Origin: Histomonas meleagridis 2922-C6/04-290x
Lineage: Eukaryota; Protista; Parabasalia
DNA: 64,000 bases
Reading direction: 5' to 3'
Assembly: GCA_020184695.1 (NCBI GenBank)
Contig: JAANOX010000246.1
Location: 62,001-126,000, forward strand
Shown: positions 1 to 64,000 of the stretch, piece after piece
Layout of the letters: every line of letters starts with the position of its first letter
Numbering within the stretch: the stretch's first letter is position 1
Made by a program: the position numbers and the translations under genes
Notes under the pieces: generated by a model
The model's input: only the letters and a program-made list of their open reading frames with translations
What the model was told of the DNA's origin: nothing
The model's database searches: none

Positions 1-494
1 TCTTCCAATATTTGTAAGTGAAGCATTAAAATAGCGAAAATAGAAAATGTTAATAAAATCCAATTGAAGAACATGAGTAATATTCCGATATAAACACAAT
101 CAAATGCCAAGAATGCTGGATTTCGACTGATTCCATAAATACCATTGGTAACCATTTCAGTTTTATCATCCTCTGCTATGCCAGCTCTCCAACTATCTCT
201 CATAGTTATAACTGATATCGCAAATAAAATGTCTCCAAAAATTCCGATAAAAGCACCAATGGTTACCACTCTCTTTGGCAAGGTCGGTTCGACCAAATAA
301 ATACTTACTAATTCCACCAACACCACTGAATAAGTTGCGATTTTCATTATTAATTCAATAAAAAAGGTTCTATTTTTTTGTTTTCCTTTTGCCATTTGAT
401 CTGTTTTTATCCCTTTTCGTTTTTGCAGAATCATTTTTCCAAAATAAATTGCATAAAACAGTGCAATGATTGATATTCCATAAATTTCCCACAT
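1..494 (-). CDS. Isoprenylcysteine carboxyl methyltransferase/PEMT-family membrane methyltransferase, bacterial-like (3' end runs off the window)
   Basis: Not in the ORF track. Manual translation from ATG at 494 is open to base 1: MWEIYGISIIALFYAIYFGKMILQKRKGIKTDQMAKGK...RDSWRAGIAEDDKTEMVTNGIYGISRNPAFLAFDCVYIG. The LVTxGxYxxSRNPxY-like motif and several TM segments fit the family. Inr-like TCATA at 504-508. Confidence 0.8.
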   Translation of the reverse strand, partial: MWEIYGISIIALFYAIYFGKMILQKRKGIKTDQMAKGKQKNRTFFIELIMKIATYSVVLVELVSIYLVEPTLPKRVVTIGAFIGIFGDILFAISVITMRDSWRAGIAEDDKTEMVTNGIYGISRNPAFLAFDCVYIGILLMFFNWILLTFSIFAILMLHLQILE

Positions 495-744
495 TTTGGC
501 GGTTATGAAACAAAATGAATATAATTTCGTTTGGAGAAGTCGAACATTGATAAAAAGATTAATGATAAACTACCTACCATTTATTGATTTTAAATGCTTA
601 ATTTTTATACTGAATACATTAATCGTAAAAATCAGATTTATATTTTTTAATTACCACAAAATTACTTTAAAATACGAATTCTAAGATGGAAATCAATAAA
701 ATGTAATAAAAATTATTTATTATTTTTTTGTTTATTTAATTATC

Positions 745-3700
745 TTAAAGCAATTGTTCAATTATTTTCTCAAAGAATTGTTGATATTTTTTATTGTCCG
801 GCACTTTGTCTGCTAAACTTTCAAGATGATCGAAAATGTATGGGATAATTGGGCTAATTTCACTTTTCGATTTTAGTAGCATTAAATATAATACATTTAT
901 TTTTGTATCAAAGTTTGGATTATCTGCCTCCAAATCATTTATTATCTTTATTAAAGTTTGTTGATGGAAGAAATTCGAATTTAAGTGTTGCTTTTCTTTT
1001 GAAACCAAAGTTAGCAATTGAATGAAAAACCGACTGTACGATGTCACCTCATCTTTGTTAACGGGCACCTCCAACAACCGAACGATATTAATTTTTGACA
1101 ACGATTCTAAGATTTTCAATGTTGAATTTGGTTGCTTTGCAATAGTGTCCGTCATAAATTTAACAAAAGGTTCGATAGTGGCAAATTGACAATTTTCAGT
1201 ACTTAAGTAATAACTTAATTGATTAACAAATAAGTAAATTGCCTTATCGCTTTTAGTAAACATAGGCCCAGTAATATTACATATGAAATTAACCCATTCA
1301 TTTGGAGCTATTAAATCAATATATTTACCATAAAGTATAATCTTAATAACGTTTTTTATAGTTTTAAGATTTGATAACGATAGCATTTCAAGCAATTTAA
1401 AGTATTGAATTTTGACTTCTTTATTTGTGATCAGTTTCAAAAAGTCAATTAAACTCATATTGAAAATAGTCAAAATTTTGAGAATGGTTTGATCATAATT
1501 CACTTTTGCTAAACTTTGGAATTTATTTCTAGAGATAATATTTAAACGGTCCAAACAACATTTGATTAACGTTTTCTTTTCGTTATCGTTAATAATATTT
1601 CTTGAGTTATGTAAACAATATAAACAAATTTCGATATAAACAATATAACAAGAAGTTGTATCAATAATTTTATATTTCTTAGTAATTTGTTCCAAAAATT
1701 CAATAAGTTTCGAACTTCTTTTCGGAACAAATAATTTTAAAAAATCGCTTAATTCTACGAAATTATTTTCATTAATCCCATTTAATATCGCATCCAACAT
1801 TGGCACCAGTTCATTATATTTATTAAGATATGCATTAAATCTAAATTTCGTCTTGAATATATTAAATAACAATGGGTTTTTCACCATTAACTTAAACAAC
1901 AAAACACATATTAACTTATGGTCATCTTCATTATAACCCGCAACGAGTTCATAAATTAATTCTTCAGTAAATGGAAAACTTTGTATTGCTGGGAATGATA
2001 ATAAGCTATCACAAAACTCTAAGTAATGTGGAATTTTTGTAGGTTTTTGTGAAATTAAATAGTTTATGTACAAAAGTGTAATGTTTGAATTATCAAACCA
2101 ATCGCTATAATATATAATGATATTTAACATTTCATAATAATTCTTTTTAGTCTTTAAACAATCATATAACAAATTTGTGATGTTTTTGTTCTTTTCGTTT
2201 ATGTTATTCGGCCAAATAATTTTCATTAAATTAAACGCTTCTTTACGTTTTTGTATGTCATCTTGCATTAAAAGTTCTTTAATCCATTGAGTGTTCGACT
2301 TTAATTCTTTGTTATCTTTCATTTGTTTAAGTAATTCAATGAATTTTGTTGAGTTATAAAGTTTTGTTGAAAACATTTGTACATATTCAGGTTTAGGATT
2401 TTGTTCCAATAATAACATTAAGAACTCTGGAGTTGAATATTTTAATGATAATTCCATAATTTCTTTTGGTATAGGTTTAGGTAAATATTTAATGTATTCT
2501 TCTTTAGATAATTTAAGTGCGAATTCTAAAAGTTGTTTATTCTTTTGGATTAATTCTTTCGGATCATTTTCAGTGAATATATTTGTACAAAATTCACTAA
2601 ATGAATTAATTTGTATGATTTCATTAATATTAAAGAATGAAATCAAATCAATTTTCGTTTGATTTGGTATTCGTTTAATATTATAATTAATAATATCAAA
2701 TACTAATTCATAATTTACATTATCGATCTCAGATAATAAAAAGATTAAACCTGCAATATCTTCATAATTAACAGATAATTTAATGATTTGCTCTTTAAAG
2801 ATATTTTTGGTTGTAGTTAAATATGGTATAGATACATCATTTTCAAAGAAATATTCCGATGCCTTTTTATCATTAATGAATGTATCAAATGTATTGTTTA
2901 ATTTATATGAATATGTTAATTCAAATAAATACTTATAAAAGTCTTCAGTTCGATCAAAGTTCCATTCATTAGTTTTATTATTTAAGAATTGTTGTAATAT
3001 ATATTGGAAATTAATATTTTTGTTTTGGACTTTTCGATAAATTTTAAGTTTTTCATTTTTGTTATCATCTTTTTCATTATATTTTTCATAATATATGAAA
3101 TTGATTGAATTTAATGGTATATTATTCACTAAACTTGTTGAATCTTTATCACATTTAATATAACTATTTTTATGTTTAATATAAACATTTCCATCAGAAC
3201 ATAAAATTGATCTTAATATATATTTCGTTTTATAGATAGAAAATGTAGAAATATCTAAAAACTCATTAAGAACAAAGTCATTTTGTAATTGTGAATTAAA
3301 TGTTAATGATATTATCTCAGGAGAATTCATAATTACATAATATTTATAAAATAATTCAATTGATTCTTGTACTGAATTAATTGGACTTACATTTAAAAAT
3401 GTTTCTGATTTATATTCATTATTAATATTTATATAAAATATCTCAAAATGTCGTAATATTTGGACTGGTAATAATCGGAAATTATCAATTTTAGAAATAA
3501 TTTGATTGTTAGTATTGAAATATAATGCTGATAAAGATTCTTGTATTTCTTTTGAGAATTTATTTATGTTCTTCATAATACATTGAAAACTTGATAATAT
3601 TTGTAAAATCGATGAATTAGTTTTAGGTCGAATTGATGGAAATTCTTCAATTTTTGAAGTTTTGATAAGTTTATCGAAAAATGACATCTCTGTAGTAGTT

Positions 3701-6030
3701 GAAACAAATCCAAATAAACTTTCATTGTTTTGTTTGTTACGTAAAAATGATGGGAAATCACTTGAAAAATATATTTCCCATAAACTTTGTATGTTTTCAG
3801 GTGTTGATAATATGTTATATAAGAATTGTTGAAATACATTATTAAATTCATTAACATCTGTAAATGTTTTAATATAATGTTTTAATAATTCGATTTTTGT
3901 TTCATCATCAAAATAATTCATTATTAAATTCGAATTATTTGATATTAAAACTGGTTTAAATAAAGTCAAATTCTCTTGAATTTGATTTTCATTTAATAAG
4001 TTAAATGATAATTCCGAAATATTTTGATTTGTATTTATAATACATTTATCAATGAAGTCTTCATTAATAGTTTCAATTTTAATTAATTTACTTAACTTTT
4101 CACAGAAATTATAATTATTTTCTTGACAACATTTTTTATATACATTTAATAATATTTCATTATCAATGTTTTGATCATTTAATTTATTTATTCCAATTTC
4201 TATATCAAATATATCTCCATTAAATAATTCGATTAAATCATTAGTATTTAAGTTATCATTTGTTAATAACATTAAAAATGATTTAGCATTACCTTTATAA
4301 TCAGATATATTTAAATCATTTATATTGATTTGATTAATATTAAAATGTTTTAACATAAATTTAAATCCTTTAAATGAATTATTATTAATAATATTTAAAA
4401 TTTCATTTCGTATTAAAATCGGATCATTTTTTATTTCGTGATTCATTGAGTTAATAATTTCTTCATTAATATATTGTAAAGATATTAACTTATAAAGGAA
4501 ATTACGTTTTGTATTAAATTGTTTATAAGAACTCCATAATAATGAACAATATTCTTTTGAATTCGTATCACATTTAATTAATTCTTCTTCGATTTGATTA
4601 ATTTGATTCAAACATCTCTTCTCTAAGAATTCATAAAACCAATTATCATGTTGAATATATTCGAATAATTGTTCAATCAAATTATCAGTTGGTAAGAACG
4701 AATACTTTTGGAAATGTAATGCAATATCAGTTGAATTTAAATATTCCAAAATATTTTCCGATAATTTCATATATGGAAAATCTTTATCAGGTTTTGTTAT
4801 ATTTATAATTGGACATATGATTGATAAATCATAATCTTTATTATAGTTTAATATAATTTCCGATATTACTTTATTAAAACTTGGATGTATCCATTTGTTA
4901 TTAATTAATTTGAAAAACATTTCATTTATAGTTTCATTATTATAATGAAAAGCAATTTTTAATACATTTTCGACTTTTTCAATATCATTTTGTTCAAAGT
5001 TTGTCATTAGTTTTAATAAAAATATCGCTAAAGTTTCATCACGTTTGTGATTAATATAATATCCAATGTTCGGATTAATATAATCTTTGACATAATTAAA
5101 AAAGAGATTTAGTAGTGAAATGTTACCTGAAATCGCTTTATATAATTTATCATTAAATGATTCAATGTTTTTAGCTTTAAAAAATTTGATGAAATCTTCT
5201 AATAAGTCATAATCAGTAATGTATCCAATGACCTTCTTAAAGAATAGATCAAGTAAATGAGTAACAATTTCTTGTGATATCTCTGGTAATCGAACAATAT
5301 AACGTAATTCTTCTGTAAGATCTTCCTTGTACCCAATGCGATAGAGTTTGGATATATAAAGTTCGTCATATGTTAAACTTTGCGTTGTATTGGTCGAAAA
5401 ATCTTTCATGTATCGATACACTAATATTGGTAACTCTTTCTTTAAATTGAAAAATGATTGGAGCGACTTTATGTACTTTTCTCGATAGTTGACTAATAGC
5501 CATTTGGATGATATTGAAAGAAATTCAAAAATAACAACAACATCTTCATAAACTAAATATTCAAGAACTTTGATAATGACATCAAATCCATTATATATGC
5601 CAAATATATTAACAAAACGTGCTGAGGAGCTATTATCAAAGTCTTCTGATGAAACAAATTTATTTAAAGATGACGCAATTGATAACCTATACATTTGTAA
5701 ATCAATGTAAACACCATTTTTCATTAAGTTATTAAGTTGTACTATGCCTGAAACATTTTGATTATCCTCAAGATGTTTAGCAAAAACATAAAGATATGAA
5801 TAATAATCCATTTTTTCATTCGCTTTTAACAATAGTGGAAAAGCTTCTTTAATGAGAAGATCAATCAATTCAACAGAGGTTTCTTTGAAATTGTCATCAT
5901 CTTGTATAAGAGTATTTAAGAGTTCTTTACTAACACTTTTTAATTGTTGGATGCTTCCATTTTTTGCTGCATCTACTGCTTTGGAAAGTTGATCATATGT
6001 AACTTTATATGTGTTATTAATAAAAATCAT
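745..6030 (-). CDS. Large alpha-helical protein with a degenerate USP (peptidase C19)-like domain, USP9X/24/34-type layout
   Basis: 1761-aa ORF with Inr TCATT at 6033-6037. Segment ~3080-3720 (EFLDIS...KYILRSILCSDG...YIKCDKDST...NFIYYEK) resembles a USP His-box region without GHY, and no Cys box is seen. The CDS is secure; the family call is tentative. Confidence 0.6.
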   Translation of the reverse strand: MIFINNTYKVTYDQLSKAVDAAKNGSIQQLKSVSKELLNTLIQDDDNFKETSVELIDLLIKEAFPLLLKANEKMDYYSYLYVFAKHLEDNQNVSGIVQLNNLMKNGVYIDLQMYRLSIASSLNKFVSSEDFDNSSSARFVNIFGIYNGFDVIIKVLEYLVYEDVVVIFEFLSISSKWLLVNYREKYIKSLQSFFNLKKELPILVYRYMKDFSTNTTQSLTYDELYISKLYRIGYKEDLTEELRYIVRLPEISQEIVTHLLDLFFKKVIGYITDYDLLEDFIKFFKAKNIESFNDKLYKAISGNISLLNLFFNYVKDYINPNIGYYINHKRDETLAIFLLKLMTNFEQNDIEKVENVLKIAFHYNNETINEMFFKLINNKWIHPSFNKVISEIILNYNKDYDLSIICPIINITKPDKDFPYMKLSENILEYLNSTDIALHFQKYSFLPTDNLIEQLFEYIQHDNWFYEFLEKRCLNQINQIEEELIKCDTNSKEYCSLLWSSYKQFNTKRNFLYKLISLQYINEEIINSMNHEIKNDPILIRNEILNIINNNSFKGFKFMLKHFNINQININDLNISDYKGNAKSFLMLLTNDNLNTNDLIELFNGDIFDIEIGINKLNDQNIDNEILLNVYKKCCQENNYNFCEKLSKLIKIETINEDFIDKCIINTNQNISELSFNLLNENQIQENLTLFKPVLISNNSNLIMNYFDDETKIELLKHYIKTFTDVNEFNNVFQQFLYNILSTPENIQSLWEIYFSSDFPSFLRNKQNNESLFGFVSTTTEMSFFDKLIKTSKIEEFPSIRPKTNSSILQILSSFQCIMKNINKFSKEIQESLSALYFNTNNQIISKIDNFRLLPVQILRHFEIFYININNEYKSETFLNVSPINSVQESIELFYKYYVIMNSPEIISLTFNSQLQNDFVLNEFLDISTFSIYKTKYILRSILCSDGNVYIKHKNSYIKCDKDSTSLVNNIPLNSINFIYYEKYNEKDDNKNEKLKIYRKVQNKNINFQYILQQFLNNKTNEWNFDRTEDFYKYLFELTYSYKLNNTFDTFINDKKASEYFFENDVSIPYLTTTKNIFKEQIIKLSVNYEDIAGLIFLLSEIDNVNYELVFDIINYNIKRIPNQTKIDLISFFNINEIIQINSFSEFCTNIFTENDPKELIQKNKQLLEFALKLSKEEYIKYLPKPIPKEIMELSLKYSTPEFLMLLLEQNPKPEYVQMFSTKLYNSTKFIELLKQMKDNKELKSNTQWIKELLMQDDIQKRKEAFNLMKIIWPNNINEKNKNITNLLYDCLKTKKNYYEMLNIIIYYSDWFDNSNITLLYINYLISQKPTKIPHYLEFCDSLLSFPAIQSFPFTEELIYELVAGYNEDDHKLICVLLFKLMVKNPLLFNIFKTKFRFNAYLNKYNELVPMLDAILNGINENNFVELSDFLKLFVPKRSSKLIEFLEQITKKYKIIDTTSCYIVYIEICLYCLHNSRNIINDNEKKTLIKCCLDRLNIISRNKFQSLAKVNYDQTILKILTIFNMSLIDFLKLITNKEVKIQYFKLLEMLSLSNLKTIKNVIKIILYGKYIDLIAPNEWVNFICNITGPMFTKSDKAIYLFVNQLSYYLSTENCQFATIEPFVKFMTDTIAKQPNSTLKILESLSKINIVRLLEVPVNKDEVTSYSRFFIQLLTLVSKEKQHLNSNFFHQQTLIKIINDLEADNPNFDTKINVLYLMLLKSKSEISPIIPYIFDHLESLADKVPDNKKYQQFFEKIIEQLL

Positions 6031-6081
6031 CCAATGAACTGATGAACGTTAAAGAAAAATTGCCAATTTAAAATGACGAGA

Positions 6082-6159
6082 TTTAAACGGTCGAAAAAGT
6101 GTGGAGGCGTGGAACGATAAAGCATTGACCGTTTAATAAAACTGCTTCGACCGTTTAAA
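6082..6159. promoter_or_regulatory. Bidirectional promoter with a perfect 14-bp inverted repeat and three TTAAACGGTC (M3-like Myb) sites
   Basis: TTTAAACGGTCGAA (6082-6095) and TTCGACCGTTTAAA (6146-6159), plus GACCGTTTAA at 6128-6137, lie in the 137 bp between two divergent ATGs. Confidence 0.65.
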
Positions 6160-6167
6160 AACTTGGA

Positions 6168-9134
6168 ATGGAAAAATTCTTAAAATTTACAAATGAAAAG
6201 AGATACAGTAGTAAAACTATTGATGCCAAGTGCATTCAAGAAATTGATACGCCAACAATACAAATTTTTAATACCATTAGAGAAAAGTATTCACTTTATC
6301 CAAATATTCGATATATTTCAATTCGTGAATTAATCAATATTTCCCCACTATGTGACAAGAATAAAAATTTGAACCCTATTGTTTCATTCAGATTTATTTA
6401 TCTAATTATTACAATAGCTTGTGAAAAAATTTCGTTTGAAGAGGATTTAGAAGAAGGAATGTGTGATTACATCATATTCATTTTTAATAAGTTTATTTCT
6501 GATGTAGATTTAACGATTCCTTTTGCTTTACCTTTTATTTCTGCTGTTTTTATTTCCATTTTTAGACTTTCCCGCGCAAAAACGTTTATTTTGAAAGAAA
6601 CCGTTTCTTTTGAAAGAATTCTTTTTTTCCTAGAAAACCAAAATCAAAATATTGGAGAACCAATTAAACTTTCTGACTTTCCAGAACCAGAAATTTTATA
6701 TTTTTGTTTGTCTGTTGATATAGGACAAGTTAATCAAAATAATATTTTCGGTGATATTAATTTTGTCTTAACGATTTCAATATTTAAATATTTAACAATA
6801 TCACTTCAATATTTTAAACCAAATGATGATTTATCATTTAAAATTGCAATTCAAAAATTCACATCAAGTCCATTAACTCGTAAATATGCAAATGAAATTT
6901 TGATACTCTTGTTTGATAATAATGAAAAAGAAGCAATTTCATTTTCTGTTTTTATACAGTTACAAAATTATTTTAAAGCTATAACTAAAGTAGCAAATGA
7001 CACAAATAACTTTAAAAATCCTATTCCATACTTTCAATCCATAACATTTAATATGAATTTACAAGAAATATTAAAAAGAGCAAATGAATATCCAAATATA
7101 TTTATAGAATTTATCAATAAAAACAATGATTTTATAAATATAATAAAAAATATTTCACTTTCAAATTACGGAATTAATTTTATTTTATTATCATTACAAA
7201 TAATGCAAATTGGAAATGTTCAATGTGATGATAATGCAAAATTTATAAAAATGCTTTTTAATAATGAAGATAATAAAACATTTGAAGTTGTTGAATCTTA
7301 TTTATTAAAACAAAAAATTTCTTATTCTGATATTCAACCATTTTTAAAATATCTTAAATATTGTTACAAAAGAATTTTTAATTTCTTATTTAAATTAAAT
7401 TCATCAAAAATTACAACAAAATATATTAAACTTTGCGAAGTTAAAATAAATCAATTTAATGAATTTGATGAATTATATGTAAATTATTTAAGTTATTTAG
7501 AACCTTATGCTTGTCCTTGTTTATATTATGAAAAAGAATTTCAAAAGTTTGATTTAAATGATTTATTAATATTAGAAGAATTTAATGATAATTGTTTATA
7601 TATAAAATTAAATTTTGTACTTTTAATTGATTCAATTTTATTATATATACAAAATCACGAAAATAATATTCCGAAAACTATCAAAATTTTTGCTGCAAAT
7701 ATAAAAATAAATGAAAGATCAGAATTTTTATCTGATGAAATCAAATGGAATCATATTTGTGATGTCGATTTATCAGAAGATCAAATTAAAGTAAAATCAA
7801 AAGTTTTTGTTCCTATAAATTGTTTAAAAATTGTTTTAAATGAAAATTACGAAATAAATAAAAGAAATAAAAATATTTTTAATAAAACAAAATATTTTAA
7901 CTCAATATTTTCTCATACAAAATTTATCATTAAAGGTAAATTATATTATGAAATTACTAATAATAATGAATTAGATGAAGCAATTGAAACTTATAATAGT
8001 CTGCAAAATGAAATACAAAAACATTTATCATATAGAAAGGAAATCAAAGCGAAAATCGAACAAAATATAAATTCAAAAGAAAATTTATTAGAAATTAAAC
8101 AGCAAAATATAATTCCAAATCATAAAATTATTGAAAGTTTAATCCATCAAATTATAACTATTAAAAAATCAATTGAACAATTTCAAAAACATCCAAATTT
8201 AGAACTCGTTGAATATCCAAACTGTCTGAATTGCAAAAAGTTATTTATAAAATATTGTGTAAAATATTTAATTAAAACAAAAACAGAAAATATTAATGAA
8301 GTAATATTAAAACTAATTTATAATAATGAATTGTATAAAGTAACTTCTAAATATTTAATCGAATATTTTAAATATCATTCAAATAAAATCGAATTATTAT
8401 TAAACGAAATTGATAAAACCAATTTTAATAAAAATGTTTTAAATTTATTAATTGAAACATTACAAATTCAAGATGAATACCAAGTAAATAGAATAAGAAA
8501 AATGTTTTTGTTTCTAAATACATTAACAAATTTTCACATTTTAGATAAATTTGAACAAATTTTCACAATAATTTTTAATACTTCATTGGTTAATGATAAT
8601 TTGAACGAATTAGAGCTTTCAACAAAAATTATAAATTATTTGTTATTTGAAACAAATTCACAAAATGTAAAAGACAATTTTATTTCGTTTTATAAGTTAA
8701 TGTGTGTTAAAAGTTTTGTGTTTTATATAAAATATATTTTCGTGTTAATGAATTCTGTGGATATTTCCAAAATTCCAATAGTTTTGTCATTGATTCCCGA
8801 AAACATGTTAAAGGATACAATATCTAATGGAATATTAATAAAAATTATAAATTATTTAGAAAATGAAATAAATTCTTTTATTGAATCACAGAAATTTTTC
8901 ATTCCAAAATTGGATCAATCCCAAAATTTGGTTATTATTTATGATTATCTTAAATCTTTGTTTGATAATGAAAATAATGTTTCACTTCTTGAAAATCGAA
9001 TTCTTAATGAAATGATAAAAATAAACGATTTAATAAAGAAGAATGTAATCATAATGACAGAAGAATTGGATAATATCTGTAATATTATTACCGATATTAA
9101 TTCGAAATGTTCAAATAAAATTGATGAAAATTAA
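6168..9134 (+). CDS. Divergent UBR4/BIG-like protein (partial homology)
   Basis: 988-aa ORF. LEPYACPC...KWNHICDVDLSEDQIKVKSKVFVPINCLKIVLNENYE recalls UBR4 LESDPCLVC...[38 protein letters not shown], followed by a coiled segment and a CLNC motif. Confidence 0.5.
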   Translation: MEKFLKFTNEKRYSSKTIDAKCIQEIDTPTIQIFNTIREKYSLYPNIRYISIRELINISPLCDKNKNLNPIVSFRFIYLIITIACEKISFEEDLEEGMCDYIIFIFNKFISDVDLTIPFALPFISAVFISIFRLSRAKTFILKETVSFERILFFLENQNQNIGEPIKLSDFPEPEILYFCLSVDIGQVNQNNIFGDINFVLTISIFKYLTISLQYFKPNDDLSFKIAIQKFTSSPLTRKYANEILILLFDNNEKEAISFSVFIQLQNYFKAITKVANDTNNFKNPIPYFQSITFNMNLQEILKRANEYPNIFIEFINKNNDFINIIKNISLSNYGINFILLSLQIMQIGNVQCDDNAKFIKMLFNNEDNKTFEVVESYLLKQKISYSDIQPFLKYLKYCYKRIFNFLFKLNSSKITTKYIKLCEVKINQFNEFDELYVNYLSYLEPYACPCLYYEKEFQKFDLNDLLILEEFNDNCLYIKLNFVLLIDSILLYIQNHENNIPKTIKIFAANIKINERSEFLSDEIKWNHICDVDLSEDQIKVKSKVFVPINCLKIVLNENYEINKRNKNIFNKTKYFNSIFSHTKFIIKGKLYYEITNNNELDEAIETYNSLQNEIQKHLSYRKEIKAKIEQNINSKENLLEIKQQNIIPNHKIIESLIHQIITIKKSIEQFQKHPNLELVEYPNCLNCKKLFIKYCVKYLIKTKTENINEVILKLIYNNELYKVTSKYLIEYFKYHSNKIELLLNEIDKTNFNKNVLNLLIETLQIQDEYQVNRIRKMFLFLNTLTNFHILDKFEQIFTIIFNTSLVNDNLNELELSTKIINYLLFETNSQNVKDNFISFYKLMCVKSFVFYIKYIFVLMNSVDISKIPIVLSLIPENMLKDTISNGILIKIINYLENEINSFIESQKFFIPKLDQSQNLVIIYDYLKSLFDNENNVSLLENRILNEMIKINDLIKKNVIIMTEELDNICNIITDINSKCSNKIDEN

Positions 9135-9396
9135 TAGCTATATCGTGATATAGCTATATCATATATGAAAGCTCAAAATCATTCAAATGATGATTTTCCT
9201 GTATATCTTGCTCATTAATTGAAGTTATTAGGCATAATACGAAGTGGCGATTATGTTTTTAATAAAACGGACATATCATAATTAGCATTTGTTAAAAACA
9301 GAAGATTTGTCTATGAAGGCATATTACATGTCCAAAGGAGAAAATTTTTACATAAGCACTCAATACGTAAGTTTCAGCCAATAATATGAACAATTT

Positions 9397-9512
<116 letters not shown>

Positions 9513-9574
9513 ATTCATACAACTATTTTTAATAAAAATTTTTTGTTTTTCTTTCTTCGCTTTTTATAATTTTA

Positions 9575-12352
9575 TTAATCCGCTTCTTTATCAGAACTTT
9601 TACTTTCATCAATGATCGTTAATTCATTTGTATATTGTTCGTCTCCGTCATTAAAATCATTTGTACTTAATTTGCTTTCGCCCAATAATTGATTAATAAC
9701 GTCGTCACTTTCCAATAAACTATTGAACGCATCCATACTAAATCTCTTTTTAGGTGATTCGTTTCTTCTTTCTCTTAATTGAAATCCATCAGATTCTTCT
9801 TCTTTATTGTCTTCTTCATTATTATTATTATTAGTTTCAACAGATTTGCTTGGATCTTCCTTGTTATCGCTGTCACTTTTTGTAATGTTTTCATTATTTG
9901 AGTGAATTTCACCATCATCTTCATGCGTTTCGTTTGCTAACGATTTATTTGGATCTTCTTCGTTATCATTACTATCACTTTTGCTTGCTGATGAATTACT
10001 TTGTTCTTCCTTATCTTTACCAACGGTTTCACTTGACGATGATTTGTTTGGTTCATCTTCGCCATCATTATTTATTGTATTTTGTTCATTGTTATTAACA
10101 ATTTCGTCTGATTTAACTGATTCCTCTTCTTCATTTGTATTATCATGTTTTACAATTTGTTCTTTATTTTCATCTGATTTATGAATTGGTTCTTCGTCGT
10201 CATTACCATTTGTTTCGCTCGTGACAATTTGCTCTTTATTTTCATCAGGTTTGAGAATTGTTTCTTCTTCATTACAACTTGTTTTTTCTTTACTTTGTTC
10301 TTCTTCATTATTTGTTTTAATTTTTTCATTATATATCACTTCTTCTCTATTTGTTATGATTTCTTCGTTTACTTTATTTTTGTTTGTTTCTTCTTTACTT
10401 ATATTTTTTATTGTCTTCTTTCGCTTATTTGTGTTCACTTTCCTTTTAACTTTAATTATTTTCTTTGAAGTTTTATTTACGCGTTTTGTTTTCACGATTT
10501 TCTTTGGATGTTTTTTGTTGTCGTTTTTAATTTCTTTTTCTTTCTCATTACTTTGTTCCATTGTAACATTATTTGTTTCATTTTCTGATTTCGATTCTTC
10601 TTCTTTATTAGAATCAGAATCCGATTGTTCGCTATCACTATCGATAAGTTCTATTTCTTCTTCTTCGTTATTAATTATAATTTCTATTTCATTTTCTTGT
10701 GAATTCATTGCTTCAATATTTTCATTATTATTTTGTATTTCTTCTTCTTCATTTGTTTCTGTTTTACGTTGAATTACTTCTGTTCCATTAATATCTTCTT
10801 CAGTTTTATCTTGTTGTTGCGAATCGGATATTTTCGATTTTTGCTTTGATGGAATTTGTTTGTTACTACTGTTCCCTTCACTGATAGAAGAGAATTCGTC
10901 ATTCGATTTACAGTCAGATGGATTCGGATGTTCGGGTAAAATAGAAAACTTAAGTTCAGATAGTGCATAGTTCTCAACTTCGAGTGGAAGAAACGCTTCT
11001 CTTCTTTTCTTGGAAACCATATTTTTCCTTGTCTCAAGGTTTTTATATTCACTAAACAAATCAGATACTTGTTCAAGTTTTGATGAAAATGTTTTGAATT
11101 CTTTCATTATGTCATCGGATAATATTTCATCATCATTTAAAAGTCGATATTTATCCATTAAACTTATGATATTTGGTTCAAATTTATATCGTTTTGTGTC
11201 TTTAAGTGAAATATTACTTGAACCTTTAGTTGAAAATAATACTTTCCCAAATCGTGATTCTTCCATTAAATATAAAACTCCATCTTTAATCCGTAATTCT
11301 TGCGCTATACGTGATGGAACACCAAATGCTTTCGTATAAAATAAAAATAAAAATAATAAAAATTCAATTTCAAGATTAAGATTTGACGATGTGTTTTGGA
11401 AAAGTGCTATCGCAAAAAGTGGAATAAACGTGCGATTTAAGGAGGGGTCTGTTTGAATTCCTCCGAAAATTTGTACAAATTCAAGAAGAAGGAAATATGT
11501 TGTGACAGGTAAATAACAAATGATTACAGAGGCAAGCTCAAGCTTTTCAATGTCAGAAGGAGCTTGCATAGATTTGATGATTAAATCATGAAGTGATGGT
11601 GGAATTAACGGAATTTCACTCGAGGAAATTAACATTAAAACAAAAGAAAAAAGTTCGCTATGATGAAAACATGATAGAGACTTCCCATTTTCAAAAGCAG
11701 AAAACATTTCATTGATTTTTTCTTTGGTAAGTTTGACTAATTCTAATCCATTCTTTTTACGAGATTGAATTAAAACTAAGGCATTCCGCATGGATTGTGT
11801 GAGAAAAAAGCTTGGGAGTGTTTCAAGAATCATACTTGATGCTTCTTGTGGGAAAAAATTTGCTGTAAATAATATCCGTGGTAAAAAAATATTAACATTT
11901 TTTATAACGATATGGCCAACTGGTGGAGGCATATTGTTGTTGCATATTTGATTTGTTTTTGGATCAAAAGTAATGTAATAATGGTTTGATGATAAATCAA
12001 GTGAAAAACAATAAATTGCAATAGCCATTAATTCGCTTAATGGTCTCTTCATATCGAAATCAATTTTTGAAACTCTATTTTCATAATATACGTGAATTCT
12101 GGTAACTTCCGACTCCCTGATTGTAAAATAATCATAAGGAGAAGAAAAAAGATCTGAACATGACATTTCATTTGGGAGCATGATAAAATTATGATTTCTT
12201 CCAAAAAGACTGAACTTTGAATATTGTTTAATTCCATAATTTAAAAGCACTCTACTTATAAGATCTGTTACTTCTTCGTCAAAATTTAATTCTGTTTCTG
12301 CAATTGTACTTAAAAATGGAATATCAATGTAGATTCGCGTGTGTGGTTTCAT
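9575..12352 (-). CDS. RhoGAP-like domain protein with long acidic low-complexity C-terminus
   Basis: 925 aa. PLIP...LP..TY.LL...N...LFA.ALF pattern typical of the RhoGAP fold at aa ~175-320. E/N/S/K-rich tail with short internal repeats (DENKEQIV x2). Confidence 0.55.
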   Translation of the reverse strand: MKPHTRIYIDIPFLSTIAETELNFDEEVTDLISRVLLNYGIKQYSKFSLFGRNHNFIMLPNEMSCSDLFSSPYDYFTIRESEVTRIHVYYENRVSKIDFDMKRPLSELMAIAIYCFSLDLSSNHYYITFDPKTNQICNNNMPPPVGHIVIKNVNIFLPRILFTANFFPQEASSMILETLPSFFLTQSMRNALVLIQSRKKNGLELVKLTKEKINEMFSAFENGKSLSCFHHSELFSFVLMLISSSEIPLIPPSLHDLIIKSMQAPSDIEKLELASVIICYLPVTTYFLLLEFVQIFGGIQTDPSLNRTFIPLFAIALFQNTSSNLNLEIEFLLFLFLFYTKAFGVPSRIAQELRIKDGVLYLMEESRFGKVLFSTKGSSNISLKDTKRYKFEPNIISLMDKYRLLNDDEILSDDIMKEFKTFSSKLEQVSDLFSEYKNLETRKNMVSKKRREAFLPLEVENYALSELKFSILPEHPNPSDCKSNDEFSSISEGNSSNKQIPSKQKSKISDSQQQDKTEEDINGTEVIQRKTETNEEEEIQNNNENIEAMNSQENEIEIIINNEEEEIELIDSDSEQSDSDSNKEEESKSENETNNVTMEQSNEKEKEIKNDNKKHPKKIVKTKRVNKTSKKIIKVKRKVNTNKRKKTIKNISKEETNKNKVNEEIITNREEVIYNEKIKTNNEEEQSKEKTSCNEEETILKPDENKEQIVTSETNGNDDEEPIHKSDENKEQIVKHDNTNEEEESVKSDEIVNNNEQNTINNDGEDEPNKSSSSETVGKDKEEQSNSSASKSDSNDNEEDPNKSLANETHEDDGEIHSNNENITKSDSDNKEDPSKSVETNNNNNEEDNKEEESDGFQLRERRNESPKKRFSMDAFNSLLESDDVINQLLGESKLSTNDFNDGDEQYTNELTIIDESKSSDKEAD

Positions 12353-12680
12353 ATGGCTTCAATTTATTGGCTTTTTGAATGCTTTATAACTTTTCAAAGC
12401 AAGACCGCCAAATAATTCATTGTTTACATACATTGAGTAAACATTGGAATTTACTGTAAATAAAAACGTTTATTTATCTTCTCTTCGATATTTTTTTAAG
12501 ATTTCAGTTTTAAGCAATTTTTTAAGACATATCCAAATATCATATACAGAAAACATAAGTAATACAAAAGCATACTTATATCATAACTATTAATGAAATC
12601 AGATGGGAACTTATTTTTATAAAAAACTGCGTATCATCAAATAAAAAAAATTCAGATAGGCTTTAATATTATATAAAAAT

Positions 12681-13586
12681 TCAGTTATTGCTATCACGGA
12701 TAGCTTCAAAAATATTAATCAAATTTTGAATTCCTGGCAAAATATCATCTTCGCAATCACTCACATTTTCGTTGAATTCTCCTGCTAATTTGTTTATGTT
12801 TAAGTATGTTTTTGCGAAGTCTAGAAGTCTGCATTCTTTTTTAGTATCATCATCTTCATCATAAACAAGTAAAACAGAAGAACTGTACATGCGCGCGTTT
12901 GCTTCCCTCCTCAGTTTCTGCAATGCGCTCTTCAGTTTTTTGAGCTTTTCAATGAAGAATGGGAATTTTTTGGTATCGTGAAAGAAATCGAGTAAAAATT
13001 CTTTAAGCTCATCCTCTGTACAATTGTTTCCGAAGTCTCTTTCGACAAAGTTTGCATTTTCTGTAATTGGCCATTTATCTGGATTATGACTATACCACAT
13101 TGCAGCGCGAACTTTAAATTTTAGTTTGCCTGTTGTGCCTGATTCAGCTTTCTTTCGCATGTGTGCTACTTTTTCTGGATTAGCTCCAAGAGCCCATGTT
13201 CTTCCGCCAAGTTTGATATCTAAAACAGCAGGTTTAGTAAATCCATCAGCAATATCACGCATTAGTATATACGGTGTGCTCGTTAAAGTTGGTGTACTTA
13301 ATTCTTTTCTAATTTTAAGTCTTATTTCTGGATTTTTGATTGATATAGAACCTGCATCCTTTTCCTCGACAAAACCCTCTACCTTTGGAACAAGATTTTT
13401 AGGCACAACACAATGACTGTTGTCAAGATAATCCAAATAGAAATTAAGCTCTCTGATAATCCTACACTTCTTTGCAATAATTCCTTCGCGGAATGGAATT
13501 ATGACTCCTTCATGGCCAAATATTCGAGACCTTAGCATCGTTTTGGGGTTGTTATCTACATGAAGAGTAACATCGACTGTGGACAT
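12681..13586 (-). CDS. Inositol polyphosphate kinase (IPK/IPMK family)
   Basis: PAVLDIKLG (PxxxDxKxG), SSVLL and LDFAK motifs. The probable ATG is 13586 (MSTVDV); the track start is non-ATG. Confidence 0.92.
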   Translation of the reverse strand: MSTVDVTLHVDNNPKTMLRSRIFGHEGVIIPFREGIIAKKCRIIRELNFYLDYLDNSHCVVPKNLVPKVEGFVEEKDAGSISIKNPEIRLKIRKELSTPTLTSTPYILMRDIADGFTKPAVLDIKLGGRTWALGANPEKVAHMRKKAESGTTGKLKFKVRAAMWYSHNPDKWPITENANFVERDFGNNCTEDELKEFLLDFFHDTKKFPFFIEKLKKLKSALQKLRREANARMYSSSVLLVYDEDDDTKKECRLLDFAKTYLNINKLAGEFNENVSDCEDDILPGIQNLINIFEAIRDSNN

Positions 13587-14135
13587 TTCGGTGTATTTTT
13601 CGTTTGGGAATTTGAATGCCTTCAAAAATTTATACTTTTGTATACATTCAAAATTGAGAATAAACAACACAAAAAACCGGGTATTTGAATGAAAAATATA
13701 ATTGTGGCACTTTTTTAAAAACATCTCCGTTAATATGGTCAAAATAATTTGAGGGGCGTTTCAAAAGTTTTGGGTAAAAATCACAGACAAAACAAAAAAT
13801 TAATTTATTCTGCAAACATCTTGGAACCCTATAGTTTTATACTCGAAATGCGTAATATAATAACTGTGTTGTTTATTTTTTCTATATAGGATTTCGAAAA
13901 ATTTCATCAAAATTTTAATTTGTTTTGGTTGCCATAGTGAAGAATTCTTTGAAATGAAACTGAATACAATTCGATAAAATCCATGTTTATGATGTAATGT
14001 AAATGATATGTATAAATTTTAAAATTAAATGGGAAAAAAAGGAAATGACAAAGAAGGGAAAAAATAGAACATATTTATTTTAGAAAAGGAAGCCAAGTTA
14101 TAAGTTATAACTTCTAATCTCAAAAAAAAATTGAA

Positions 14136-14819
14136 TTAATACAATTCTTCAAAATCAGTTTTTTCATCAAGATAATCAGTGGTAAAATCATAAAGAGGGA
14201 GATCAATTATTTGTCTATTTCTCCTTTGTCCATATTTCTCGATTTCGGTTTTAATTTTTGGATTTACTTTTGAAGTATATGGATCAATGATTCTGGTATC
14301 ACATATCCTTTTCAGAAGTTTTTGGGTTTTGTAGTTAGATAACATATTCTTCTCATCATCCCAAATTCTATGTTCCCAAAATTCTGGAATATGCTGCTCT
14401 GGGATAATAAATGTATAACCCTGTGCCTTTTGCTCATTTATTTGAATGTCTTTAGGACAGTTTCCACTGAGTTCAAGTAATTGAGCAGGATCTTTGTAAT
14501 TTGGAATTTTTCCAGTAATAATTTGGTTTTCAAGTGCCTCCAAAAGTTTGTGTGTTTCTATGTAATCAAAGTCTGTTATTTTATTGTGGTTTTTGTTGGT
14601 TTCATTTGGTTCTGCGATTTTCCATTGAGGTGTTTTAATATCAATTTTTTCCTCTAATATATCAAGAGTAGGTTCTTGGTTATCGGAACTACTTTCTGTG
14701 TAGTTTTTATCCATATTTTTTTGCTTTCTCATGAGAAGAAGTGAACAAATAGACCGTTTAAACATACGGGAACGTTTATTAGTGATCCGTTTATTTTCCA
14801 AAATGTTATTGGCTGCCAA
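14136..14819 (-). CDS. Hypothetical protein (true start probably 14732 or 14714)
   Basis: 227-aa ORF with coding-like composition. An M3-like GACCGTTTAA at 14752-14761 lies just upstream of the internal ATGs. Confidence 0.55.
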   Translation of the reverse strand: MAANNILENKRITNKRSRMFKRSICSLLLMRKQKNMDKNYTESSSDNQEPTLDILEEKIDIKTPQWKIAEPNETNKNHNKITDFDYIETHKLLEALENQIITGKIPNYKDPAQLLELSGNCPKDIQINEQKAQGYTFIIPEQHIPEFWEHRIWDDEKNMLSNYKTQKLLKRICDTRIIDPYTSKVNPKIKTEIEKYGQRRNRQIIDLPLYDFTTDYLDEKTDFEELY

Positions 14820-14999
14820 TACTTAAGTGAGAACTATGTAATTGAAATTTTTCAGGTCAATCTACAACATCATAAATTGTGGTAATAAGCTTAGATATTT
14901 TGAATTTATTTTTTTTTCATTCCACATTTGTTTTTATACCAATTTTTTTGCATCCTTTTTCATGAAGTAAATCACATATTTTATTTTCATTTTCATCGG

Positions 15000-15340
15000 A
15001 TGGAATTTGTTTGTTTCATTTGCATATTCCAATAATGAATGAATAATTTCATCATTTCCGCCTGCAATTACATATTTATCTGTGTTATATACATTTACAT
15101 CATTCATGAGCAAATATTTAAAACATTTTATTGATCCAAAAAATGCTGTATAATAAATTTATTAATGAATGAGTTTGAATTTTTTTCATTTACAAATGAA
15201 CGTCTTTCATTAATTGATGGTTCAATTGAATGTCTTATGAAGTTCCCAATTATTTCTTGAAAGTTATTCATAATTTTCATGCATATTCTTATAAAATGGC
15301 AATCTCTTATTATCAAGATATTGTGCAACATAATTTGTCT
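15000..15340 (-). pseudogene. DUF3447/ankyrin-repeat family relic (parabasalid expanded family)
   Basis: Family-like peptides are spread over different frames with stops: NYE*LSRNNWELHK, IEPSINERRSFVNEK, and YTAFFGSIKCFKYLLMND...YVIAGGNDEIIHSLLE. Confidence 0.7.
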
Positions 15341-15663
15341 TTATTCTTAACCAATAGAAGAATCTATGAAACCTCCAAATTCATATATGGCAGGGTATCA
15401 TTTTTATTTTAGTATTTATTTCTTATATGAAGCTAAGATAAAGGTTGTAATCATCTATGTGTGAAATGAGTGCTGAATGAATAAATATACAAGTATATGT
15501 TTAAGCAGTGATCTGTGTATACGTTTATACTTCTCAATAATCGGATTATTTTCCATATAAAAACTTTCATTTCGCTTCTGCTTTATGAACAAAACAAGTC
15601 TACATATAGGTAGTAGTTTGTTATTTGTAAAATAAAAGAAGATTTTTTATTAAATTTACTAGG

Positions 15664-16179
15664 TTAAATATTGAGATTTGCTGCAATGATTTCCTTTTCA
15701 GCATCAGGATACTGAGGAATCAAGTCGACAGCGTGCCCGTGTTCAAAATCTTCATCTTCATATCCAGGAAAACAAGTTGCCCCGTATAGTCCCCATGAAC
15801 CAGGCGATTGATCAAGCAGAGCAGTTGCTTGCCATGCCCCTGCAGGAATAATGCTTTGTGGTCGTTGGCCAGCCTTCAAATCAGGGCCAATAATATGTTT
15901 TTCCCAATGTCCATCAGGATAAAGAATAATTTGCACAACTGGATTTCCAGCATGGTAGTGCCAAATTTCATCACTTTTTATTCGATGCCATGATGAGACA
16001 TGATTACTTTCAATTCCATAATAAATCGAAGTTCCACAATGACGGACTTTTTCGGTTTTTGCTAATACCTTGCATTGATATATCCTATTAAAGTTACCAC
16101 CTTCAATTTCAAGCCTTTCAAGTCCAAGAATTTGCTTAACTTCGTCAAATGTTAGGTTTAGATTTGTATTTGAACTCAT
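15664..16179 (-). CDS. DUF985/Cupin_5 family cupin (YML079w/Cff1-like)
   Basis: LGLERLEIEGG, SIYY, WHRIKSDEIWHYHAG, GQRPQSIIPAGAWQA and TCFPGYEDEDFE motifs. ATG at 16179. Confidence 0.9.
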   Translation of the reverse strand: MSSNTNLNLTFDEVKQILGLERLEIEGGNFNRIYQCKVLAKTEKVRHCGTSIYYGIESNHVSSWHRIKSDEIWHYHAGNPVVQIILYPDGHWEKHIIGPDLKAGQRPQSIIPAGAWQATALLDQSPGSWGLYGATCFPGYEDEDFEHGHAVDLIPQYPDAEKEIIAANLNI

Positions 16180-16505
16180 TTGGACGAACGTTCCAAAGAA
16201 ACCTCCAATTTTCAATGATTTATTTGATAAGGAAATTTGTTGTTGTTTTAACAAACATCAAAACTACCAAAGATAAAAAAAATTTACCTTTGTGATTTGG
16301 GGAAAGAATTTAATTTTTAAAATTATTAATTGTGTTACTATTTTGAAAAAATTTTTATCGAGATCTTTACAATAATTAATTACTTCTGAAGAAGTAGATA
16401 ACAAAAATGTTGAATCAAAATATTCAGCTCTTTACCAAACATTTTCATTATGAAGGTAAAATGTACTTCAAAATTAAGAAAAGAAAATTCATGAAATTGA
16501 GATGT

Positions 16506-17084
16506 TTATGTTAATGCAGTAGCTTCTCCCTTGACTTGTTCTGCAATATTTGGAGGGCATGGAATACCAATTTCACCAAAGATTTGTGCATATTGGGCAG
16601 CTGTTTCTTCTTCAAGATCGGTTTCATCGTCTTCCCAAATGTCATCCATGGCTTCGTCGACCATTTCTCCCTTCATGTCCATCATTTCGTTTTCCATCAT
16701 GAACTTTTGCATGATCATTTGCATTTGTGGAACATTAACCATTCTGTTAAGTTGATGCATAGCTTGTGCTGCACCCTTGAGTGCTTTGTTAACACCTGCT
16801 TGAGCCTTGATTGTTTCAATTCGAAGACCAAGACTTTCCATTTGAGATCCGAGCTTTAAGAATTTCTTCATAGCCTGACGATTGCGGACCAAGTCCTTTG
16901 CAATAATCATGACTGATTCGGTTTCTCCCTTTGCAGCTAATTTCTTCATTTCGGATTTCATTTTAGTTTCTTGAGCTTGTAAGCGTGATCTTTCGCGTTC
17001 AATCTCACGGCATGACCTACGGAGTGATTGCTTGAATTGCTTAAGTTTTTCTTCTGGCGTGACTCTCTTTCCGAATAAACCCAT
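16506..17084 (-). CDS. VPS2: ESCRT-III subunit Vps2/CHMP2 (Snf7 family)
   Basis: MGLFGKRVTPEEKL...REIERER...AKDLVRNR...MDMKGEMVDEAMDD. ATG at 17084. Confidence 0.88.
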   Translation of the reverse strand: MGLFGKRVTPEEKLKQFKQSLRRSCREIERERSRLQAQETKMKSEMKKLAAKGETESVMIIAKDLVRNRQAMKKFLKLGSQMESLGLRIETIKAQAGVNKALKGAAQAMHQLNRMVNVPQMQMIMQKFMMENEMMDMKGEMVDEAMDDIWEDDETDLEEETAAQYAQIFGEIGIPCPPNIAEQVKGEATALT

Positions 17085-17090
17085 GTTAGA

Positions 17091-17096
17091 AAATGA
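17091..17096 (-). promoter_or_regulatory. Initiator (Inr) TCATTT, with M3-like AACCGTTT at 17102-17109
   Basis: 6 nt upstream of the Vps2 ATG. Equivalent TCATTT sites occur at 22786-22791 (RCC1 gene) and 57871-57876 (legumain-like gene). Confidence 0.7.
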
Positions 17097-17591
17097 CAAA
17101 TAACCGTTTCAAAACCGTCAGCTTGATTTGTTATGAAAAAGTTCATTGCTATCAAATTTCATTGAAAAATTGAATTGTTTACTTCACCGAATTTTTTATC
17201 TAAATCTTAAGAGATTCATATTCTTTTTCGACCGGATTTAGGATTTGCAAAAATCGATCAGCAAATACGTAAAATTTAGGTTCTTATTTTCATGGAAAGA
17301 TTACTTGAAAGTGTTAAATATTTAAAGAAGATTTTGGATGAGAATTTCGCATTGTTTGATTATCAACGTATTCTTTTATATCAACATCGAACATATTTTA
17401 ATATGAAATTCGTGTAAGACAGCACTGATACTAAAAAAAATTTTTAAGATCTTCAGTATGATTATTCCGAATTAATTTTTTTTAAATAATTAATTTAAAA
17501 AATAAATACAAACAAAACAATTTTTTAATATTTAAGAGAAGTTCATTAAAAAAATTGAAGCATGAGAACATAGGGAATATATATGTAAATT

Positions 17592-17972
17592 TTAATTTGA
17601 TAATATGTCAAAAAGAATCGAAAAACCGAGTGTTGAAATAACAAAGCTAATAAAGCGATATCTCTGCCATAACGAAAGTGTAAAATAAATGTATGAGAGA
17701 AAATATGAAAGGAAAATGAGCCAAACTGTTGTTGGATAAATTGTGTACCACCTATCTGGTGTTATTTTCTGTGAAGGTCTTGGACGTATAACGCACCTAA
17801 AATAGTTAAGTACATATGCTGAAGTTGCGAAGATTGCGAGCCAAATAGCTTTGGCAATATATTGGTATTCTTTGCTATATGATAACATGTTCGGGATAAC
17901 ATCAAAGTATGTAATTAAAATGACAAAAGAAAAAATTGAAAATAAGATTTTTGCTATCCTTACAAGTTTCAT
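17592..17972 (-). CDS. Small multi-pass membrane protein, TMEM128-like
   Basis: Four hydrophobic segments. W..IYPTTVWLIFLSY...FTLSLW resembles the TMEM128 C-terminal half. ATG at 17972. Confidence 0.5.
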   Translation of the reverse strand: MKLVRIAKILFSIFSFVILITYFDVIPNMLSYSKEYQYIAKAIWLAIFATSAYVLNYFRCVIRPRPSQKITPDRWYTIYPTTVWLIFLSYFLSYIYFTLSLWQRYRFISFVISTLGFSILFDILSN

Positions 17973-19019
17973 TATGGCGGTTATAAGATTAAAAAAACAT
18001 AGCGTCAGTGGATCGAACCAGAGCCCCAATTCAAAAATGCAATTCTTTTTGCATATATTCGTATACGCACGTTTTTTATGAATTCATTCAAGAACATATA
18101 TGTTTTCTTTCTCCAATATAAAATCATTTTTCAATAAAATGCCTTTCTCTTTTTCATTTTTAACAAGTTATTAATAATCATTAATGATAATATAAGACGA
18201 TAGAGAAAGATATTTAAACGATAAGGATTGAGTATTCAACAACAAAAACTTGTAACATATTCATTAAATATATATAACTATTATAGTGGAAAAAAGTGTT
18301 TCGATAATAGAAATAATTGATAAAGATCTTGAAATACAATTATTCATTAATCTATTGAATACATTTTTTATAATGGACCTATGTACCCTCCAAAATAATT
18401 TAATATATAGTTTTAGTATTATTAAATATGGCTGATCAACAACATTAAATATGCTTGATCAAGTCAGAATATCTTGAGAAGAACAACACATTATCTTCTA
18501 TATAGCTAAAATAACTTTTTATGTAGTCAAACGGTTTTCGATCATTGAATTTTTAGAATGATTGTGTAAATTTCATTATAAGTTTTCATCTGTAAGTAAA
18601 ATGTTTGAAAGTATAAAATATTTTGAGGCAACTCGCACTTTATTCATTATTATTATTTTAGGCATTCGTAATACAGCTTATGTATTTGTTAATAATATTT
18701 TTCAAAAATTCTTTCCACTTTTGCAACAAGTTAATCAACTTCATTTAAAGAAAGATTCGGGCAGAAGGTTTCAACAACAAGCATATTGCAATTTTATTAC
18801 ATCATTATTATATATAACATCATATACAAAATATTTATGTATAATATATCTGAGTATATTAAATATATATGTATATAACATATCTGTGTATAACATCATG
18901 CATAACATATTTATGTATTGCATTTTCATTGTGTTTAACATTTATTAAATATTATATTATTATACATACATTATAAGATGTAACATCATATATAACACAT
19001 TCATTGTATATAAAATATT

Positions 19020-19058
19020 ATAAGTTATTAAAAAATATGATAAGTTATTAAAAAATAT
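19020..19058. repeat. 20-bp-period tandem duplication at the end of a TA-rich low-complexity tract (~18800-19060)
   Basis: ATAAGTTATTAAAAAATAT occurs at 19020-19038 and 19040-19058. Confidence 0.7.
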
Positions 19059-19362
19059 CTTTCATATAAAATTTTATGATTAATCATTTTTCTCAAAATC
19101 TTCAGCGATTCTTGTTAAAAGATTGTTAAAAATTTCTTCTAGATCAATTTCATAATTTTTTATCACATTTTAAAATTTGTGCAACAGAATCTAAACAACA
19201 AATGTACGAATTCATATTCCAATTCACTATTTTGAAAACAGCTTCTTCAAAATGAATACTTTATTTAAATTTGTCAAAAAAATTAACAAATGTTTTATTG
19301 GGCTGCAGATGCCCTTATCTAGAAACATTTTACATGGAAATGAATTAAAAAAACTACAAAAA

Positions 19363-20646
19363 TTAACTTTTTATCCACCCGACGTTAGTCAAGAAATCAT
19401 ATATTGGCTCAATTTCAGACTTTTGGTCCGGCGCGAGCTGCACAGCCTCTTCCTTGGTCAGTTCGTTTCTGAGCACAGATTCTCTCATCAGTACATCTTT
19501 AATTATTTTATATGTTTCCGTACTTATAGACTCGCGACTACACAGCCCAAGCTCGCTTTTGCTTAAGTTTTCGCTCCGTATTTTCGCTTTTTGATTTTTG
19601 ATTCTCAAATTATATTGTTCAACTTTTTCATTCCAATACTTGATTTCTGACTGTGGGATGATGCCTGTCTTTATGTGTTTCATTAGGTCTGAGTATAATT
19701 CGCCTTCGCGTTGATTTTTGATGGAATTTGCTTTCCAAATATATCTCTCTTCTAACCTCCGTTTTAATTCCATTTGCTTCCGTACATCGACTGCTAATTG
19801 TTTAGCCTTATCAAATCCTATGAATTGTATCAAAGATGCAAATTCTCTGTCAATTAATTTGTCATCGAGTGAAACGCCACCAAATAAATCAGGATGTAAG
19901 TTTTCGTTATCAAAAGGCTCGGATTCTTCATAAAGCATTCCAACATTTTCGATGATTCGAGTTCTTTTTCTTCTTTCTTCAATTTGATAATTATAACAAC
20001 GTAAAGTTTGTATCTTTTTTCTAAATGTTTCTTCTGTCTCAGGCTCGTCTTTGAATGAGATATTTGCTATTATTTGCTCTGCTTCATTGTTGAACTCGAT
20101 CTCGAATTCATGACGATAAGGCATGTAACCGTTAAATTCGGCAGGTACAGCTTTTTGATTGGAAAGTTTTTGTTTCTTGAGAAACTTAACGTATTCCGAG
20201 GGCTGCGGTTTTGTATCGTAGGGAGGGGGCGGAGGAAGTTCACAAGGCGGAAGTACCTCAGAAATTGGTTTTGGGGCGGATGGGGACTTGAGGAATGTTT
20301 GAACGTAGTAAGTTTCGCATTCAACGGGCGTCTTGTTCCCAACAAATTCGGAAACTTCTTCCCAATTTCCTAGACCGAATTTTTTGATTCCAACTAATAA
20401 ATTAAGTTCATCTTTTGTTTCCCAATTCTCTCGATAAAGTGACTTGGGTTCATTTTTGCAGCTAACGAATACAAAGGAATGAGATTGATGACGTTTATCA
20501 ACTTCTCGACCTGATGATAAACATTCTAAACATTGATCAAAATCTCGGCAACGCAAACACCTAACATAGCTTTCATTCAATATTTGGCGGCCACAAGTAG
20601 CACAAAATATTTCATTTGAATGAACCAACATTGAATCATCAGCCAT
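19363..20646 (-). CDS. ADA2: Transcriptional adaptor Ada2 (ZZ finger, SANT, SWIRM)
   Basis: CATC...CLRC.DFDQCLEC ZZ finger; W...DELNLL.GIKKFGLGNWEEVSEFVG SANT; GYMPYRHEFEIEFNNEAE Ada box; C-terminal IYDFL..VGWI. Confidence 0.95.
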   Translation of the reverse strand: MADDSMLVHSNEIFCATCGRQILNESYVRCLRCRDFDQCLECLSSGREVDKRHQSHSFVFVSCKNEPKSLYRENWETKDELNLLVGIKKFGLGNWEEVSEFVGNKTPVECETYYVQTFLKSPSAPKPISEVLPPCELPPPPPYDTKPQPSEYVKFLKKQKLSNQKAVPAEFNGYMPYRHEFEIEFNNEAEQIIANISFKDEPETEETFRKKIQTLRCYNYQIEERRKRTRIIENVGMLYEESEPFDNENLHPDLFGGVSLDDKLIDREFASLIQFIGFDKAKQLAVDVRKQMELKRRLEERYIWKANSIKNQREGELYSDLMKHIKTGIIPQSEIKYWNEKVEQYNLRIKNQKAKIRSENLSKSELGLCSRESISTETYKIIKDVLMRESVLRNELTKEEAVQLAPDQKSEIEPIYDFLTNVGWIKS

Positions 20647-20709
20647 CACTTCAATTGCATAAAACTATAAATCCCTGACAAAGAATACGTTAATAAACGG
20701 GGTACCCCA

Positions 20710-21408
20710 TTATTCCATTTGTTTCATCATATCAACAATAATTTTTTGAGATTTTTCACGGAATGCAATTAAAGAATTTTTGGTCATTGAGAATTTGGTT
20801 ATATTTGTGCATCTATTGACGTGGTCAAAAAGCATTTCAACATCGCCACTACTTAATTGTGTATTATCTAAATAAAAGAATTTAATGTTTGGGTTCGTAT
20901 CAAGAAATTGTGAAATATAATCAGCTCCAAGTGATCCAATGTTATTTTCGGAAATATCAATCAAATCAAAGTCACGTGAACCAATGATATTTAAAAGAGG
21001 CCAAATTCCTTGTCCGGTTAATTTACAATTTCGTAGCGAAATTGATTTTAATTCGGTGTTTTTTTGAAGAAAATCTAGAAGCATCCAAATGGATTCATCT
21101 CCAATCGAATTATTAGATAAATTTAAAATTTGAATCTTATGATTAATGATTTTTTTTGAAAGTATATTAATTGAACTAGGATCAATCCCTAAGTTTTCCA
21201 TACTAAGTTCCTTTAATTTAATAGGGATTAACGGACAAATAAATGTAAAATCTTCTTTTGTGAGAATACAATTTGTGAAAGACATTTTCGAAATTGTTGA
21301 TAAATTCGAAGTAATTATGTCAATAAGTTCTCCTAACTGGATTACTCTTGTTTGAACATTCTGAATGTTCCCATATGTTATTGTTATTAACTTTTTTGTT
21401 GACAACAA
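20710..21408 (-). CDS. RNI-like leucine-rich repeat protein
   Basis: LxxLxLSNNxIGD repeats. The track start is TTG. An ATG at 21488 would join with one extra A in an A-run near 21440; otherwise the start is the internal Met of MSFTNC. Confidence 0.75.
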   Translation of the reverse strand: MLSTKKLITITYGNIQNVQTRVIQLGELIDIITSNLSTISKMSFTNCILTKEDFTFICPLIPIKLKELSMENLGIDPSSINILSKKIINHKIQILNLSNNSIGDESIWMLLDFLQKNTELKSISLRNCKLTGQGIWPLLNIIGSRDFDLIDISENNIGSLGADYISQFLDTNPNIKFFYLDNTQLSSGDVEMLFDHVNRCTNITKFSMTKNSLIAFREKSQKIIVDMMKQME

Positions 21409-21676
21409 TTTTTTATTTGAGTAAACTTTACAATTTATTTTACAATTCCGTAATTATGCATAAAAATTCCAGAATCTGAAATTTTCATCAATTTGTTTTT
21501 AGTTTTTATACCAATTATGAACTAAACAGATATAAATAATCAAATAATCGCAGTAAAAAAAGAATTAAAACTTTAAACATTAAAACAAATCAAAAAAAAC
21601 GAAAGAAATTTATTCAAAATTTACATCAAAGATTTGATGTTCAAATTATTTCCAATAAATCAATTTACTAATGGTA

Positions 21677-22783
21677 TCAATATTGCATTGCCAATATCGT
21701 ATGCTGGTAACCAGCAGCACCTGCGACTACACACGACAAGTTTGGTACCTTAGTTAATAAGTTTGTATATTCCATATCACCTCCAATTCCAATTTTGTTA
21801 TGATCATTATTTCCTGTTGCAAATACGAAACCTTCTCTTGTTATAACCAATGTATCATCTGCTCCACAAATCAATGAAATTGGTCTAACACCTTCAGCTT
21901 CTTTCATTGGTCTCATTGTTCTTCTAACTTTATGATCTCCGACACCACATTCACCTTTTCTATTCCATCCACATGCTCTAATTTCATTACAATCATCGAA
22001 TTCTATAAGGTTTGTATCGCCGCAACCAATTTCCAATATTTTACCTTTTGGATTAAACATTACATGTGAAATATGTTTACCTTCATTATGCCCAAGTCTA
22101 CCAGATTCATTTCTTCCCCAAGAAAACAATTCATAATTCTCAGAAAGGGCTGCGGCATGAGTCCAACCAGCAGCGATTTTAATGATTGGTGAATTCTTGA
22201 AATAAAACTGATCGATTTTCTTTGGATTTGGAAAACATGTATTAACAAGTGCTAATTGTCCGAGACAATTATCTTGATTAAATCCGAAGGAATAAACTTC
22301 GCCATTTTTAAGCAAAATGATAGTGAAATATCCTCCGCAACAAATTTGGACTGGCGATGAATCGGAATCAATTTTGATTTCTAATGGTTCTTCTTCATAT
22401 ATTACTTCTGGACCTGGAATATGACCCATTCGATTATCGCCCCAAACAAAGATTTTGCCTTCTGTTGATATCGCACCACAATGTGCATTTCGACATGAAA
22501 TCGAAGAAATTTTGATATTGTGATTTTTGAAATACGTAATGAGTGTTGGCGTATCATGCGCCGGATAACCACTAACACCTGACGCAAGTTTCCCCCACGA
22601 ATATAAATTTCCGTTCTCATCAAGTAATATGGAATATGCAATTCCACATGCTAATTGTTTGATCCCAGTAACACTTTCTGGTAGATCAATTTCATAGTAC
22701 CCGTACATTGTGGGCGCTGCTGAATTGCCTAAGTCACAGTGCTGATTGTATCCGTAGCCAACTAATTCGATTCTTTTGCTCAT
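21677..22783 (-). CDS. RCC1-repeat beta-propeller protein
   Basis: Repeated IACG..HS..L...G.LYSWG.N..GQLG motifs. Inr TCATTT at 22786-22791. Confidence 0.92.
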   Translation of the reverse strand: MSKRIELVGYGYNQHCDLGNSAAPTMYGYYEIDLPESVTGIKQLACGIAYSILLDENGNLYSWGKLASGVSGYPAHDTPTLITYFKNHNIKISSISCRNAHCGAISTEGKIFVWGDNRMGHIPGPEVIYEEEPLEIKIDSDSSPVQICCGGYFTIILLKNGEVYSFGFNQDNCLGQLALVNTCFPNPKKIDQFYFKNSPIIKIAAGWTHAAALSENYELFSWGRNESGRLGHNEGKHISHVMFNPKGKILEIGCGDTNLIEFDDCNEIRACGWNRKGECGVGDHKVRRTMRPMKEAEGVRPISLICGADDTLVITREGFVFATGNNDHNKIGIGGDMEYTNLLTKVPNLSCVVAGAAGYQHTILAMQY

Positions 22784-23454
22784 GAAAATGATTTGCGCAC
22801 TTTACATATATCGGAGTTCTGAAATTTCAATGCGGTTTTTTGATGCGTTCTTTTCAATGGCTCCGTCTGACGCACAAACGAAACAAAAAATTTTTAATTA
22901 ACAAAAAAAATCTTTTTGAACTTGAGCATTTCTGGGGCTTGTGTGAGTAACGAACGTAAGAAATCGGAGAAAAGTGTTTAACAGATAGAAAATGGATAAG
23001 CTGCAACGCGATTTATATGGTATTGACTACAAATTGTGTGGCTTTCTGAGTAAGGAATTCCTTTTGTGTAATTTTTAAGTATCTGAAAATTTGGTTTAAA
23101 ATCATTTTGTGCTTTCTGATGGCAATTCCATTACGTAAGCTTAGGGTTTGTATAAATAAGTTTTCTTTGATAGCGATTACTTGTTAAAACATTTTGAATT
23201 TGCATTTTTGTGAAAATGTATCATTGATAGACTTCACTTGAAATAAAAGAGATCTGCTTAAGTGTAGTATCTTGTATTTAGTGATTTCTGGATAGTTTAA
23301 CTTGGTTATAAACTATCGAAACAATGGGATTTGTTTATGTAAAAGTGACATAATATTTTATTGAAGAAAAAAAAAAAAAACATTTTTTTAAAGCAAATTA
23401 ATGTTATCAAAAATAATGAAACGTAACAAATAAAAGTATGTTTAATCATATAGT

Positions 23455-23841
23455 TCATTGTGCATTTGAATTTTCGAAATATCTTGCTATAATCTCCAGT
23501 TTCCCAGGTGAGTTTTTAAAACACCTTTCTTCTAAATGTGCTGTGAATCTTGGAGCATCAATTTGCTCCCCGCAAACAGGGCATCTTTGAAATCTTCGAG
23601 CATCTGTTGTTTCAAGTTTGAATGGTGGGCGCTTGTCTGGTGGTTCTGGAATCACTGGTTCGTTCTGTAATATTTTTTGAACAGGCAAAGCATTTGGATA
23701 TCCATATCTTTTTCGGTAATAATCAATGATTGTTTCAAAAATTAAATCACTAACAAGGCTTTCTAAAACTGAATCAACTTGTATTAGAGCTTGTTCAGCT
23801 TTATGTTTTTTCCAACTCACAAAATGAATCTTTTTTTCCAT
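23455..23841 (-). CDS. SGF11: Sgf11/ATXN7L3-like SAGA deubiquitination-module subunit
   Basis: CPVCGEQIDAPRFTAHLEERC matches the Sgf11 finger CxxC...A.R.A.HLE.C, with an N-terminal helix (ESLVSDLIFETIIDYYR). Confidence 0.75.
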   Translation of the reverse strand: MEKKIHFVSWKKHKAEQALIQVDSVLESLVSDLIFETIIDYYRKRYGYPNALPVQKILQNEPVIPEPPDKRPPFKLETTDARRFQRCPVCGEQIDAPRFTAHLEERCFKNSPGKLEIIARYFENSNAQ

Positions 23842-23896
23842 TGATATTTTGAGAAAGTCTGTTTGAATTAATTGTTATAAAATTTTGCCCAGACTA

Positions 23897-24601
23897 ATGG
23901 AAACAGAAAATAATAATGAAATTGAGCAATTGAAAGCAAGATTATTAAATATTGTTGCAGAAATAAATGATTTAAAATTACATGATAATTCTTATTTTAT
24001 TCAAATAGCTGATCAAATTAAACAATCATATCAAAATAAAATTAATGAACTCGATACTTTGGCGGAGATTAAAAAAGAACGCGCACAAGAAGATCATGAA
24101 GCAGAGCTTTCTTTTATTGAAGATGATTTTCAAACCAATTGTGAAATTTCATATTCAAAATGTTTAAAATTTATAAAATATAAATGTGACAAACTAATGG
24201 AGTCAGTTCCAGAACTTGCGCAGTATTTTATTAGCTTTGATATTCCTTTTATTTCTCAAATTTCACATGTTGAATCTCTGAAGACAAAAGATGATTCTTC
24301 CTTATATGAGTGCACTGTCAACGCTACTGATTCGTGTGCACTTAACGAGTTTGATATTCATCAAGATCTTGAACTATTTAAATCTCAAAATTGTTATGCA
24401 ATTCAAGAAAAAGCTTTCCTTAAAGAAGGGCAAACTATTCCAATTGGAACTAATGTGTCTGTTATTATAAGTGAGAACATTACAATCAATGGAAATTTAG
24501 AAGGAATTGGCATTGACCACATCATAATTTCACCAACTGAAGGACCACCATTTAAAATATCTTTGAACATTCTGAATTCAGGTTGTTGTTTTATTGATTG
24601 A
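23897..24601 (+). CDS. Coiled-coil protein, possibly Sds3/BRMS1-like
   Basis: N-terminal coiled coil (KKERAQEDHEAELSFIEDDF). Head-to-head with Sgf11, ATGs 55 bp apart. The family call is weak. Confidence 0.45.
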   Translation: METENNNEIEQLKARLLNIVAEINDLKLHDNSYFIQIADQIKQSYQNKINELDTLAEIKKERAQEDHEAELSFIEDDFQTNCEISYSKCLKFIKYKCDKLMESVPELAQYFISFDIPFISQISHVESLKTKDDSSLYECTVNATDSCALNEFDIHQDLELFKSQNCYAIQEKAFLKEGQTIPIGTNVSVIISENITINGNLEGIGIDHIIISPTEGPPFKISLNILNSGCCFID

Positions 24602-24703
24602 TGCGTTTTCAGTAGAACAAAGTTAGTTTAATAATAGCATAAGTTCCGATAGAAAATTCAATGAAACACGATCGTTTTTAATTGAAATATCCTATCGTCA
24701 ACG

Positions 24704-25713
24704 TGAATAATTTTTTTATCATTTCAAAATCAAATTACAAAAATAATAAGTTCAAGAACAACGATCACATTTGCTTCGAGTTAATAACTTATTACATTCG
24801 TTGAATAAGATTTTTCATAACATTGGTCTTTGTGTGAACGTTTTTTTGAAATGAATTAAAAAATTTTCGGCCCACGCTGTGAATTGTTATGGAATATTTG
24901 GTAAATTTTCCAAATGGGCATCGGCTACACGTACACGCGCACGTGCGAAAAGCTTTTCGAACGATGTTTATTGTAAACTTTTGAATTTGTGGGCAATTGT
25001 ATTGGGCGTGCACAATCACTTCATAAAACAACAATGGAAAGTAAAAATGGTGTAAAAAAAAAATTACCAAGTCGAAGAAAGGCTTCTGAGGGAGAAAGAA
25101 CTCAAGCTATTTTGGGTAATTTTAATTTTAAAGGAAGTAATGGAGAAAAGTTGATTAAATCAATTATAAAAGATGATATTACACTAATAAGGATTTTTTC
25201 TTTGGCTGAAATATTCTCTAAAGTGTTTGGAAAGCCTGTTGAACGTGATTATAAAAGACGAAAAGAATTGATGTATAAATATTTTGATGAAAATTATGAT
25301 GAATTCCAAAAATTAGTCCCATACGTTTCAGTTCAATATGCAAATGATCCAAATCCTTAAAAATTAATAAATCAACCATTTAGGTTTTTTCTTATTTAAT
25401 GTTAGCAAGCATTCCAGTTGACGTTATGTTGAAATTTAAACCAATGATATTATTAAAACTTATAGTTTGTTATTAAGTCCACAAATAATTTCTGATCTTC
25501 TTGTGAAAATGGTATCATTTCATATCACATATCACTTTCCTATACTTTATATCCGATAAGAAGTATAAATTATACAATATTTCAACTGTAAAATTTCAAA
25601 ACGTTACATTGATTATCGTGCAACATTCCACTTTTGTGTTTTTTCTATAAACTTCAAAAATAATCCATTTAAAAACAATAATTGCACAACATTGTTCCCA
25701 ACCCTATACTTGT
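24704..25713 (+). repeat. Dispersed ~1-kb duplication, copy 1 (copy 2 at 43367-44259)
   Basis: Homology runs from TGAATAAT.TTTTTATCATTTCAAAATC to CTATACTTGT. Copy 2 lacks roughly 100 bp near the 3' end. Confidence 0.92.
25034..25360 (+). CDS. Small basic protein of a parabasalid-type hypothetical family (R.YKR.K.LM.K.FD.NY motif), copy 1
   Basis: 108 aa. The reading frame and length are conserved in the diverged paralogue at 43691-44017. Confidence 0.7.
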   Translation: MESKNGVKKKLPSRRKASEGERTQAILGNFNFKGSNGEKLIKSIIKDDITLIRIFSLAEIFSKVFGKPVERDYKRRKELMYKYFDENYDEFQKLVPYVSVQYANDPNP

Positions 25714-26160
25714 TTATAAAAAGTTTTCATGTTCATGTTTCTCATCATAAGCAGACCGCTGCTCATTACCTCACACTAGTTTTAAAGTAAAATGATTATT
25801 TTCACTTGGGAATGCTAACATCAATGCTAATAAATTATTTGAAGTTTTTTTATGTGCAATCTTGAGTAAATTCATTAAAATTTATGGAAGTCAGAAAGAA
25901 ACCAAGTTTACTTTACAAATTTCAAAACTTTTATGGAGGATAGTATTCATGCAAAAATTGTTGAAATATTGATAATAAAGATTTTTAATCACTACTAATT
26001 TTCAAATTTAAGTTAATATAGTTTAATCATTGACAAAGATATTCACATTTTAATTTTTTTATTTTGAATTGATATCTGGCCCTTAATATCAACTGCCGTT
26101 TTGAATTTTTATGCATCTGTCAAAAAACGTTAAAAAACCCATACAAAAGTGACACTCGGA

Positions 26161-26760
26161 ATGACAACTCCTCTCGATCCAAACACGCTGTTCATCAGAA
26201 ACATCCACTATAAGGTTACTGCTGGCGAACTCAAAGAAGCCTTTGCAAAATATGGAAATATAGCATCATCACGTATATTAAGTGAAAGATATCGTGGTCG
26301 TTTCTTTTCAAGAGGCATTGGCTTTGTAAAGTTTGAATCTGAAGAATCCTTCAAAAAGGCCCTTGAAGATAAAACACCAATTGAAATTGCAGGTCGTCAA
26401 CTAAAGATTCAACAAGCTCGTGCTCGCGCTGAACGCAAGAGAGACACCATTTTTATTGCTGGAATCCCAGAGGGAACAACAGAGCAAGACATCTTAAATG
26501 CATTTGCTAAGTTTAATCCAAAGCAAACTCACATAATTAGATTTAATACAGACAAATCAAAAGGCTTTGCATTTGTCCAACTTAGCTCTCCAGAGGACCA
26601 AGAGGCTGCTGTCAAAAATGGGAAAACAATCCAACTTAAGGGCGGTGAATCTATTGTCCGATTTGCTCGTCGTGACTTTGATGCACCACGCCGTAGAAGG
26701 AGGTATCGCCGCGCTCCGCGTCGTGCTCCAAAGAACACAAGTCAAGAAGATGCCAAGTAA
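26161..26760 (+). CDS. Two-RRM RNA-binding protein with Arg-rich tail
   Basis: RNP2 LFIRNI and IFIAGI; RNP1 RGIGFVKF and KGFAFVQL. Confidence 0.93.
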   Translation: MTTPLDPNTLFIRNIHYKVTAGELKEAFAKYGNIASSRILSERYRGRFFSRGIGFVKFESEESFKKALEDKTPIEIAGRQLKIQQARARAERKRDTIFIAGIPEGTTEQDILNAFAKFNPKQTHIIRFNTDKSKGFAFVQLSSPEDQEAAVKNGKTIQLKGGESIVRFARRDFDAPRRRRRYRRAPRRAPKNTSQEDAK

Positions 26761-26966
26761 AAGTTGGTGAAAACAAACATAATAATTCTTTTTGTTTGTG
26801 CACTATAACATAACAATTGGCGAAACACTCGCTCACAGTCACTAGCGTAAAGTGTGTTGGAAAACTTACACTTTCATCAAATTAAGAAACGTCACTTTTC
26901 AATAAACTTGACAAAATCAAGCCAAGAAAAATCTCTTTCAAAAAGATAAAATCTTAAACGGTCAAA

Positions 26967-27314
26967 ATGAATAAAAAATTTCAGCAAAATGATTCTCTTT
27001 CAGTTTCATACATTTTAAAGGCAACACTAGAGGACATAAAAAGGTGGATTAAAGCAGGGAATCCACCTCCAAAAACACAAATTAAAATGATTTATTTAAT
27101 CATATTTCTTTTCATTGTAGGTATCACTTTAACAACAATATGGGTTTGCGCTTTGTTGGACATTGCATTTCAAAATACCTTTAAGTCAATATATCCAATA
27201 ATCTTCTTATCATTCATTACATTATATCCTGCTCTTTATGGATTATGGGTTTCATACTGTTGTTGGCGTAAAGCATATGGGTACAATTGGTACATGATTC
27301 CTAATTTTGATTAA
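26967..27314 (+). CDS. TMEM230/TMEM134 (DUF872)-like membrane protein
   Basis: Two TM helices and a C-terminal P.LY..WVSY..W+..YGY.W.MIP.FD. TTAAACGGTC sits at 26954-26963, just before the ATG. Confidence 0.65.
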   Translation: MNKKFQQNDSLSVSYILKATLEDIKRWIKAGNPPPKTQIKMIYLIIFLFIVGITLTTIWVCALLDIAFQNTFKSIYPIIFLSFITLYPALYGLWVSYCCWRKAYGYNWYMIPNFD

Positions 27315-27999
27315 TACATTTTCAAAATCAATTTTTTCTTAAATCCTTTTTTATTTTGTTTTAATCATTTTTTTATGCATTTTGGTGAAATGGATTTTTT
27401 AATTTATGCGTGTTGCTTTTAATTGAAATTAGGAGTTGCTAATCTTCGAGAAAATTTTTGAATGAAAAATGGCGCTTTTAGTGAATTGTAACTTTTTCTG
27501 AACCTCAATATTCAAAAAGTGATGTGAATTATGAGAATAAACCTTTGAAAAAAAAGAGAATTTTTTTTTGGTGATAAATCATTAGGGATTTCTTCCAGGA
27601 TGGTGAGTACCTTATGTGCACTTTAGAGGGGATCAGCAGAAAAAGCCTAAGGCCTTTTGCAGCAACTGTTTACAGTAAACAAAAAAATAATTTTGGTGAG
27701 AGTTAGAAAACATGTGAAATCAATTAGAAAACATTCACTATTTCCTTTGTGCGTTCTAGATAGTTTGAATTACTTCCATTTGCATTTAAAATGAATTAAA
27801 TATAAAAATGCAATTTCATTTTCTAATTTTTGGAAAAATTTAAAATTTTACAATCAGCTTTTTTGATCATTCAGTTAACTCTATACAACTGAAATCACAA
27901 TAAAATGTATTTCAAGTGGACTTATTTCATAAAAAATGGTTTTTAATTACTTTTAATGTCGGTTTGTGCAAACGGACGTTTACTTCTTAACGTCTTCCA

Positions 28000-29559
28000 A
28001 TGTTTTCTTTTCTTGGGGCTCATCTCCCGTTTGGAGAAAAAATATTTGGGGACCCAAATGGAAATATTTTAAACTCTACCTATATTTCTCTTAAGTCGCA
28101 AAATGAAGTTCAAGCCGCCACGTCATTATTAAAGTTGATGAAATCAAAATATTGTTATGATGACTTATCATTTCTTGGCTTTGATGTTTTAAATCTATTA
28201 TCATCTGAAGACTTTGCCGTCAAAATCATTGGATATCGTTTTGCGTCATTCTTTTTTAATCCGTATTTATCATACATTGATTTATTCCCAACCATAATAC
28301 AAGCAACACTTCAATTCCCTACACTTCTTTCTTCCACTTTAAATGCGTTAAGTAAATTTATTAATCCATTTGTCTATGATACAGTTAAAGCACAATTAAA
28401 GACGTTAGCCATATCCTCTACGGACGTTGCCCGAAAATTTTCACTTTGTTCAATTTTTAATGTGTATCGTCAAGACAATTCCATTATCGAAGATTTTCTC
28501 TCATTACTTAAAAACACCCTTTTCCAACCATCCACCAAATATTTAGCGCTTGGCATGCTTTGTGAGATTGCACAAGACAATCCACAACGCGTTCAAAGTT
28601 TCACATCCACATTAGTTACTGAAGTGCCGCTTTCAACTCCGCATTACTTCACAAAACTTTCACGACTATTTATCACATTATTACCATACGACGACACATT
28701 ACAAGGCGAACTCATCAAAGCGTTACCGCATTACATATCGCACCACACCGAATTAATATCATTAATTGATCTTGCGACACTTCTATCGCATTTTTCCGGC
28801 GACTGTTCACTTTATTCTCAAATTGGGTCCGAAATTAATAAGATCATTGCATCTGATGAAGATCCAAACCATCGGATATTATGTTTAAATGCGTTATCCG
28901 CATTAACACCTAAGTTTCGTGTTGACACTGGCTTAATATCGATTGTATCGCAAAGCCCGAACAAATACATCTCGAGTTCCGCGCTACAAATTAAGTATCA
29001 ACTTATACCTGATAAAGTTTCTGTTTTGAATGAAATCTTGGCCAATATTAAGGAAACTAAAAGCTCAAGTACAGCGAAACACTTGTTACGTTATATACCA
29101 CGTAAAGGCGAAAAGTTCATCGAAACATTGTTCCAATTATATGAACTTGGGATCAAAGGAATCGCAAAACATTTGGCGAAAGCTATACGCGATATAACAG
29201 ACGAGAAAACGCAGCTGTTGTTATGTAAGACAACTGTCGATACATTGATCGATACTCCGGATGATGAATTCGGTTACGCTTTAGCTACTGCTGTAAGTGA
29301 TTGGTCACAAAGAGCTACAGACATCGAATTGTTGTTGCCATCAACAATCTCAAGGAAAAGTTCCGAGTCACAAAGTGTATTAATTGAATGCGCTTTCCAT
29401 TTGTTCTTTAGATTGCACTTCTTGTTGCCAAAAGGTTTAATAAATAGATTGGAATTGTTGGCTCAGTCGCCGTTAAGACAGGTAAGACAAAGAGCTGCGG
29501 AATATTTGTTTATTATAGAACAAATTATTGTTGTTTCAAAACAAAATAATAAAAAGTAA
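28000..29559 (+). CDS. Adaptin N-terminal domain protein, AP-3 delta-like (short, divergent)
   Basis: DLSFLGFDVLNLLSSEDFAVKIIGY and LCEIAQDNP...KLSRLFITLLPYD align from memory to the AP3D trunk. 519 aa, no hinge or ear. Confidence 0.7.
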   Translation: MFSFLGAHLPFGEKIFGDPNGNILNSTYISLKSQNEVQAATSLLKLMKSKYCYDDLSFLGFDVLNLLSSEDFAVKIIGYRFASFFFNPYLSYIDLFPTIIQATLQFPTLLSSTLNALSKFINPFVYDTVKAQLKTLAISSTDVARKFSLCSIFNVYRQDNSIIEDFLSLLKNTLFQPSTKYLALGMLCEIAQDNPQRVQSFTSTLVTEVPLSTPHYFTKLSRLFITLLPYDDTLQGELIKALPHYISHHTELISLIDLATLLSHFSGDCSLYSQIGSEINKIIASDEDPNHRILCLNALSALTPKFRVDTGLISIVSQSPNKYISSSALQIKYQLIPDKVSVLNEILANIKETKSSSTAKHLLRYIPRKGEKFIETLFQLYELGIKGIAKHLAKAIRDITDEKTQLLLCKTTVDTLIDTPDDEFGYALATAVSDWSQRATDIELLLPSTISRKSSESQSVLIECAFHLFFRLHFLLPKGLINRLELLAQSPLRQVRQRAAEYLFIIEQIIVVSKQNNKK

Positions 29560-29578
29560 AATAAGTTTTATGTTTTCG

Positions 29579-30175
29579 TTATTTGCGATTTCGACCATTA
29601 ATTCGACCACAGACAGGAATATGACGCTTGGCCGCATCGGGTTGATATTTACGACCGCAATATTGACACGTGATTAATTCATCTGTTGGATCAGAAACTT
29701 GGATCTCGGTGGAACTAAATCGTGAGTTGGTGGAAAGAGTGGGCTTTGTTGGTTGATCTGATGTGGTTAAATCGTGCTTTGAGGATGTTATATTGGTTTT
29801 CGGATTTAAATTGAACGTAAGTTCTTTAGAGGTGGTTGAATTGGATTGGCCAAGAATGGATTTGGGCTTGACGGAAGATGTAATAGGCGTTGTTTGACGA
29901 GAATTATCTTTTTGTTGTGATTTTGTATCATCATTCGTTGGAGTAGATGACGCAGGTTTGGTAATTTTCCCATTAACAATGTCTGAAAAACGACGCATCA
30001 TCAAAATTCTGTGTCCAATTGAAGTTACACCCATTTCTTTGAGATGATCTTCTGTGATTAAGGGAAGATGAATTCCACAAATTTCATTCTGAATAAATGC
30101 ATTTGCATACTGACCATAGCCAAGCAATTTTAGCTGTTTTGCAACATCTTGTTGATTCCAGTCTTGATAATTCAT
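29579..30175 (-). CDS. SAM domain plus C-terminal C2HC zinc finger protein
   Basis: W...DVA..L..LGY.QY...F..NEI.G..L..+TE..LKEMGV..IGHR (SAM) and CQYCGRKY..DAAKRHIPVC (C2HC). Confidence 0.88.
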   Translation of the reverse strand: MNYQDWNQQDVAKQLKLLGYGQYANAFIQNEICGIHLPLITEDHLKEMGVTSIGHRILMMRRFSDIVNGKITKPASSTPTNDDTKSQQKDNSRQTTPITSSVKPKSILGQSNSTTSKELTFNLNPKTNITSSKHDLTTSDQPTKPTLSTNSRFSSTEIQVSDPTDELITCQYCGRKYQPDAAKRHIPVCGRINGRNRK

Positions 30176-30574
30176 TCTTTAATAATTAAACGTACACAAC
30201 AGAATTGTTCCAAGTTTGGAAAATTCATTTCCTAACTATTAATTAGAATATAGGTATCAAACAGCAAACATAGAAAGCAGTATTTTAAATGTTATCAATA
30301 ATTTTAATGTATTAAATTTGATATCAATAGAATATTTTTGTAATCTCACATTAAAGTAAGTTAATGAAAGCAACACAGCTAAGCATTTTTATAGGCTTAT
30401 GACAAAAACATATACTTTCTTTTTCAATCGAAATCAGAAAAAACTTCTTTTCGAAAATCATTTTTATCATTAAACAATATTTTCTTCTTAGGAAGTAAAT
30501 TTAATAGCATTACTCTATTAAATAAAAATTAAAAATAATTAATCAAAAATTACAAATTTTATATAATATTATTT

Positions 30575-32329
30575 TCAAATAGAATTCGATGCGCTAGGGT
30601 TCGTCAATGCCATTGGTTTATTCTTTGTGTGCTTTGGCTGCAATTTTTGCTTGCGATCAATATTATTTTTCTCGAGTTTTCTTTCATCGATTACATTTGC
30701 GAATGTATTTTGGCATATCTCAATCAGGTCCTTTTGTGATTGTTGAGATAAATAATTTGGTGATGAAAGAATTTTTGATGCCAAAGGAATTATGTTCTGT
30801 AAAGAAACCTCTAGTGTAACGTCAAGCTTCTTTAAAAGTGAAACAATTGCGTCAGCGATTTCAGTTGATTTGAATTTGCCCCAAGCGATTGTTATCTTTG
30901 GCAATGAAATTTCCGCAAATGTATCTGGATCAACTTTCATATGGCAATCACTTAAAGTCAAAATAGAGTTAGCAATGATATCTTCATTATCAGATTCTGA
31001 TATTAAATTACAAAGTTTTGGAATAATAACTTCTCTTATTACGCTTGAATTGATTGTCTTAAGAATTAATGGTAAATAAGCAATTGCTGTATTTTGTATT
31101 CTTATATCAGTATCAGGTTTTAATGCAGCTTGAAATATTGGGAAAATTACTTCATAATGACGTTCAGGCTCCACTTTTTCCAGTAAAATATTCAAAACTG
31201 AGAAAACCGCTAGCATTTGTTCGGGCGGTTTTGTCACGGTCAAAAAGTGGTATAACGGTATCAAAATTTCGTTGTTGAATTCTCTTTTTGTATACAAAGA
31301 ACCGATTTGAAAAATTAACGGTATCGTCACAGGGCAGTACCTTTCGTCCTCCAAAGTTTCCTTCATGAAAAGGGGCATAAGCTTAATCCTATTCATTCTT
31401 TCAGAGAAGATATCCAATGTCCGAATTAACGACTTATAAAAATTGAATTTTTCCGCAGGTTTTTTGGTTAATATGTTATCGATATATTGGTAAACTTTCG
31501 TTTGAACTGAATTAAGTGTAGACTCTATTTGGATGATGGATGGCCTTGTTTCAGGAGATACAGAAATACATGATTTAAGAAGTTTGGAAATCGGTTCTGT
31601 TACATTTGGAATTGTTAAAGTATATTCATCGCTTAGTTTTCGTAAGATTTCATGCGGAGATTTACATGTAAATAAGTTTCGTTGCATATATAATGATATT
31701 AGAACTACTCCAAAACTAAATATATCGGCTGACTTTGTGATCGTTTGATTTAATGTAAGTTCTGGTGCTGAGAAATTTACATCAGGAAGAAAAGGAGATG
31801 GATTCCAATTCCCATATTTTGGAAATACTTTGTACGATTCGCCAATTATTGACGATGAAAAATTAAATGAACATAATTTTAAGGTTAAGTCTTCGGTTAA
31901 AACAATGGACGTAGGAGATATACCCAAATGAGCAATATTCGCATTTTCATGAAGGAAATCTAATGCAGAAATTAATTGTTTCCCAATGTATTCTACTTCA
32001 TCCGTTGTTAAGCTCCTTTCATTGACCAAGCATGAATGAATTGGCTCGGCTGAAAAAGCAATTTGTTTTGGATTTTCGTTCGCTTCAAGAATTTTTAAAA
32101 TATGTGGATGTCTCAATTTGCGAATTTGCTGGATAGAATAAATGCATGATTCTAAGTATTTTTCATTGTCTGTTTTTTGCTTATTTTGATCAAGCATTTT
32201 TTGATTATCAAACAACCAGAGAGATACCTTTTCCCCAGAATTTTTCTTTACAGCACTATGCACCTTCCAAAAGCCTGTTGTAAATATTGGCATTATCTGA
32301 TCAAATGATGCTGAAAGGTCTGCTCCCAT
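30575..32329 (-). CDS. SCY1-like pseudokinase with HEAT repeats (SCYL2-like)
   Basis: LRHPHILK, AHLGISPTSIVL and LKLCSF (no HRD or DFG), followed by HEAT repeats. The N-terminal MG suggests myristoylation. Confidence 0.85.
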   Translation of the reverse strand: MGADLSASFDQIMPIFTTGFWKVHSAVKKNSGEKVSLWLFDNQKMLDQNKQKTDNEKYLESCIYSIQQIRKLRHPHILKILEANENPKQIAFSAEPIHSCLVNERSLTTDEVEYIGKQLISALDFLHENANIAHLGISPTSIVLTEDLTLKLCSFNFSSSIIGESYKVFPKYGNWNPSPFLPDVNFSAPELTLNQTITKSADIFSFGVVLISLYMQRNLFTCKSPHEILRKLSDEYTLTIPNVTEPISKLLKSCISVSPETRPSIIQIESTLNSVQTKVYQYIDNILTKKPAEKFNFYKSLIRTLDIFSERMNRIKLMPLFMKETLEDERYCPVTIPLIFQIGSLYTKREFNNEILIPLYHFLTVTKPPEQMLAVFSVLNILLEKVEPERHYEVIFPIFQAALKPDTDIRIQNTAIAYLPLILKTINSSVIREVIIPKLCNLISESDNEDIIANSILTLSDCHMKVDPDTFAEISLPKITIAWGKFKSTEIADAIVSLLKKLDVTLEVSLQNIIPLASKILSSPNYLSQQSQKDLIEICQNTFANVIDERKLEKNNIDRKQKLQPKHTKNKPMALTNPSASNSI

Positions 32330-32784
32330 TTCTTTTTTTGAATTTTCGTAAATGTCAATAAAAATTAAATGAAAAAATAATTGTCAACACTTCATCACAT
32401 CTAAGTTCATTTTTCTCATAAAAAAATTATACTCAATGAATAATATCATCATAAAAATGATAATAAATTTTCAAAAGTCCGATTTCCTTCCATAAAATTA
32501 TTGATTGAATTTGAACAAATGATTTTTAATTTAACTCAAGAAAATCTTGAACTAACAATATAAAGAACAATGAAATTATTTGATTCGAATTTCCCATGTT
32601 CATATAATTTAATTATAAGTAATTTAGTTTATTTTGCATTTTATTCAAAAAAGGATTTAAATGATAATCAAACTAAAGAAGAAGAAATTCATCAAAATAT
32701 TCACAAATTGAAATATTTCAAATTAAACCGTTTATTGGAAACCGTTAATTAAGACGTTTATTTATTAAAGCTTGTTAATTTGTA

Positions 32785-33750
32785 ATGGCACAAATTCCAT
32801 GGGTAGAAAAGTTCAGACCAAAAGTGTTAAATGATGTTGTTGGAAATCGTGCTGCTGTTGAACGACTTCGAATTATTGCATCTCAAGGAAACATTCCAAA
32901 TCTTATTTTAACAGGCCCACCTGGTATTGGTAAAACCACTTCACTTCTCTGTCTTTGCAATGAGCTTCTTGGTAATCTTGTTAAAGAAGCTGTTATTGAA
33001 TTAAATGCATCAGATGAACGAGGCATTGAAGTTGTTCGTCAATCAATCAAATCCTTTGCCAAGAAACATGTTAACCTACCACAAGGCCGTCACAAAATTA
33101 TACTTTTAGATGAAGCAGATTCAATGACACCCGCTGCACAACAAGCGATGCGTAGAATCATGGAAAAATATTCCAACACAACACGCTTTGTCTTTGCATG
33201 CAACATGAGCGACAAAGTTATTGAACCCATTCAAAGTAGATGTGCAATAGTTCGATTTACCAAAGTCGAAGAAGGTGAAATTGCGACACGACTAGCACAA
33301 ATCTGCGAACAACAAAACGTAGGCTTTACCAAAGAAGGCATTGACGCGCTTGCTGTATTATCTGATGGAGATATGCGTACTGCCGTTAATGGTTTACAAG
33401 CCACAGCCATACGCTATGGATTTATAAATCCCGAAAATGTGCAAAACACAGTCGATGCGCCCAATCCTACGGCGATGACCGAAATTTATGATTCGATGAG
33501 AAAGGAGGATTTAAGGTCAGCATTGACTGTGTTGTCGGGATTAGAAATGAGAGGCCACAGCGCATCAGATATAGTACAGTCATTATTTAAGGCCGCCAGA
33601 AGAGATTTGATATTTGGCGAGAAATTAAAATTGTTGATTCTTAAGGAAATTGGTTTGACGCAGATGGCAATGGCACAGGGAGTGTCTAGCCCACTGCAAT
33701 TAGACGGATTGTTAGCACGCATATATAAAATTATTCAGGCGAACAAGTAA
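32785..33750 (+). CDS. RFC2: Replication factor C small subunit (human RFC2/yeast Rfc4 type)
   Basis: PWVEKFRP, GPPGIGKT, ELNASDERGI, DEADSM and SRC motifs. Confidence 0.95.
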   Translation: MAQIPWVEKFRPKVLNDVVGNRAAVERLRIIASQGNIPNLILTGPPGIGKTTSLLCLCNELLGNLVKEAVIELNASDERGIEVVRQSIKSFAKKHVNLPQGRHKIILLDEADSMTPAAQQAMRRIMEKYSNTTRFVFACNMSDKVIEPIQSRCAIVRFTKVEEGEIATRLAQICEQQNVGFTKEGIDALAVLSDGDMRTAVNGLQATAIRYGFINPENVQNTVDAPNPTAMTEIYDSMRKEDLRSALTVLSGLEMRGHSASDIVQSLFKAARRDLIFGEKLKLLILKEIGLTQMAMAQGVSSPLQLDGLLARIYKIIQANK

Positions 33751-34300
33751 AAGTGATTTTTATTTCTATCGGCTGTTTTTTGGAAATTGCTACTGCGGAT
33801 GAATCGAACTGACGTAATTACGAGTTTATACTGCTGTACATTGAAAAAATGATTCCTAAGTGTAACACTACAATTGTGATACTAATTATTATTTCATTAT
33901 ATCTTCTGAAACTTTATTGAGACGTAAGAAAAAATCGAAAAATGTATAAAGTTAATTTTTAAATTCACCATCATAAGTTTTTAAAGTTTCATTTTAATTA
34001 TTTGATGTACACTAAAATTTATCAATTCATTATGAAGAAAAAATATAAAAAAAATATCTCCCGCATATTTACTAATTTTTTTTTTTTCATAACTACTGCT
34101 CATTCTCATTAGAGTCAATATAATAATATCTTGATTAACAGTTTCTCGTTCATTTTCATCACTAAAATGAATACCAACACATTCTACTGATATTTGTGTG
34201 CTTACTTTTTCTTTCTTGCTATTGTTATAACGAATTAAAAATAAAAAAGCACCAATAATAATAAGAACGATTACAAACAATTCAAGTGCTTGTATCGGTT

Positions 34301-34723
34301 ATGGGTAAAAATTACCCTTCATATCCCGTCCATATGCTTGAGGACTTCAGCGATTCTGATTATACAGATGATACCGAAAATGAAGAAGAGGTTGCTATCA
34401 TCATGAATGTACACATGCCAATTCAAGAGGAGCAAAGGCAAAGATATGATCCATTTTTTTCTCTTGCTGCACATCATCAGCAATTTAAGCCAACAAACTT
34501 TATTGCCTTACCAAACCTAAAATTTGTTCCAACCATAGAGGAAGAAAAAGAAGGTGATGAGCCAAAACCGTGGAGAGAGACACCAAAATTAATGCCTGAT
34601 TATTTTAATTATGGATTTACAGAACTCGTTTGGGAAGCTTACAAATACAAGCAGCATGCACTTCGCCAAATGTATTCTGATAAAAAAACTAATAACTTAC
34701 ATCGGAGAAATCAAAGAAAGTAA
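34301..34723 (+). CDS. Fip1-motif protein (poly(A) machinery), paralogue A
   Basis: KPWRETPKLMPDYFNYGFTELVWEAY matches the Fip1 signature KPW..PGADISDYFNYGF.E..W..Y. Confidence 0.8.
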   Translation: MGKNYPSYPVHMLEDFSDSDYTDDTENEEEVAIIMNVHMPIQEEQRQRYDPFFSLAAHHQQFKPTNFIALPNLKFVPTIEEEKEGDEPKPWRETPKLMPDYFNYGFTELVWEAYKYKQHALRQMYSDKKTNNLHRRNQRK

Positions 34724-34871
34724 TAAATATGTTTTTTTATACATTTTAGTTTTACTTTAATAACATTGCTAATGTTTGCTTATGAACTTATTTAAAGTAA
34801 TTTTTGTTTTTTTAAGTTTTTCTTGATGAAAATAATTTTAACGTCTTACAGCTTTAACGGTTTCCTCTTCA

Positions 34872-36185
34872 ATGATATCAAAAGAGGATTTCAAGCTTCT
34901 CCAGGAAAAGCTTGTTTCCTTATCAGAACAAAGCGAAGAATATCAAGCCAAGATTAATGAGCTGAAAGAACAAAACTCTCAAATTCCTTCATTGCAAAAT
35001 AAAATGAAGGAAATGACAAAAGAAAATGAAAAAGAAGAAGAAAGGCAAATGAAAGAACTTCAAGATGCATCGGCCAAGCTTAATCAATTGCGTTCTGATT
35101 CAAAGAAGTCAATATTTGATTTATCTGAAAGAAAGATCCAAAAACTCGAAAATAAAATTAAGATTTTGCGCAAAAAGTTCGAAGACCTAATGAAAACAGA
35201 GGATGAGTTAAATGCTACGAATGATGAAAATCGAAAACAGATACATGTAATCAAACAAGACGCAGAATCTTTACAAACACAGATCAACAAATTCGAGAAG
35301 TTATGTCTTAGAGTTCCTCCATCTGCTCCTATTCTTCTACAAATTACTGATTTAGAGACATCATATTCTCAACTTAGAAATCTTCATCAGCAAAATTCAA
35401 GTCGAATTCCAATACTTGAAACTCAAATATCCGATCTTACTTCTGAAGTTCAACTCAAAGGTTCTCAATATTATAGGCTCAAAGGCGATCTTGATTCAAT
35501 ACAATCAAATATCGATAAATCCAAATCTTCGAAATCAGAACTTATTTCTACACTTCAAAACATCAGTGGACAACTTGAAGAAGACGGCATTGCTAATAAA
35601 TCCGAGAACCTTCGAGCTATAGAAGAACGAAAACGCAACGAATCGCTCGAGGAGTCAGAAAAAAGTGACGTTTCACAACTAGAAGCGTCACTTTTGTCAC
35701 TCAAAGAAAAAGAAACCGATTTTTCAAATGACATTTCTGCCCTCAAAAGCGATCATGCGAAAGTTATTCTAAAGAAGAAACAAATGATTGATCAACTGAA
35801 TAAGAAGATGAAAGAAACAAAACATGAAATTGAAGAAGCTCAGTCAAATAACCCTGAAGTTTTTCAACTTACATCAGATCTCGAGAAGGAATGGATCGAA
35901 CATGAACAATTGCTTGACATATATAAAGACAAGTGCAGCGTATTAGAGAAGAAAAAAGAGCTTTTAAGAAGAAGGAAAATTGCAATCGCAGAAATAAGAA
36001 ACAGATGGCCTCCAGATGGAAGAGTCAAAGCAAAGAAAGGTATGCCTGAACTATGTTGCATTTATGAAGAGGCATTGGTAATGAATAGAAAACTTGCGGG
36101 AGATGTAAATAGTCTGAATGGAGAGATTGAAATTTATAGGGAAATGAACACTAAGCTAAAGAAAGAGTTGAAAATAGCTGATTGA
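34872..36185 (+). CDS. Long coiled-coil protein
   Basis: 437 aa, E/K/Q/L heptad-rich. M3-like AACGGTTT at 34856-34863. Confidence 0.75.
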   Translation: MISKEDFKLLQEKLVSLSEQSEEYQAKINELKEQNSQIPSLQNKMKEMTKENEKEEERQMKELQDASAKLNQLRSDSKKSIFDLSERKIQKLENKIKILRKKFEDLMKTEDELNATNDENRKQIHVIKQDAESLQTQINKFEKLCLRVPPSAPILLQITDLETSYSQLRNLHQQNSSRIPILETQISDLTSEVQLKGSQYYRLKGDLDSIQSNIDKSKSSKSELISTLQNISGQLEEDGIANKSENLRAIEERKRNESLEESEKSDVSQLEASLLSLKEKETDFSNDISALKSDHAKVILKKKQMIDQLNKKMKETKHEIEEAQSNNPEVFQLTSDLEKEWIEHEQLLDIYKDKCSVLEKKKELLRRRKIAIAEIRNRWPPDGRVKAKKGMPELCCIYEEALVMNRKLAGDVNSLNGEIEIYREMNTKLKKELKIAD

Positions 36186-36545
36186 TAAATAATGTGATCA
36201 TAAAAAGAAACAATTTGATAGTTCATTAAAATTTCTTAGTAATATTAAATAATTTTGGAATCACAATAAAGTTTAAATATCATAGGTAACAATTACTTTT
36301 GAAAGCTAAAGCAGTTGCCCTTGTCTTTGTACTGATTATTATTTTGATTAAAGTTTCAAATGATTAATATTGTGATCAAATATTATAATATGTATACATT
36401 GATTTGCTTTGACACGCTTTAATTTTTTCTATAAACTTGGTTATAATAAACTGTTCTGATCATACCAAAGCAAGTTAACTTGATATTCATTTCAAATTAG
36501 GGTACTCCTAAAACGTTAAAATATCAGGAAGGAAAAAGTAATAAA

Positions 36546-37088
36546 ATGTGTTTCCACGGCCCTGACCTGAATTTTATTGTTATAGGACTTGACAACGCTG
36601 GCAAGTCTACAATAATCAACCAATTGAAACCACAAATCGTTTTTTTATTTTCTAATTTTTAGTGTCAATCCACAAAAATAGATCCAACAGATGGTATTTC
36701 AAATCCATGGATTCCATTCCATGAGTTTAGAATTCGTTTCAGGGATATGAGCGGTACAAATAACTCAAGACCTCTTTGGCAACAATATGCTGATAATCTC
36801 AACGGAATAATTTTTGTTATTGACTCTAGTGATAACATAAGATTCTCTACAGCAGCAGATGAACTTCATGCTTTCTTGGATCTCCCTCCAATTAAAGAAA
36901 AACCTATCCCACTTCTTGTTTTCGCAAATAAAAATGATATTCAAGGCAGTGCTCCAGTTGAAGTGATACAGAGGGAGTTACGTCTTGAGAATTATACAGC
37001 ACATCCAACGTTGGTTAAGGGTGTTTGTTCACATTTTCCAAAAGAAATTTTTTCTGGTTTAGAATGGATTGTAAAGCGTCATGTATAA
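36546..37088 (+). CDS. Arf-like GTPase, ARL6/BBS3-like, two exons (36546-36638 and 36663-37088)
   Basis: Exon 1 encodes GLDNAGKSTIINQLKP. After removing 24 nt the frame continues through PTDG, DMSG, IFVIDSSD and FANKND, giving 172 aa. Confidence 0.85.
36639..36662 (+). other. 24-nt spliceosomal intron
   Basis: GTTTTTTTATTTTCTAATTTTTAG has a GT donor, CTAA branch motif and TAG acceptor. Retention gives an in-frame TAG. Confidence 0.8.
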
Positions 37089-37325
37089 TTTTTCGGAGTA
37101 ATGTCTAAGTATACTTAATTCAAATTTCAATTAGAAAATGATACAATGATTTCAAATTAAATATTTTATTAAAGACATTATTTTGTTCATTTGGCATTTT
37201 AATTGTATTAATTTTAATGATAGTTACAATAGTAGTTAGCAACTCATGGTGAATGAACATCGAAAAATTCAATGCGTTTTCATCGGAATATGACACAGTG
37301 TCACTTTTTAACCTCAAAGTTAAGG

Positions 37326-38057
37326 ATGTCTCTTTTAGATGGGCAGGACCAGGCTCCAATTCAGCCATTTCCGCAAGAATTTACCAACCTTAAGACAACT
37401 GTTTTCACACTTCCAATTGAGCACACTGTAAATATGAAAGCACTTGTTTTATCAGATCAATTTTTTGGTAAGACTCTTCCCTTGACAAAATCTATCCCTC
37501 AATGCATGAAAAATATTATGACAATAATATCTAGAGAAAATATCACATGTATATTATTAATTGGTGATTTGGTTTATTTCCAAAAAGATGAAAAACAAAC
37601 CAAAAGCATAATTAAGAAAGTTATACATGTTTTAGAGGAAATCCCTCTTCCAGTTTATATCATGGGAGGAGAACAAAATCGTCAAATCTTGTATGAAATG
37701 AAATACAACAAACCAGGTTCCAACGTCCATGTCGTTTATGATTTCATGCTAAAGATTAAGCATCCAGCTCCTCCACCTGGCACAATTCCAAATGTTTATC
37801 TAACACATGATGTTAAAAACCCACTTCCTGTCAAGCCTGACCAAGTTGAATCATTTGTATTTTCCTTAAAGAATGCATTCAACCAGGAAATTGCCAATGA
37901 AGACTTCCTTTTGGTTGGACATTGCAATGGATATTCATTAAATGAACAAGGAAGATATGGCTCAATCAAAGAATTTTCACCAGACAACCACCGTAATGGC
38001 TACGCAGTTATCACATGTGCAAAGGAAGGGTTCAATGTAAACATTGTTGGAAAGTGA
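37326..38057 (+). CDS. Calcineurin-like metallophosphoesterase-fold protein with degenerate metal motifs
   Basis: LVLSDQF, LIGDLVYF, MGGEQNR, YLTHD and LVGHCN occupy the positions of DxH, GDxxD, GNHD, H and GHxH. Confidence 0.6.
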   Translation: MSLLDGQDQAPIQPFPQEFTNLKTTVFTLPIEHTVNMKALVLSDQFFGKTLPLTKSIPQCMKNIMTIISRENITCILLIGDLVYFQKDEKQTKSIIKKVIHVLEEIPLPVYIMGGEQNRQILYEMKYNKPGSNVHVVYDFMLKIKHPAPPPGTIPNVYLTHDVKNPLPVKPDQVESFVFSLKNAFNQEIANEDFLLVGHCNGYSLNEQGRYGSIKEFSPDNHRNGYAVITCAKEGFNVNIVGK

Positions 38058-38102
38058 AAAAAAAATAATAAACTCAATTTGTAAAATTAGATAAAATGCA
38101 TT

Positions 38103-38417
38103 TTACCATGTTGGTTCTGCGTGCTTCTTCTTCTTGTCAACCATCCATTCGAATTTCCTGAGACGACCGAGGCAATACATTGAAGATTTCTTGCATTGCT
38201 GGCATGTGAAACGAAGGCTGATCTTCTTTGATGTCTTCTTGCTACGACGAAGGAATGGCTTAACACGACCCACGAAACCTTCTTGCTTACGATCATACCT
38301 ACGACGACCGAGAGCGACCTTACGTTCTTCACCACGACTAGCTTGTGTTACCTTTACTGTTGTGTGTTTCTTGCAGAATTTGCAGAAGAATTTCTTTGTT
38401 TTTGGATAGTGTACCAT
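38103..38417 (-). CDS. RPL36A: 60S ribosomal protein eL42 (L44/L36a), divergent
   Basis: MVxxPK, CKFCKKH, GRRRYDRKQ, KP and KKISLRFTCQQC. 104 aa. Confidence 0.88.
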   Translation of the reverse strand: MVHYPKTKKFFCKFCKKHTTVKVTQASRGEERKVALGRRRYDRKQEGFVGRVKPFLRRSKKTSKKISLRFTCQQCKKSSMYCLGRLRKFEWMVDKKKKHAEPTW

Positions 38418-38645
38418 TTCGAAAGGCCATATCAAACCTCTTTAACCGTCGCAATAACGGTAATAGAAGAAAATAAAAATACATCTTTATACGATTGATC
38501 AAATTGAAGTCAGCTTATAAGGTATTCATCTGGAATGTAAGTGTGAGATTAAAATAGTGTGTTATTGCTTAATATTGATGGCGTTTTTGGAGGATGAGTT
38601 GATTATTTTTTGAATGAAGAATGACGGTTTGTTTCCATAGGTGTT

Positions 38646-39464
38646 ATGATTCCACTGCTTGATGATTTCCTTATGCTCTGTGTAAGGGTTGACTTCTTTG
38701 ATCGCTTCTTGCAAGTGTCATTAGTTCTGTCAATTTTGGCAATGGTGTTTGTTACGTTCAAGACAATACCATATGGAAAAACATACACTCGCGGAAAATC
38801 TATTTTCAAAATCGAAATTAAGGATAGGATTGCTGTGATTCTTATAAACTCACCGGGACCTCTTATTTTCTTTTATTCACAGATTTTCTATCCAAATGGT
38901 GACTTATTCTCATTACCATCTGTCCTTTATTTGCTCCACTACATCCACCGTACACTCATTTATCCATGGTTCCGTAAAACATACTCCAAACCATGGCCAC
39001 TTGAATCTGTCATCTTCTATTTCTGCAGCAATTTCTTTGTTGGACTCACATTTTCCCATCTTATGATCTTCAGCGGTAAGGAGCTTGATCGTTCCATCCA
39101 AATTTTACTTTCAGTCTTATTCATTGGATTTGCTATTGCTAACGCATTCTTCGATTACAAGCTTTGCGCACTCAGAAGAGCCGGAGACCAAGGATACCAA
39201 GTTCCACACGGTCTTCTTTTCGAATATGTTTCCGGTCCACATTATTTATTCGAATTACTCGAATGGCTTAGCTACATTTTCTTCTTCCCGTTCGGATTCG
39301 GCTTTGCTACTGCAGGAATTTGGCTTTTGGCTGCTATCACTGGTCGTGCGGAATCAAATCATGAAGCATATCTCAAGAAGAACATCCTTCCAAAGAACGT
39401 CAAGTACCCAACAGGACGTGCTCCTTACATTCCATTCGTTGAGAAATCAAAATACTTAATCTAA
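38646..39464 (+). CDS. Steroid 5-alpha-reductase (SRD5A/DET2) family membrane reductase
   Basis: PYGK, HYIHRTLIYP and YQVPHGLLFEYVSGPHYLFELLEW motifs, with multiple TM helices. Confidence 0.9.
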   Translation: MIPLLDDFLMLCVRVDFFDRFLQVSLVLSILAMVFVTFKTIPYGKTYTRGKSIFKIEIKDRIAVILINSPGPLIFFYSQIFYPNGDLFSLPSVLYLLHYIHRTLIYPWFRKTYSKPWPLESVIFYFCSNFFVGLTFSHLMIFSGKELDRSIQILLSVLFIGFAIANAFFDYKLCALRRAGDQGYQVPHGLLFEYVSGPHYLFELLEWLSYIFFFPFGFGFATAGIWLLAAITGRAESNHEAYLKKNILPKNVKYPTGRAPYIPFVEKSKYLI

Positions 39465-39481
39465 AACAGAAGTTACTAATC

Positions 39482-39970
39482 CTATATAAAAGATGTTTTA
39501 CACAATGGGCATGAGTCTTGTACTTTGGCCCACTTTTCGATACAAGAGGGATGAAAGCTGTGACAGCACTGAAGAGTGGCAACCTCAGAGCCATCCCGAA
39601 GGCGTTCGAGGCATATTCCACATATTCCAGAATTGTCATATGAGTCATCTTTTGAGTATGTGCGAAGATCGTACCTAACTTGTGTGCTGCCAAACCATGG
39701 TTTGTTTTCCTCTGTGTCAAATAAAGGTTCAATGTCTTCTGAAGATCTGTGCTTACGACAAACACTTTCAAAAAAGGAAAGCAAAAGAGCAAGGATCATG
39801 CATAAAACAATGGTGATAAGCAGAGTTTTCAAAGAGACAATTCTGAATATCCATAATAATATGCATACTGAAACACCAAAAATAATAAATTGTTTTACAT
39901 GTTTGATTTTCAGCATCCCACTAATTATTTTCATGGGAGACGGGGTCTGAATATGGAAAAGATCATTCAT
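39482..39970 (-). CDS. Membrane-anchored RING-H2 E3 ligase
   Basis: Two hydrophobic helices, then CGICLE...LQCCHSFHPSCIEKW...CPLC. Confidence 0.88.
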   Translation of the reverse strand: MNDLFHIQTPSPMKIISGMLKIKHVKQFIIFGVSVCILLWIFRIVSLKTLLITIVLCMILALLLSFFESVCRKHRSSEDIEPLFDTEENKPWFGSTQVRYDLRTYSKDDSYDNSGICGICLERLRDGSEVATLQCCHSFHPSCIEKWAKVQDSCPLCKTSFI

Positions 39971-40283
39971 TCTTCTGTATATATGTAAAGTATTCAATAA
40001 AAATACCGGCTGAAATCAACAAAATGCCACAAAAAACATGAATAAATGTTATTTTAATGTTATCACAGGTATACACTTACCATATTTTTGGTGTTATTTG
40101 ATGATATAAAAAAAAAATTTCAAATTTATAAATTAGCTCTAATTAATCTGTTGAAAACCTTATTCATATCAATTTCCACTATAGCAAAGTGAAAGTGAAT
40201 ATAGATATGCTTACTAATATAAAATTATTTCCATCTTTGAGAGAAAAAAGAAAAAATGGGATTTGTAGACCGTTAAAACAAAA

Positions 40284-40559
40284 ATGAGTGGAAGAGTTAG
40301 AAGAGAGAGAAGAGACGAAAGCAAAAAGTATAGGAAAGAAAAAGAAGACACAAGGGAAGACAAGAAAGATAAAAAATATAAGAAAGATAAGAAAGACAAA
40401 CAAGAACAAAAAGAAACAAGTTATAAGTTACCATTCAAAAAAGTATATAATATCGATCTTCCAGCATTTATTGTCAAAGGGCTTTTAGAGAATAATGGCG
40501 TTAAAGAAGATCCAAAGTCAATTCAACTCAAGATAGTTCTTCAAAAGAAGAAAGATTAA
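40284..40559 (+). CDS. Small Lys/Arg/Glu-rich hypothetical protein
   Basis: 91-aa ATG-initiated ORF. M3-like GACCGTTA at 40268-40275. Confidence 0.45.
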   Translation: MSGRVRRERRDESKKYRKEKEDTREDKKDKKYKKDKKDKQEQKETSYKLPFKKVYNIDLPAFIVKGLLENNGVKEDPKSIQLKIVLQKKKD

Positions 40560-40726
40560 ACGATACTAATTTTTTTGAATAAATAAATAGCTTTTGATTT
40601 TTTTCCCTTCTTTTTTAACATTGAATTTTAATAAGAATAATGGTTGAATATAGTGAAATAATAATTTTTTGATATTTTTCTTCAATTCCATATTTCAGAA
40701 TGTCTGTTTGCTTTCCAAACTTTAAA

Positions 40727-41309
40727 ATGAGCGAACAAAAAGAAGAAGAACATCAACATAATAAAGATGAAGAAGAAAACAATGATAATGAAGATGAAGA
40801 AGAACGAAGTGAAGGTGAAAGTGAAGAAGAAGATGATGAAGACGATGAAGATGATTATGATGACGATGAAATTGAAGGTAGTGATGATGATGATGACATT
40901 AAAGTATCTTTAGATGAGAACATTACACAAACAGCAGCAGTTGAAGCAGCTAAACGTCGTTATTCTACGCAAGCACATTACACGCCGACAGGTAACTACG
41001 CAGCCATGATTACGCCCACGGAAATCTTTTTCTAGCGGTAATCGTATTCCATGGGAACTTGTTAATCCGATGGGAGTTCATCCTTCTGATCCTACGAAGT
41101 CCATCTTTAGTTATGATTTATCATCATTACCGAACACAGTTGAAGCGAAGCCATGGACAGCGCCCGATGCAGACATTTCAGATTGGTTTAATTATGGCTT
41201 TAATGAACAAACGTGGGAAAAATATCGTAAGAAAATCTTGAAAGTGATTAAGAATAAGAAATACGAATCGAAAATATCAGTTCTCACAGAACAAACATCA
41301 AAACGATGA
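40727..41309 (+). CDS. Fip1-motif protein, paralogue B (one frameshift in a T-run near 41027-41031)
   Basis: Acidic N-terminus. Removing one T gives ...TEIFSSGNRIPWELVNPMG...KPWTAPDADISDWFNYGFNEQTWEKY. Confidence 0.8.
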
Positions 41310-42698
41310 AATGTATTTTTTATTAATGAATATAAATATAAATATTATTTAAATCATTTTAATATTAATGTTAATGTTTTTTTTTGCCAAATTCGAATAT
41401 ATAACTAAACAAATGAATTTTCATTTCAATTTCAATTGTTAAACAACCTCAAAGTCTGAAAACAAATGTTTTTGTTAAAACATATGTTATTTTTATATTT
41501 GATTTAAAGTTTCATATGGAAAAATAGAAAAAATATCTAATTAAACTTAAATAAAATTCAAAAAATTAAATTACAGAAAATAGAAAAATTCATTTCTGAA
41601 TCTATTAATACATGTGTATAATATTGACTTTCGATTTCTGCAACCCGTATATAACGATCATCCTACGATCTTGATATCATGAATATATAATATATATACA
41701 TAGTTGCATCTATGATTAATATAAATCTAAGAATAATATCATGATTAGCACGAGATAAATTTATTCTTTCATTCCAAAAAGTGACAAAAATTGACTTTTG
41801 TATGGTTTATGTTGAACGATAGAGGGAACGATAGGTGCCGATAGAAGCGAATTTGAATGATGGTAAATATTATCAAATTTTTACCCTTATTTCAAAAAAC
41901 ACGTTATTCATATCCGAAAAGTGTCTTTAATTTCTATGCTTTATTTCTTTCTATCATTGTGATGATAATGGTATCCAAATCAAATGATCCTTGGTTTGTT
42001 AAGAAATAAAATTGATGAAATTTATTTACAATAGCGTGATTTGTTATTCATTCCAAATAATTATATGAAATATTGATTTTCTTGAATTTATGAATTTAAT
42101 GGAAAAAATGAATGATACGATAATTTTCGTAATACCTTAATGATTTACTTATTTAACCTGATTAATAATTTATTATAATCAACAAAATAGTTTCTGTGTA
42201 AGTACAACATATTCTTGAAATATCTTGGTACAAACGATACATTTTTTTTGATAAAAACGATTCTTGATCATCGAATTCATTTGATGTATTTTTTTTTTAA
42301 TTTTTAATTTTTGTATTTTAGCAAAATGTTCAATTTTATTGAATAAATATCTACACAAATCTAATTTGCAAATAATCTTCAAAATACTGACTTGAGATAC
42401 ATTTATCAATTCCTTTTATCTCATATTACTCATGTGCTATCAAATTTTGAATATATTACATTTTTCAACTTATTTGACATTTTATGTAATGATGTTAATT
42501 TCTCTATTTCTCCGAATATGAGTCAATACAGCATTTCTTGAGCTAGCTATATTCTTAAATTGTTTTTGAGAACGATACGAGCTGATTGAGTGATTTTTAT
42601 TCGTTTACTCATTCAAATTTGACTTTGAACCGCTTGAACATGTAAATTGATATCAACTGATTGAGGAAAAAAAAATTATCTATTTCTCACCTGAGATT

Positions 42699-42723
42699 TA
42701 TTTTTTGCCTTCGGCAAAAAATA
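42699..42723. repeat. Perfect 11-bp-stem hairpin with cGAAg triloop on the minus strand
   Basis: TATTTTTTGCC-TTC-GGCAAAAAATA. Confidence 0.8.
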
Positions 42724-43289
42724 GATCCATACTTTTATAAATTATTGGTTTTGCTTTTATATCTTTATTAATTTTTAAATTCTTCTAAATAATATTTTGG
42801 ATTTTGTTGAATTTTGTATATTCTCATTATTCTAAAAAACAATATCATTCAATTTAGAGATTTAGAATCGAAAAAATATAAAATAAGTAGTATAAACTAT
42901 CATAAAATTATAATATCATAATTATACTAAATTTTTTATGAATAGCTTTTGAATAAAATTTCATATGAAAATTATTTATTATCTTTTTATTTTTCATCAT
43001 TTGGAAATATTTAAAAACTAATTTAAGTACTATTGTACTTCGGGGATACTTGTATATTATATAAAATGAAAAGTAGGCTTCCAAAAAAACATATATAGAC
43101 AAAATTACAGTGATTACAATTTTAAAATAATTATTAATATGATGTGTACCTTTAATAAAAAAGAATGATGTTTTTATAAATTATGATTTTTTTGTTTCAA
43201 AATTCGTATTTTTATGTTTTTGATATTTCATCTATTTATGATTTAATGATTTACTTACCCACTTTTTTACTTTTCTCGCCTGTGAGTTG

Positions 43290-43352
43290 ACATGATATAG
43301 GGGAAAAATTTCGCCAGCGCTTCGCGATGGCCATTTTTTCCCTATATCATGT
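43290..43352. repeat. 63-bp fold-back (MITE-like) element with GCGAAGC core on the minus strand
   Basis: The 20-bp arms ACATGATATAGGGGAAAAAT and ATTTTTTCCCTATATCATGT have 1 mismatch and surround an internally paired GC-rich spacer GCCAGCGCTTCGCGATGGC. Confidence 0.75.
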
Positions 43353-43366
43353 TTCACCTTTAAACT

Positions 43367-44259
43367 TGAATAATGTTTTTATCATTTCAAAATCAAATTA
43401 CAAAAATAATAAGTTCAAGAACAACGATCACATTTGCTTCGAGTTAATAACTTATTACATTCGTTGAATAAGATTTTCGCGAGTATTTTTCATAACATTG
43501 GTCTTTGTGTGTACGTTTTTTGAAATGAGTATAAAAATTTTCTGCCCACGCTGTGAATCGTTACGAAATACTTTTTCAAATGGGCATCGGCTACACGTAC
43601 ACGCGCACGCTTTTCGAACGATGTTTATTGTAAACTCTTGAATTTGTGGGCAATTGTGATGGGAGTGCACAATCACTTCATTAAACAACAATGGAAAGTA
43701 AATATGGTGTAAAAAAAAATTTACCAAGTCGAAGATATGTTTCCGAGAAAGAAAGAACTCAAGCTATTTTGGGTAATTTTAATTTTATAGGAAGTAATGG
43801 AGAAAAGTTGATTAAATCAATTATAAAAGATGATATTACACTAAAGAAGATGATTTCTTTGGCTGAAAAATTCTCTAAAGCATCTGGAAAGCCTGTTGAT
43901 CGTGCTTATAAAAGACAAAAATTTTTGATGTATAAATATTTTGATGATAATTATGATGAATTCCAAAAATTAGTCCCACACGTTTCAGCCCAATATGAAA
44001 AGGATCCAAATCCTTAAAAATTAATAAAGCAACCATTTAGGTTTTTTCTTATTTAATGTTAGCAAGCATTCCAGTTGATGTTATATTGCAATTTAAACCA
44101 AGGATATTATCCAAACTTATAGTTTGCCATTAAGTCCACAAATAATTTCTGATCTTCTCGTGAAAATGGTATCATAAACATTCCACTTATCTATAAACTT
44201 CAAAAATAACCCACTTAAAAACAATAATTGCACAACATTCTTCCCAACTCTATACTTGT
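43367..44259 (+). repeat. Dispersed duplication, copy 2
   Basis: Colinear with 24704-25713 and starts 14 bp after the fold-back element. Confidence 0.92.
43691..44017 (+). CDS. Small basic parabasalid-type protein, copy 2
   Basis: 108 aa, paralogue of 25034-25360. Confidence 0.7.
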   Translation: MESKYGVKKNLPSRRYVSEKERTQAILGNFNFIGSNGEKLIKSIIKDDITLKKMISLAEKFSKASGKPVDRAYKRQKFLMYKYFDDNYDEFQKLVPHVSAQYEKDPNP

Positions 44260-44332
44260 GTATTATATGATATATAAAATAAATGTTTTAAAATTATAAA
44301 AAAAAAAAAAAATTAAAAACATAAAGAAACAT

Positions 44333-44968
44333 TTATTTAGGTTGATGATACATATCAATTTGTTCCGACAAATAGCCTAGAATTGGCGTGTTCATTTCTT
44401 TCGTCTCTTCAGAAAGTTCTTGAAGAATGTTGGAAAGATCTTTCAACAAATTTCGTTCTTCTGAAAGTTCTGAAAGGAGTTGCATTCCTGCCTTCTTCAT
44501 CAACACTACTTCGGACAATGTCTTCAAGATTGAAATAAACATCATCGCGTGAAATAATCGCCGAAACCCATGCTGATGATTTTTCGAATAATTCGCTGAT
44601 GTTGGCGCTATCTTGATATGAATTAGCAATAACTTGCGTCATTTTGTTATTCCCTATTTCTTGACTTAATATTGATAAATCAATCCCTTTGTTTAAAAGT
44701 GCTTGTGATGATTCTTGTAAACAATATGGACAAAAACCCACGTCGGATTATCAGTTTCATCCTCAATACATTCAATATGAAATTGACAATGACAAACTGA
44801 ACAAAAAATCATTTCATCTGAATTCGTTGGTTGACCACACGGACAACGAAATATTGGTGCATTTTCTTCTTCTTTGATTTTTTTATGAAAATTTCGATGC
44901 GATGGCGATGCAAGTCTTGAAAGTTCTGAAAGTCGTTGAAGAGGATCATTCATTATTGATGTGTTCAA
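44333..44968 (-). pseudogene. PHD-finger protein with two frameshifts (pseudogene or consensus errors)
   Basis: CPC...MIFCSVCHCQFHIEC...W then CPYC in a second frame (shift near 44735). A return to the first frame near 44485 gives MQLLSELSEER...HQPK*. Confidence 0.7.
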
Positions 44969-45116
44969 TTATGAAATAAAAGTTATGTGGAATGAGAACG
45001 TTATTTACTTAACGTGCGACTTAAAATGAAATTTGAAATTGTTTTAGTGTTATTTATAGTAAAATATATAAATATAATCCAACAAAAATATTTTTACTCA
45101 TATATATATAAATATT

Positions 45117-46020
45117 TTAATATTCAAAGAGTGCAAGCGAAAGAATACCTTTTTTATGTGAACTACCATTCGAATATATTTTTTTCCCTGTCTCTGCTTC
45201 CCACGTTCGATAATTATGTGCCTCCTGTGATAATATATTTGCTGTCTTTGGTAATGGCAACATCCCAAATCCATTTCATTTGACGGGGATCTTCAAGATG
45301 AAATTTTTCTTTATAATTTATAAAATCATAAATTTTCGATGTTGAATCTGCTGATGTTGTAACAAAATATTTTTCATCTGGTGAAATCTTACTTCGAAGA
45401 ATTACATCTTGATGCGCTTGAAAATTAATTTCTTGGCGAAATTCATTCAATTCTGAATCAAAATTCAAAACAGAAATTTCTCCATTTTGAAGTCCAACTA
45501 AAAATTTATTCCCATTTCGCGTCATGGAAAGACTTCGAATTGGACATTGTCGAACTTGATATTTATTTATTAATTGATAATTCCGATTGTCGTACATTTC
45601 AATAAATCCTTTTTCATCACTTAAAAAAAGATAATTTTCATTAGGATGAAGTAAAATATTATTAAGTGATGTTTCAGTGCTAATTGAATGTTGTGGTCGA
45701 TTGCTTTGTAATGGATCCCAAAATTTAAATGTTCGATCTTCACTACATGAATAAAAATTATTTCCTAAAACTAAATCTGTAACATTTCCTGTATGTCCTG
45801 TAAATTGAACAAATTTTTCATTACTAATAATATTGTGTAAATTAACTTAAGGATTTGTGGCTGTTAAAAATTTCTTATCTTCATGAACTAAAATTCGATT
45901 AACTTGTGAATTAAGAATTGTGACTGGACGAATATTTGGGTCTTCTTCCCATTCAAAAATACTTGTAAATGTAATACTTAAATCTAATCCTGCTGAGATT
46001 AAATAAGGTGTATAATTCAT
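45117..46020 (-). pseudogene. LST8: LST8 (TOR complex WD40 subunit)-like, with internal TAA (45847-45849) and a frameshift near 45215
   Basis: SQVNRI, TNP*V, TGHTGNVT, SCSEDRT, LHPNE, AHQDVILRSKISPDEKYFVTTSADST, KWIWDVA and SHKKG follow the LST8 repeat order over ~300 codons. Confidence 0.8.
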
Positions 46021-46088
46021 AATAAAAGAAATTTTTAATTTTTAATTATTTTGTTAAACGGTCATTTAATCATTTTTTTTTTTTCTAA

Positions 46089-46982
46089 ATGATCCCAAGT
46101 ATTAAAAGTCAATCATTTCGAGAAATTCGATCATCAATGAATCAAAAAGAACATTTGAAAAGTATTCTTCAAAAACATCCATTTATTCATTGTCTTGAAA
46201 TTATCACGAATAAGCAACCACCAACATTTCCTCATTTTTCTGATCATTATTATCAAGTTTTAATAAATCCAAAATTTTTAAAAGATGAAAATGTATTAAA
46301 TGATATTATTGAAGGAAACATTATTTTTGTTTCATTAACACCTATTCATAATGGGAATGGATTATATATTTATAAAGGAAATATTCTTTTTTTAATAAAT
46401 CAAAGTACATATCAACGTTTTGGTCTTCAAGGTCAAAAATATGAAGACAAATATTTAATTTCCATTCAAGCGACAGAACGCGAACGCATTCAACGTCTTC
46501 AAATTGTTGAAAATATCGAAGGGATTCTTTATAGTAATAATTTAAATATTTATGAGAAATATATTGAAAAACTAGAAATTTCCACACCGAACATTGAAGG
46601 ATGGAAAAATATTTCTAATTTTAATTTTAATATTTTTGAAATCTTTGAAAAGAAAAACATTAAACAAGAAGAAATCAAAGAGTTTATTTCTAACCTTGAG
46701 GAAAGTTTTTATAAGGAATTTATAACTATAACATCAAATCTTTCTAAAATTATCATCAAAGGATTTCTTAATGTTTCAGAAATAGAAGAATTTCTGATGA
46801 GTCTTGGAGAAGAATCGTATTGCATCATTAGCATTTGGGATATGAAAGATGTTGTTTCATCATTTTTAGGCAAGAAACTTACGATGAAAGGCATTGGAGG
46901 AGGAACAGAAATGATTTTGTATGGTGACGAATTTCCATTCTCTATCGAAATTCAAACAGTTGAATATTTACAAGAAGAATAA
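46089..46982 (+). CDS. RNase P/MRP subunit Rpp40-like
   Basis: GNILFLINQSTYQRFGLQG resembles Rpp40 GKLILSLDKDTYEETGLQG; C-terminal SIWDMKDVVSSF. Head-to-head with LST8 with a 68-bp gap. Confidence 0.55.
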   Translation: MIPSIKSQSFREIRSSMNQKEHLKSILQKHPFIHCLEIITNKQPPTFPHFSDHYYQVLINPKFLKDENVLNDIIEGNIIFVSLTPIHNGNGLYIYKGNILFLINQSTYQRFGLQGQKYEDKYLISIQATERERIQRLQIVENIEGILYSNNLNIYEKYIEKLEISTPNIEGWKNISNFNFNIFEIFEKKNIKQEEIKEFISNLEESFYKEFITITSNLSKIIIKGFLNVSEIEEFLMSLGEESYCIISIWDMKDVVSSFLGKKLTMKGIGGGTEMILYGDEFPFSIEIQTVEYLQEE

Positions 46983-47105
46983 ACAAATAAATAAATATAT
47001 TATATATAAATAAATGAATAAAATCATATAAAAACATTTTAAATATTTTTTTGAACAAATGAATTTAAAAAGAATAAGGAAAATAATCAACAAAACAATT
47101 TTTAT

Positions 47106-47759
47106 TTAATAAATTAAACAATTATTATTCGATGTTTCATTATTGTCATTATTAAGATATTCTTCTATTTCTTCATCAATATCATGAACAAAGAATAAAT
47201 TCGATTCATTTGGTAACATATTTAATGTCGAAAGATATTTGTTTTGAACTTTAATCGATATATAACGAAAAAGTGTTTGAAGATTAAGTGTTTCAGGAAC
47301 ACTGATTCGAAATAATGGCGCATTGAGTTGCTTCGACATTCGCGTCGATTCTTCAACTTTAATTAAACTATTTTCAATTAAATCTGTTTTGTTTTCAACT
47401 AGAATAACTTCAGTATTAGGTGAATACATTTTAACCTTTTCTAACCATTCTGGAATACTTTCAAATGATGAACGATCTTCAACTGAATAAAAAAGAACAA
47501 AAATATTAACTTCTTCAAAAACATCTTCACTAAGAAAATGATATTTTTCAAGACCTGGTGTATCCCATAGAAATAAATGAACTGATTCTTGTGTGTTTTC
47601 TAAATTATAATTAATTTCATAAAATTCAGAACTTAACGAAGGAATATGTGTTGAAGGAAATTCATTATTTAAATATTTTTGAATAACTGAAGTTTTCCCA
47701 ACCCCACTATTCCCAACGAAAACAATTTTAAAATCATAACCAAGATAACTTTCTTTCAT
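47106..47759 (-). CDS. Rab-family small GTPase (divergent)
   Basis: GNSGVGKT, WDTPGLE and NKTD motifs; C-terminal CLIY. Confidence 0.88.
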   Translation of the reverse strand: MKESYLGYDFKIVFVGNSGVGKTSVIQKYLNNEFPSTHIPSLSSEFYEINYNLENTQESVHLFLWDTPGLEKYHFLSEDVFEEVNIFVLFYSVEDRSSFESIPEWLEKVKMYSPNTEVILVENKTDLIENSLIKVEESTRMSKQLNAPLFRISVPETLNLQTLFRYISIKVQNKYLSTLNMLPNESNLFFVHDIDEEIEEYLNNDNNETSNNNCLIY

Positions 47760-48271
47760 TTTTTTCTTTTCTTTTTTTCTTTTAAGTTTTACGTTTATTA
47801 TTCCCACTTTTCATAAACAACAGAAAATAAATAATCAGCTGCAAAGAAAGTTCTATATATTGTTAATTATATTTCCCATATTAAAATAGTTACAAGTTAT
47901 CTGATAGTTTAAAAACTATAAAATCTTTTTATTAAGCATTTTATTCTATAAAAGCAATTTTAAGTAATTAATTTTTCATTAATTATATTTATAAAAATAA
48001 TATTAATATATAAAAATGGAGTATGAACACAATATTGCTTAAAAAAATTTTACCATAATATATTTGCATAAACAATTAATTTTATAAAGAATATAATGTC
48101 AATATCCTTTTATCTCTTAAATATTCGACATCATTGGTGTGGATTCCTAATTACAATCATCAATATTTTATAATTTTATAACTGATTTTTGATTTAATAT
48201 CGATATTCATTAAAAATTAAAAATGAATGAAGGAATTTTGAATTTTATTCATCTCCTATTAGATTCTATGA

Positions 48272-51200
48272 TCATGGATCAATTTTATTGGAAAATCGTT
48301 CCTTTTTTTTCTTGTATATTATAAACATCACCAATACAGTTAGAGTAGACGCACCAATAATACAAACTACGATTGAAACAGCAAGTACTGCAGAAGAGTG
48401 ACCTTCTTCCACAGTAATTGGTGCATAACTTGATTCAGGTTCTTCTGAGCATGAACATTCTTGACACGATATTTCAGTATATTCTGGACAACTAATTTCA
48501 CTTTGTTCTGGACATGAACATTCAGGAATTGTAATTTCTGTAGGTTCTTGATAAATAATTCCATTATCAAATCCATACCATAAATAATGATTATTTTCAG
48601 GATTAATTGTACATTGTTCAAGATAATTATTCCAAGCTGCTTCAATTGGTAATTTAATTATAGGTAATTTTCCTGCATTAACAAAAATATTTTCATTAAA
48701 TGTTGTTGGTGGTTTTATTCCAAGTTTTAATTCTTTTAATTTTATACAATTGTTAAATATATTTGAAGAATCTTGATTCACTGTCGAAATTGAGGATAAA
48801 TCAATTGATTCTAAATTTGTACAACCATTAAAATGATTATCTCCTATCATTATTGATATTTTTGGTAATGAAATTGATAATAAAGAAGAACAATTCATAA
48901 AACAATTAGATGACATAATATTAGCATATTCAACATTAATTGATTTTAATTTTGTTAAATTCGCAAATAAATTATTTGGAATACTAACTAAAAGAGGGAT
49001 CGAAACTTCTTGTAAATTATAATCACCTATTAGATCATCTGACCTCATAGTTTGTTGTAAATCTAAAACTAATTTTGTTAAATTTGGAAGATTTTGTAAT
49101 ACACCATAAGCAAATGTAACATCACATTGAATAAAAATTTCAGTCAAAGAAATACAATTAGTAAATGTTCCACTTTTGTATTTCAGAAATTGTTGCAATA
49201 TTTGCTTCAAATTTAATTAATGTTAAACAATCTTTTAATACATCTCTTAAATCATTAGCTTCTATAAGACCTCCAATAAGTTCTAATGTTTCAACGTTAT
49301 CATTTGTGTATAAATTTAATGAAAGTTTTCGACTTTTATATTCGATTCCATTAATCTTAAATATTTTCATTGGTGGTAAAAGATTTGAATCGATATTAAT
49401 TCCACACCATTTTTCATCTTCTTTAATATCATCCACTACATTTGATTGATCATCATAAATAAGATAATCATCTTTATTAGGTAATTCTAATTGAATATTT
49501 GGACAATTTATAAATGAATCTTTATGAAATGTTGTTGGTTGTTTTGAAGGTAATTTTTATTCGAATTAATTGATTACAATCTTGAAATATTAATGATGCA
49601 GTGTTATCAACATTTTCTAATGAAGATAAATCAATTTCTCTTAAATTATTGCATCCTGAAAATATTTGATCACCATTTAATTGTAAACATCCTGGAATAA
49701 TAATTGTACTTAATAAATTACAACCTAAAAATGCGCCGAAATTAATAACTTTTGTTTCTTTAAATTCAATATATTGTAATAAAGTACAACCACTAAAACA
49801 TTCTTTCATTAAAGAAACACTTTTCATAATTTTAACTTTAGTTAATGTTTTTATATCTTTAAATTGTTCAGATTCAATTATAGAAGATTCCAAAACAGCA
49901 GATTCTAATATCGAAATTTCTGTTAACAATGGGAATTCTGTATGTAATTCATTTAGATGTGATTGTTTAATTAACCCTTTTTGTATTTCTACTTTTTTAA
50001 CTTCTGTAATACCACTAATTTTTTTGCTGCATTAATTAAAGTATCACTATTTAATGATTCTCCATCATTTATTGATACTGTAATATATAATTGAATTAAA
50101 CCAATTCCACACCATTTCAAATCATCACTTAAATCATCTTCAACATCAATATTTGAATCATATAAACGTAATTCATCATTTTTTAACCCAAGAATTATAA
50201 TATCTTTTCCTTTAAATGTATCTTTATTAAATGTTTTTGGTGGAATATTTGGTAAATATATTGAATTTAAAGGACAATCTTTAAATATATTACATGAATC
50301 AGAATTAACATTTTGTAAATTTATAAGACTAATCGAAGTTAATGAAGTACAACCTGAAAAATGATTATCTCCTTCTAATGTAATAATATTTAAACTAATT
50401 GATTCAATACTTTTACAACCACTAAAAGCAGAATCACAAAGTATTTTAGCATCTTCAATTATAACATTTTTAAGTTGAATACAATCTTTAAAACAATTTT
50501 GAGGAATTTTAGTAATTCCTGGTAATGTTATTGAAATAAGAGGTAACCCACTAAAAATCGAATCAGTTAATTCATCTTTTAAAGTTACTGTTTTAGATAT
50601 AATTAAATTTTCAAGAAAAGATAATTTGGTAATACTTTCAAGAATAGAATTTATTGTTAAAATCCCTTTAATAATTTCTAATGTATTAATAGATAATTCA
50701 GAAATACCTGATGATAATATACAATCAGAAAGTTTCATTCCTGTAATTATTTTATTTTGTCCATTTATTTTAATTCCTATTAAAACAGAAGGTATAATAA
50801 GTCCACACCAAAGTCCATCATTTTCTTTATCATCTTCTACTAAATTATTATTATCATATGTTAAATAATCATTTTCAGATGGTAAAATTAATGATAATTG
50901 TTCTTCAAGACCAACAAATACATTTTTATTAAAAGTATTTGGTGGAATTGAAGGGAAATTTAAAGTTTTAAGTTTATGACAACCAGAAAAAATACTATTA
51001 GCATCACTTGGTACAGTTTTCAATTTTTTTAATGAAATTTATAATAATTCATTACAATTATTAAAAATGATTATTACCAATAATATTTTGTAACTTATTT
51101 AATACGATTGTTTTAAGTTTAATACAATCTTTAAAAGCTGAAGAATACATTGAAGTTGCTGTAATTATTACATTTTCTAAAGATAAACAACCACAAAATG

Positions 51201-54200
51201 CTTCTTCACCAATTGAATAAGTTCCATCATATAAAATAGTAATATATTTCAAGTTTATATTATTTGACATAGCATTTTGAAGGAATTTCTTCAATAATAA
51301 CATTTGATGGAATCGTTAAAGAAGTAATAGAAGAAGGAAGTGGGAAATCTGAACCTGATATTTTTCCTTTAATTATTTCAACAATTTTAGAATCTTCATT
51401 AATAATACTTTTTAATGTTAAACCATTAACTATTTCACCATCTATTAAACATGATATTATTGTATAAGATAAAATAAGTGAATAAAATTTCATATTATTA
51501 TCAATTCCATCTGCTTTATCATATTGAATAGCTTCTTCATTAGTTATTCCAATAAGTAAAGGATTACTATCAAATAAAAATGAACCTTGAACTATTGGTG
51601 GTGTACCAGATAATTGAATTGATTTAATATTTGGTGAATTTTCCGAAATATAACCAATGTCATTAACTTTTGTCAAATTTGGTAATTCTATATTTTTAAG
51701 ATTTAAATTATTAGAAAAGAAATGTGAACCTGTAATTGTATCAACAAATGGAAATGAAATGATTTCAAGTGATGTTGGACCATAAAAACAACGTGAACTT
51801 AATTCTTTTGTATTTGGTATATTTATAGATTGAAGATTTATACATCCTTCAAAAGAACTTGTTCCAATTAATCTAATTCCACATTTAATATTTATATTTT
51901 GAATTTTTTGATGATTTTTTAAGAAATTATCAGGAATTATTTGATTTTCAATTGAAGCAGAAGATTCAATTATTAAATCTGTTAAAGTGACAAAAGTATC
52001 TTTGAAAGTATTTAGAACTTCATTTGTTAAATGACCATTGAAATATTGTTAATTGATTAATTTCTGAAGTAACTTTTTCCTGTAGCAAGACATGCATCAT
52101 ATAATGTAATACCAATTCCAAAAGAATTATCAGCACTAATATTAATCCATTCATAATGTTTTAATTCTAAACCACACCAATGATTATCTCCAGCTGTATC
52201 ACCTTCAACATTAATATCATTATCATATATATTAATTGATTCAGGTGGAATTACAATATCACATGTAAGAGATAAAAATGTATCTCTATGAAATGTTAAA
52301 GGAGGTCGATCTGGCATTGATATTGTTTTTAATCCTCTACATCCTTTAAATATATTTGCTGATGTTGAATCAACTGTAACTAAAAATTTTAAGGAAAGTG
52401 ATTCAATATTTTCACAATTTGAAAAAATATAATCGCCTTGAAATTCTTGAATTTTTGGTATTTCGAGTTCAACTAAGCTAATACAACCACTAAATGCAAA
52501 AAGAACCAAGTTTCGTAACTAATGGTAATTTACATTTTTTCATTGCAGTAAAATCTAAAAATCCATTTTCAGGAACATTTAATGCATTTGGGAAGAAAAC
52601 ATTTTCTAATATTTTTGGGGATGGAATAACACCAAATTCAATTGATTGATAACCAAGTGAAATTGTTTTTATATTATTACAATCAGAAAATGCATTCGTT
52701 CCCATATAAGTACATGAATCAAGTTCTAAAATTGTTAATTTTTGACAATTCGAAAAACAATATTCATCAATTGAAGTACAATGTTTTGCATTTACTTCAA
52801 TTAATTGAATACAATCTCTAAACATCCATTTCCTTAAAATTGGTACATTTTCGAATGAAACTTTTTGAAGAACAGAACATCCATCAAATTGACATCCAAC
52901 ATTTCCTTGACCATAAACACTTCTTGTAGAAAGTTCAATAACATTATTAAATGTAACTTCTATAAAAACACATTTATAAAATGCATCAGTTCCAATTGAA
53001 TTTAATTTTGGTGCAATAATATTTTTAAGTTGTATACAATTAGCAAATGCATAATTTCCAATATTTGTACATTCAATAATTTCAACGGAAGTTAATTTTG
53101 GACAAGAATTAAATGCATAATTATCAATTGTTATCAGAGGAGATAAATTAATTNTTGTTAATGATGANATTTCACTAAATGCATATTCACCAATATAATT
53201 AACTAGTGGAGATGTAACATTAGTATATGAATGACATCGAACAAAAAGCACTTCCATCAATAGTTGTTACAACAGGTGTATCGATATAAATAAGTTGAGT
53301 ACAATCTCTGAACATCCATTTTCTAATAATAGGCGTATTTTTCATTGTAATCTTTTTAAGTACAGAACATCTATCAAATTGACATCCAACATTTCCTTGA
53401 CCATAAACACTTCTTGTAGAAAGTTCAATAACATTATTAAATGTAACTTCTATAAAAACACATTTATAAAATGCATCAGTTCCAAGTTTAGTAACAAGTG
53501 GTGCATTAATTGATGAAAGTTGAATACAATTATAAAATGCATAATTATCAATAGTTACACAATTTGGTAATATAACTGTTATTAAATTATTACAACCTTC
53601 AAAAGCATTTTGTGCGATTGTTTGAACAGGTGAATTAATAATTGTTAAATTTGGTAAATTAGCAAATGCAGAATTTCCAATATAATTTAATATTGGGAAA
53701 TCTATATTTGAATAACTTGTACAACCTGTAAATGTTTTTTCATCTATGACTGTAACATTTGGTGCATTAATATCGATCAAAGAATAACAATTTTTAAACA
53801 TCCATTTTCTTAAATTATTCACTAATGGCATTGATATTGATTTAAGTAATTCACAACCTTCAAATTGTGATCCAACATTTCCTTCACCATAAACATTATA
53901 TGTTCCAAATGAAATTACATTTTGTAATATTACATTTTCTATAGATGTATATTGAAAAGCACGATCATTAATTGTTTGTACAGATGGAATTTTAATTAAC
54001 GTAAGTTTTGAACAACCACTAAATCCTTTTGAGTTAATAGTAATACAATTTATTAAATCAATACTAATTAAATTCACACATCCTTCAAAAGCAGCAACAC
54101 CTATAGTAATAACAGAATCTAAAGTAATATTTTGAATCCCTTGACATCCTGCAAAAGCAGATTCATCAATTGTTTGTAATTTTGGGAATGTAATATTACA

Positions 54201-55978
54201 TAATGAAGAACAACCAGAAAATGTTGAAGAATCTGTACTAACAACTTCAGGTGCATCTATTGATTCCAAAACGGAACAATCTTTAAACATCCATTTCTTA
54301 AAATATGTTAAAGCATGTAATGAAATACTTTTAAGATGTGAACAACCTTCGAAACAATTTGCAAAATTCCCACTTCCATAAACATTTCTAATTACGATTG
54401 TTACAAGTTTATTTAATTCAACATGAACTAAAGCTGTTTTATAAAAAGCATCTGAAGAAATTGAAGTTAAAGAAGGCATTGATATTTCTGAAAGCTTAAC
54501 ACAATTTTTGAAACAATAATAACCAATAGATGTTACATTTGAAAATTCTACTTTTTCAAGAGATTGACAATCCATAAAAGAACTTTCACCTATTGTTATA
54601 ACAGAAATCATTTTAACATAAACTAAATTATTATAACCAGAAAATGCATTATCTTCAATCTTATTAATTTTTTGTAATATAAGATTTGTTAAAACTGAAC
54701 AACCTGAAAAAGCATTTGAACCTATTGTTTGAGCATTATCCATATTTAAATTTAATAATGAAGTACAATCTTTAAACATCCAAGCAGGAATACTTCTTGC
54801 TTTTTGAGCAGAAAAACTATTTAAATTATTACAACCCATAAAATATCCACCAACATTATTAGTACCATCAATATTCCCTAATTCAAAATTTTCTAATTCA
54901 TTAAATGTTAATTGTGTTACCCCAATATTCCGAAACGCAGCATATGATATTGATTGAAGTATTGGAATTTCTACACGTGTTAAACTTTTACATCCATTAA
55001 AAGCATTATTCCCTATTGATATACAAACTTTTAAAACGACTGTTTCTAAATTTATACAATTTTGGAAAGCAGATGATTCAATATTTTCTACTTTTAGAAA
55101 ATTAATTTCTTTAATTGTTGGAATATCTTTAAATGAAGCAATTCCGATTGTCTTTAATTCAGGTAAATTTAATGTTGAAAGACTACAACCTGAAAAACAT
55201 CCTTCTTCAATTATTTTAACTTTCTCTCCAATAATTGTATTGAGATTTGAACATCCATTAAAAGCATATTTACTAATTTTTTCAATTTGATTTAATTGAA
55301 TATTTTCAAGAAAAGTACATGAATCAAAACAATAACCATCTTCACTCATTTCTAAAAGATTATTTAAAGTTAATGAAACGAAAGCACAACTTTTGAAACA
55401 ATATGAACCAATATAATTAATTAATGGTGCATTTAATATTGATAAGTGAATACAATCACTAAAAGCATAATCATTTATTGTATTAATTAATGGTAATTCA
55501 ATCGAAGAAAGATCAGTATTTGAAAATCCATAATTATCAATAATTTTTACATTTGGTAAAGTAATTGAAGCTAATGAAACACATGATTGAAAAGCTGAAT
55601 CTTTTTATATGTTCACAAGATGAAAAATTTTTATATTATAAAGAGCACTACATTCAGCAAAAGCTTTTCTCACCAATAATTGTTGCACCATCAATGATTA
55701 CACTTGATAATAAAAACACATCCTTTCATTAAGTTATCACTTATTATCCCTGTGAATGAATCAATATGAATTTCAAGTGTTAATAATGATGTAAATGAAT
55801 TTGAAATTATCAAATTTAATGGAAAATCTCCTGATTTAACATTTAAAGATGTAATAGTATCAATCCCAGCACCATATGAATTAAGGATATCATCAAATGT
55901 ATCACCTGTGTATTCTTGCTGGTTAACTTCAATCACCATAATGGAAGATATTCCAGAAAGCAGAATAACAAAAATCAT
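48272..55978 (-). CDS. Giant modular BspA-like (LRR_5/TpLRR) type I surface protein, about 2500 aa, split by many frameshifts in this sequence
   Basis: Hydrophobic N-terminus at 55978 and continuous TxIgxxAFxxCxxL repeats across successive track ORFs. Ends in a Cys-rich stalk, TM helix and basic tail at 48272. The breaks checked fall in A/T runs; N bases at 53154 and 53168. Confidence 0.85.
52872..53485. repeat. Near-identical internal 124-bp direct repeat (52872-52995 and 53362-53485)
   Basis: One mismatch; offset 490 nt. Confidence 0.92.
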
Positions 55979-56454
55979 ATGAAATCAAAATGGTCGTTTA
56001 TAACAAATTTTTGATAAATTTTGTCTGTTATAATGAAAGAAAATCACGACGACAATATAACAAAGATTGAAAAGAAAATTTGAACAATATTAATCATTGA
56101 GCATTTCAAATCGTTCAAATATTCAAAGCCACGGTTTAATAGAATTCTGTATTCAATCCAAAACCTTTTATAACGTATTTCGCACAATTTTTGAATCGAA
56201 CGAATGATATTTGACAACAAAATCCGTTTTGACAAGTGACCACTTAAATTCAAACAAATTTTCTTAAAATTCTACATTCAAAATATGTGGCCGAAAGAAA
56301 ATGATTTTAACTTCGATTTGCTTAAGTTGTATCATAAATATTTTTGAATTTAATATCAAATTATGTTTAACATTCTCTGTTCATATCCAAGAAATATTTT
56401 AGTTTGTTCAAATTCATTACATTGATTAAAATTATGATGAATATGATAAATTTT
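55975..56454. repeat. Inverted repeat arm 1: BspA start codon plus ~480 bp upstream
   Basis: Reverse complement of 63516-64000. The only differences seen are two homopolymer lengths. Confidence 0.95.
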
Positions 56455-56837
56455 TTTATTATTAAACCATCAGGATAAATTGAAGAAATTCAATATTAAA
56501 TTCTTGAGTTATAAAAAATATTACACCAACATCAATGAATGCGAATTCTTACAAAAGAGTCAACTTTATTATGATTAATATTCATTCTTGTTATGTATTA
56601 ATTTCCATATTATTATATTATTTAAGGATATAAAATGGTTTATATATTCCGATTGTATTCTATCTATATTTGAATATATAAATTTGCAATCTTTATTAAA
56701 TGAAAAGTCTTTCATCAATACAAAATGAATATTATAAAGAAAATGAGTTTCAAAATCTATTACATTTATCTGAGATTAAATTTAATTATATTATTTATTA
56801 ATATATATCCTATTAAAGAATATACAACAATTCTATT

Positions 56838-57860
56838 TCAGCAAAGATTCTTAATTTCTTCAGCTATTTTGTTTCCATTTACGTATTTGATCAACTTTGC
56901 AAGATTCAACACTTCGTTATATTCTTCGTCACTTAAGAACTTCTTACATTTCTTTAATTCATTTACAGCACTTCTATAAAAATATTTATTCTTAACATGC
57001 GCCATATCATTCATAGCTTCCATTTCATCTGATGCAAATATTTTCCTTAATGATTTATATACTTTGGAGTCTTTCTTATTTTGTCCACATAAAAATTCCG
57101 CAATTTTCATTGTGTTCATTGATAAGTCACTGAGTTCGTTAATCGACGAACCATAAAATTTGAAATACTTAATCATATCTTTAAATGTTCCATCGGGATG
57201 TGTTTCAATGAATGTTGACATTGTAAGTGGAAATTCTTGTGTCAGATATACATTGCCAAGTATCGGATCTTGGAATTCATATTTTCCTTGAGCGCCTGTT
57301 AATATATAAACATTGGGAATAAGGCTGAAGCCATGTAAGAAAAATGCTTCGACTGATATGGCGAAGAAAAGATGTTTAAATTTCTTATTTGTTGACATTT
57401 GTTGGATGATTTTCTGAAGAGTGTCAAATAAAAGATAATCATTTTCGTCTGGGAGTGTGAGGAATTGCATGGAACGATCACCAGTATAGAAAATATAAAC
57501 ATTATCGAATTCATTTGATAAAAGTGCAGGACCATTGGATGTGTTGCCAAGTAAAACATTGTAAAAGTTTTGAGATGTGACGTTTTCACCCCTATATGCA
57601 ATGTTTTCAGAACCAGGATAAACATTTATTGAATGGTTTAGATTATGAAAAACTTGGCCGGGATACATGTTTCTTGGTGACAGGGCAATGTCATCACAGT
57701 CCATTAAGATTATCTTATTTTTATCAAACCCATTTTGTATAAGAAGATGATATTGATAGAAAGAATCTGCTGATTCAAAATAACGAGTCCAACCTTTTCC
57801 GCCAGTTAGGATAACTGCCCAATTATCACAAACAACTGTTGACAAGAAAAGAAGGAGCAT
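56838..57860 (-). CDS. Legumain/asparaginyl endopeptidase (C13)-like secreted protein lacking the catalytic dyad
   Basis: Signal peptide then DNWAVI; DDIA...N.YPGQVF; YRGENVT..NFYNVL.G. The His site reads YTGDRS (canonical DHG), and no Cys is present in FFAISVEAFF (canonical EAC). Confidence 0.85.
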   Translation of the reverse strand: MLLLFLSTVVCDNWAVILTGGKGWTRYFESADSFYQYHLLIQNGFDKNKIILMDCDDIALSPRNMYPGQVFHNLNHSINVYPGSENIAYRGENVTSQNFYNVLLGNTSNGPALLSNEFDNVYIFYTGDRSMQFLTLPDENDYLLFDTLQKIIQQMSTNKKFKHLFFAISVEAFFLHGFSLIPNVYILTGAQGKYEFQDPILGNVYLTQEFPLTMSTFIETHPDGTFKDMIKYFKFYGSSINELSDLSMNTMKIAEFLCGQNKKDSKVYKSLRKIFASDEMEAMNDMAHVKNKYFYRSAVNELKKCKKFLSDEEYNEVLNLAKLIKYVNGNKIAEEIKNLC

Positions 57861-58678
57861 CTCCTCCAAAAAATGAAGTGTTCAACATGTTGCTTTTCAA
57901 AAAGTTATTTTTATAGTCAACCTGACCACGGCCAAATAATTTCAGAAAATTAACTTGTTTCATGAAACCCATACATACATTTCTCTTCAAAAAAGCATAA
58001 TATTTTTTAATACAATGATTGTAAAGTCCATCTATTTTTGTAAATAATGCCATTATTTTTTGAAATTTTATTATTCAAAAATAAAAAAATCAGATTACAC
58101 CGATGTAACTAATTTCAGATTTTTCGTTATACATGTAATAGCAAAATTTATCTGTTTATGTTTTCATAAAATTCTTTATGTAATGAAATTCTTTTCAAAT
58201 CATTCTTTGACAAATTATCTTTAAATAAAATATAATAAATAGGAGATATCTATCAAAAATTACCTCTTCTCAAGATGCATTTTCAGGTTTAATGTGGATA
58301 TTGGTTCTGCTAGCATTTTCGGATCAAAAAAATTAATATAAACATAAGCTTATGCGGCAAACATTATTTTTATAAGGTAAGTATTTGAACTTATCTTTAG
58401 TATAATAAAAATGGCATATAGATTTAATCAGATATCTGATTAGTTATAACTATAGATAAGCAAAATTATATAGCACTATGTTAAATAATTTTTTTACAAA
58501 CATCAACATTTAATGAAAGCTTAACGCTAGCCCTGGTGTGTGACACTTAAAAATTTGTTGTGAAAGCATTTAACGTTCTTCCGACCGTTTTGCAACAACC
58601 AGAGCTCTGAATTTTTGAATCGACGTTTTATTTTTTGAATTTTCTAACGTTTTATCCATATAGAAGCAAGAACCATCC

Positions 58679-59488
58679 ATGATCGACACTCTTGCATCTC
58701 ATCTCAACATTTTAAGGATGATATTTGACGCCATAATCATGGTTTTTCCAACTGTAGGGTATATTGACACATGTCGTCTTATGCAAAAATCCAAAAGTTC
58801 AATTCCTTATAATTTCAAAACAGTATTAATCCTCCTAGCAGGCAATGGATGCAAAGTCCTCTACTACATTTATCATCCATATGCTCTTCGAATATTTGGT
58901 CAATCTGTATCACTATTAATCATTGCTTTTGTTCTCACATTTTTCAAGCATTTGTACAAGACTAACCCCTCAAACCGAAGTACAATTTTATCCTATCTTA
59001 ATCCGGATGAAACTTCGTCATTTCATGATTTTGTTTTTTTAATTTCTGCATACACATGTCTATTCTATCTTATTTTCAAGACTTTTTGCTATGTTTTTGG
59101 CCAAACATATATTGTTGAAGCCATTGGAATATTAGGAAATTTAATAGATTCAATAATTTCAGTACCAACATTTATTCAAGTTGTTGTTAGAGGAAATATT
59201 GTCGGTATTTCCGTTGTTCTTATTCTTCAATATCTTCTTGGTGATGTTGTAAAAATCGTATTATTTGTCGTCAGTAACACGCCATGGTTTTTCACTGGTG
59301 GCGCTGTTTTCCAACTTCTCTTAGACAGTATTCTCTTTATCAAATTCTTTTATCTTAAGTCGCGCAGTACCACGAAACTTTCCATTGAAGAAGAACGTTT
59401 AATTTCACCAGTGAATTCATCCGATGAATCATTTGATGATGCTAAAGAGGAAGAAGATATCAATGAAGAAGAAGAAGAAAAAGTATGA
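58679..59488 (+). CDS. PQ-loop repeat membrane protein (PQLC1/SLC66A2/Any1-like)
   Basis: Two PQ-loop-like units (PQ reads PT) and GDVVKIVLF...P..F...AVFQLLLD. The acidic tail has a dileucine-type EEERLI. Confidence 0.8.
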   Translation: MIDTLASHLNILRMIFDAIIMVFPTVGYIDTCRLMQKSKSSIPYNFKTVLILLAGNGCKVLYYIYHPYALRIFGQSVSLLIIAFVLTFFKHLYKTNPSNRSTILSYLNPDETSSFHDFVFLISAYTCLFYLIFKTFCYVFGQTYIVEAIGILGNLIDSIISVPTFIQVVVRGNIVGISVVLILQYLLGDVVKIVLFVVSNTPWFFTGGAVFQLLLDSILFIKFFYLKSRSTTKLSIEEERLISPVNSSDESFDDAKEEEDINEEEEEKV

Positions 59489-59490
59489 CC

Positions 59491-60864
59491 TTAGAAAACA
59501 TTATCCAACGAATCTAGTTCTTCATCACTAGGTATATAGTTTTCATGGAAAAAGTACGTCGCAACGTTCAATATACCTATGATATCGTTGTTCATTAATC
59601 TACCAACAATATCCCAGCCATTATTTTCGTCGAATAAAGATATAAATCTATCCCTAAGTTCCATGTTTTGTGAATTTAATATCCATGAGAAACATTCAAA
59701 TATATTTTGAAGTATATTTACATCTTCAATTTCCATACAATTTATTAGAAATTGTAAAATTTCATTGCTACAAAATGCTGAGGTTTCTTCGAAATTTAAA
59801 TGGATAATAATATTATATACAAGACAAACAACATCTTTCTTTAATTGAAGAGGTGATGGCTGATTAACTACAAGTAAAATTAATTGAACAATGCCTAAGC
59901 GTGAGAGGAAATTCATCCCAAAATTTTCAATGTTTGAGATAGCACTAAACAATTGAAAAAGTGAATGAAGAATTTGAACGTTATTTGATGCGCCTTCGTG
60001 TGCCAAAGCTTTTTCAATAATGGAGCATTCAAACTCATTAGCCATATGGCTGATGCGGAATATTTGACAAATAATATCAAGAATGATTTGAATTGTTTTG
60101 TCGCTGCATTCTGGTGATGAAAGTGATCCGAAAATAACTTGATCAATGTCCGAAATTTGGACAATAGAACTAATGTTACTTTTAACACGAAGAAGCCATA
60201 AGAGAAGTGAAAGATTATCATCAACGGGAATTTGTAGAGATTGACTATGAATTAAATAAAATAAACGTGCTGTCGATTCATTGGCCAAACAAAACTTATG
60301 AAAAGAAATAAGAAGATTCACGGCAAGATATTTTTGTTCTGGTGTTGCAACATTTGATTCGAGAAGTTCAATAAATTTGGTAATGTAAACTCGTGTTTTG
60401 ACATATTTTTCGTAAAATTTGTTTCTGCGAGAAACAGTTAGGAGAATAATTAAGCACTGTTTAAGAAAATCAAGTGATTTGCGATGAATATGCTCAAATA
60501 GATAATAAATAAAAACCTTAAATTTTTCATCAGTAAATGAAATAACAGAGCATATCTTGCAAAATATTTCCAATGAAAGCATTTGAGTGTTTGGAGACAT
60601 TATTGGACTTATACATTCAATTAGAACATCAAGGCATTGACTCTTATAAAAGCTGTCTGAGAACTTGAATTCTTGGGTATTCATTATTTGTAAGAGTTGA
60701 CTAAGGGATTCATTTAATTTTTCTTCATTTTTCTCTTCCCATGAAATAGATATATTATCAAAAACCAGTTGAACGAAGTTTGGTTCGCCAGACCTGCGTT
60801 GGTCTTTGCCACTTATGATATTATTGATACGAGTATTTGCTTCCGAAATCATGAAGGGCTTCAT
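59491..60864 (-). CDS. ARM/HEAT-repeat protein, importin-alpha-like fragment
   Basis: 457-aa helical repeats, LKKDVVCLVYNI, and a C-terminal F...GWDIV..L...D. Confidence 0.55.
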   Translation of the reverse strand: MKPFMISEANTRINNIISGKDQRRSGEPNFVQLVFDNISISWEEKNEEKLNESLSQLLQIMNTQEFKFSDSFYKSQCLDVLIECISPIMSPNTQMLSLEIFCKICSVISFTDEKFKVFIYYLFEHIHRKSLDFLKQCLIILLTVSRRNKFYEKYVKTRVYITKFIELLESNVATPEQKYLAVNLLISFHKFCLANESTARLFYLIHSQSLQIPVDDNLSLLLWLLRVKSNISSIVQISDIDQVIFGSLSSPECSDKTIQIILDIICQIFRISHMANEFECSIIEKALAHEGASNNVQILHSLFQLFSAISNIENFGMNFLSRLGIVQLILLVVNQPSPLQLKKDVVCLVYNIIIHLNFEETSAFCSNEILQFLINCMEIEDVNILQNIFECFSWILNSQNMELRDRFISLFDENNGWDIVGRLMNNDIIGILNVATYFFHENYIPSDEELDSLDNVF

Positions 60865-60927
60865 CGCAAAATCTGGTCTAATTGAATTATTTACTCTGGT
60901 AAACTATACAAAATTTTGTTCAACCAA

Positions 60928-61623
60928 ATGGGCGAGAACATCAACCAATATCAACAGCGAACACGTGGATTCATGATGAATAGTCTAAAATATAATTGCG
61001 CTTTTGAAACAAGACCAAGTTTAAGACAAAAAGTCAACGATGAAGGACATTTCATTCCTTTTTATGGCGATACAATCGTATTTAATTTAGATAACGCAAT
61101 TAAAAACAAAGCATTGGAATTACAAAATGTTCTTTATGAAAATAACCAAAATATCCTTGCAGATCGCATTGATCCATCTACATTTCATGTTACTCTCCAT
61201 GATTTAAGTAACGGAAACTCTAGAAATGAACTCCTTTCTCAAATGGAGCAAAACAAAGAAAGTTCCACAAAAATTTTGGAAATGGTTGAAAGTGAGAAAT
61301 TAGATCCTATCTCTCTTCGCACAGTTAGTGTCTTTAATATGGTTAACACAAGTGTCGTTTTAGGCCTGGAGCCAGCAAATAATCGTTCTTGCTATCGACT
61401 GATGGCTTTACATAATCGATTCCAATCAGTTGTTCGATTGGATTATCCACTCACACTGCACATCACACTTGGATATTATAAGCCAGGGACTTACTCACCT
61501 GAGCAAATATCGCAACTAAACCAAACATTTATGGAATTGAACAAAACTATGGGCGAAGAGTTTTTCTTAGATGAAAAGCAGCTTCTGTACCAGAGATTCG
61601 ACAGTATGAATCATTACTTTTGA
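60928..61623 (+). CDS. 2H phosphoesterase superfamily protein, bacterial-like
   Basis: Two HxT motifs (FHVTLHDL and LHITLGYY) about 90 aa apart, with PFYGDTIVF and FNMVNTSVVLGL. No intron. Confidence 0.85.
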   Translation: MGENINQYQQRTRGFMMNSLKYNCAFETRPSLRQKVNDEGHFIPFYGDTIVFNLDNAIKNKALELQNVLYENNQNILADRIDPSTFHVTLHDLSNGNSRNELLSQMEQNKESSTKILEMVESEKLDPISLRTVSVFNMVNTSVVLGLEPANNRSCYRLMALHNRFQSVVRLDYPLTLHITLGYYKPGTYSPEQISQLNQTFMELNKTMGEEFFLDEKQLLYQRFDSMNHYF

Positions 61624-61708
61624 TTCACGTTTTTAATAAAAGAAACGTTTTTATACACAACCGTAAAATAGATATTACTCTTAAAGCGAATAATTTTATA
61701 GTAAAATA

Positions 61709-62956
61709 TACTAAATACCCGGACTATAAATACAAAAGCAATTTCAAATGTTTTTTTTACTTGGAATAGTATTCCCCATTACTGCTGATTATTGTTTCTA
61801 ATCTGTGAATCCATTCATCAAATACAGACATTAATTCGTCATGGTTAATATTCTTCAAATAATTAGTGATATAGTCATACAAAACCTGTTCGTTTTAGAA
61901 CATATAACCATTCATACTATTTTTTAATTTCCCAAATAAATAGAAGTCACTAGGGGAAATATCATGGGAGTATGGTGGATGTTCAAGTTGAGCCAGTTCG
62001 GAATTTGATATAAAAAATCTTGTTTTTAATGAAGTGTGAGGTCTTGCATTGTCAAAGTGGACTGTATACTTTTTTGAATGTGGATTTCTTCCTTCAGGAT
62101 ATAATTTAATTTCAGATGGTCGAAGTATATTATTAATAATGAAGTAGTCAGAATTAAATTTATTATGTTTTGGTAAAACATCGATAATATAAAATTCCCA
62201 AGGATACCAAAATATTGTAAACATATTTTGGCTCCCCAATTAACCGTCTTGGTTACTTTGGTACATTTTCTCGATCTTGTGAATACATTATTTTGTGATA
62301 ATACCGTAAATAAATCCAGGACTCATCACCAGTTATTACATGATGATATCCTTCCATTTTAAAAATTCTAAGTTGTTGCAAAATTGATTTTGCATATTGT
62401 ACCTGTTTCTTTTTCAGGGCAGACGTTAACATGTGTGGTACCCATTGAAGATGATACTTTTTGAAACCTAATGTTCAAGTTAAAACTTATTTAATTGTGA
62501 TTGGAGTATGACCGCATAGAAATGCTTATCTTTTAACTGTATCAAAAGGTTCTTTATTGAGCCAATATAAAATTTTATCATCAATTCCTTTGGATATGGG
62601 TCTTCCAGGTATATCTAAATTGTTTAGATCTTCCCGACCGCTCTTTATTTCTGATATCCAGAAATACATCTGCGTTCGTTTGTATGCATCCTCCCCATAA
62701 ACATTTTCTAGTTCATTAATCATTTGCTTTCCATTATATCCTTTTTTCATCAAAAAAGATATAACATATCTTTGTTCAAGCATTTAAAAAAATGACACTT
62801 TTCGGTTTTTGATGATTTAAACTCCCCTTATTTCAATGAATCCTTGTAATTTTAATTTTATATTTTATATTTAAAATTCCTCATAAATGAAATATATATT
62901 TATATATGTTATTTTTACATATTACATTTATATAGCTGGAGTCCGGGTATTTAATA
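61709..62956 (-). mobile_element. Tc1/mariner element (DD34D), full length, inactive
   Basis: TIRs TACTAAATACCCGGACT and AGTCCGGGTATTTAATA (1 mismatch), flanked by TA at 61707-61708 and 62957-62958. Length 1248 bp. Confidence 0.88.
61757..62783 (-). pseudogene. Mariner transposase pseudogene
   Basis: HTH (EQRYVISFL...GRP), WVPHML, TGDESW, FDNARPH and YSHDISPSDFYLF with 34 residues between D2 and D3. Several frameshifts and a TAA at 61895-61897. Confidence 0.9.
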
Positions 62957-63515
62957 TACACTACTATATTAATCATATTATTTTATAAAGATATAAAAAA
63001 ATTGTTTTGTGTTGACAAATGTCATTCAGTTTAACAATTTTCAACATTTAAATTTCATAAATTTTTGTTGGTGTTTCTTATTGTTTTCTTGTTATTCATA
63101 TTTTACTCATATACATTATTAAGTAATGAAGATATTTTTATTTAAGGATGCGCCTTAAATATTAAGTTTTCTTTAAAGCTCATCATAACATGTTTCATTA
63201 TTCTTTCTTATTTAAATCATTTATTTCTAATAATTTCTTTGGCCGTCTTTTTTTCCATATTTCTCTTCAAACTCTCGATGCCAAATATAGTATATCCACA
63301 TTTTATGTTACAGCACAGAATACCTCGATTTTTATGGAATAAGATGTTCTACCTGATAATTTGTCTGTGGTTAGTGTGCAAAGATTTCTATGTATTTCCC
63401 TTAATTAAATAATATACTCGTCTACCCACTGTTGTTAATGTTCTTTTTTAAATATCAGGGTTCAAACGGAATCGCCATTTCTCACAACATTGCTATTCTA
63501 CCAGGTGCTTGTTTT

Positions 63516-64000
63516 AAAATTTATCATATTCATCATAATTTTAATCAATGTAATGAATTTGAACAAACTAAAATATTTCTTGGATATGAACAGAGAATGT
63601 TAAACATAATTTGATATTAAATTCAAAAATATTTATGATACAACTTAAGCAAATCGAAGTTAAAATCATTTTCTTTCGGCCACATATTTTGAATGTAGAA
63701 TTTTAAGAAAATTTGTTTGAATTTAAGTGGTCACTTGTCAAAACGGATTTTGTTGTCAAATATCATTCGTTCGATTCAAAAAAATTGTGCGAAATACGTT
63801 ATAAAAGGTTTTGGATTGAATACAGAATTCTATTAAACCGTGGCTTTGAATATTTGAACGATTTGAAATGCTCAATGATTAATATTGTTCAAATTTTCTT
63901 TTCAATCTTTGTTATATTGTCGTCGTGATTTTCTTTTCATTATAACAGACAAAATTTATCAAAAAAATTTGTTATAAACGACCATTTTGATTTCATATGA
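63516..64000. repeat. Inverted repeat arm 2, ending in the BspA ATG (63997-63999) at the window edge
   Basis: Reverse complement of 55975-56454. The match continues to the last base of the window. Confidence 0.95.

What the first reader, a model, noticed from the sequence alone, without database searches (positions are those of the whole stretch)
55975..64000. Inverted duplication of the BspA promoter and start codon brackets a 7-kb gene cassette: possible invertible or gene-converting surface-antigen locus
Seen: 55975-56454 and 63516-64000 are reverse complements, differing only in two homopolymer lengths. The arm contains the BspA upstream region and its ATG, and the match runs to the last base, so a second BspA-like gene probably starts on the + strand at 63997. 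Between the arms lie a dead legumain, a PQ-loop gene, an ARM gene, a bacterial-like 2H phosphoesterase and a mariner. Established: long identical inverted arms allow inversion of the spacer and arm-to-arm gene conversion, and BspA proteins are a large surface family in trichomonads. Inference: this may be a very recent palindromic duplication or a recombinational switch for adhesin variants. A fold-back misassembly is an equally live explanation.
Basis: partly seen in the sequence, partly recalled or inferred. Interest (0 to 1): 0.75.

Follow-up and report, generated by a model that had tools for sequence, protein, structure and literature searches.

The report
39-kb mirror-image gene-block duplication

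Summary
The window is contig C246 (62001-126000) of the attenuated Histomonas meleagridis assembly (Nanopore/Flye, racon-polished with Illumina reads). The 480-bp inverted match is the inner end of two about 16-kb arms: window 40118-56454, and 63516 to 79232 beyond the window. They flank a 7,061-bp single-copy spacer, with 102 kb and 57 kb of unique contig outside. Each arm carries Fip1-like, PHD-like, WD40, Rpp40-like and Rab-like genes, a dispersed repeat and a roughly 2,568-codon membrane-anchored BspA-like gene.

The arms are 99.6% identical at aligned bases. Most differences are 1-2-base homopolymer lengths that break the BspA frame at different places in each copy, in alternating blocks. 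That looks like consensus error left where short reads cannot be placed in a two-copy repeat.

Each BspA promoter and gene lies wholly inside its own arm. Flipping the spacer would therefore change nothing for BspA, and the two copies are not variants, so the switch idea is not supported.

A simple fold-back artefact does not fit a 7-kb unique spacer and unique flanks, but no reads could be examined. A second, smaller inverted duplication lies on contig C245. An earlier scan note reports a 65-kb one, so the scan has found this kind of structure before on other DNA.

The parts
40118..56454 (.). Left arm of the inverted duplication (16,337 bp; C246:102118-118454)
   Evidence: Self-BLAST of the whole contig and a MAFFT alignment of the arms: 99.6% identity at aligned bases, 65 substitutions, 77 indel events
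56455..63515 (.). Single-copy spacer, 7,061 bp, with no internal mirror symmetry
   Evidence: Only the mariner part has other copies in the genome. The rest is unique or has about 70% paralogs. It holds no long inverted repeats
63516..64000 (.). Visible part of the right arm. It runs on to window-equivalent 79232 (C246:125516-141232, 15,717 bp)
48272..55978 (-). BspA-like gene, left copy, about 2,568 codons. It has an N-terminal hydrophobic leader, many LRR_5 repeats, a C-terminal membrane helix and a short basic tail. As assembled it is broken into about 10 frame pieces
   Evidence: Pfam LRR_5 at 7e-140 and 1.5e-16. ORF pieces and tail. Frame breaks coincide with copy-specific extra bases in homopolymers
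55979..56454 (-). 476-bp upstream region of the left BspA-like gene, which is the inner tip of the arm
   Evidence: Alignment of both arm tips
63997..64000 (+). Start codon of the right BspA-like copy. The gene runs to about C246:133689 and is also broken, at different places
47106..47759 (-). Rab/Ras-like small GTPase gene. The right-arm copy lacks 196 bp that include the P-loop
   Evidence: Pfam Ras 9.6e-35. Deletion at left coordinates 47540-47735
46089..46982 (+). Rpp40-like gene (297 aa). The right-arm copy lacks 72 bp in frame
   Evidence: Pfam Ribonuc_P_40 1.8e-6. A 52%-identical 297-aa homologue covers it fully. Deletion
45214..45597 (-). WD40-repeat gene fragment
   Evidence: Pfam WD40 and beta-propeller families. 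67-69% paralogs sit in the C245 inverted duplication
44333..44968 (-). PHD-finger-like gene, frame-broken as assembled
   Evidence: Pfam PHD 1.9e-4, below the cut-off. ORF pieces
43691..44017 (+). 108-aa ORF of unknown function. The right-arm copy lacks 122 bp. A 90% paralogous region lies at window 24700-25518
41600..43075 (.). Copy of a roughly 1.45-kb dispersed repeat (at least 40 copies at 78-87%)
40700..41309 (+). Fip1-like gene. It has one frame break in the left copy, and the right copy lacks 169 bp that include the start codon
   Evidence: Pfam Fip1 6.4e-18.
56838..57860 (-). Spacer gene: an inactive C13 peptidase, closest to GPI-anchor transamidase
   Evidence: Pfam Peptidase_C13 6.2e-37. 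Catalytic His and Cys positions are replaced. The exact protein also occurs on a 1.39-Mb contig
58679..59488 (+). Spacer gene: a 269-aa protein that looks hydrophobic by eye in the translation, with no family match
59491..60864 (-). Spacer gene: a 457-aa protein with no family match
60928..61623 (+). Spacer gene: a weak 2H phosphoesterase-like protein
   Evidence: Pfam 2_5_RNA_ligase2 7e-4, below the cut-off. The exact protein also occurs on a 1.39-Mb contig
61697..62968 (-). Decayed mariner-like element with 29-nt terminal inverted repeats, 547 bp from the right inner junction

Best explanation
This is a real, very recent or homogenised, palindromic segmental duplication in the Histomonas meleagridis genome. 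A 16-kb block of about eight genes is present twice in mirror orientation around 7 kb of single-copy DNA, 39,115 bp in all. The block ends in a giant membrane-anchored BspA-like gene with its 476-bp upstream region. The likely origin, which is inferred, is a replication or repair template-switch event that pasted an inverted copy 7 kb from the original. All four boundaries are blunt and intergenic, with no transposon and no microhomology. The main effect would be doubled gene dosage. The long identical arms would allow arm-to-arm gene conversion and passive spacer flipping. Neither would alter BspA expression, because each promoter and gene sit together inside one arm. Short-read polishing could not place reads in a two-copy repeat. 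Whether the five 72-196-bp deletions in the right arm are real decay or error is open.
For: Arm extent, identity and unique flanks come. The genome is the attenuated H. meleagridis assembly: 281 contigs and 43,133,364 bp match Table 1 of PMC8529796, which was built with Flye on ONT reads and three racon rounds with Illumina reads. The spacer is single-copy and no third copy of the arm's gene-bearing 12 kb (window 44200-56454) turned up at high identity. Proteins of the left flank, the spacer (two) and the right flank each occur as exact sequences on two contigs, one of 1,387,830 bp. That supports the flank-spacer-flank path in an independent assembly. The arms are not identical copies of one graph edge, so they were assembled separately. 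Error signature: 64 of 77 indels are of a single base type, and the small ones lie mostly at runs of 5 or 7. 34 of 35 indels inside BspA are not multiples of 3. At 26 of 33 frame-breaking sites the copy with the shorter run is in open frame and the other is at a break. The open copy alternates in blocks (9 runs against 14.5 expected, p 0.016). Short-read polishing is known to fail in repeats (PMC8812927 abstract). A second inverted duplication with the same signature lies at C245:322151-326015 / 335886-331893.
Against: No reads, coverage or second assembly could be examined, so two physical copies are not proven. The right arm alone carries all five larger deletions. In the one region with an outgroup, it also carries nearly all derived substitutions (18 against 1). 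A low-quality consensus built from few reads would look like that. None of 8 arm ORFs occurs as an exact protein in public collections, against 4 of 7 from unique DNA. The arms are therefore the least trustworthy part of the contig.
Confidence: 0.7

Rival explanations
1. Assembly artefact. The genome has one arm, and the right arm was created by Flye from chimeric or misplaced Nanopore reads, or from a minority structural variant in the culture. Its poor consensus reflects thin read support.
For: All five 72-196-bp deletions and nearly all outgroup-polarised substitutions are in the right arm. Arm ORFs are absent from public proteomes. The assembly was made in --meta mode and polished only with short reads mapped at default settings.
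Against: Template-complement fold-back reads give palindromes without a spacer, typically at contig ends. Here a 7,061-bp unique gene-bearing spacer joins the arm at both of its ends, and 57 kb of unique sequence follows the right arm. The outer end of the arm sequence is joined to two different unique flanks, which itself requires two copies or two haplotypes. The left arm is also error-laden in alternating blocks, so the noise is not one-sided.
Confidence: 0.2
2. Real duplication in which the right arm is truly decaying. The five deletions and the 11-bp deletion in the BspA 5' region are real, so only the left block is functional and the right one is a young pseudogene block.
For: Four of the five larger deletions remove coding sequence: the Fip1-like start, the 108-aa ORF, 24 codons of the Rpp40-like gene and the Rab P-loop. 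They are not tandem-repeat slippage or homopolymer events. The outgroup and homologues show that the left state is ancestral.
Against: Five deletions of 72-196 bp against a true substitution divergence near zero is an odd mutational spectrum. In the one region polarised with an outgroup, which holds two of the five deletions, the right copy also carries the error-like homopolymer and substitution changes. This is a sub-case of the main explanation, not an alternative to the duplication.
Confidence: 0.25
3. Programmed invertible or gene-converting surface-antigen switch. Recombination between the arms would change which BspA variant is expressed.
For: Long near-identical inverted arms are a substrate for inversion and conversion. 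BspA-like proteins are a large surface family in trichomonads (PMC8529796).
Against: Promoter and gene lie together inside each arm, so inversion of the spacer leaves both transcription units unchanged. The two copies are the same gene, not variants. The arms hold seven other unrelated genes. No recombinase gene was found, only a decayed mariner.
Confidence: 0.03

Closest known systems
Palindromic segmental duplications with a unique spacer, such as human Y-chromosome palindromes P1-P8 (PMC8600007, PMC6790999) and the mouse chromosome 12 palindromic SD (PMC13688818)
   Same: Gene-bearing arms in inverted orientation, above 99% identical, around a non-duplicated spacer of several kb. In those systems identity is maintained by arm-to-arm gene conversion and the spacer can invert passively.
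   Different: These arms are far smaller (16 kb), lie in a parabasalid protist, and hold a mixed block of housekeeping-type genes plus one surface-protein gene. Gene conversion and spacer isomers were not shown here, and true arm divergence is masked by assembly error.
Replication-based inverted copy-number variants (template switching, ODIRA and fold-back models; PMC10766186)
   Same: They produce interstitial inverted duplications with a spacer between the inverted copies and novel junctions in unique DNA.
   Different: Those models use short inverted repeats or microhomology at the junctions and often give triplications. Here both novel junctions are blunt in AT-rich intergenic DNA, with no detectable microhomology or short inverted repeat, and there are two copies.
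Residual homopolymer errors in repeats after short-read polishing of Nanopore assemblies (Polypolish paper, PMC8812927)
   Same: The errors are homopolymer-length changes that persist specifically in multi-copy regions because short reads cannot be placed. This explains the arm-to-arm differences and the broken frames.
   Different: Here the erroneous state is usually the longer run, and the corrected copy alternates between arms in blocks of about 0.2-1.9 kb. That winner-takes-all reading is my inference, not something that paper shows.
Other inverted duplications in the same assembly: C245:322151-335886 (found here) and a 65-kb palindrome around a BEACH gene (earlier scan note s1-362560)
   Same: Mirror arms of at least 97.5% identity (BLAST pieces 97.5-99.1% on C245) and kb-scale unique spacers (about 5.9 kb and about 7 kb). 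On C245, indel differences are mostly homopolymer-type.
   Different: Arm sizes differ (about 3.9 kb and about 28 kb), as does gene content. I could not locate or test the 65-kb one.

Membership tests
Palindromic (inverted) segmental duplication with spacer | Two long arms in inverted orientation with very high identity | tested here: met
   16,337- and 15,717-bp arms, 99.6% identical at aligned bases
Palindromic (inverted) segmental duplication with spacer | Non-duplicated spacer between the arms and unique DNA outside them on the same molecule | tested here: met
   The 7,061-bp spacer is single-copy except for its mariner. The same contig has 102 kb and 57 kb of flanks that do not share the arm sequence
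Palindromic (inverted) segmental duplication with spacer | Both copies physically present (read-level or independent-assembly support) | not testable with these tools
The only indirect support is that flank and spacer proteins co-occur on a 1.39-Mb contig
Palindromic (inverted) segmental duplication with spacer | Arm-to-arm gene conversion maintaining identity | not testable with these tools
   True divergence is masked by consensus error, and no population or outgroup data exist for the whole arm
Invertible-DNA expression switch (inverton or shufflon-like) | Inversion changes the connection between a promoter and a gene, or between alternative gene segments | tested here: not met
   The 476-bp upstream region and the whole BspA-like gene lie inside the same arm in both copies
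Invertible-DNA expression switch (inverton or shufflon-like) | Dedicated recombinase encoded in or beside the invertible segment | tested here: not met
   The spacer ORFs are an inactive C13 peptidase, two unknown proteins, a weak 2H phosphoesterase and a decayed mariner
Invertible-DNA expression switch (inverton or shufflon-like) | Both orientations present in a clonal population | not testable with these tools
   Needs long reads
Fold-back (template-complement chimera) assembly artefact | Palindrome with no or minimal spacer | tested here: not met
   The spacer is 7,061 bp with four intact ORFs
Fold-back (template-complement chimera) assembly artefact | Mirror symmetry running to a contig end | tested here: not met
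   Homology stops at C246:141232, and the contig continues to 198,596
BspA-like surface protein (Pfam LRR_5) | Multiple BspA-type leucine-rich repeats | tested here: met
   PF13306 at 7e-140 with 9 stretches in one 709-aa piece and 1.5e-16 in the last piece
BspA-like surface protein (Pfam LRR_5) | C-terminal membrane helix with a short cytoplasmic tail (the membrane-anchored subclass reported for H. meleagridis) | tested here: met
   A 19-residue hydrophobic segment followed by a short basic tail in both copies
BspA-like surface protein (Pfam LRR_5) | Uninterrupted reading frame | tested here: inconclusive
   Both copies are broken about 10 times as assembled. At 26 of the 33 frame-breaking indels the other copy is open there, and the extra base lies in a homopolymer. 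Error is likely but unproven

The most novel reading that the evidence does not exclude
Histomonas meleagridis may make and keep new gene copies preferentially as palindromes with spacers of several kb. Three are now noted in this assembly: this one, C245, and a reported 65-kb one, with spacers of about 7, 5.9 and 7 kb. They would arise by a replication-based inverted-duplication mechanism and stay identical through arm-to-arm conversion. This particular one doubles a giant BspA-like adhesin gene and might have arisen during the 290 in-vitro passages that attenuated the strain.
Probability: 0.15. Interest if true: 0.5.

Novelty: new member of a known kind. Interest (0 to 1): 0.25.

Why it matters
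There are three modest consequences. First, the locus is not a candidate antigenic-variation switch. Second, it flags a practical problem. In this public assembly, two-copy regions carry unpolished homopolymer errors. Genes there, including a roughly 2,568-codon BspA-like gene, look like pseudogenes, and two arm genes tested had no near-identical protein in the public collection. Counts of BspA genes and pseudogenes in this parasite should be read with that in mind. Third, if such palindromes are confirmed to recur in the genome, they would be a useful handle on how parabasalid genomes duplicate genes.

Tried and rejected
- **Exact-protein look-ups:** they found flank and spacer proteins but none of 8 arm ORFs. 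Accession numbers were not positional, so they gave no copy count.
- **Large protein searches:** the Rpp40-like search found only a 52% relative from another organism. The Rab-like search found nothing at E<=1e-40. The arm genes are therefore not annotated in public proteomes and could not be used to count copies in the virulent strain.
- **The 65-kb palindrome of note s1-362560:** I tried to locate it through its BEACH gene. The genome gives 132 BEACH matches on many contigs, so this was abandoned.
- **RNA genes:** Rfam and tRNA scans of 38000-64000 found none.
- **Older palindrome hypothesis:** the spacer is not a diverged inner part of an older palindrome, as it has no inverted symmetry. 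Its central gene is not a paralogue of the similar-sized gene in the right flank.
- **Introns and slippage:** by eye in the printed flanks, the right-arm deletions have no intron-like ends, no tandem-repeat structure and at most 1 bp of microhomology.
- **Racon windows:** spacing of the deletion junctions (2395, 502, 2282 and 1261 bp, coordinates) does not fit 500-bp polishing windows.
- **Published LRR-gene deletion:** the deletion reported in an LRR gene of the attenuated strain (g7085vir, four membrane helices, one BspA motif) does not match this gene.
- Breaks were only located and compared.
Full report
**Observation**

The reported match is real. Windows 55975-56454 and 63516-64000 are reverse complements. 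They differ at three homopolymer sites rather than two: T5 versus T7 twice, and A3 versus A4. The window is G000:C246:62001-126000. Exact protein look-ups also return H. meleagridis names. That assembly was made with Flye (--meta) from Nanopore reads and refined by three rounds of racon with Illumina reads mapped by minimap2 at default settings.

**True extent**

I fetched the rest of the 198,596-bp contig and aligned it to itself.

- The match is only the inner tip of a much longer inverted duplication.
- The left arm is C246:102118-118454 (window 40118-56454, 16,337 bp).
- The right arm is C246:125516-141232 (window 63516 to 79232, 15,717 bp).
- The spacer is 7,061 bp, and the whole structure is 39,115 bp.
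- Homology stops sharply at both outer ends. The contig has 102 kb to the left and 57 kb to the right that do not share the arm sequence.
- The spacer is single-copy apart from its mariner. No third copy of window 44200-56454, the gene-bearing three quarters of the arm, turned up at high identity.
- The arm contains one copy of a roughly 1.45-kb dispersed repeat.

**Content**

Each arm carries, from its outer to its inner end:

- a small lysine-rich ORF;
- a Fip1-like gene (PF05182, 6.4e-18);
- the dispersed repeat;
- a 108-aa ORF;
- a PHD-like gene (weak match, below the Pfam cut-off);
- a WD40 gene;
- an Rpp40-like gene;
- a Rab/Ras-like GTPase;
- a BspA-like gene of about 2,568 codons, with a hydrophobic leader, many LRR_5 repeats, one C-terminal membrane helix and a short basic tail.

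The arm ends 476 bp upstream of the BspA start codon.

The spacer holds:

- a C13 peptidase closest to GPI-anchor transamidase, with both catalytic positions replaced;
- a weak 2H-phosphoesterase-like protein, below the Pfam cut-off;
- a decayed mariner-like element with 29-nt terminal repeats at 61697-62968.

The flanking genes are a RING-finger gene on the left and a Kelch-repeat gene on the right. All four boundaries lie in AT-rich intergenic DNA. By eye in the printed junctions they show no transposon end, short inverted repeat or microhomology.

**Nature of the arm-to-arm differences**

The arms differ by 65 substitutions and 77 indel events.

- 64 of the indels consist of one base type.
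- The small ones sit mostly at runs of 5 or 7 bases in the longer copy.
- Inside the BspA gene, 34 of 35 indels are not multiples of three.

Both BspA copies are broken into about ten frame pieces, but at different places. At 26 of 33 frame-breaking sites the copy with the shorter run is in an open frame and the copy with the extra base sits at a frame break. The reverse holds only once, at an 11-bp deletion in the right copy. The open copy alternates between the arms in blocks: 9 runs against 14.5 expected, one-sided p 0.016.

I read this as follows. The gene was open throughout when it was duplicated, and the breaks are consensus errors. In a two-copy repeat, short reads go to one copy per stretch and leave the other unpolished. 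Short-read polishing is known to fail in repeats (PMC8812927 abstract). The block-wise competition between copies is my inference.

Two further results fit this reading.

- Four of seven proteins from unique DNA occur as exact sequences in public collections, against none of eight arm ORFs (Fisher p 0.026).
- The arms have less long-ORF cover than any flank window of the same size: 0.36 and 0.28, against a flank median of 0.61 and minimum of 0.33.

The breaks were only located and compared.

**The right arm is the odder copy**

All five larger indels (169, 79, 122, 72 and 196 bp) are deletions in the right arm. They are neither tandem-repeat changes nor intron-like. Four of them remove coding sequence: the Fip1-like start, part of the 108-aa ORF, 24 codons of the Rpp40-like gene, and the Rab P-loop.

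A 90% paralogue at window 24700-25518 serves as an outgroup for one region. There it agrees with the left arm at 18 differing sites and with the right arm at 1, and it contains the 122 bp that the right arm lacks. So either the right block is truly decaying or it has the poorer consensus. I cannot tell which.

**Real or artefact**

Evidence against a simple fold-back artefact:

- Such artefacts have no spacer and usually reach a contig end. Here a 7-kb unique, gene-bearing spacer joins the arm at both of its ends, and 57 kb of unique sequence follows.
- The outer end of the arm sequence is joined to two different unique flanks, which itself implies two copies.
- The arms are not byte-identical, so they were assembled separately.
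- The left-flank, spacer and right-flank proteins each also occur on a 1,387,830-bp contig, taken to be one contig of the sister strain's assembly. The overall path is therefore independently supported.

Evidence that stays open:

- The arms are the least reliable sequence on the contig.

I put a real duplication at about 0.7 and an artefact at about 0.2.

**Function**

The switch idea fails on anatomy. Each BspA promoter region and its entire gene lie inside the same arm, and the two genes point away from the spacer. Inverting the spacer would therefore leave both transcription units as they are. The two copies are the same gene rather than variants. The arms carry seven unrelated genes, and no recombinase gene is present.

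What remains is what any long inverted repeat allows. That is doubled dosage if both copies work, arm-to-arm gene conversion, and passive spacer inversion, as in mammalian sex-chromosome palindromes (PMC8600007, PMC6790999). The origin is best pictured as a two-step template switch during replication or repair (compare PMC10766186). The blunt junctions do not show the microhomology those models usually leave.

**Context**

The structure is not unique in this genome. While looking for arm paralogues I found a second inverted duplication at C245:322151-326015 and 335886-331893. It has arms of about 3.9 kb and a spacer of about 5.9 kb, with 11 substitutions and 20 indels, 16 of them homopolymer-type.

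I could not locate or test it. The genome paper reports a 20% duplication level but describes no palindromes.

**Verdict**

It is a new example of a known kind of structure, and its interest is low to moderate.

Noticed in passing
C245:322151-326015 and 331893-335886 (loci L023, L024): A second inverted duplication in the same genome. It has arms of about 3.9 kb and a spacer of about 5.9 kb, with 11 substitutions and 20 indels (16 homopolymer-type, plus 128- and 237-bp indels). It carries a 67-69% paralogue of the WD40 gene in the C246 arm.
   Followed up: partly
window 41600-43075: A copy of a roughly 1.45-kb dispersed repeat with at least 40 copies at 78-87% identity across many contigs. This copy has no long ORF, and the family was not identified.
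   Followed up: no
window 56838-57860 (-): A C13 peptidase closest to GPI-anchor transamidase (9ub7_C, 1.7e-24). The catalytic His and Cys positions are replaced, so it is an inactive homologue. The identical protein occurs on a 1.39-Mb contig, so this is not an assembly error.
   Followed up: partly
window 61697-62968: A mariner-like element with 29-nt terminal inverted repeats (86% complementary) and a decayed transposase, of which an HTH_48 remnant survives. Related copies at 96%, 93% and 91% lie on C227, C231 and C52.
   Followed up: partly
window 24700-25518 and 43363-44175: A 90%-identical dispersed duplicate of an arm segment, including the 108-aa ORF and a GC-richer upstream stretch, on the same contig 18 kb to the left. 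It was used here as an outgroup.
   Followed up: partly
window 40118-56454 (arm genes): The Rpp40-like and Rab-like arm genes have no near-identical protein in the 5.8-billion-protein collection, although flank and spacer proteins do. Duplicated regions of this assembly seem to be missing from the public annotation.
   Followed up: partly
window 53154 and 53168: Two single N letters inside the left BspA copy, within an internal repeat of about 490 bp (52799-53556) where substitutions between the arms also cluster.
   Followed up: no
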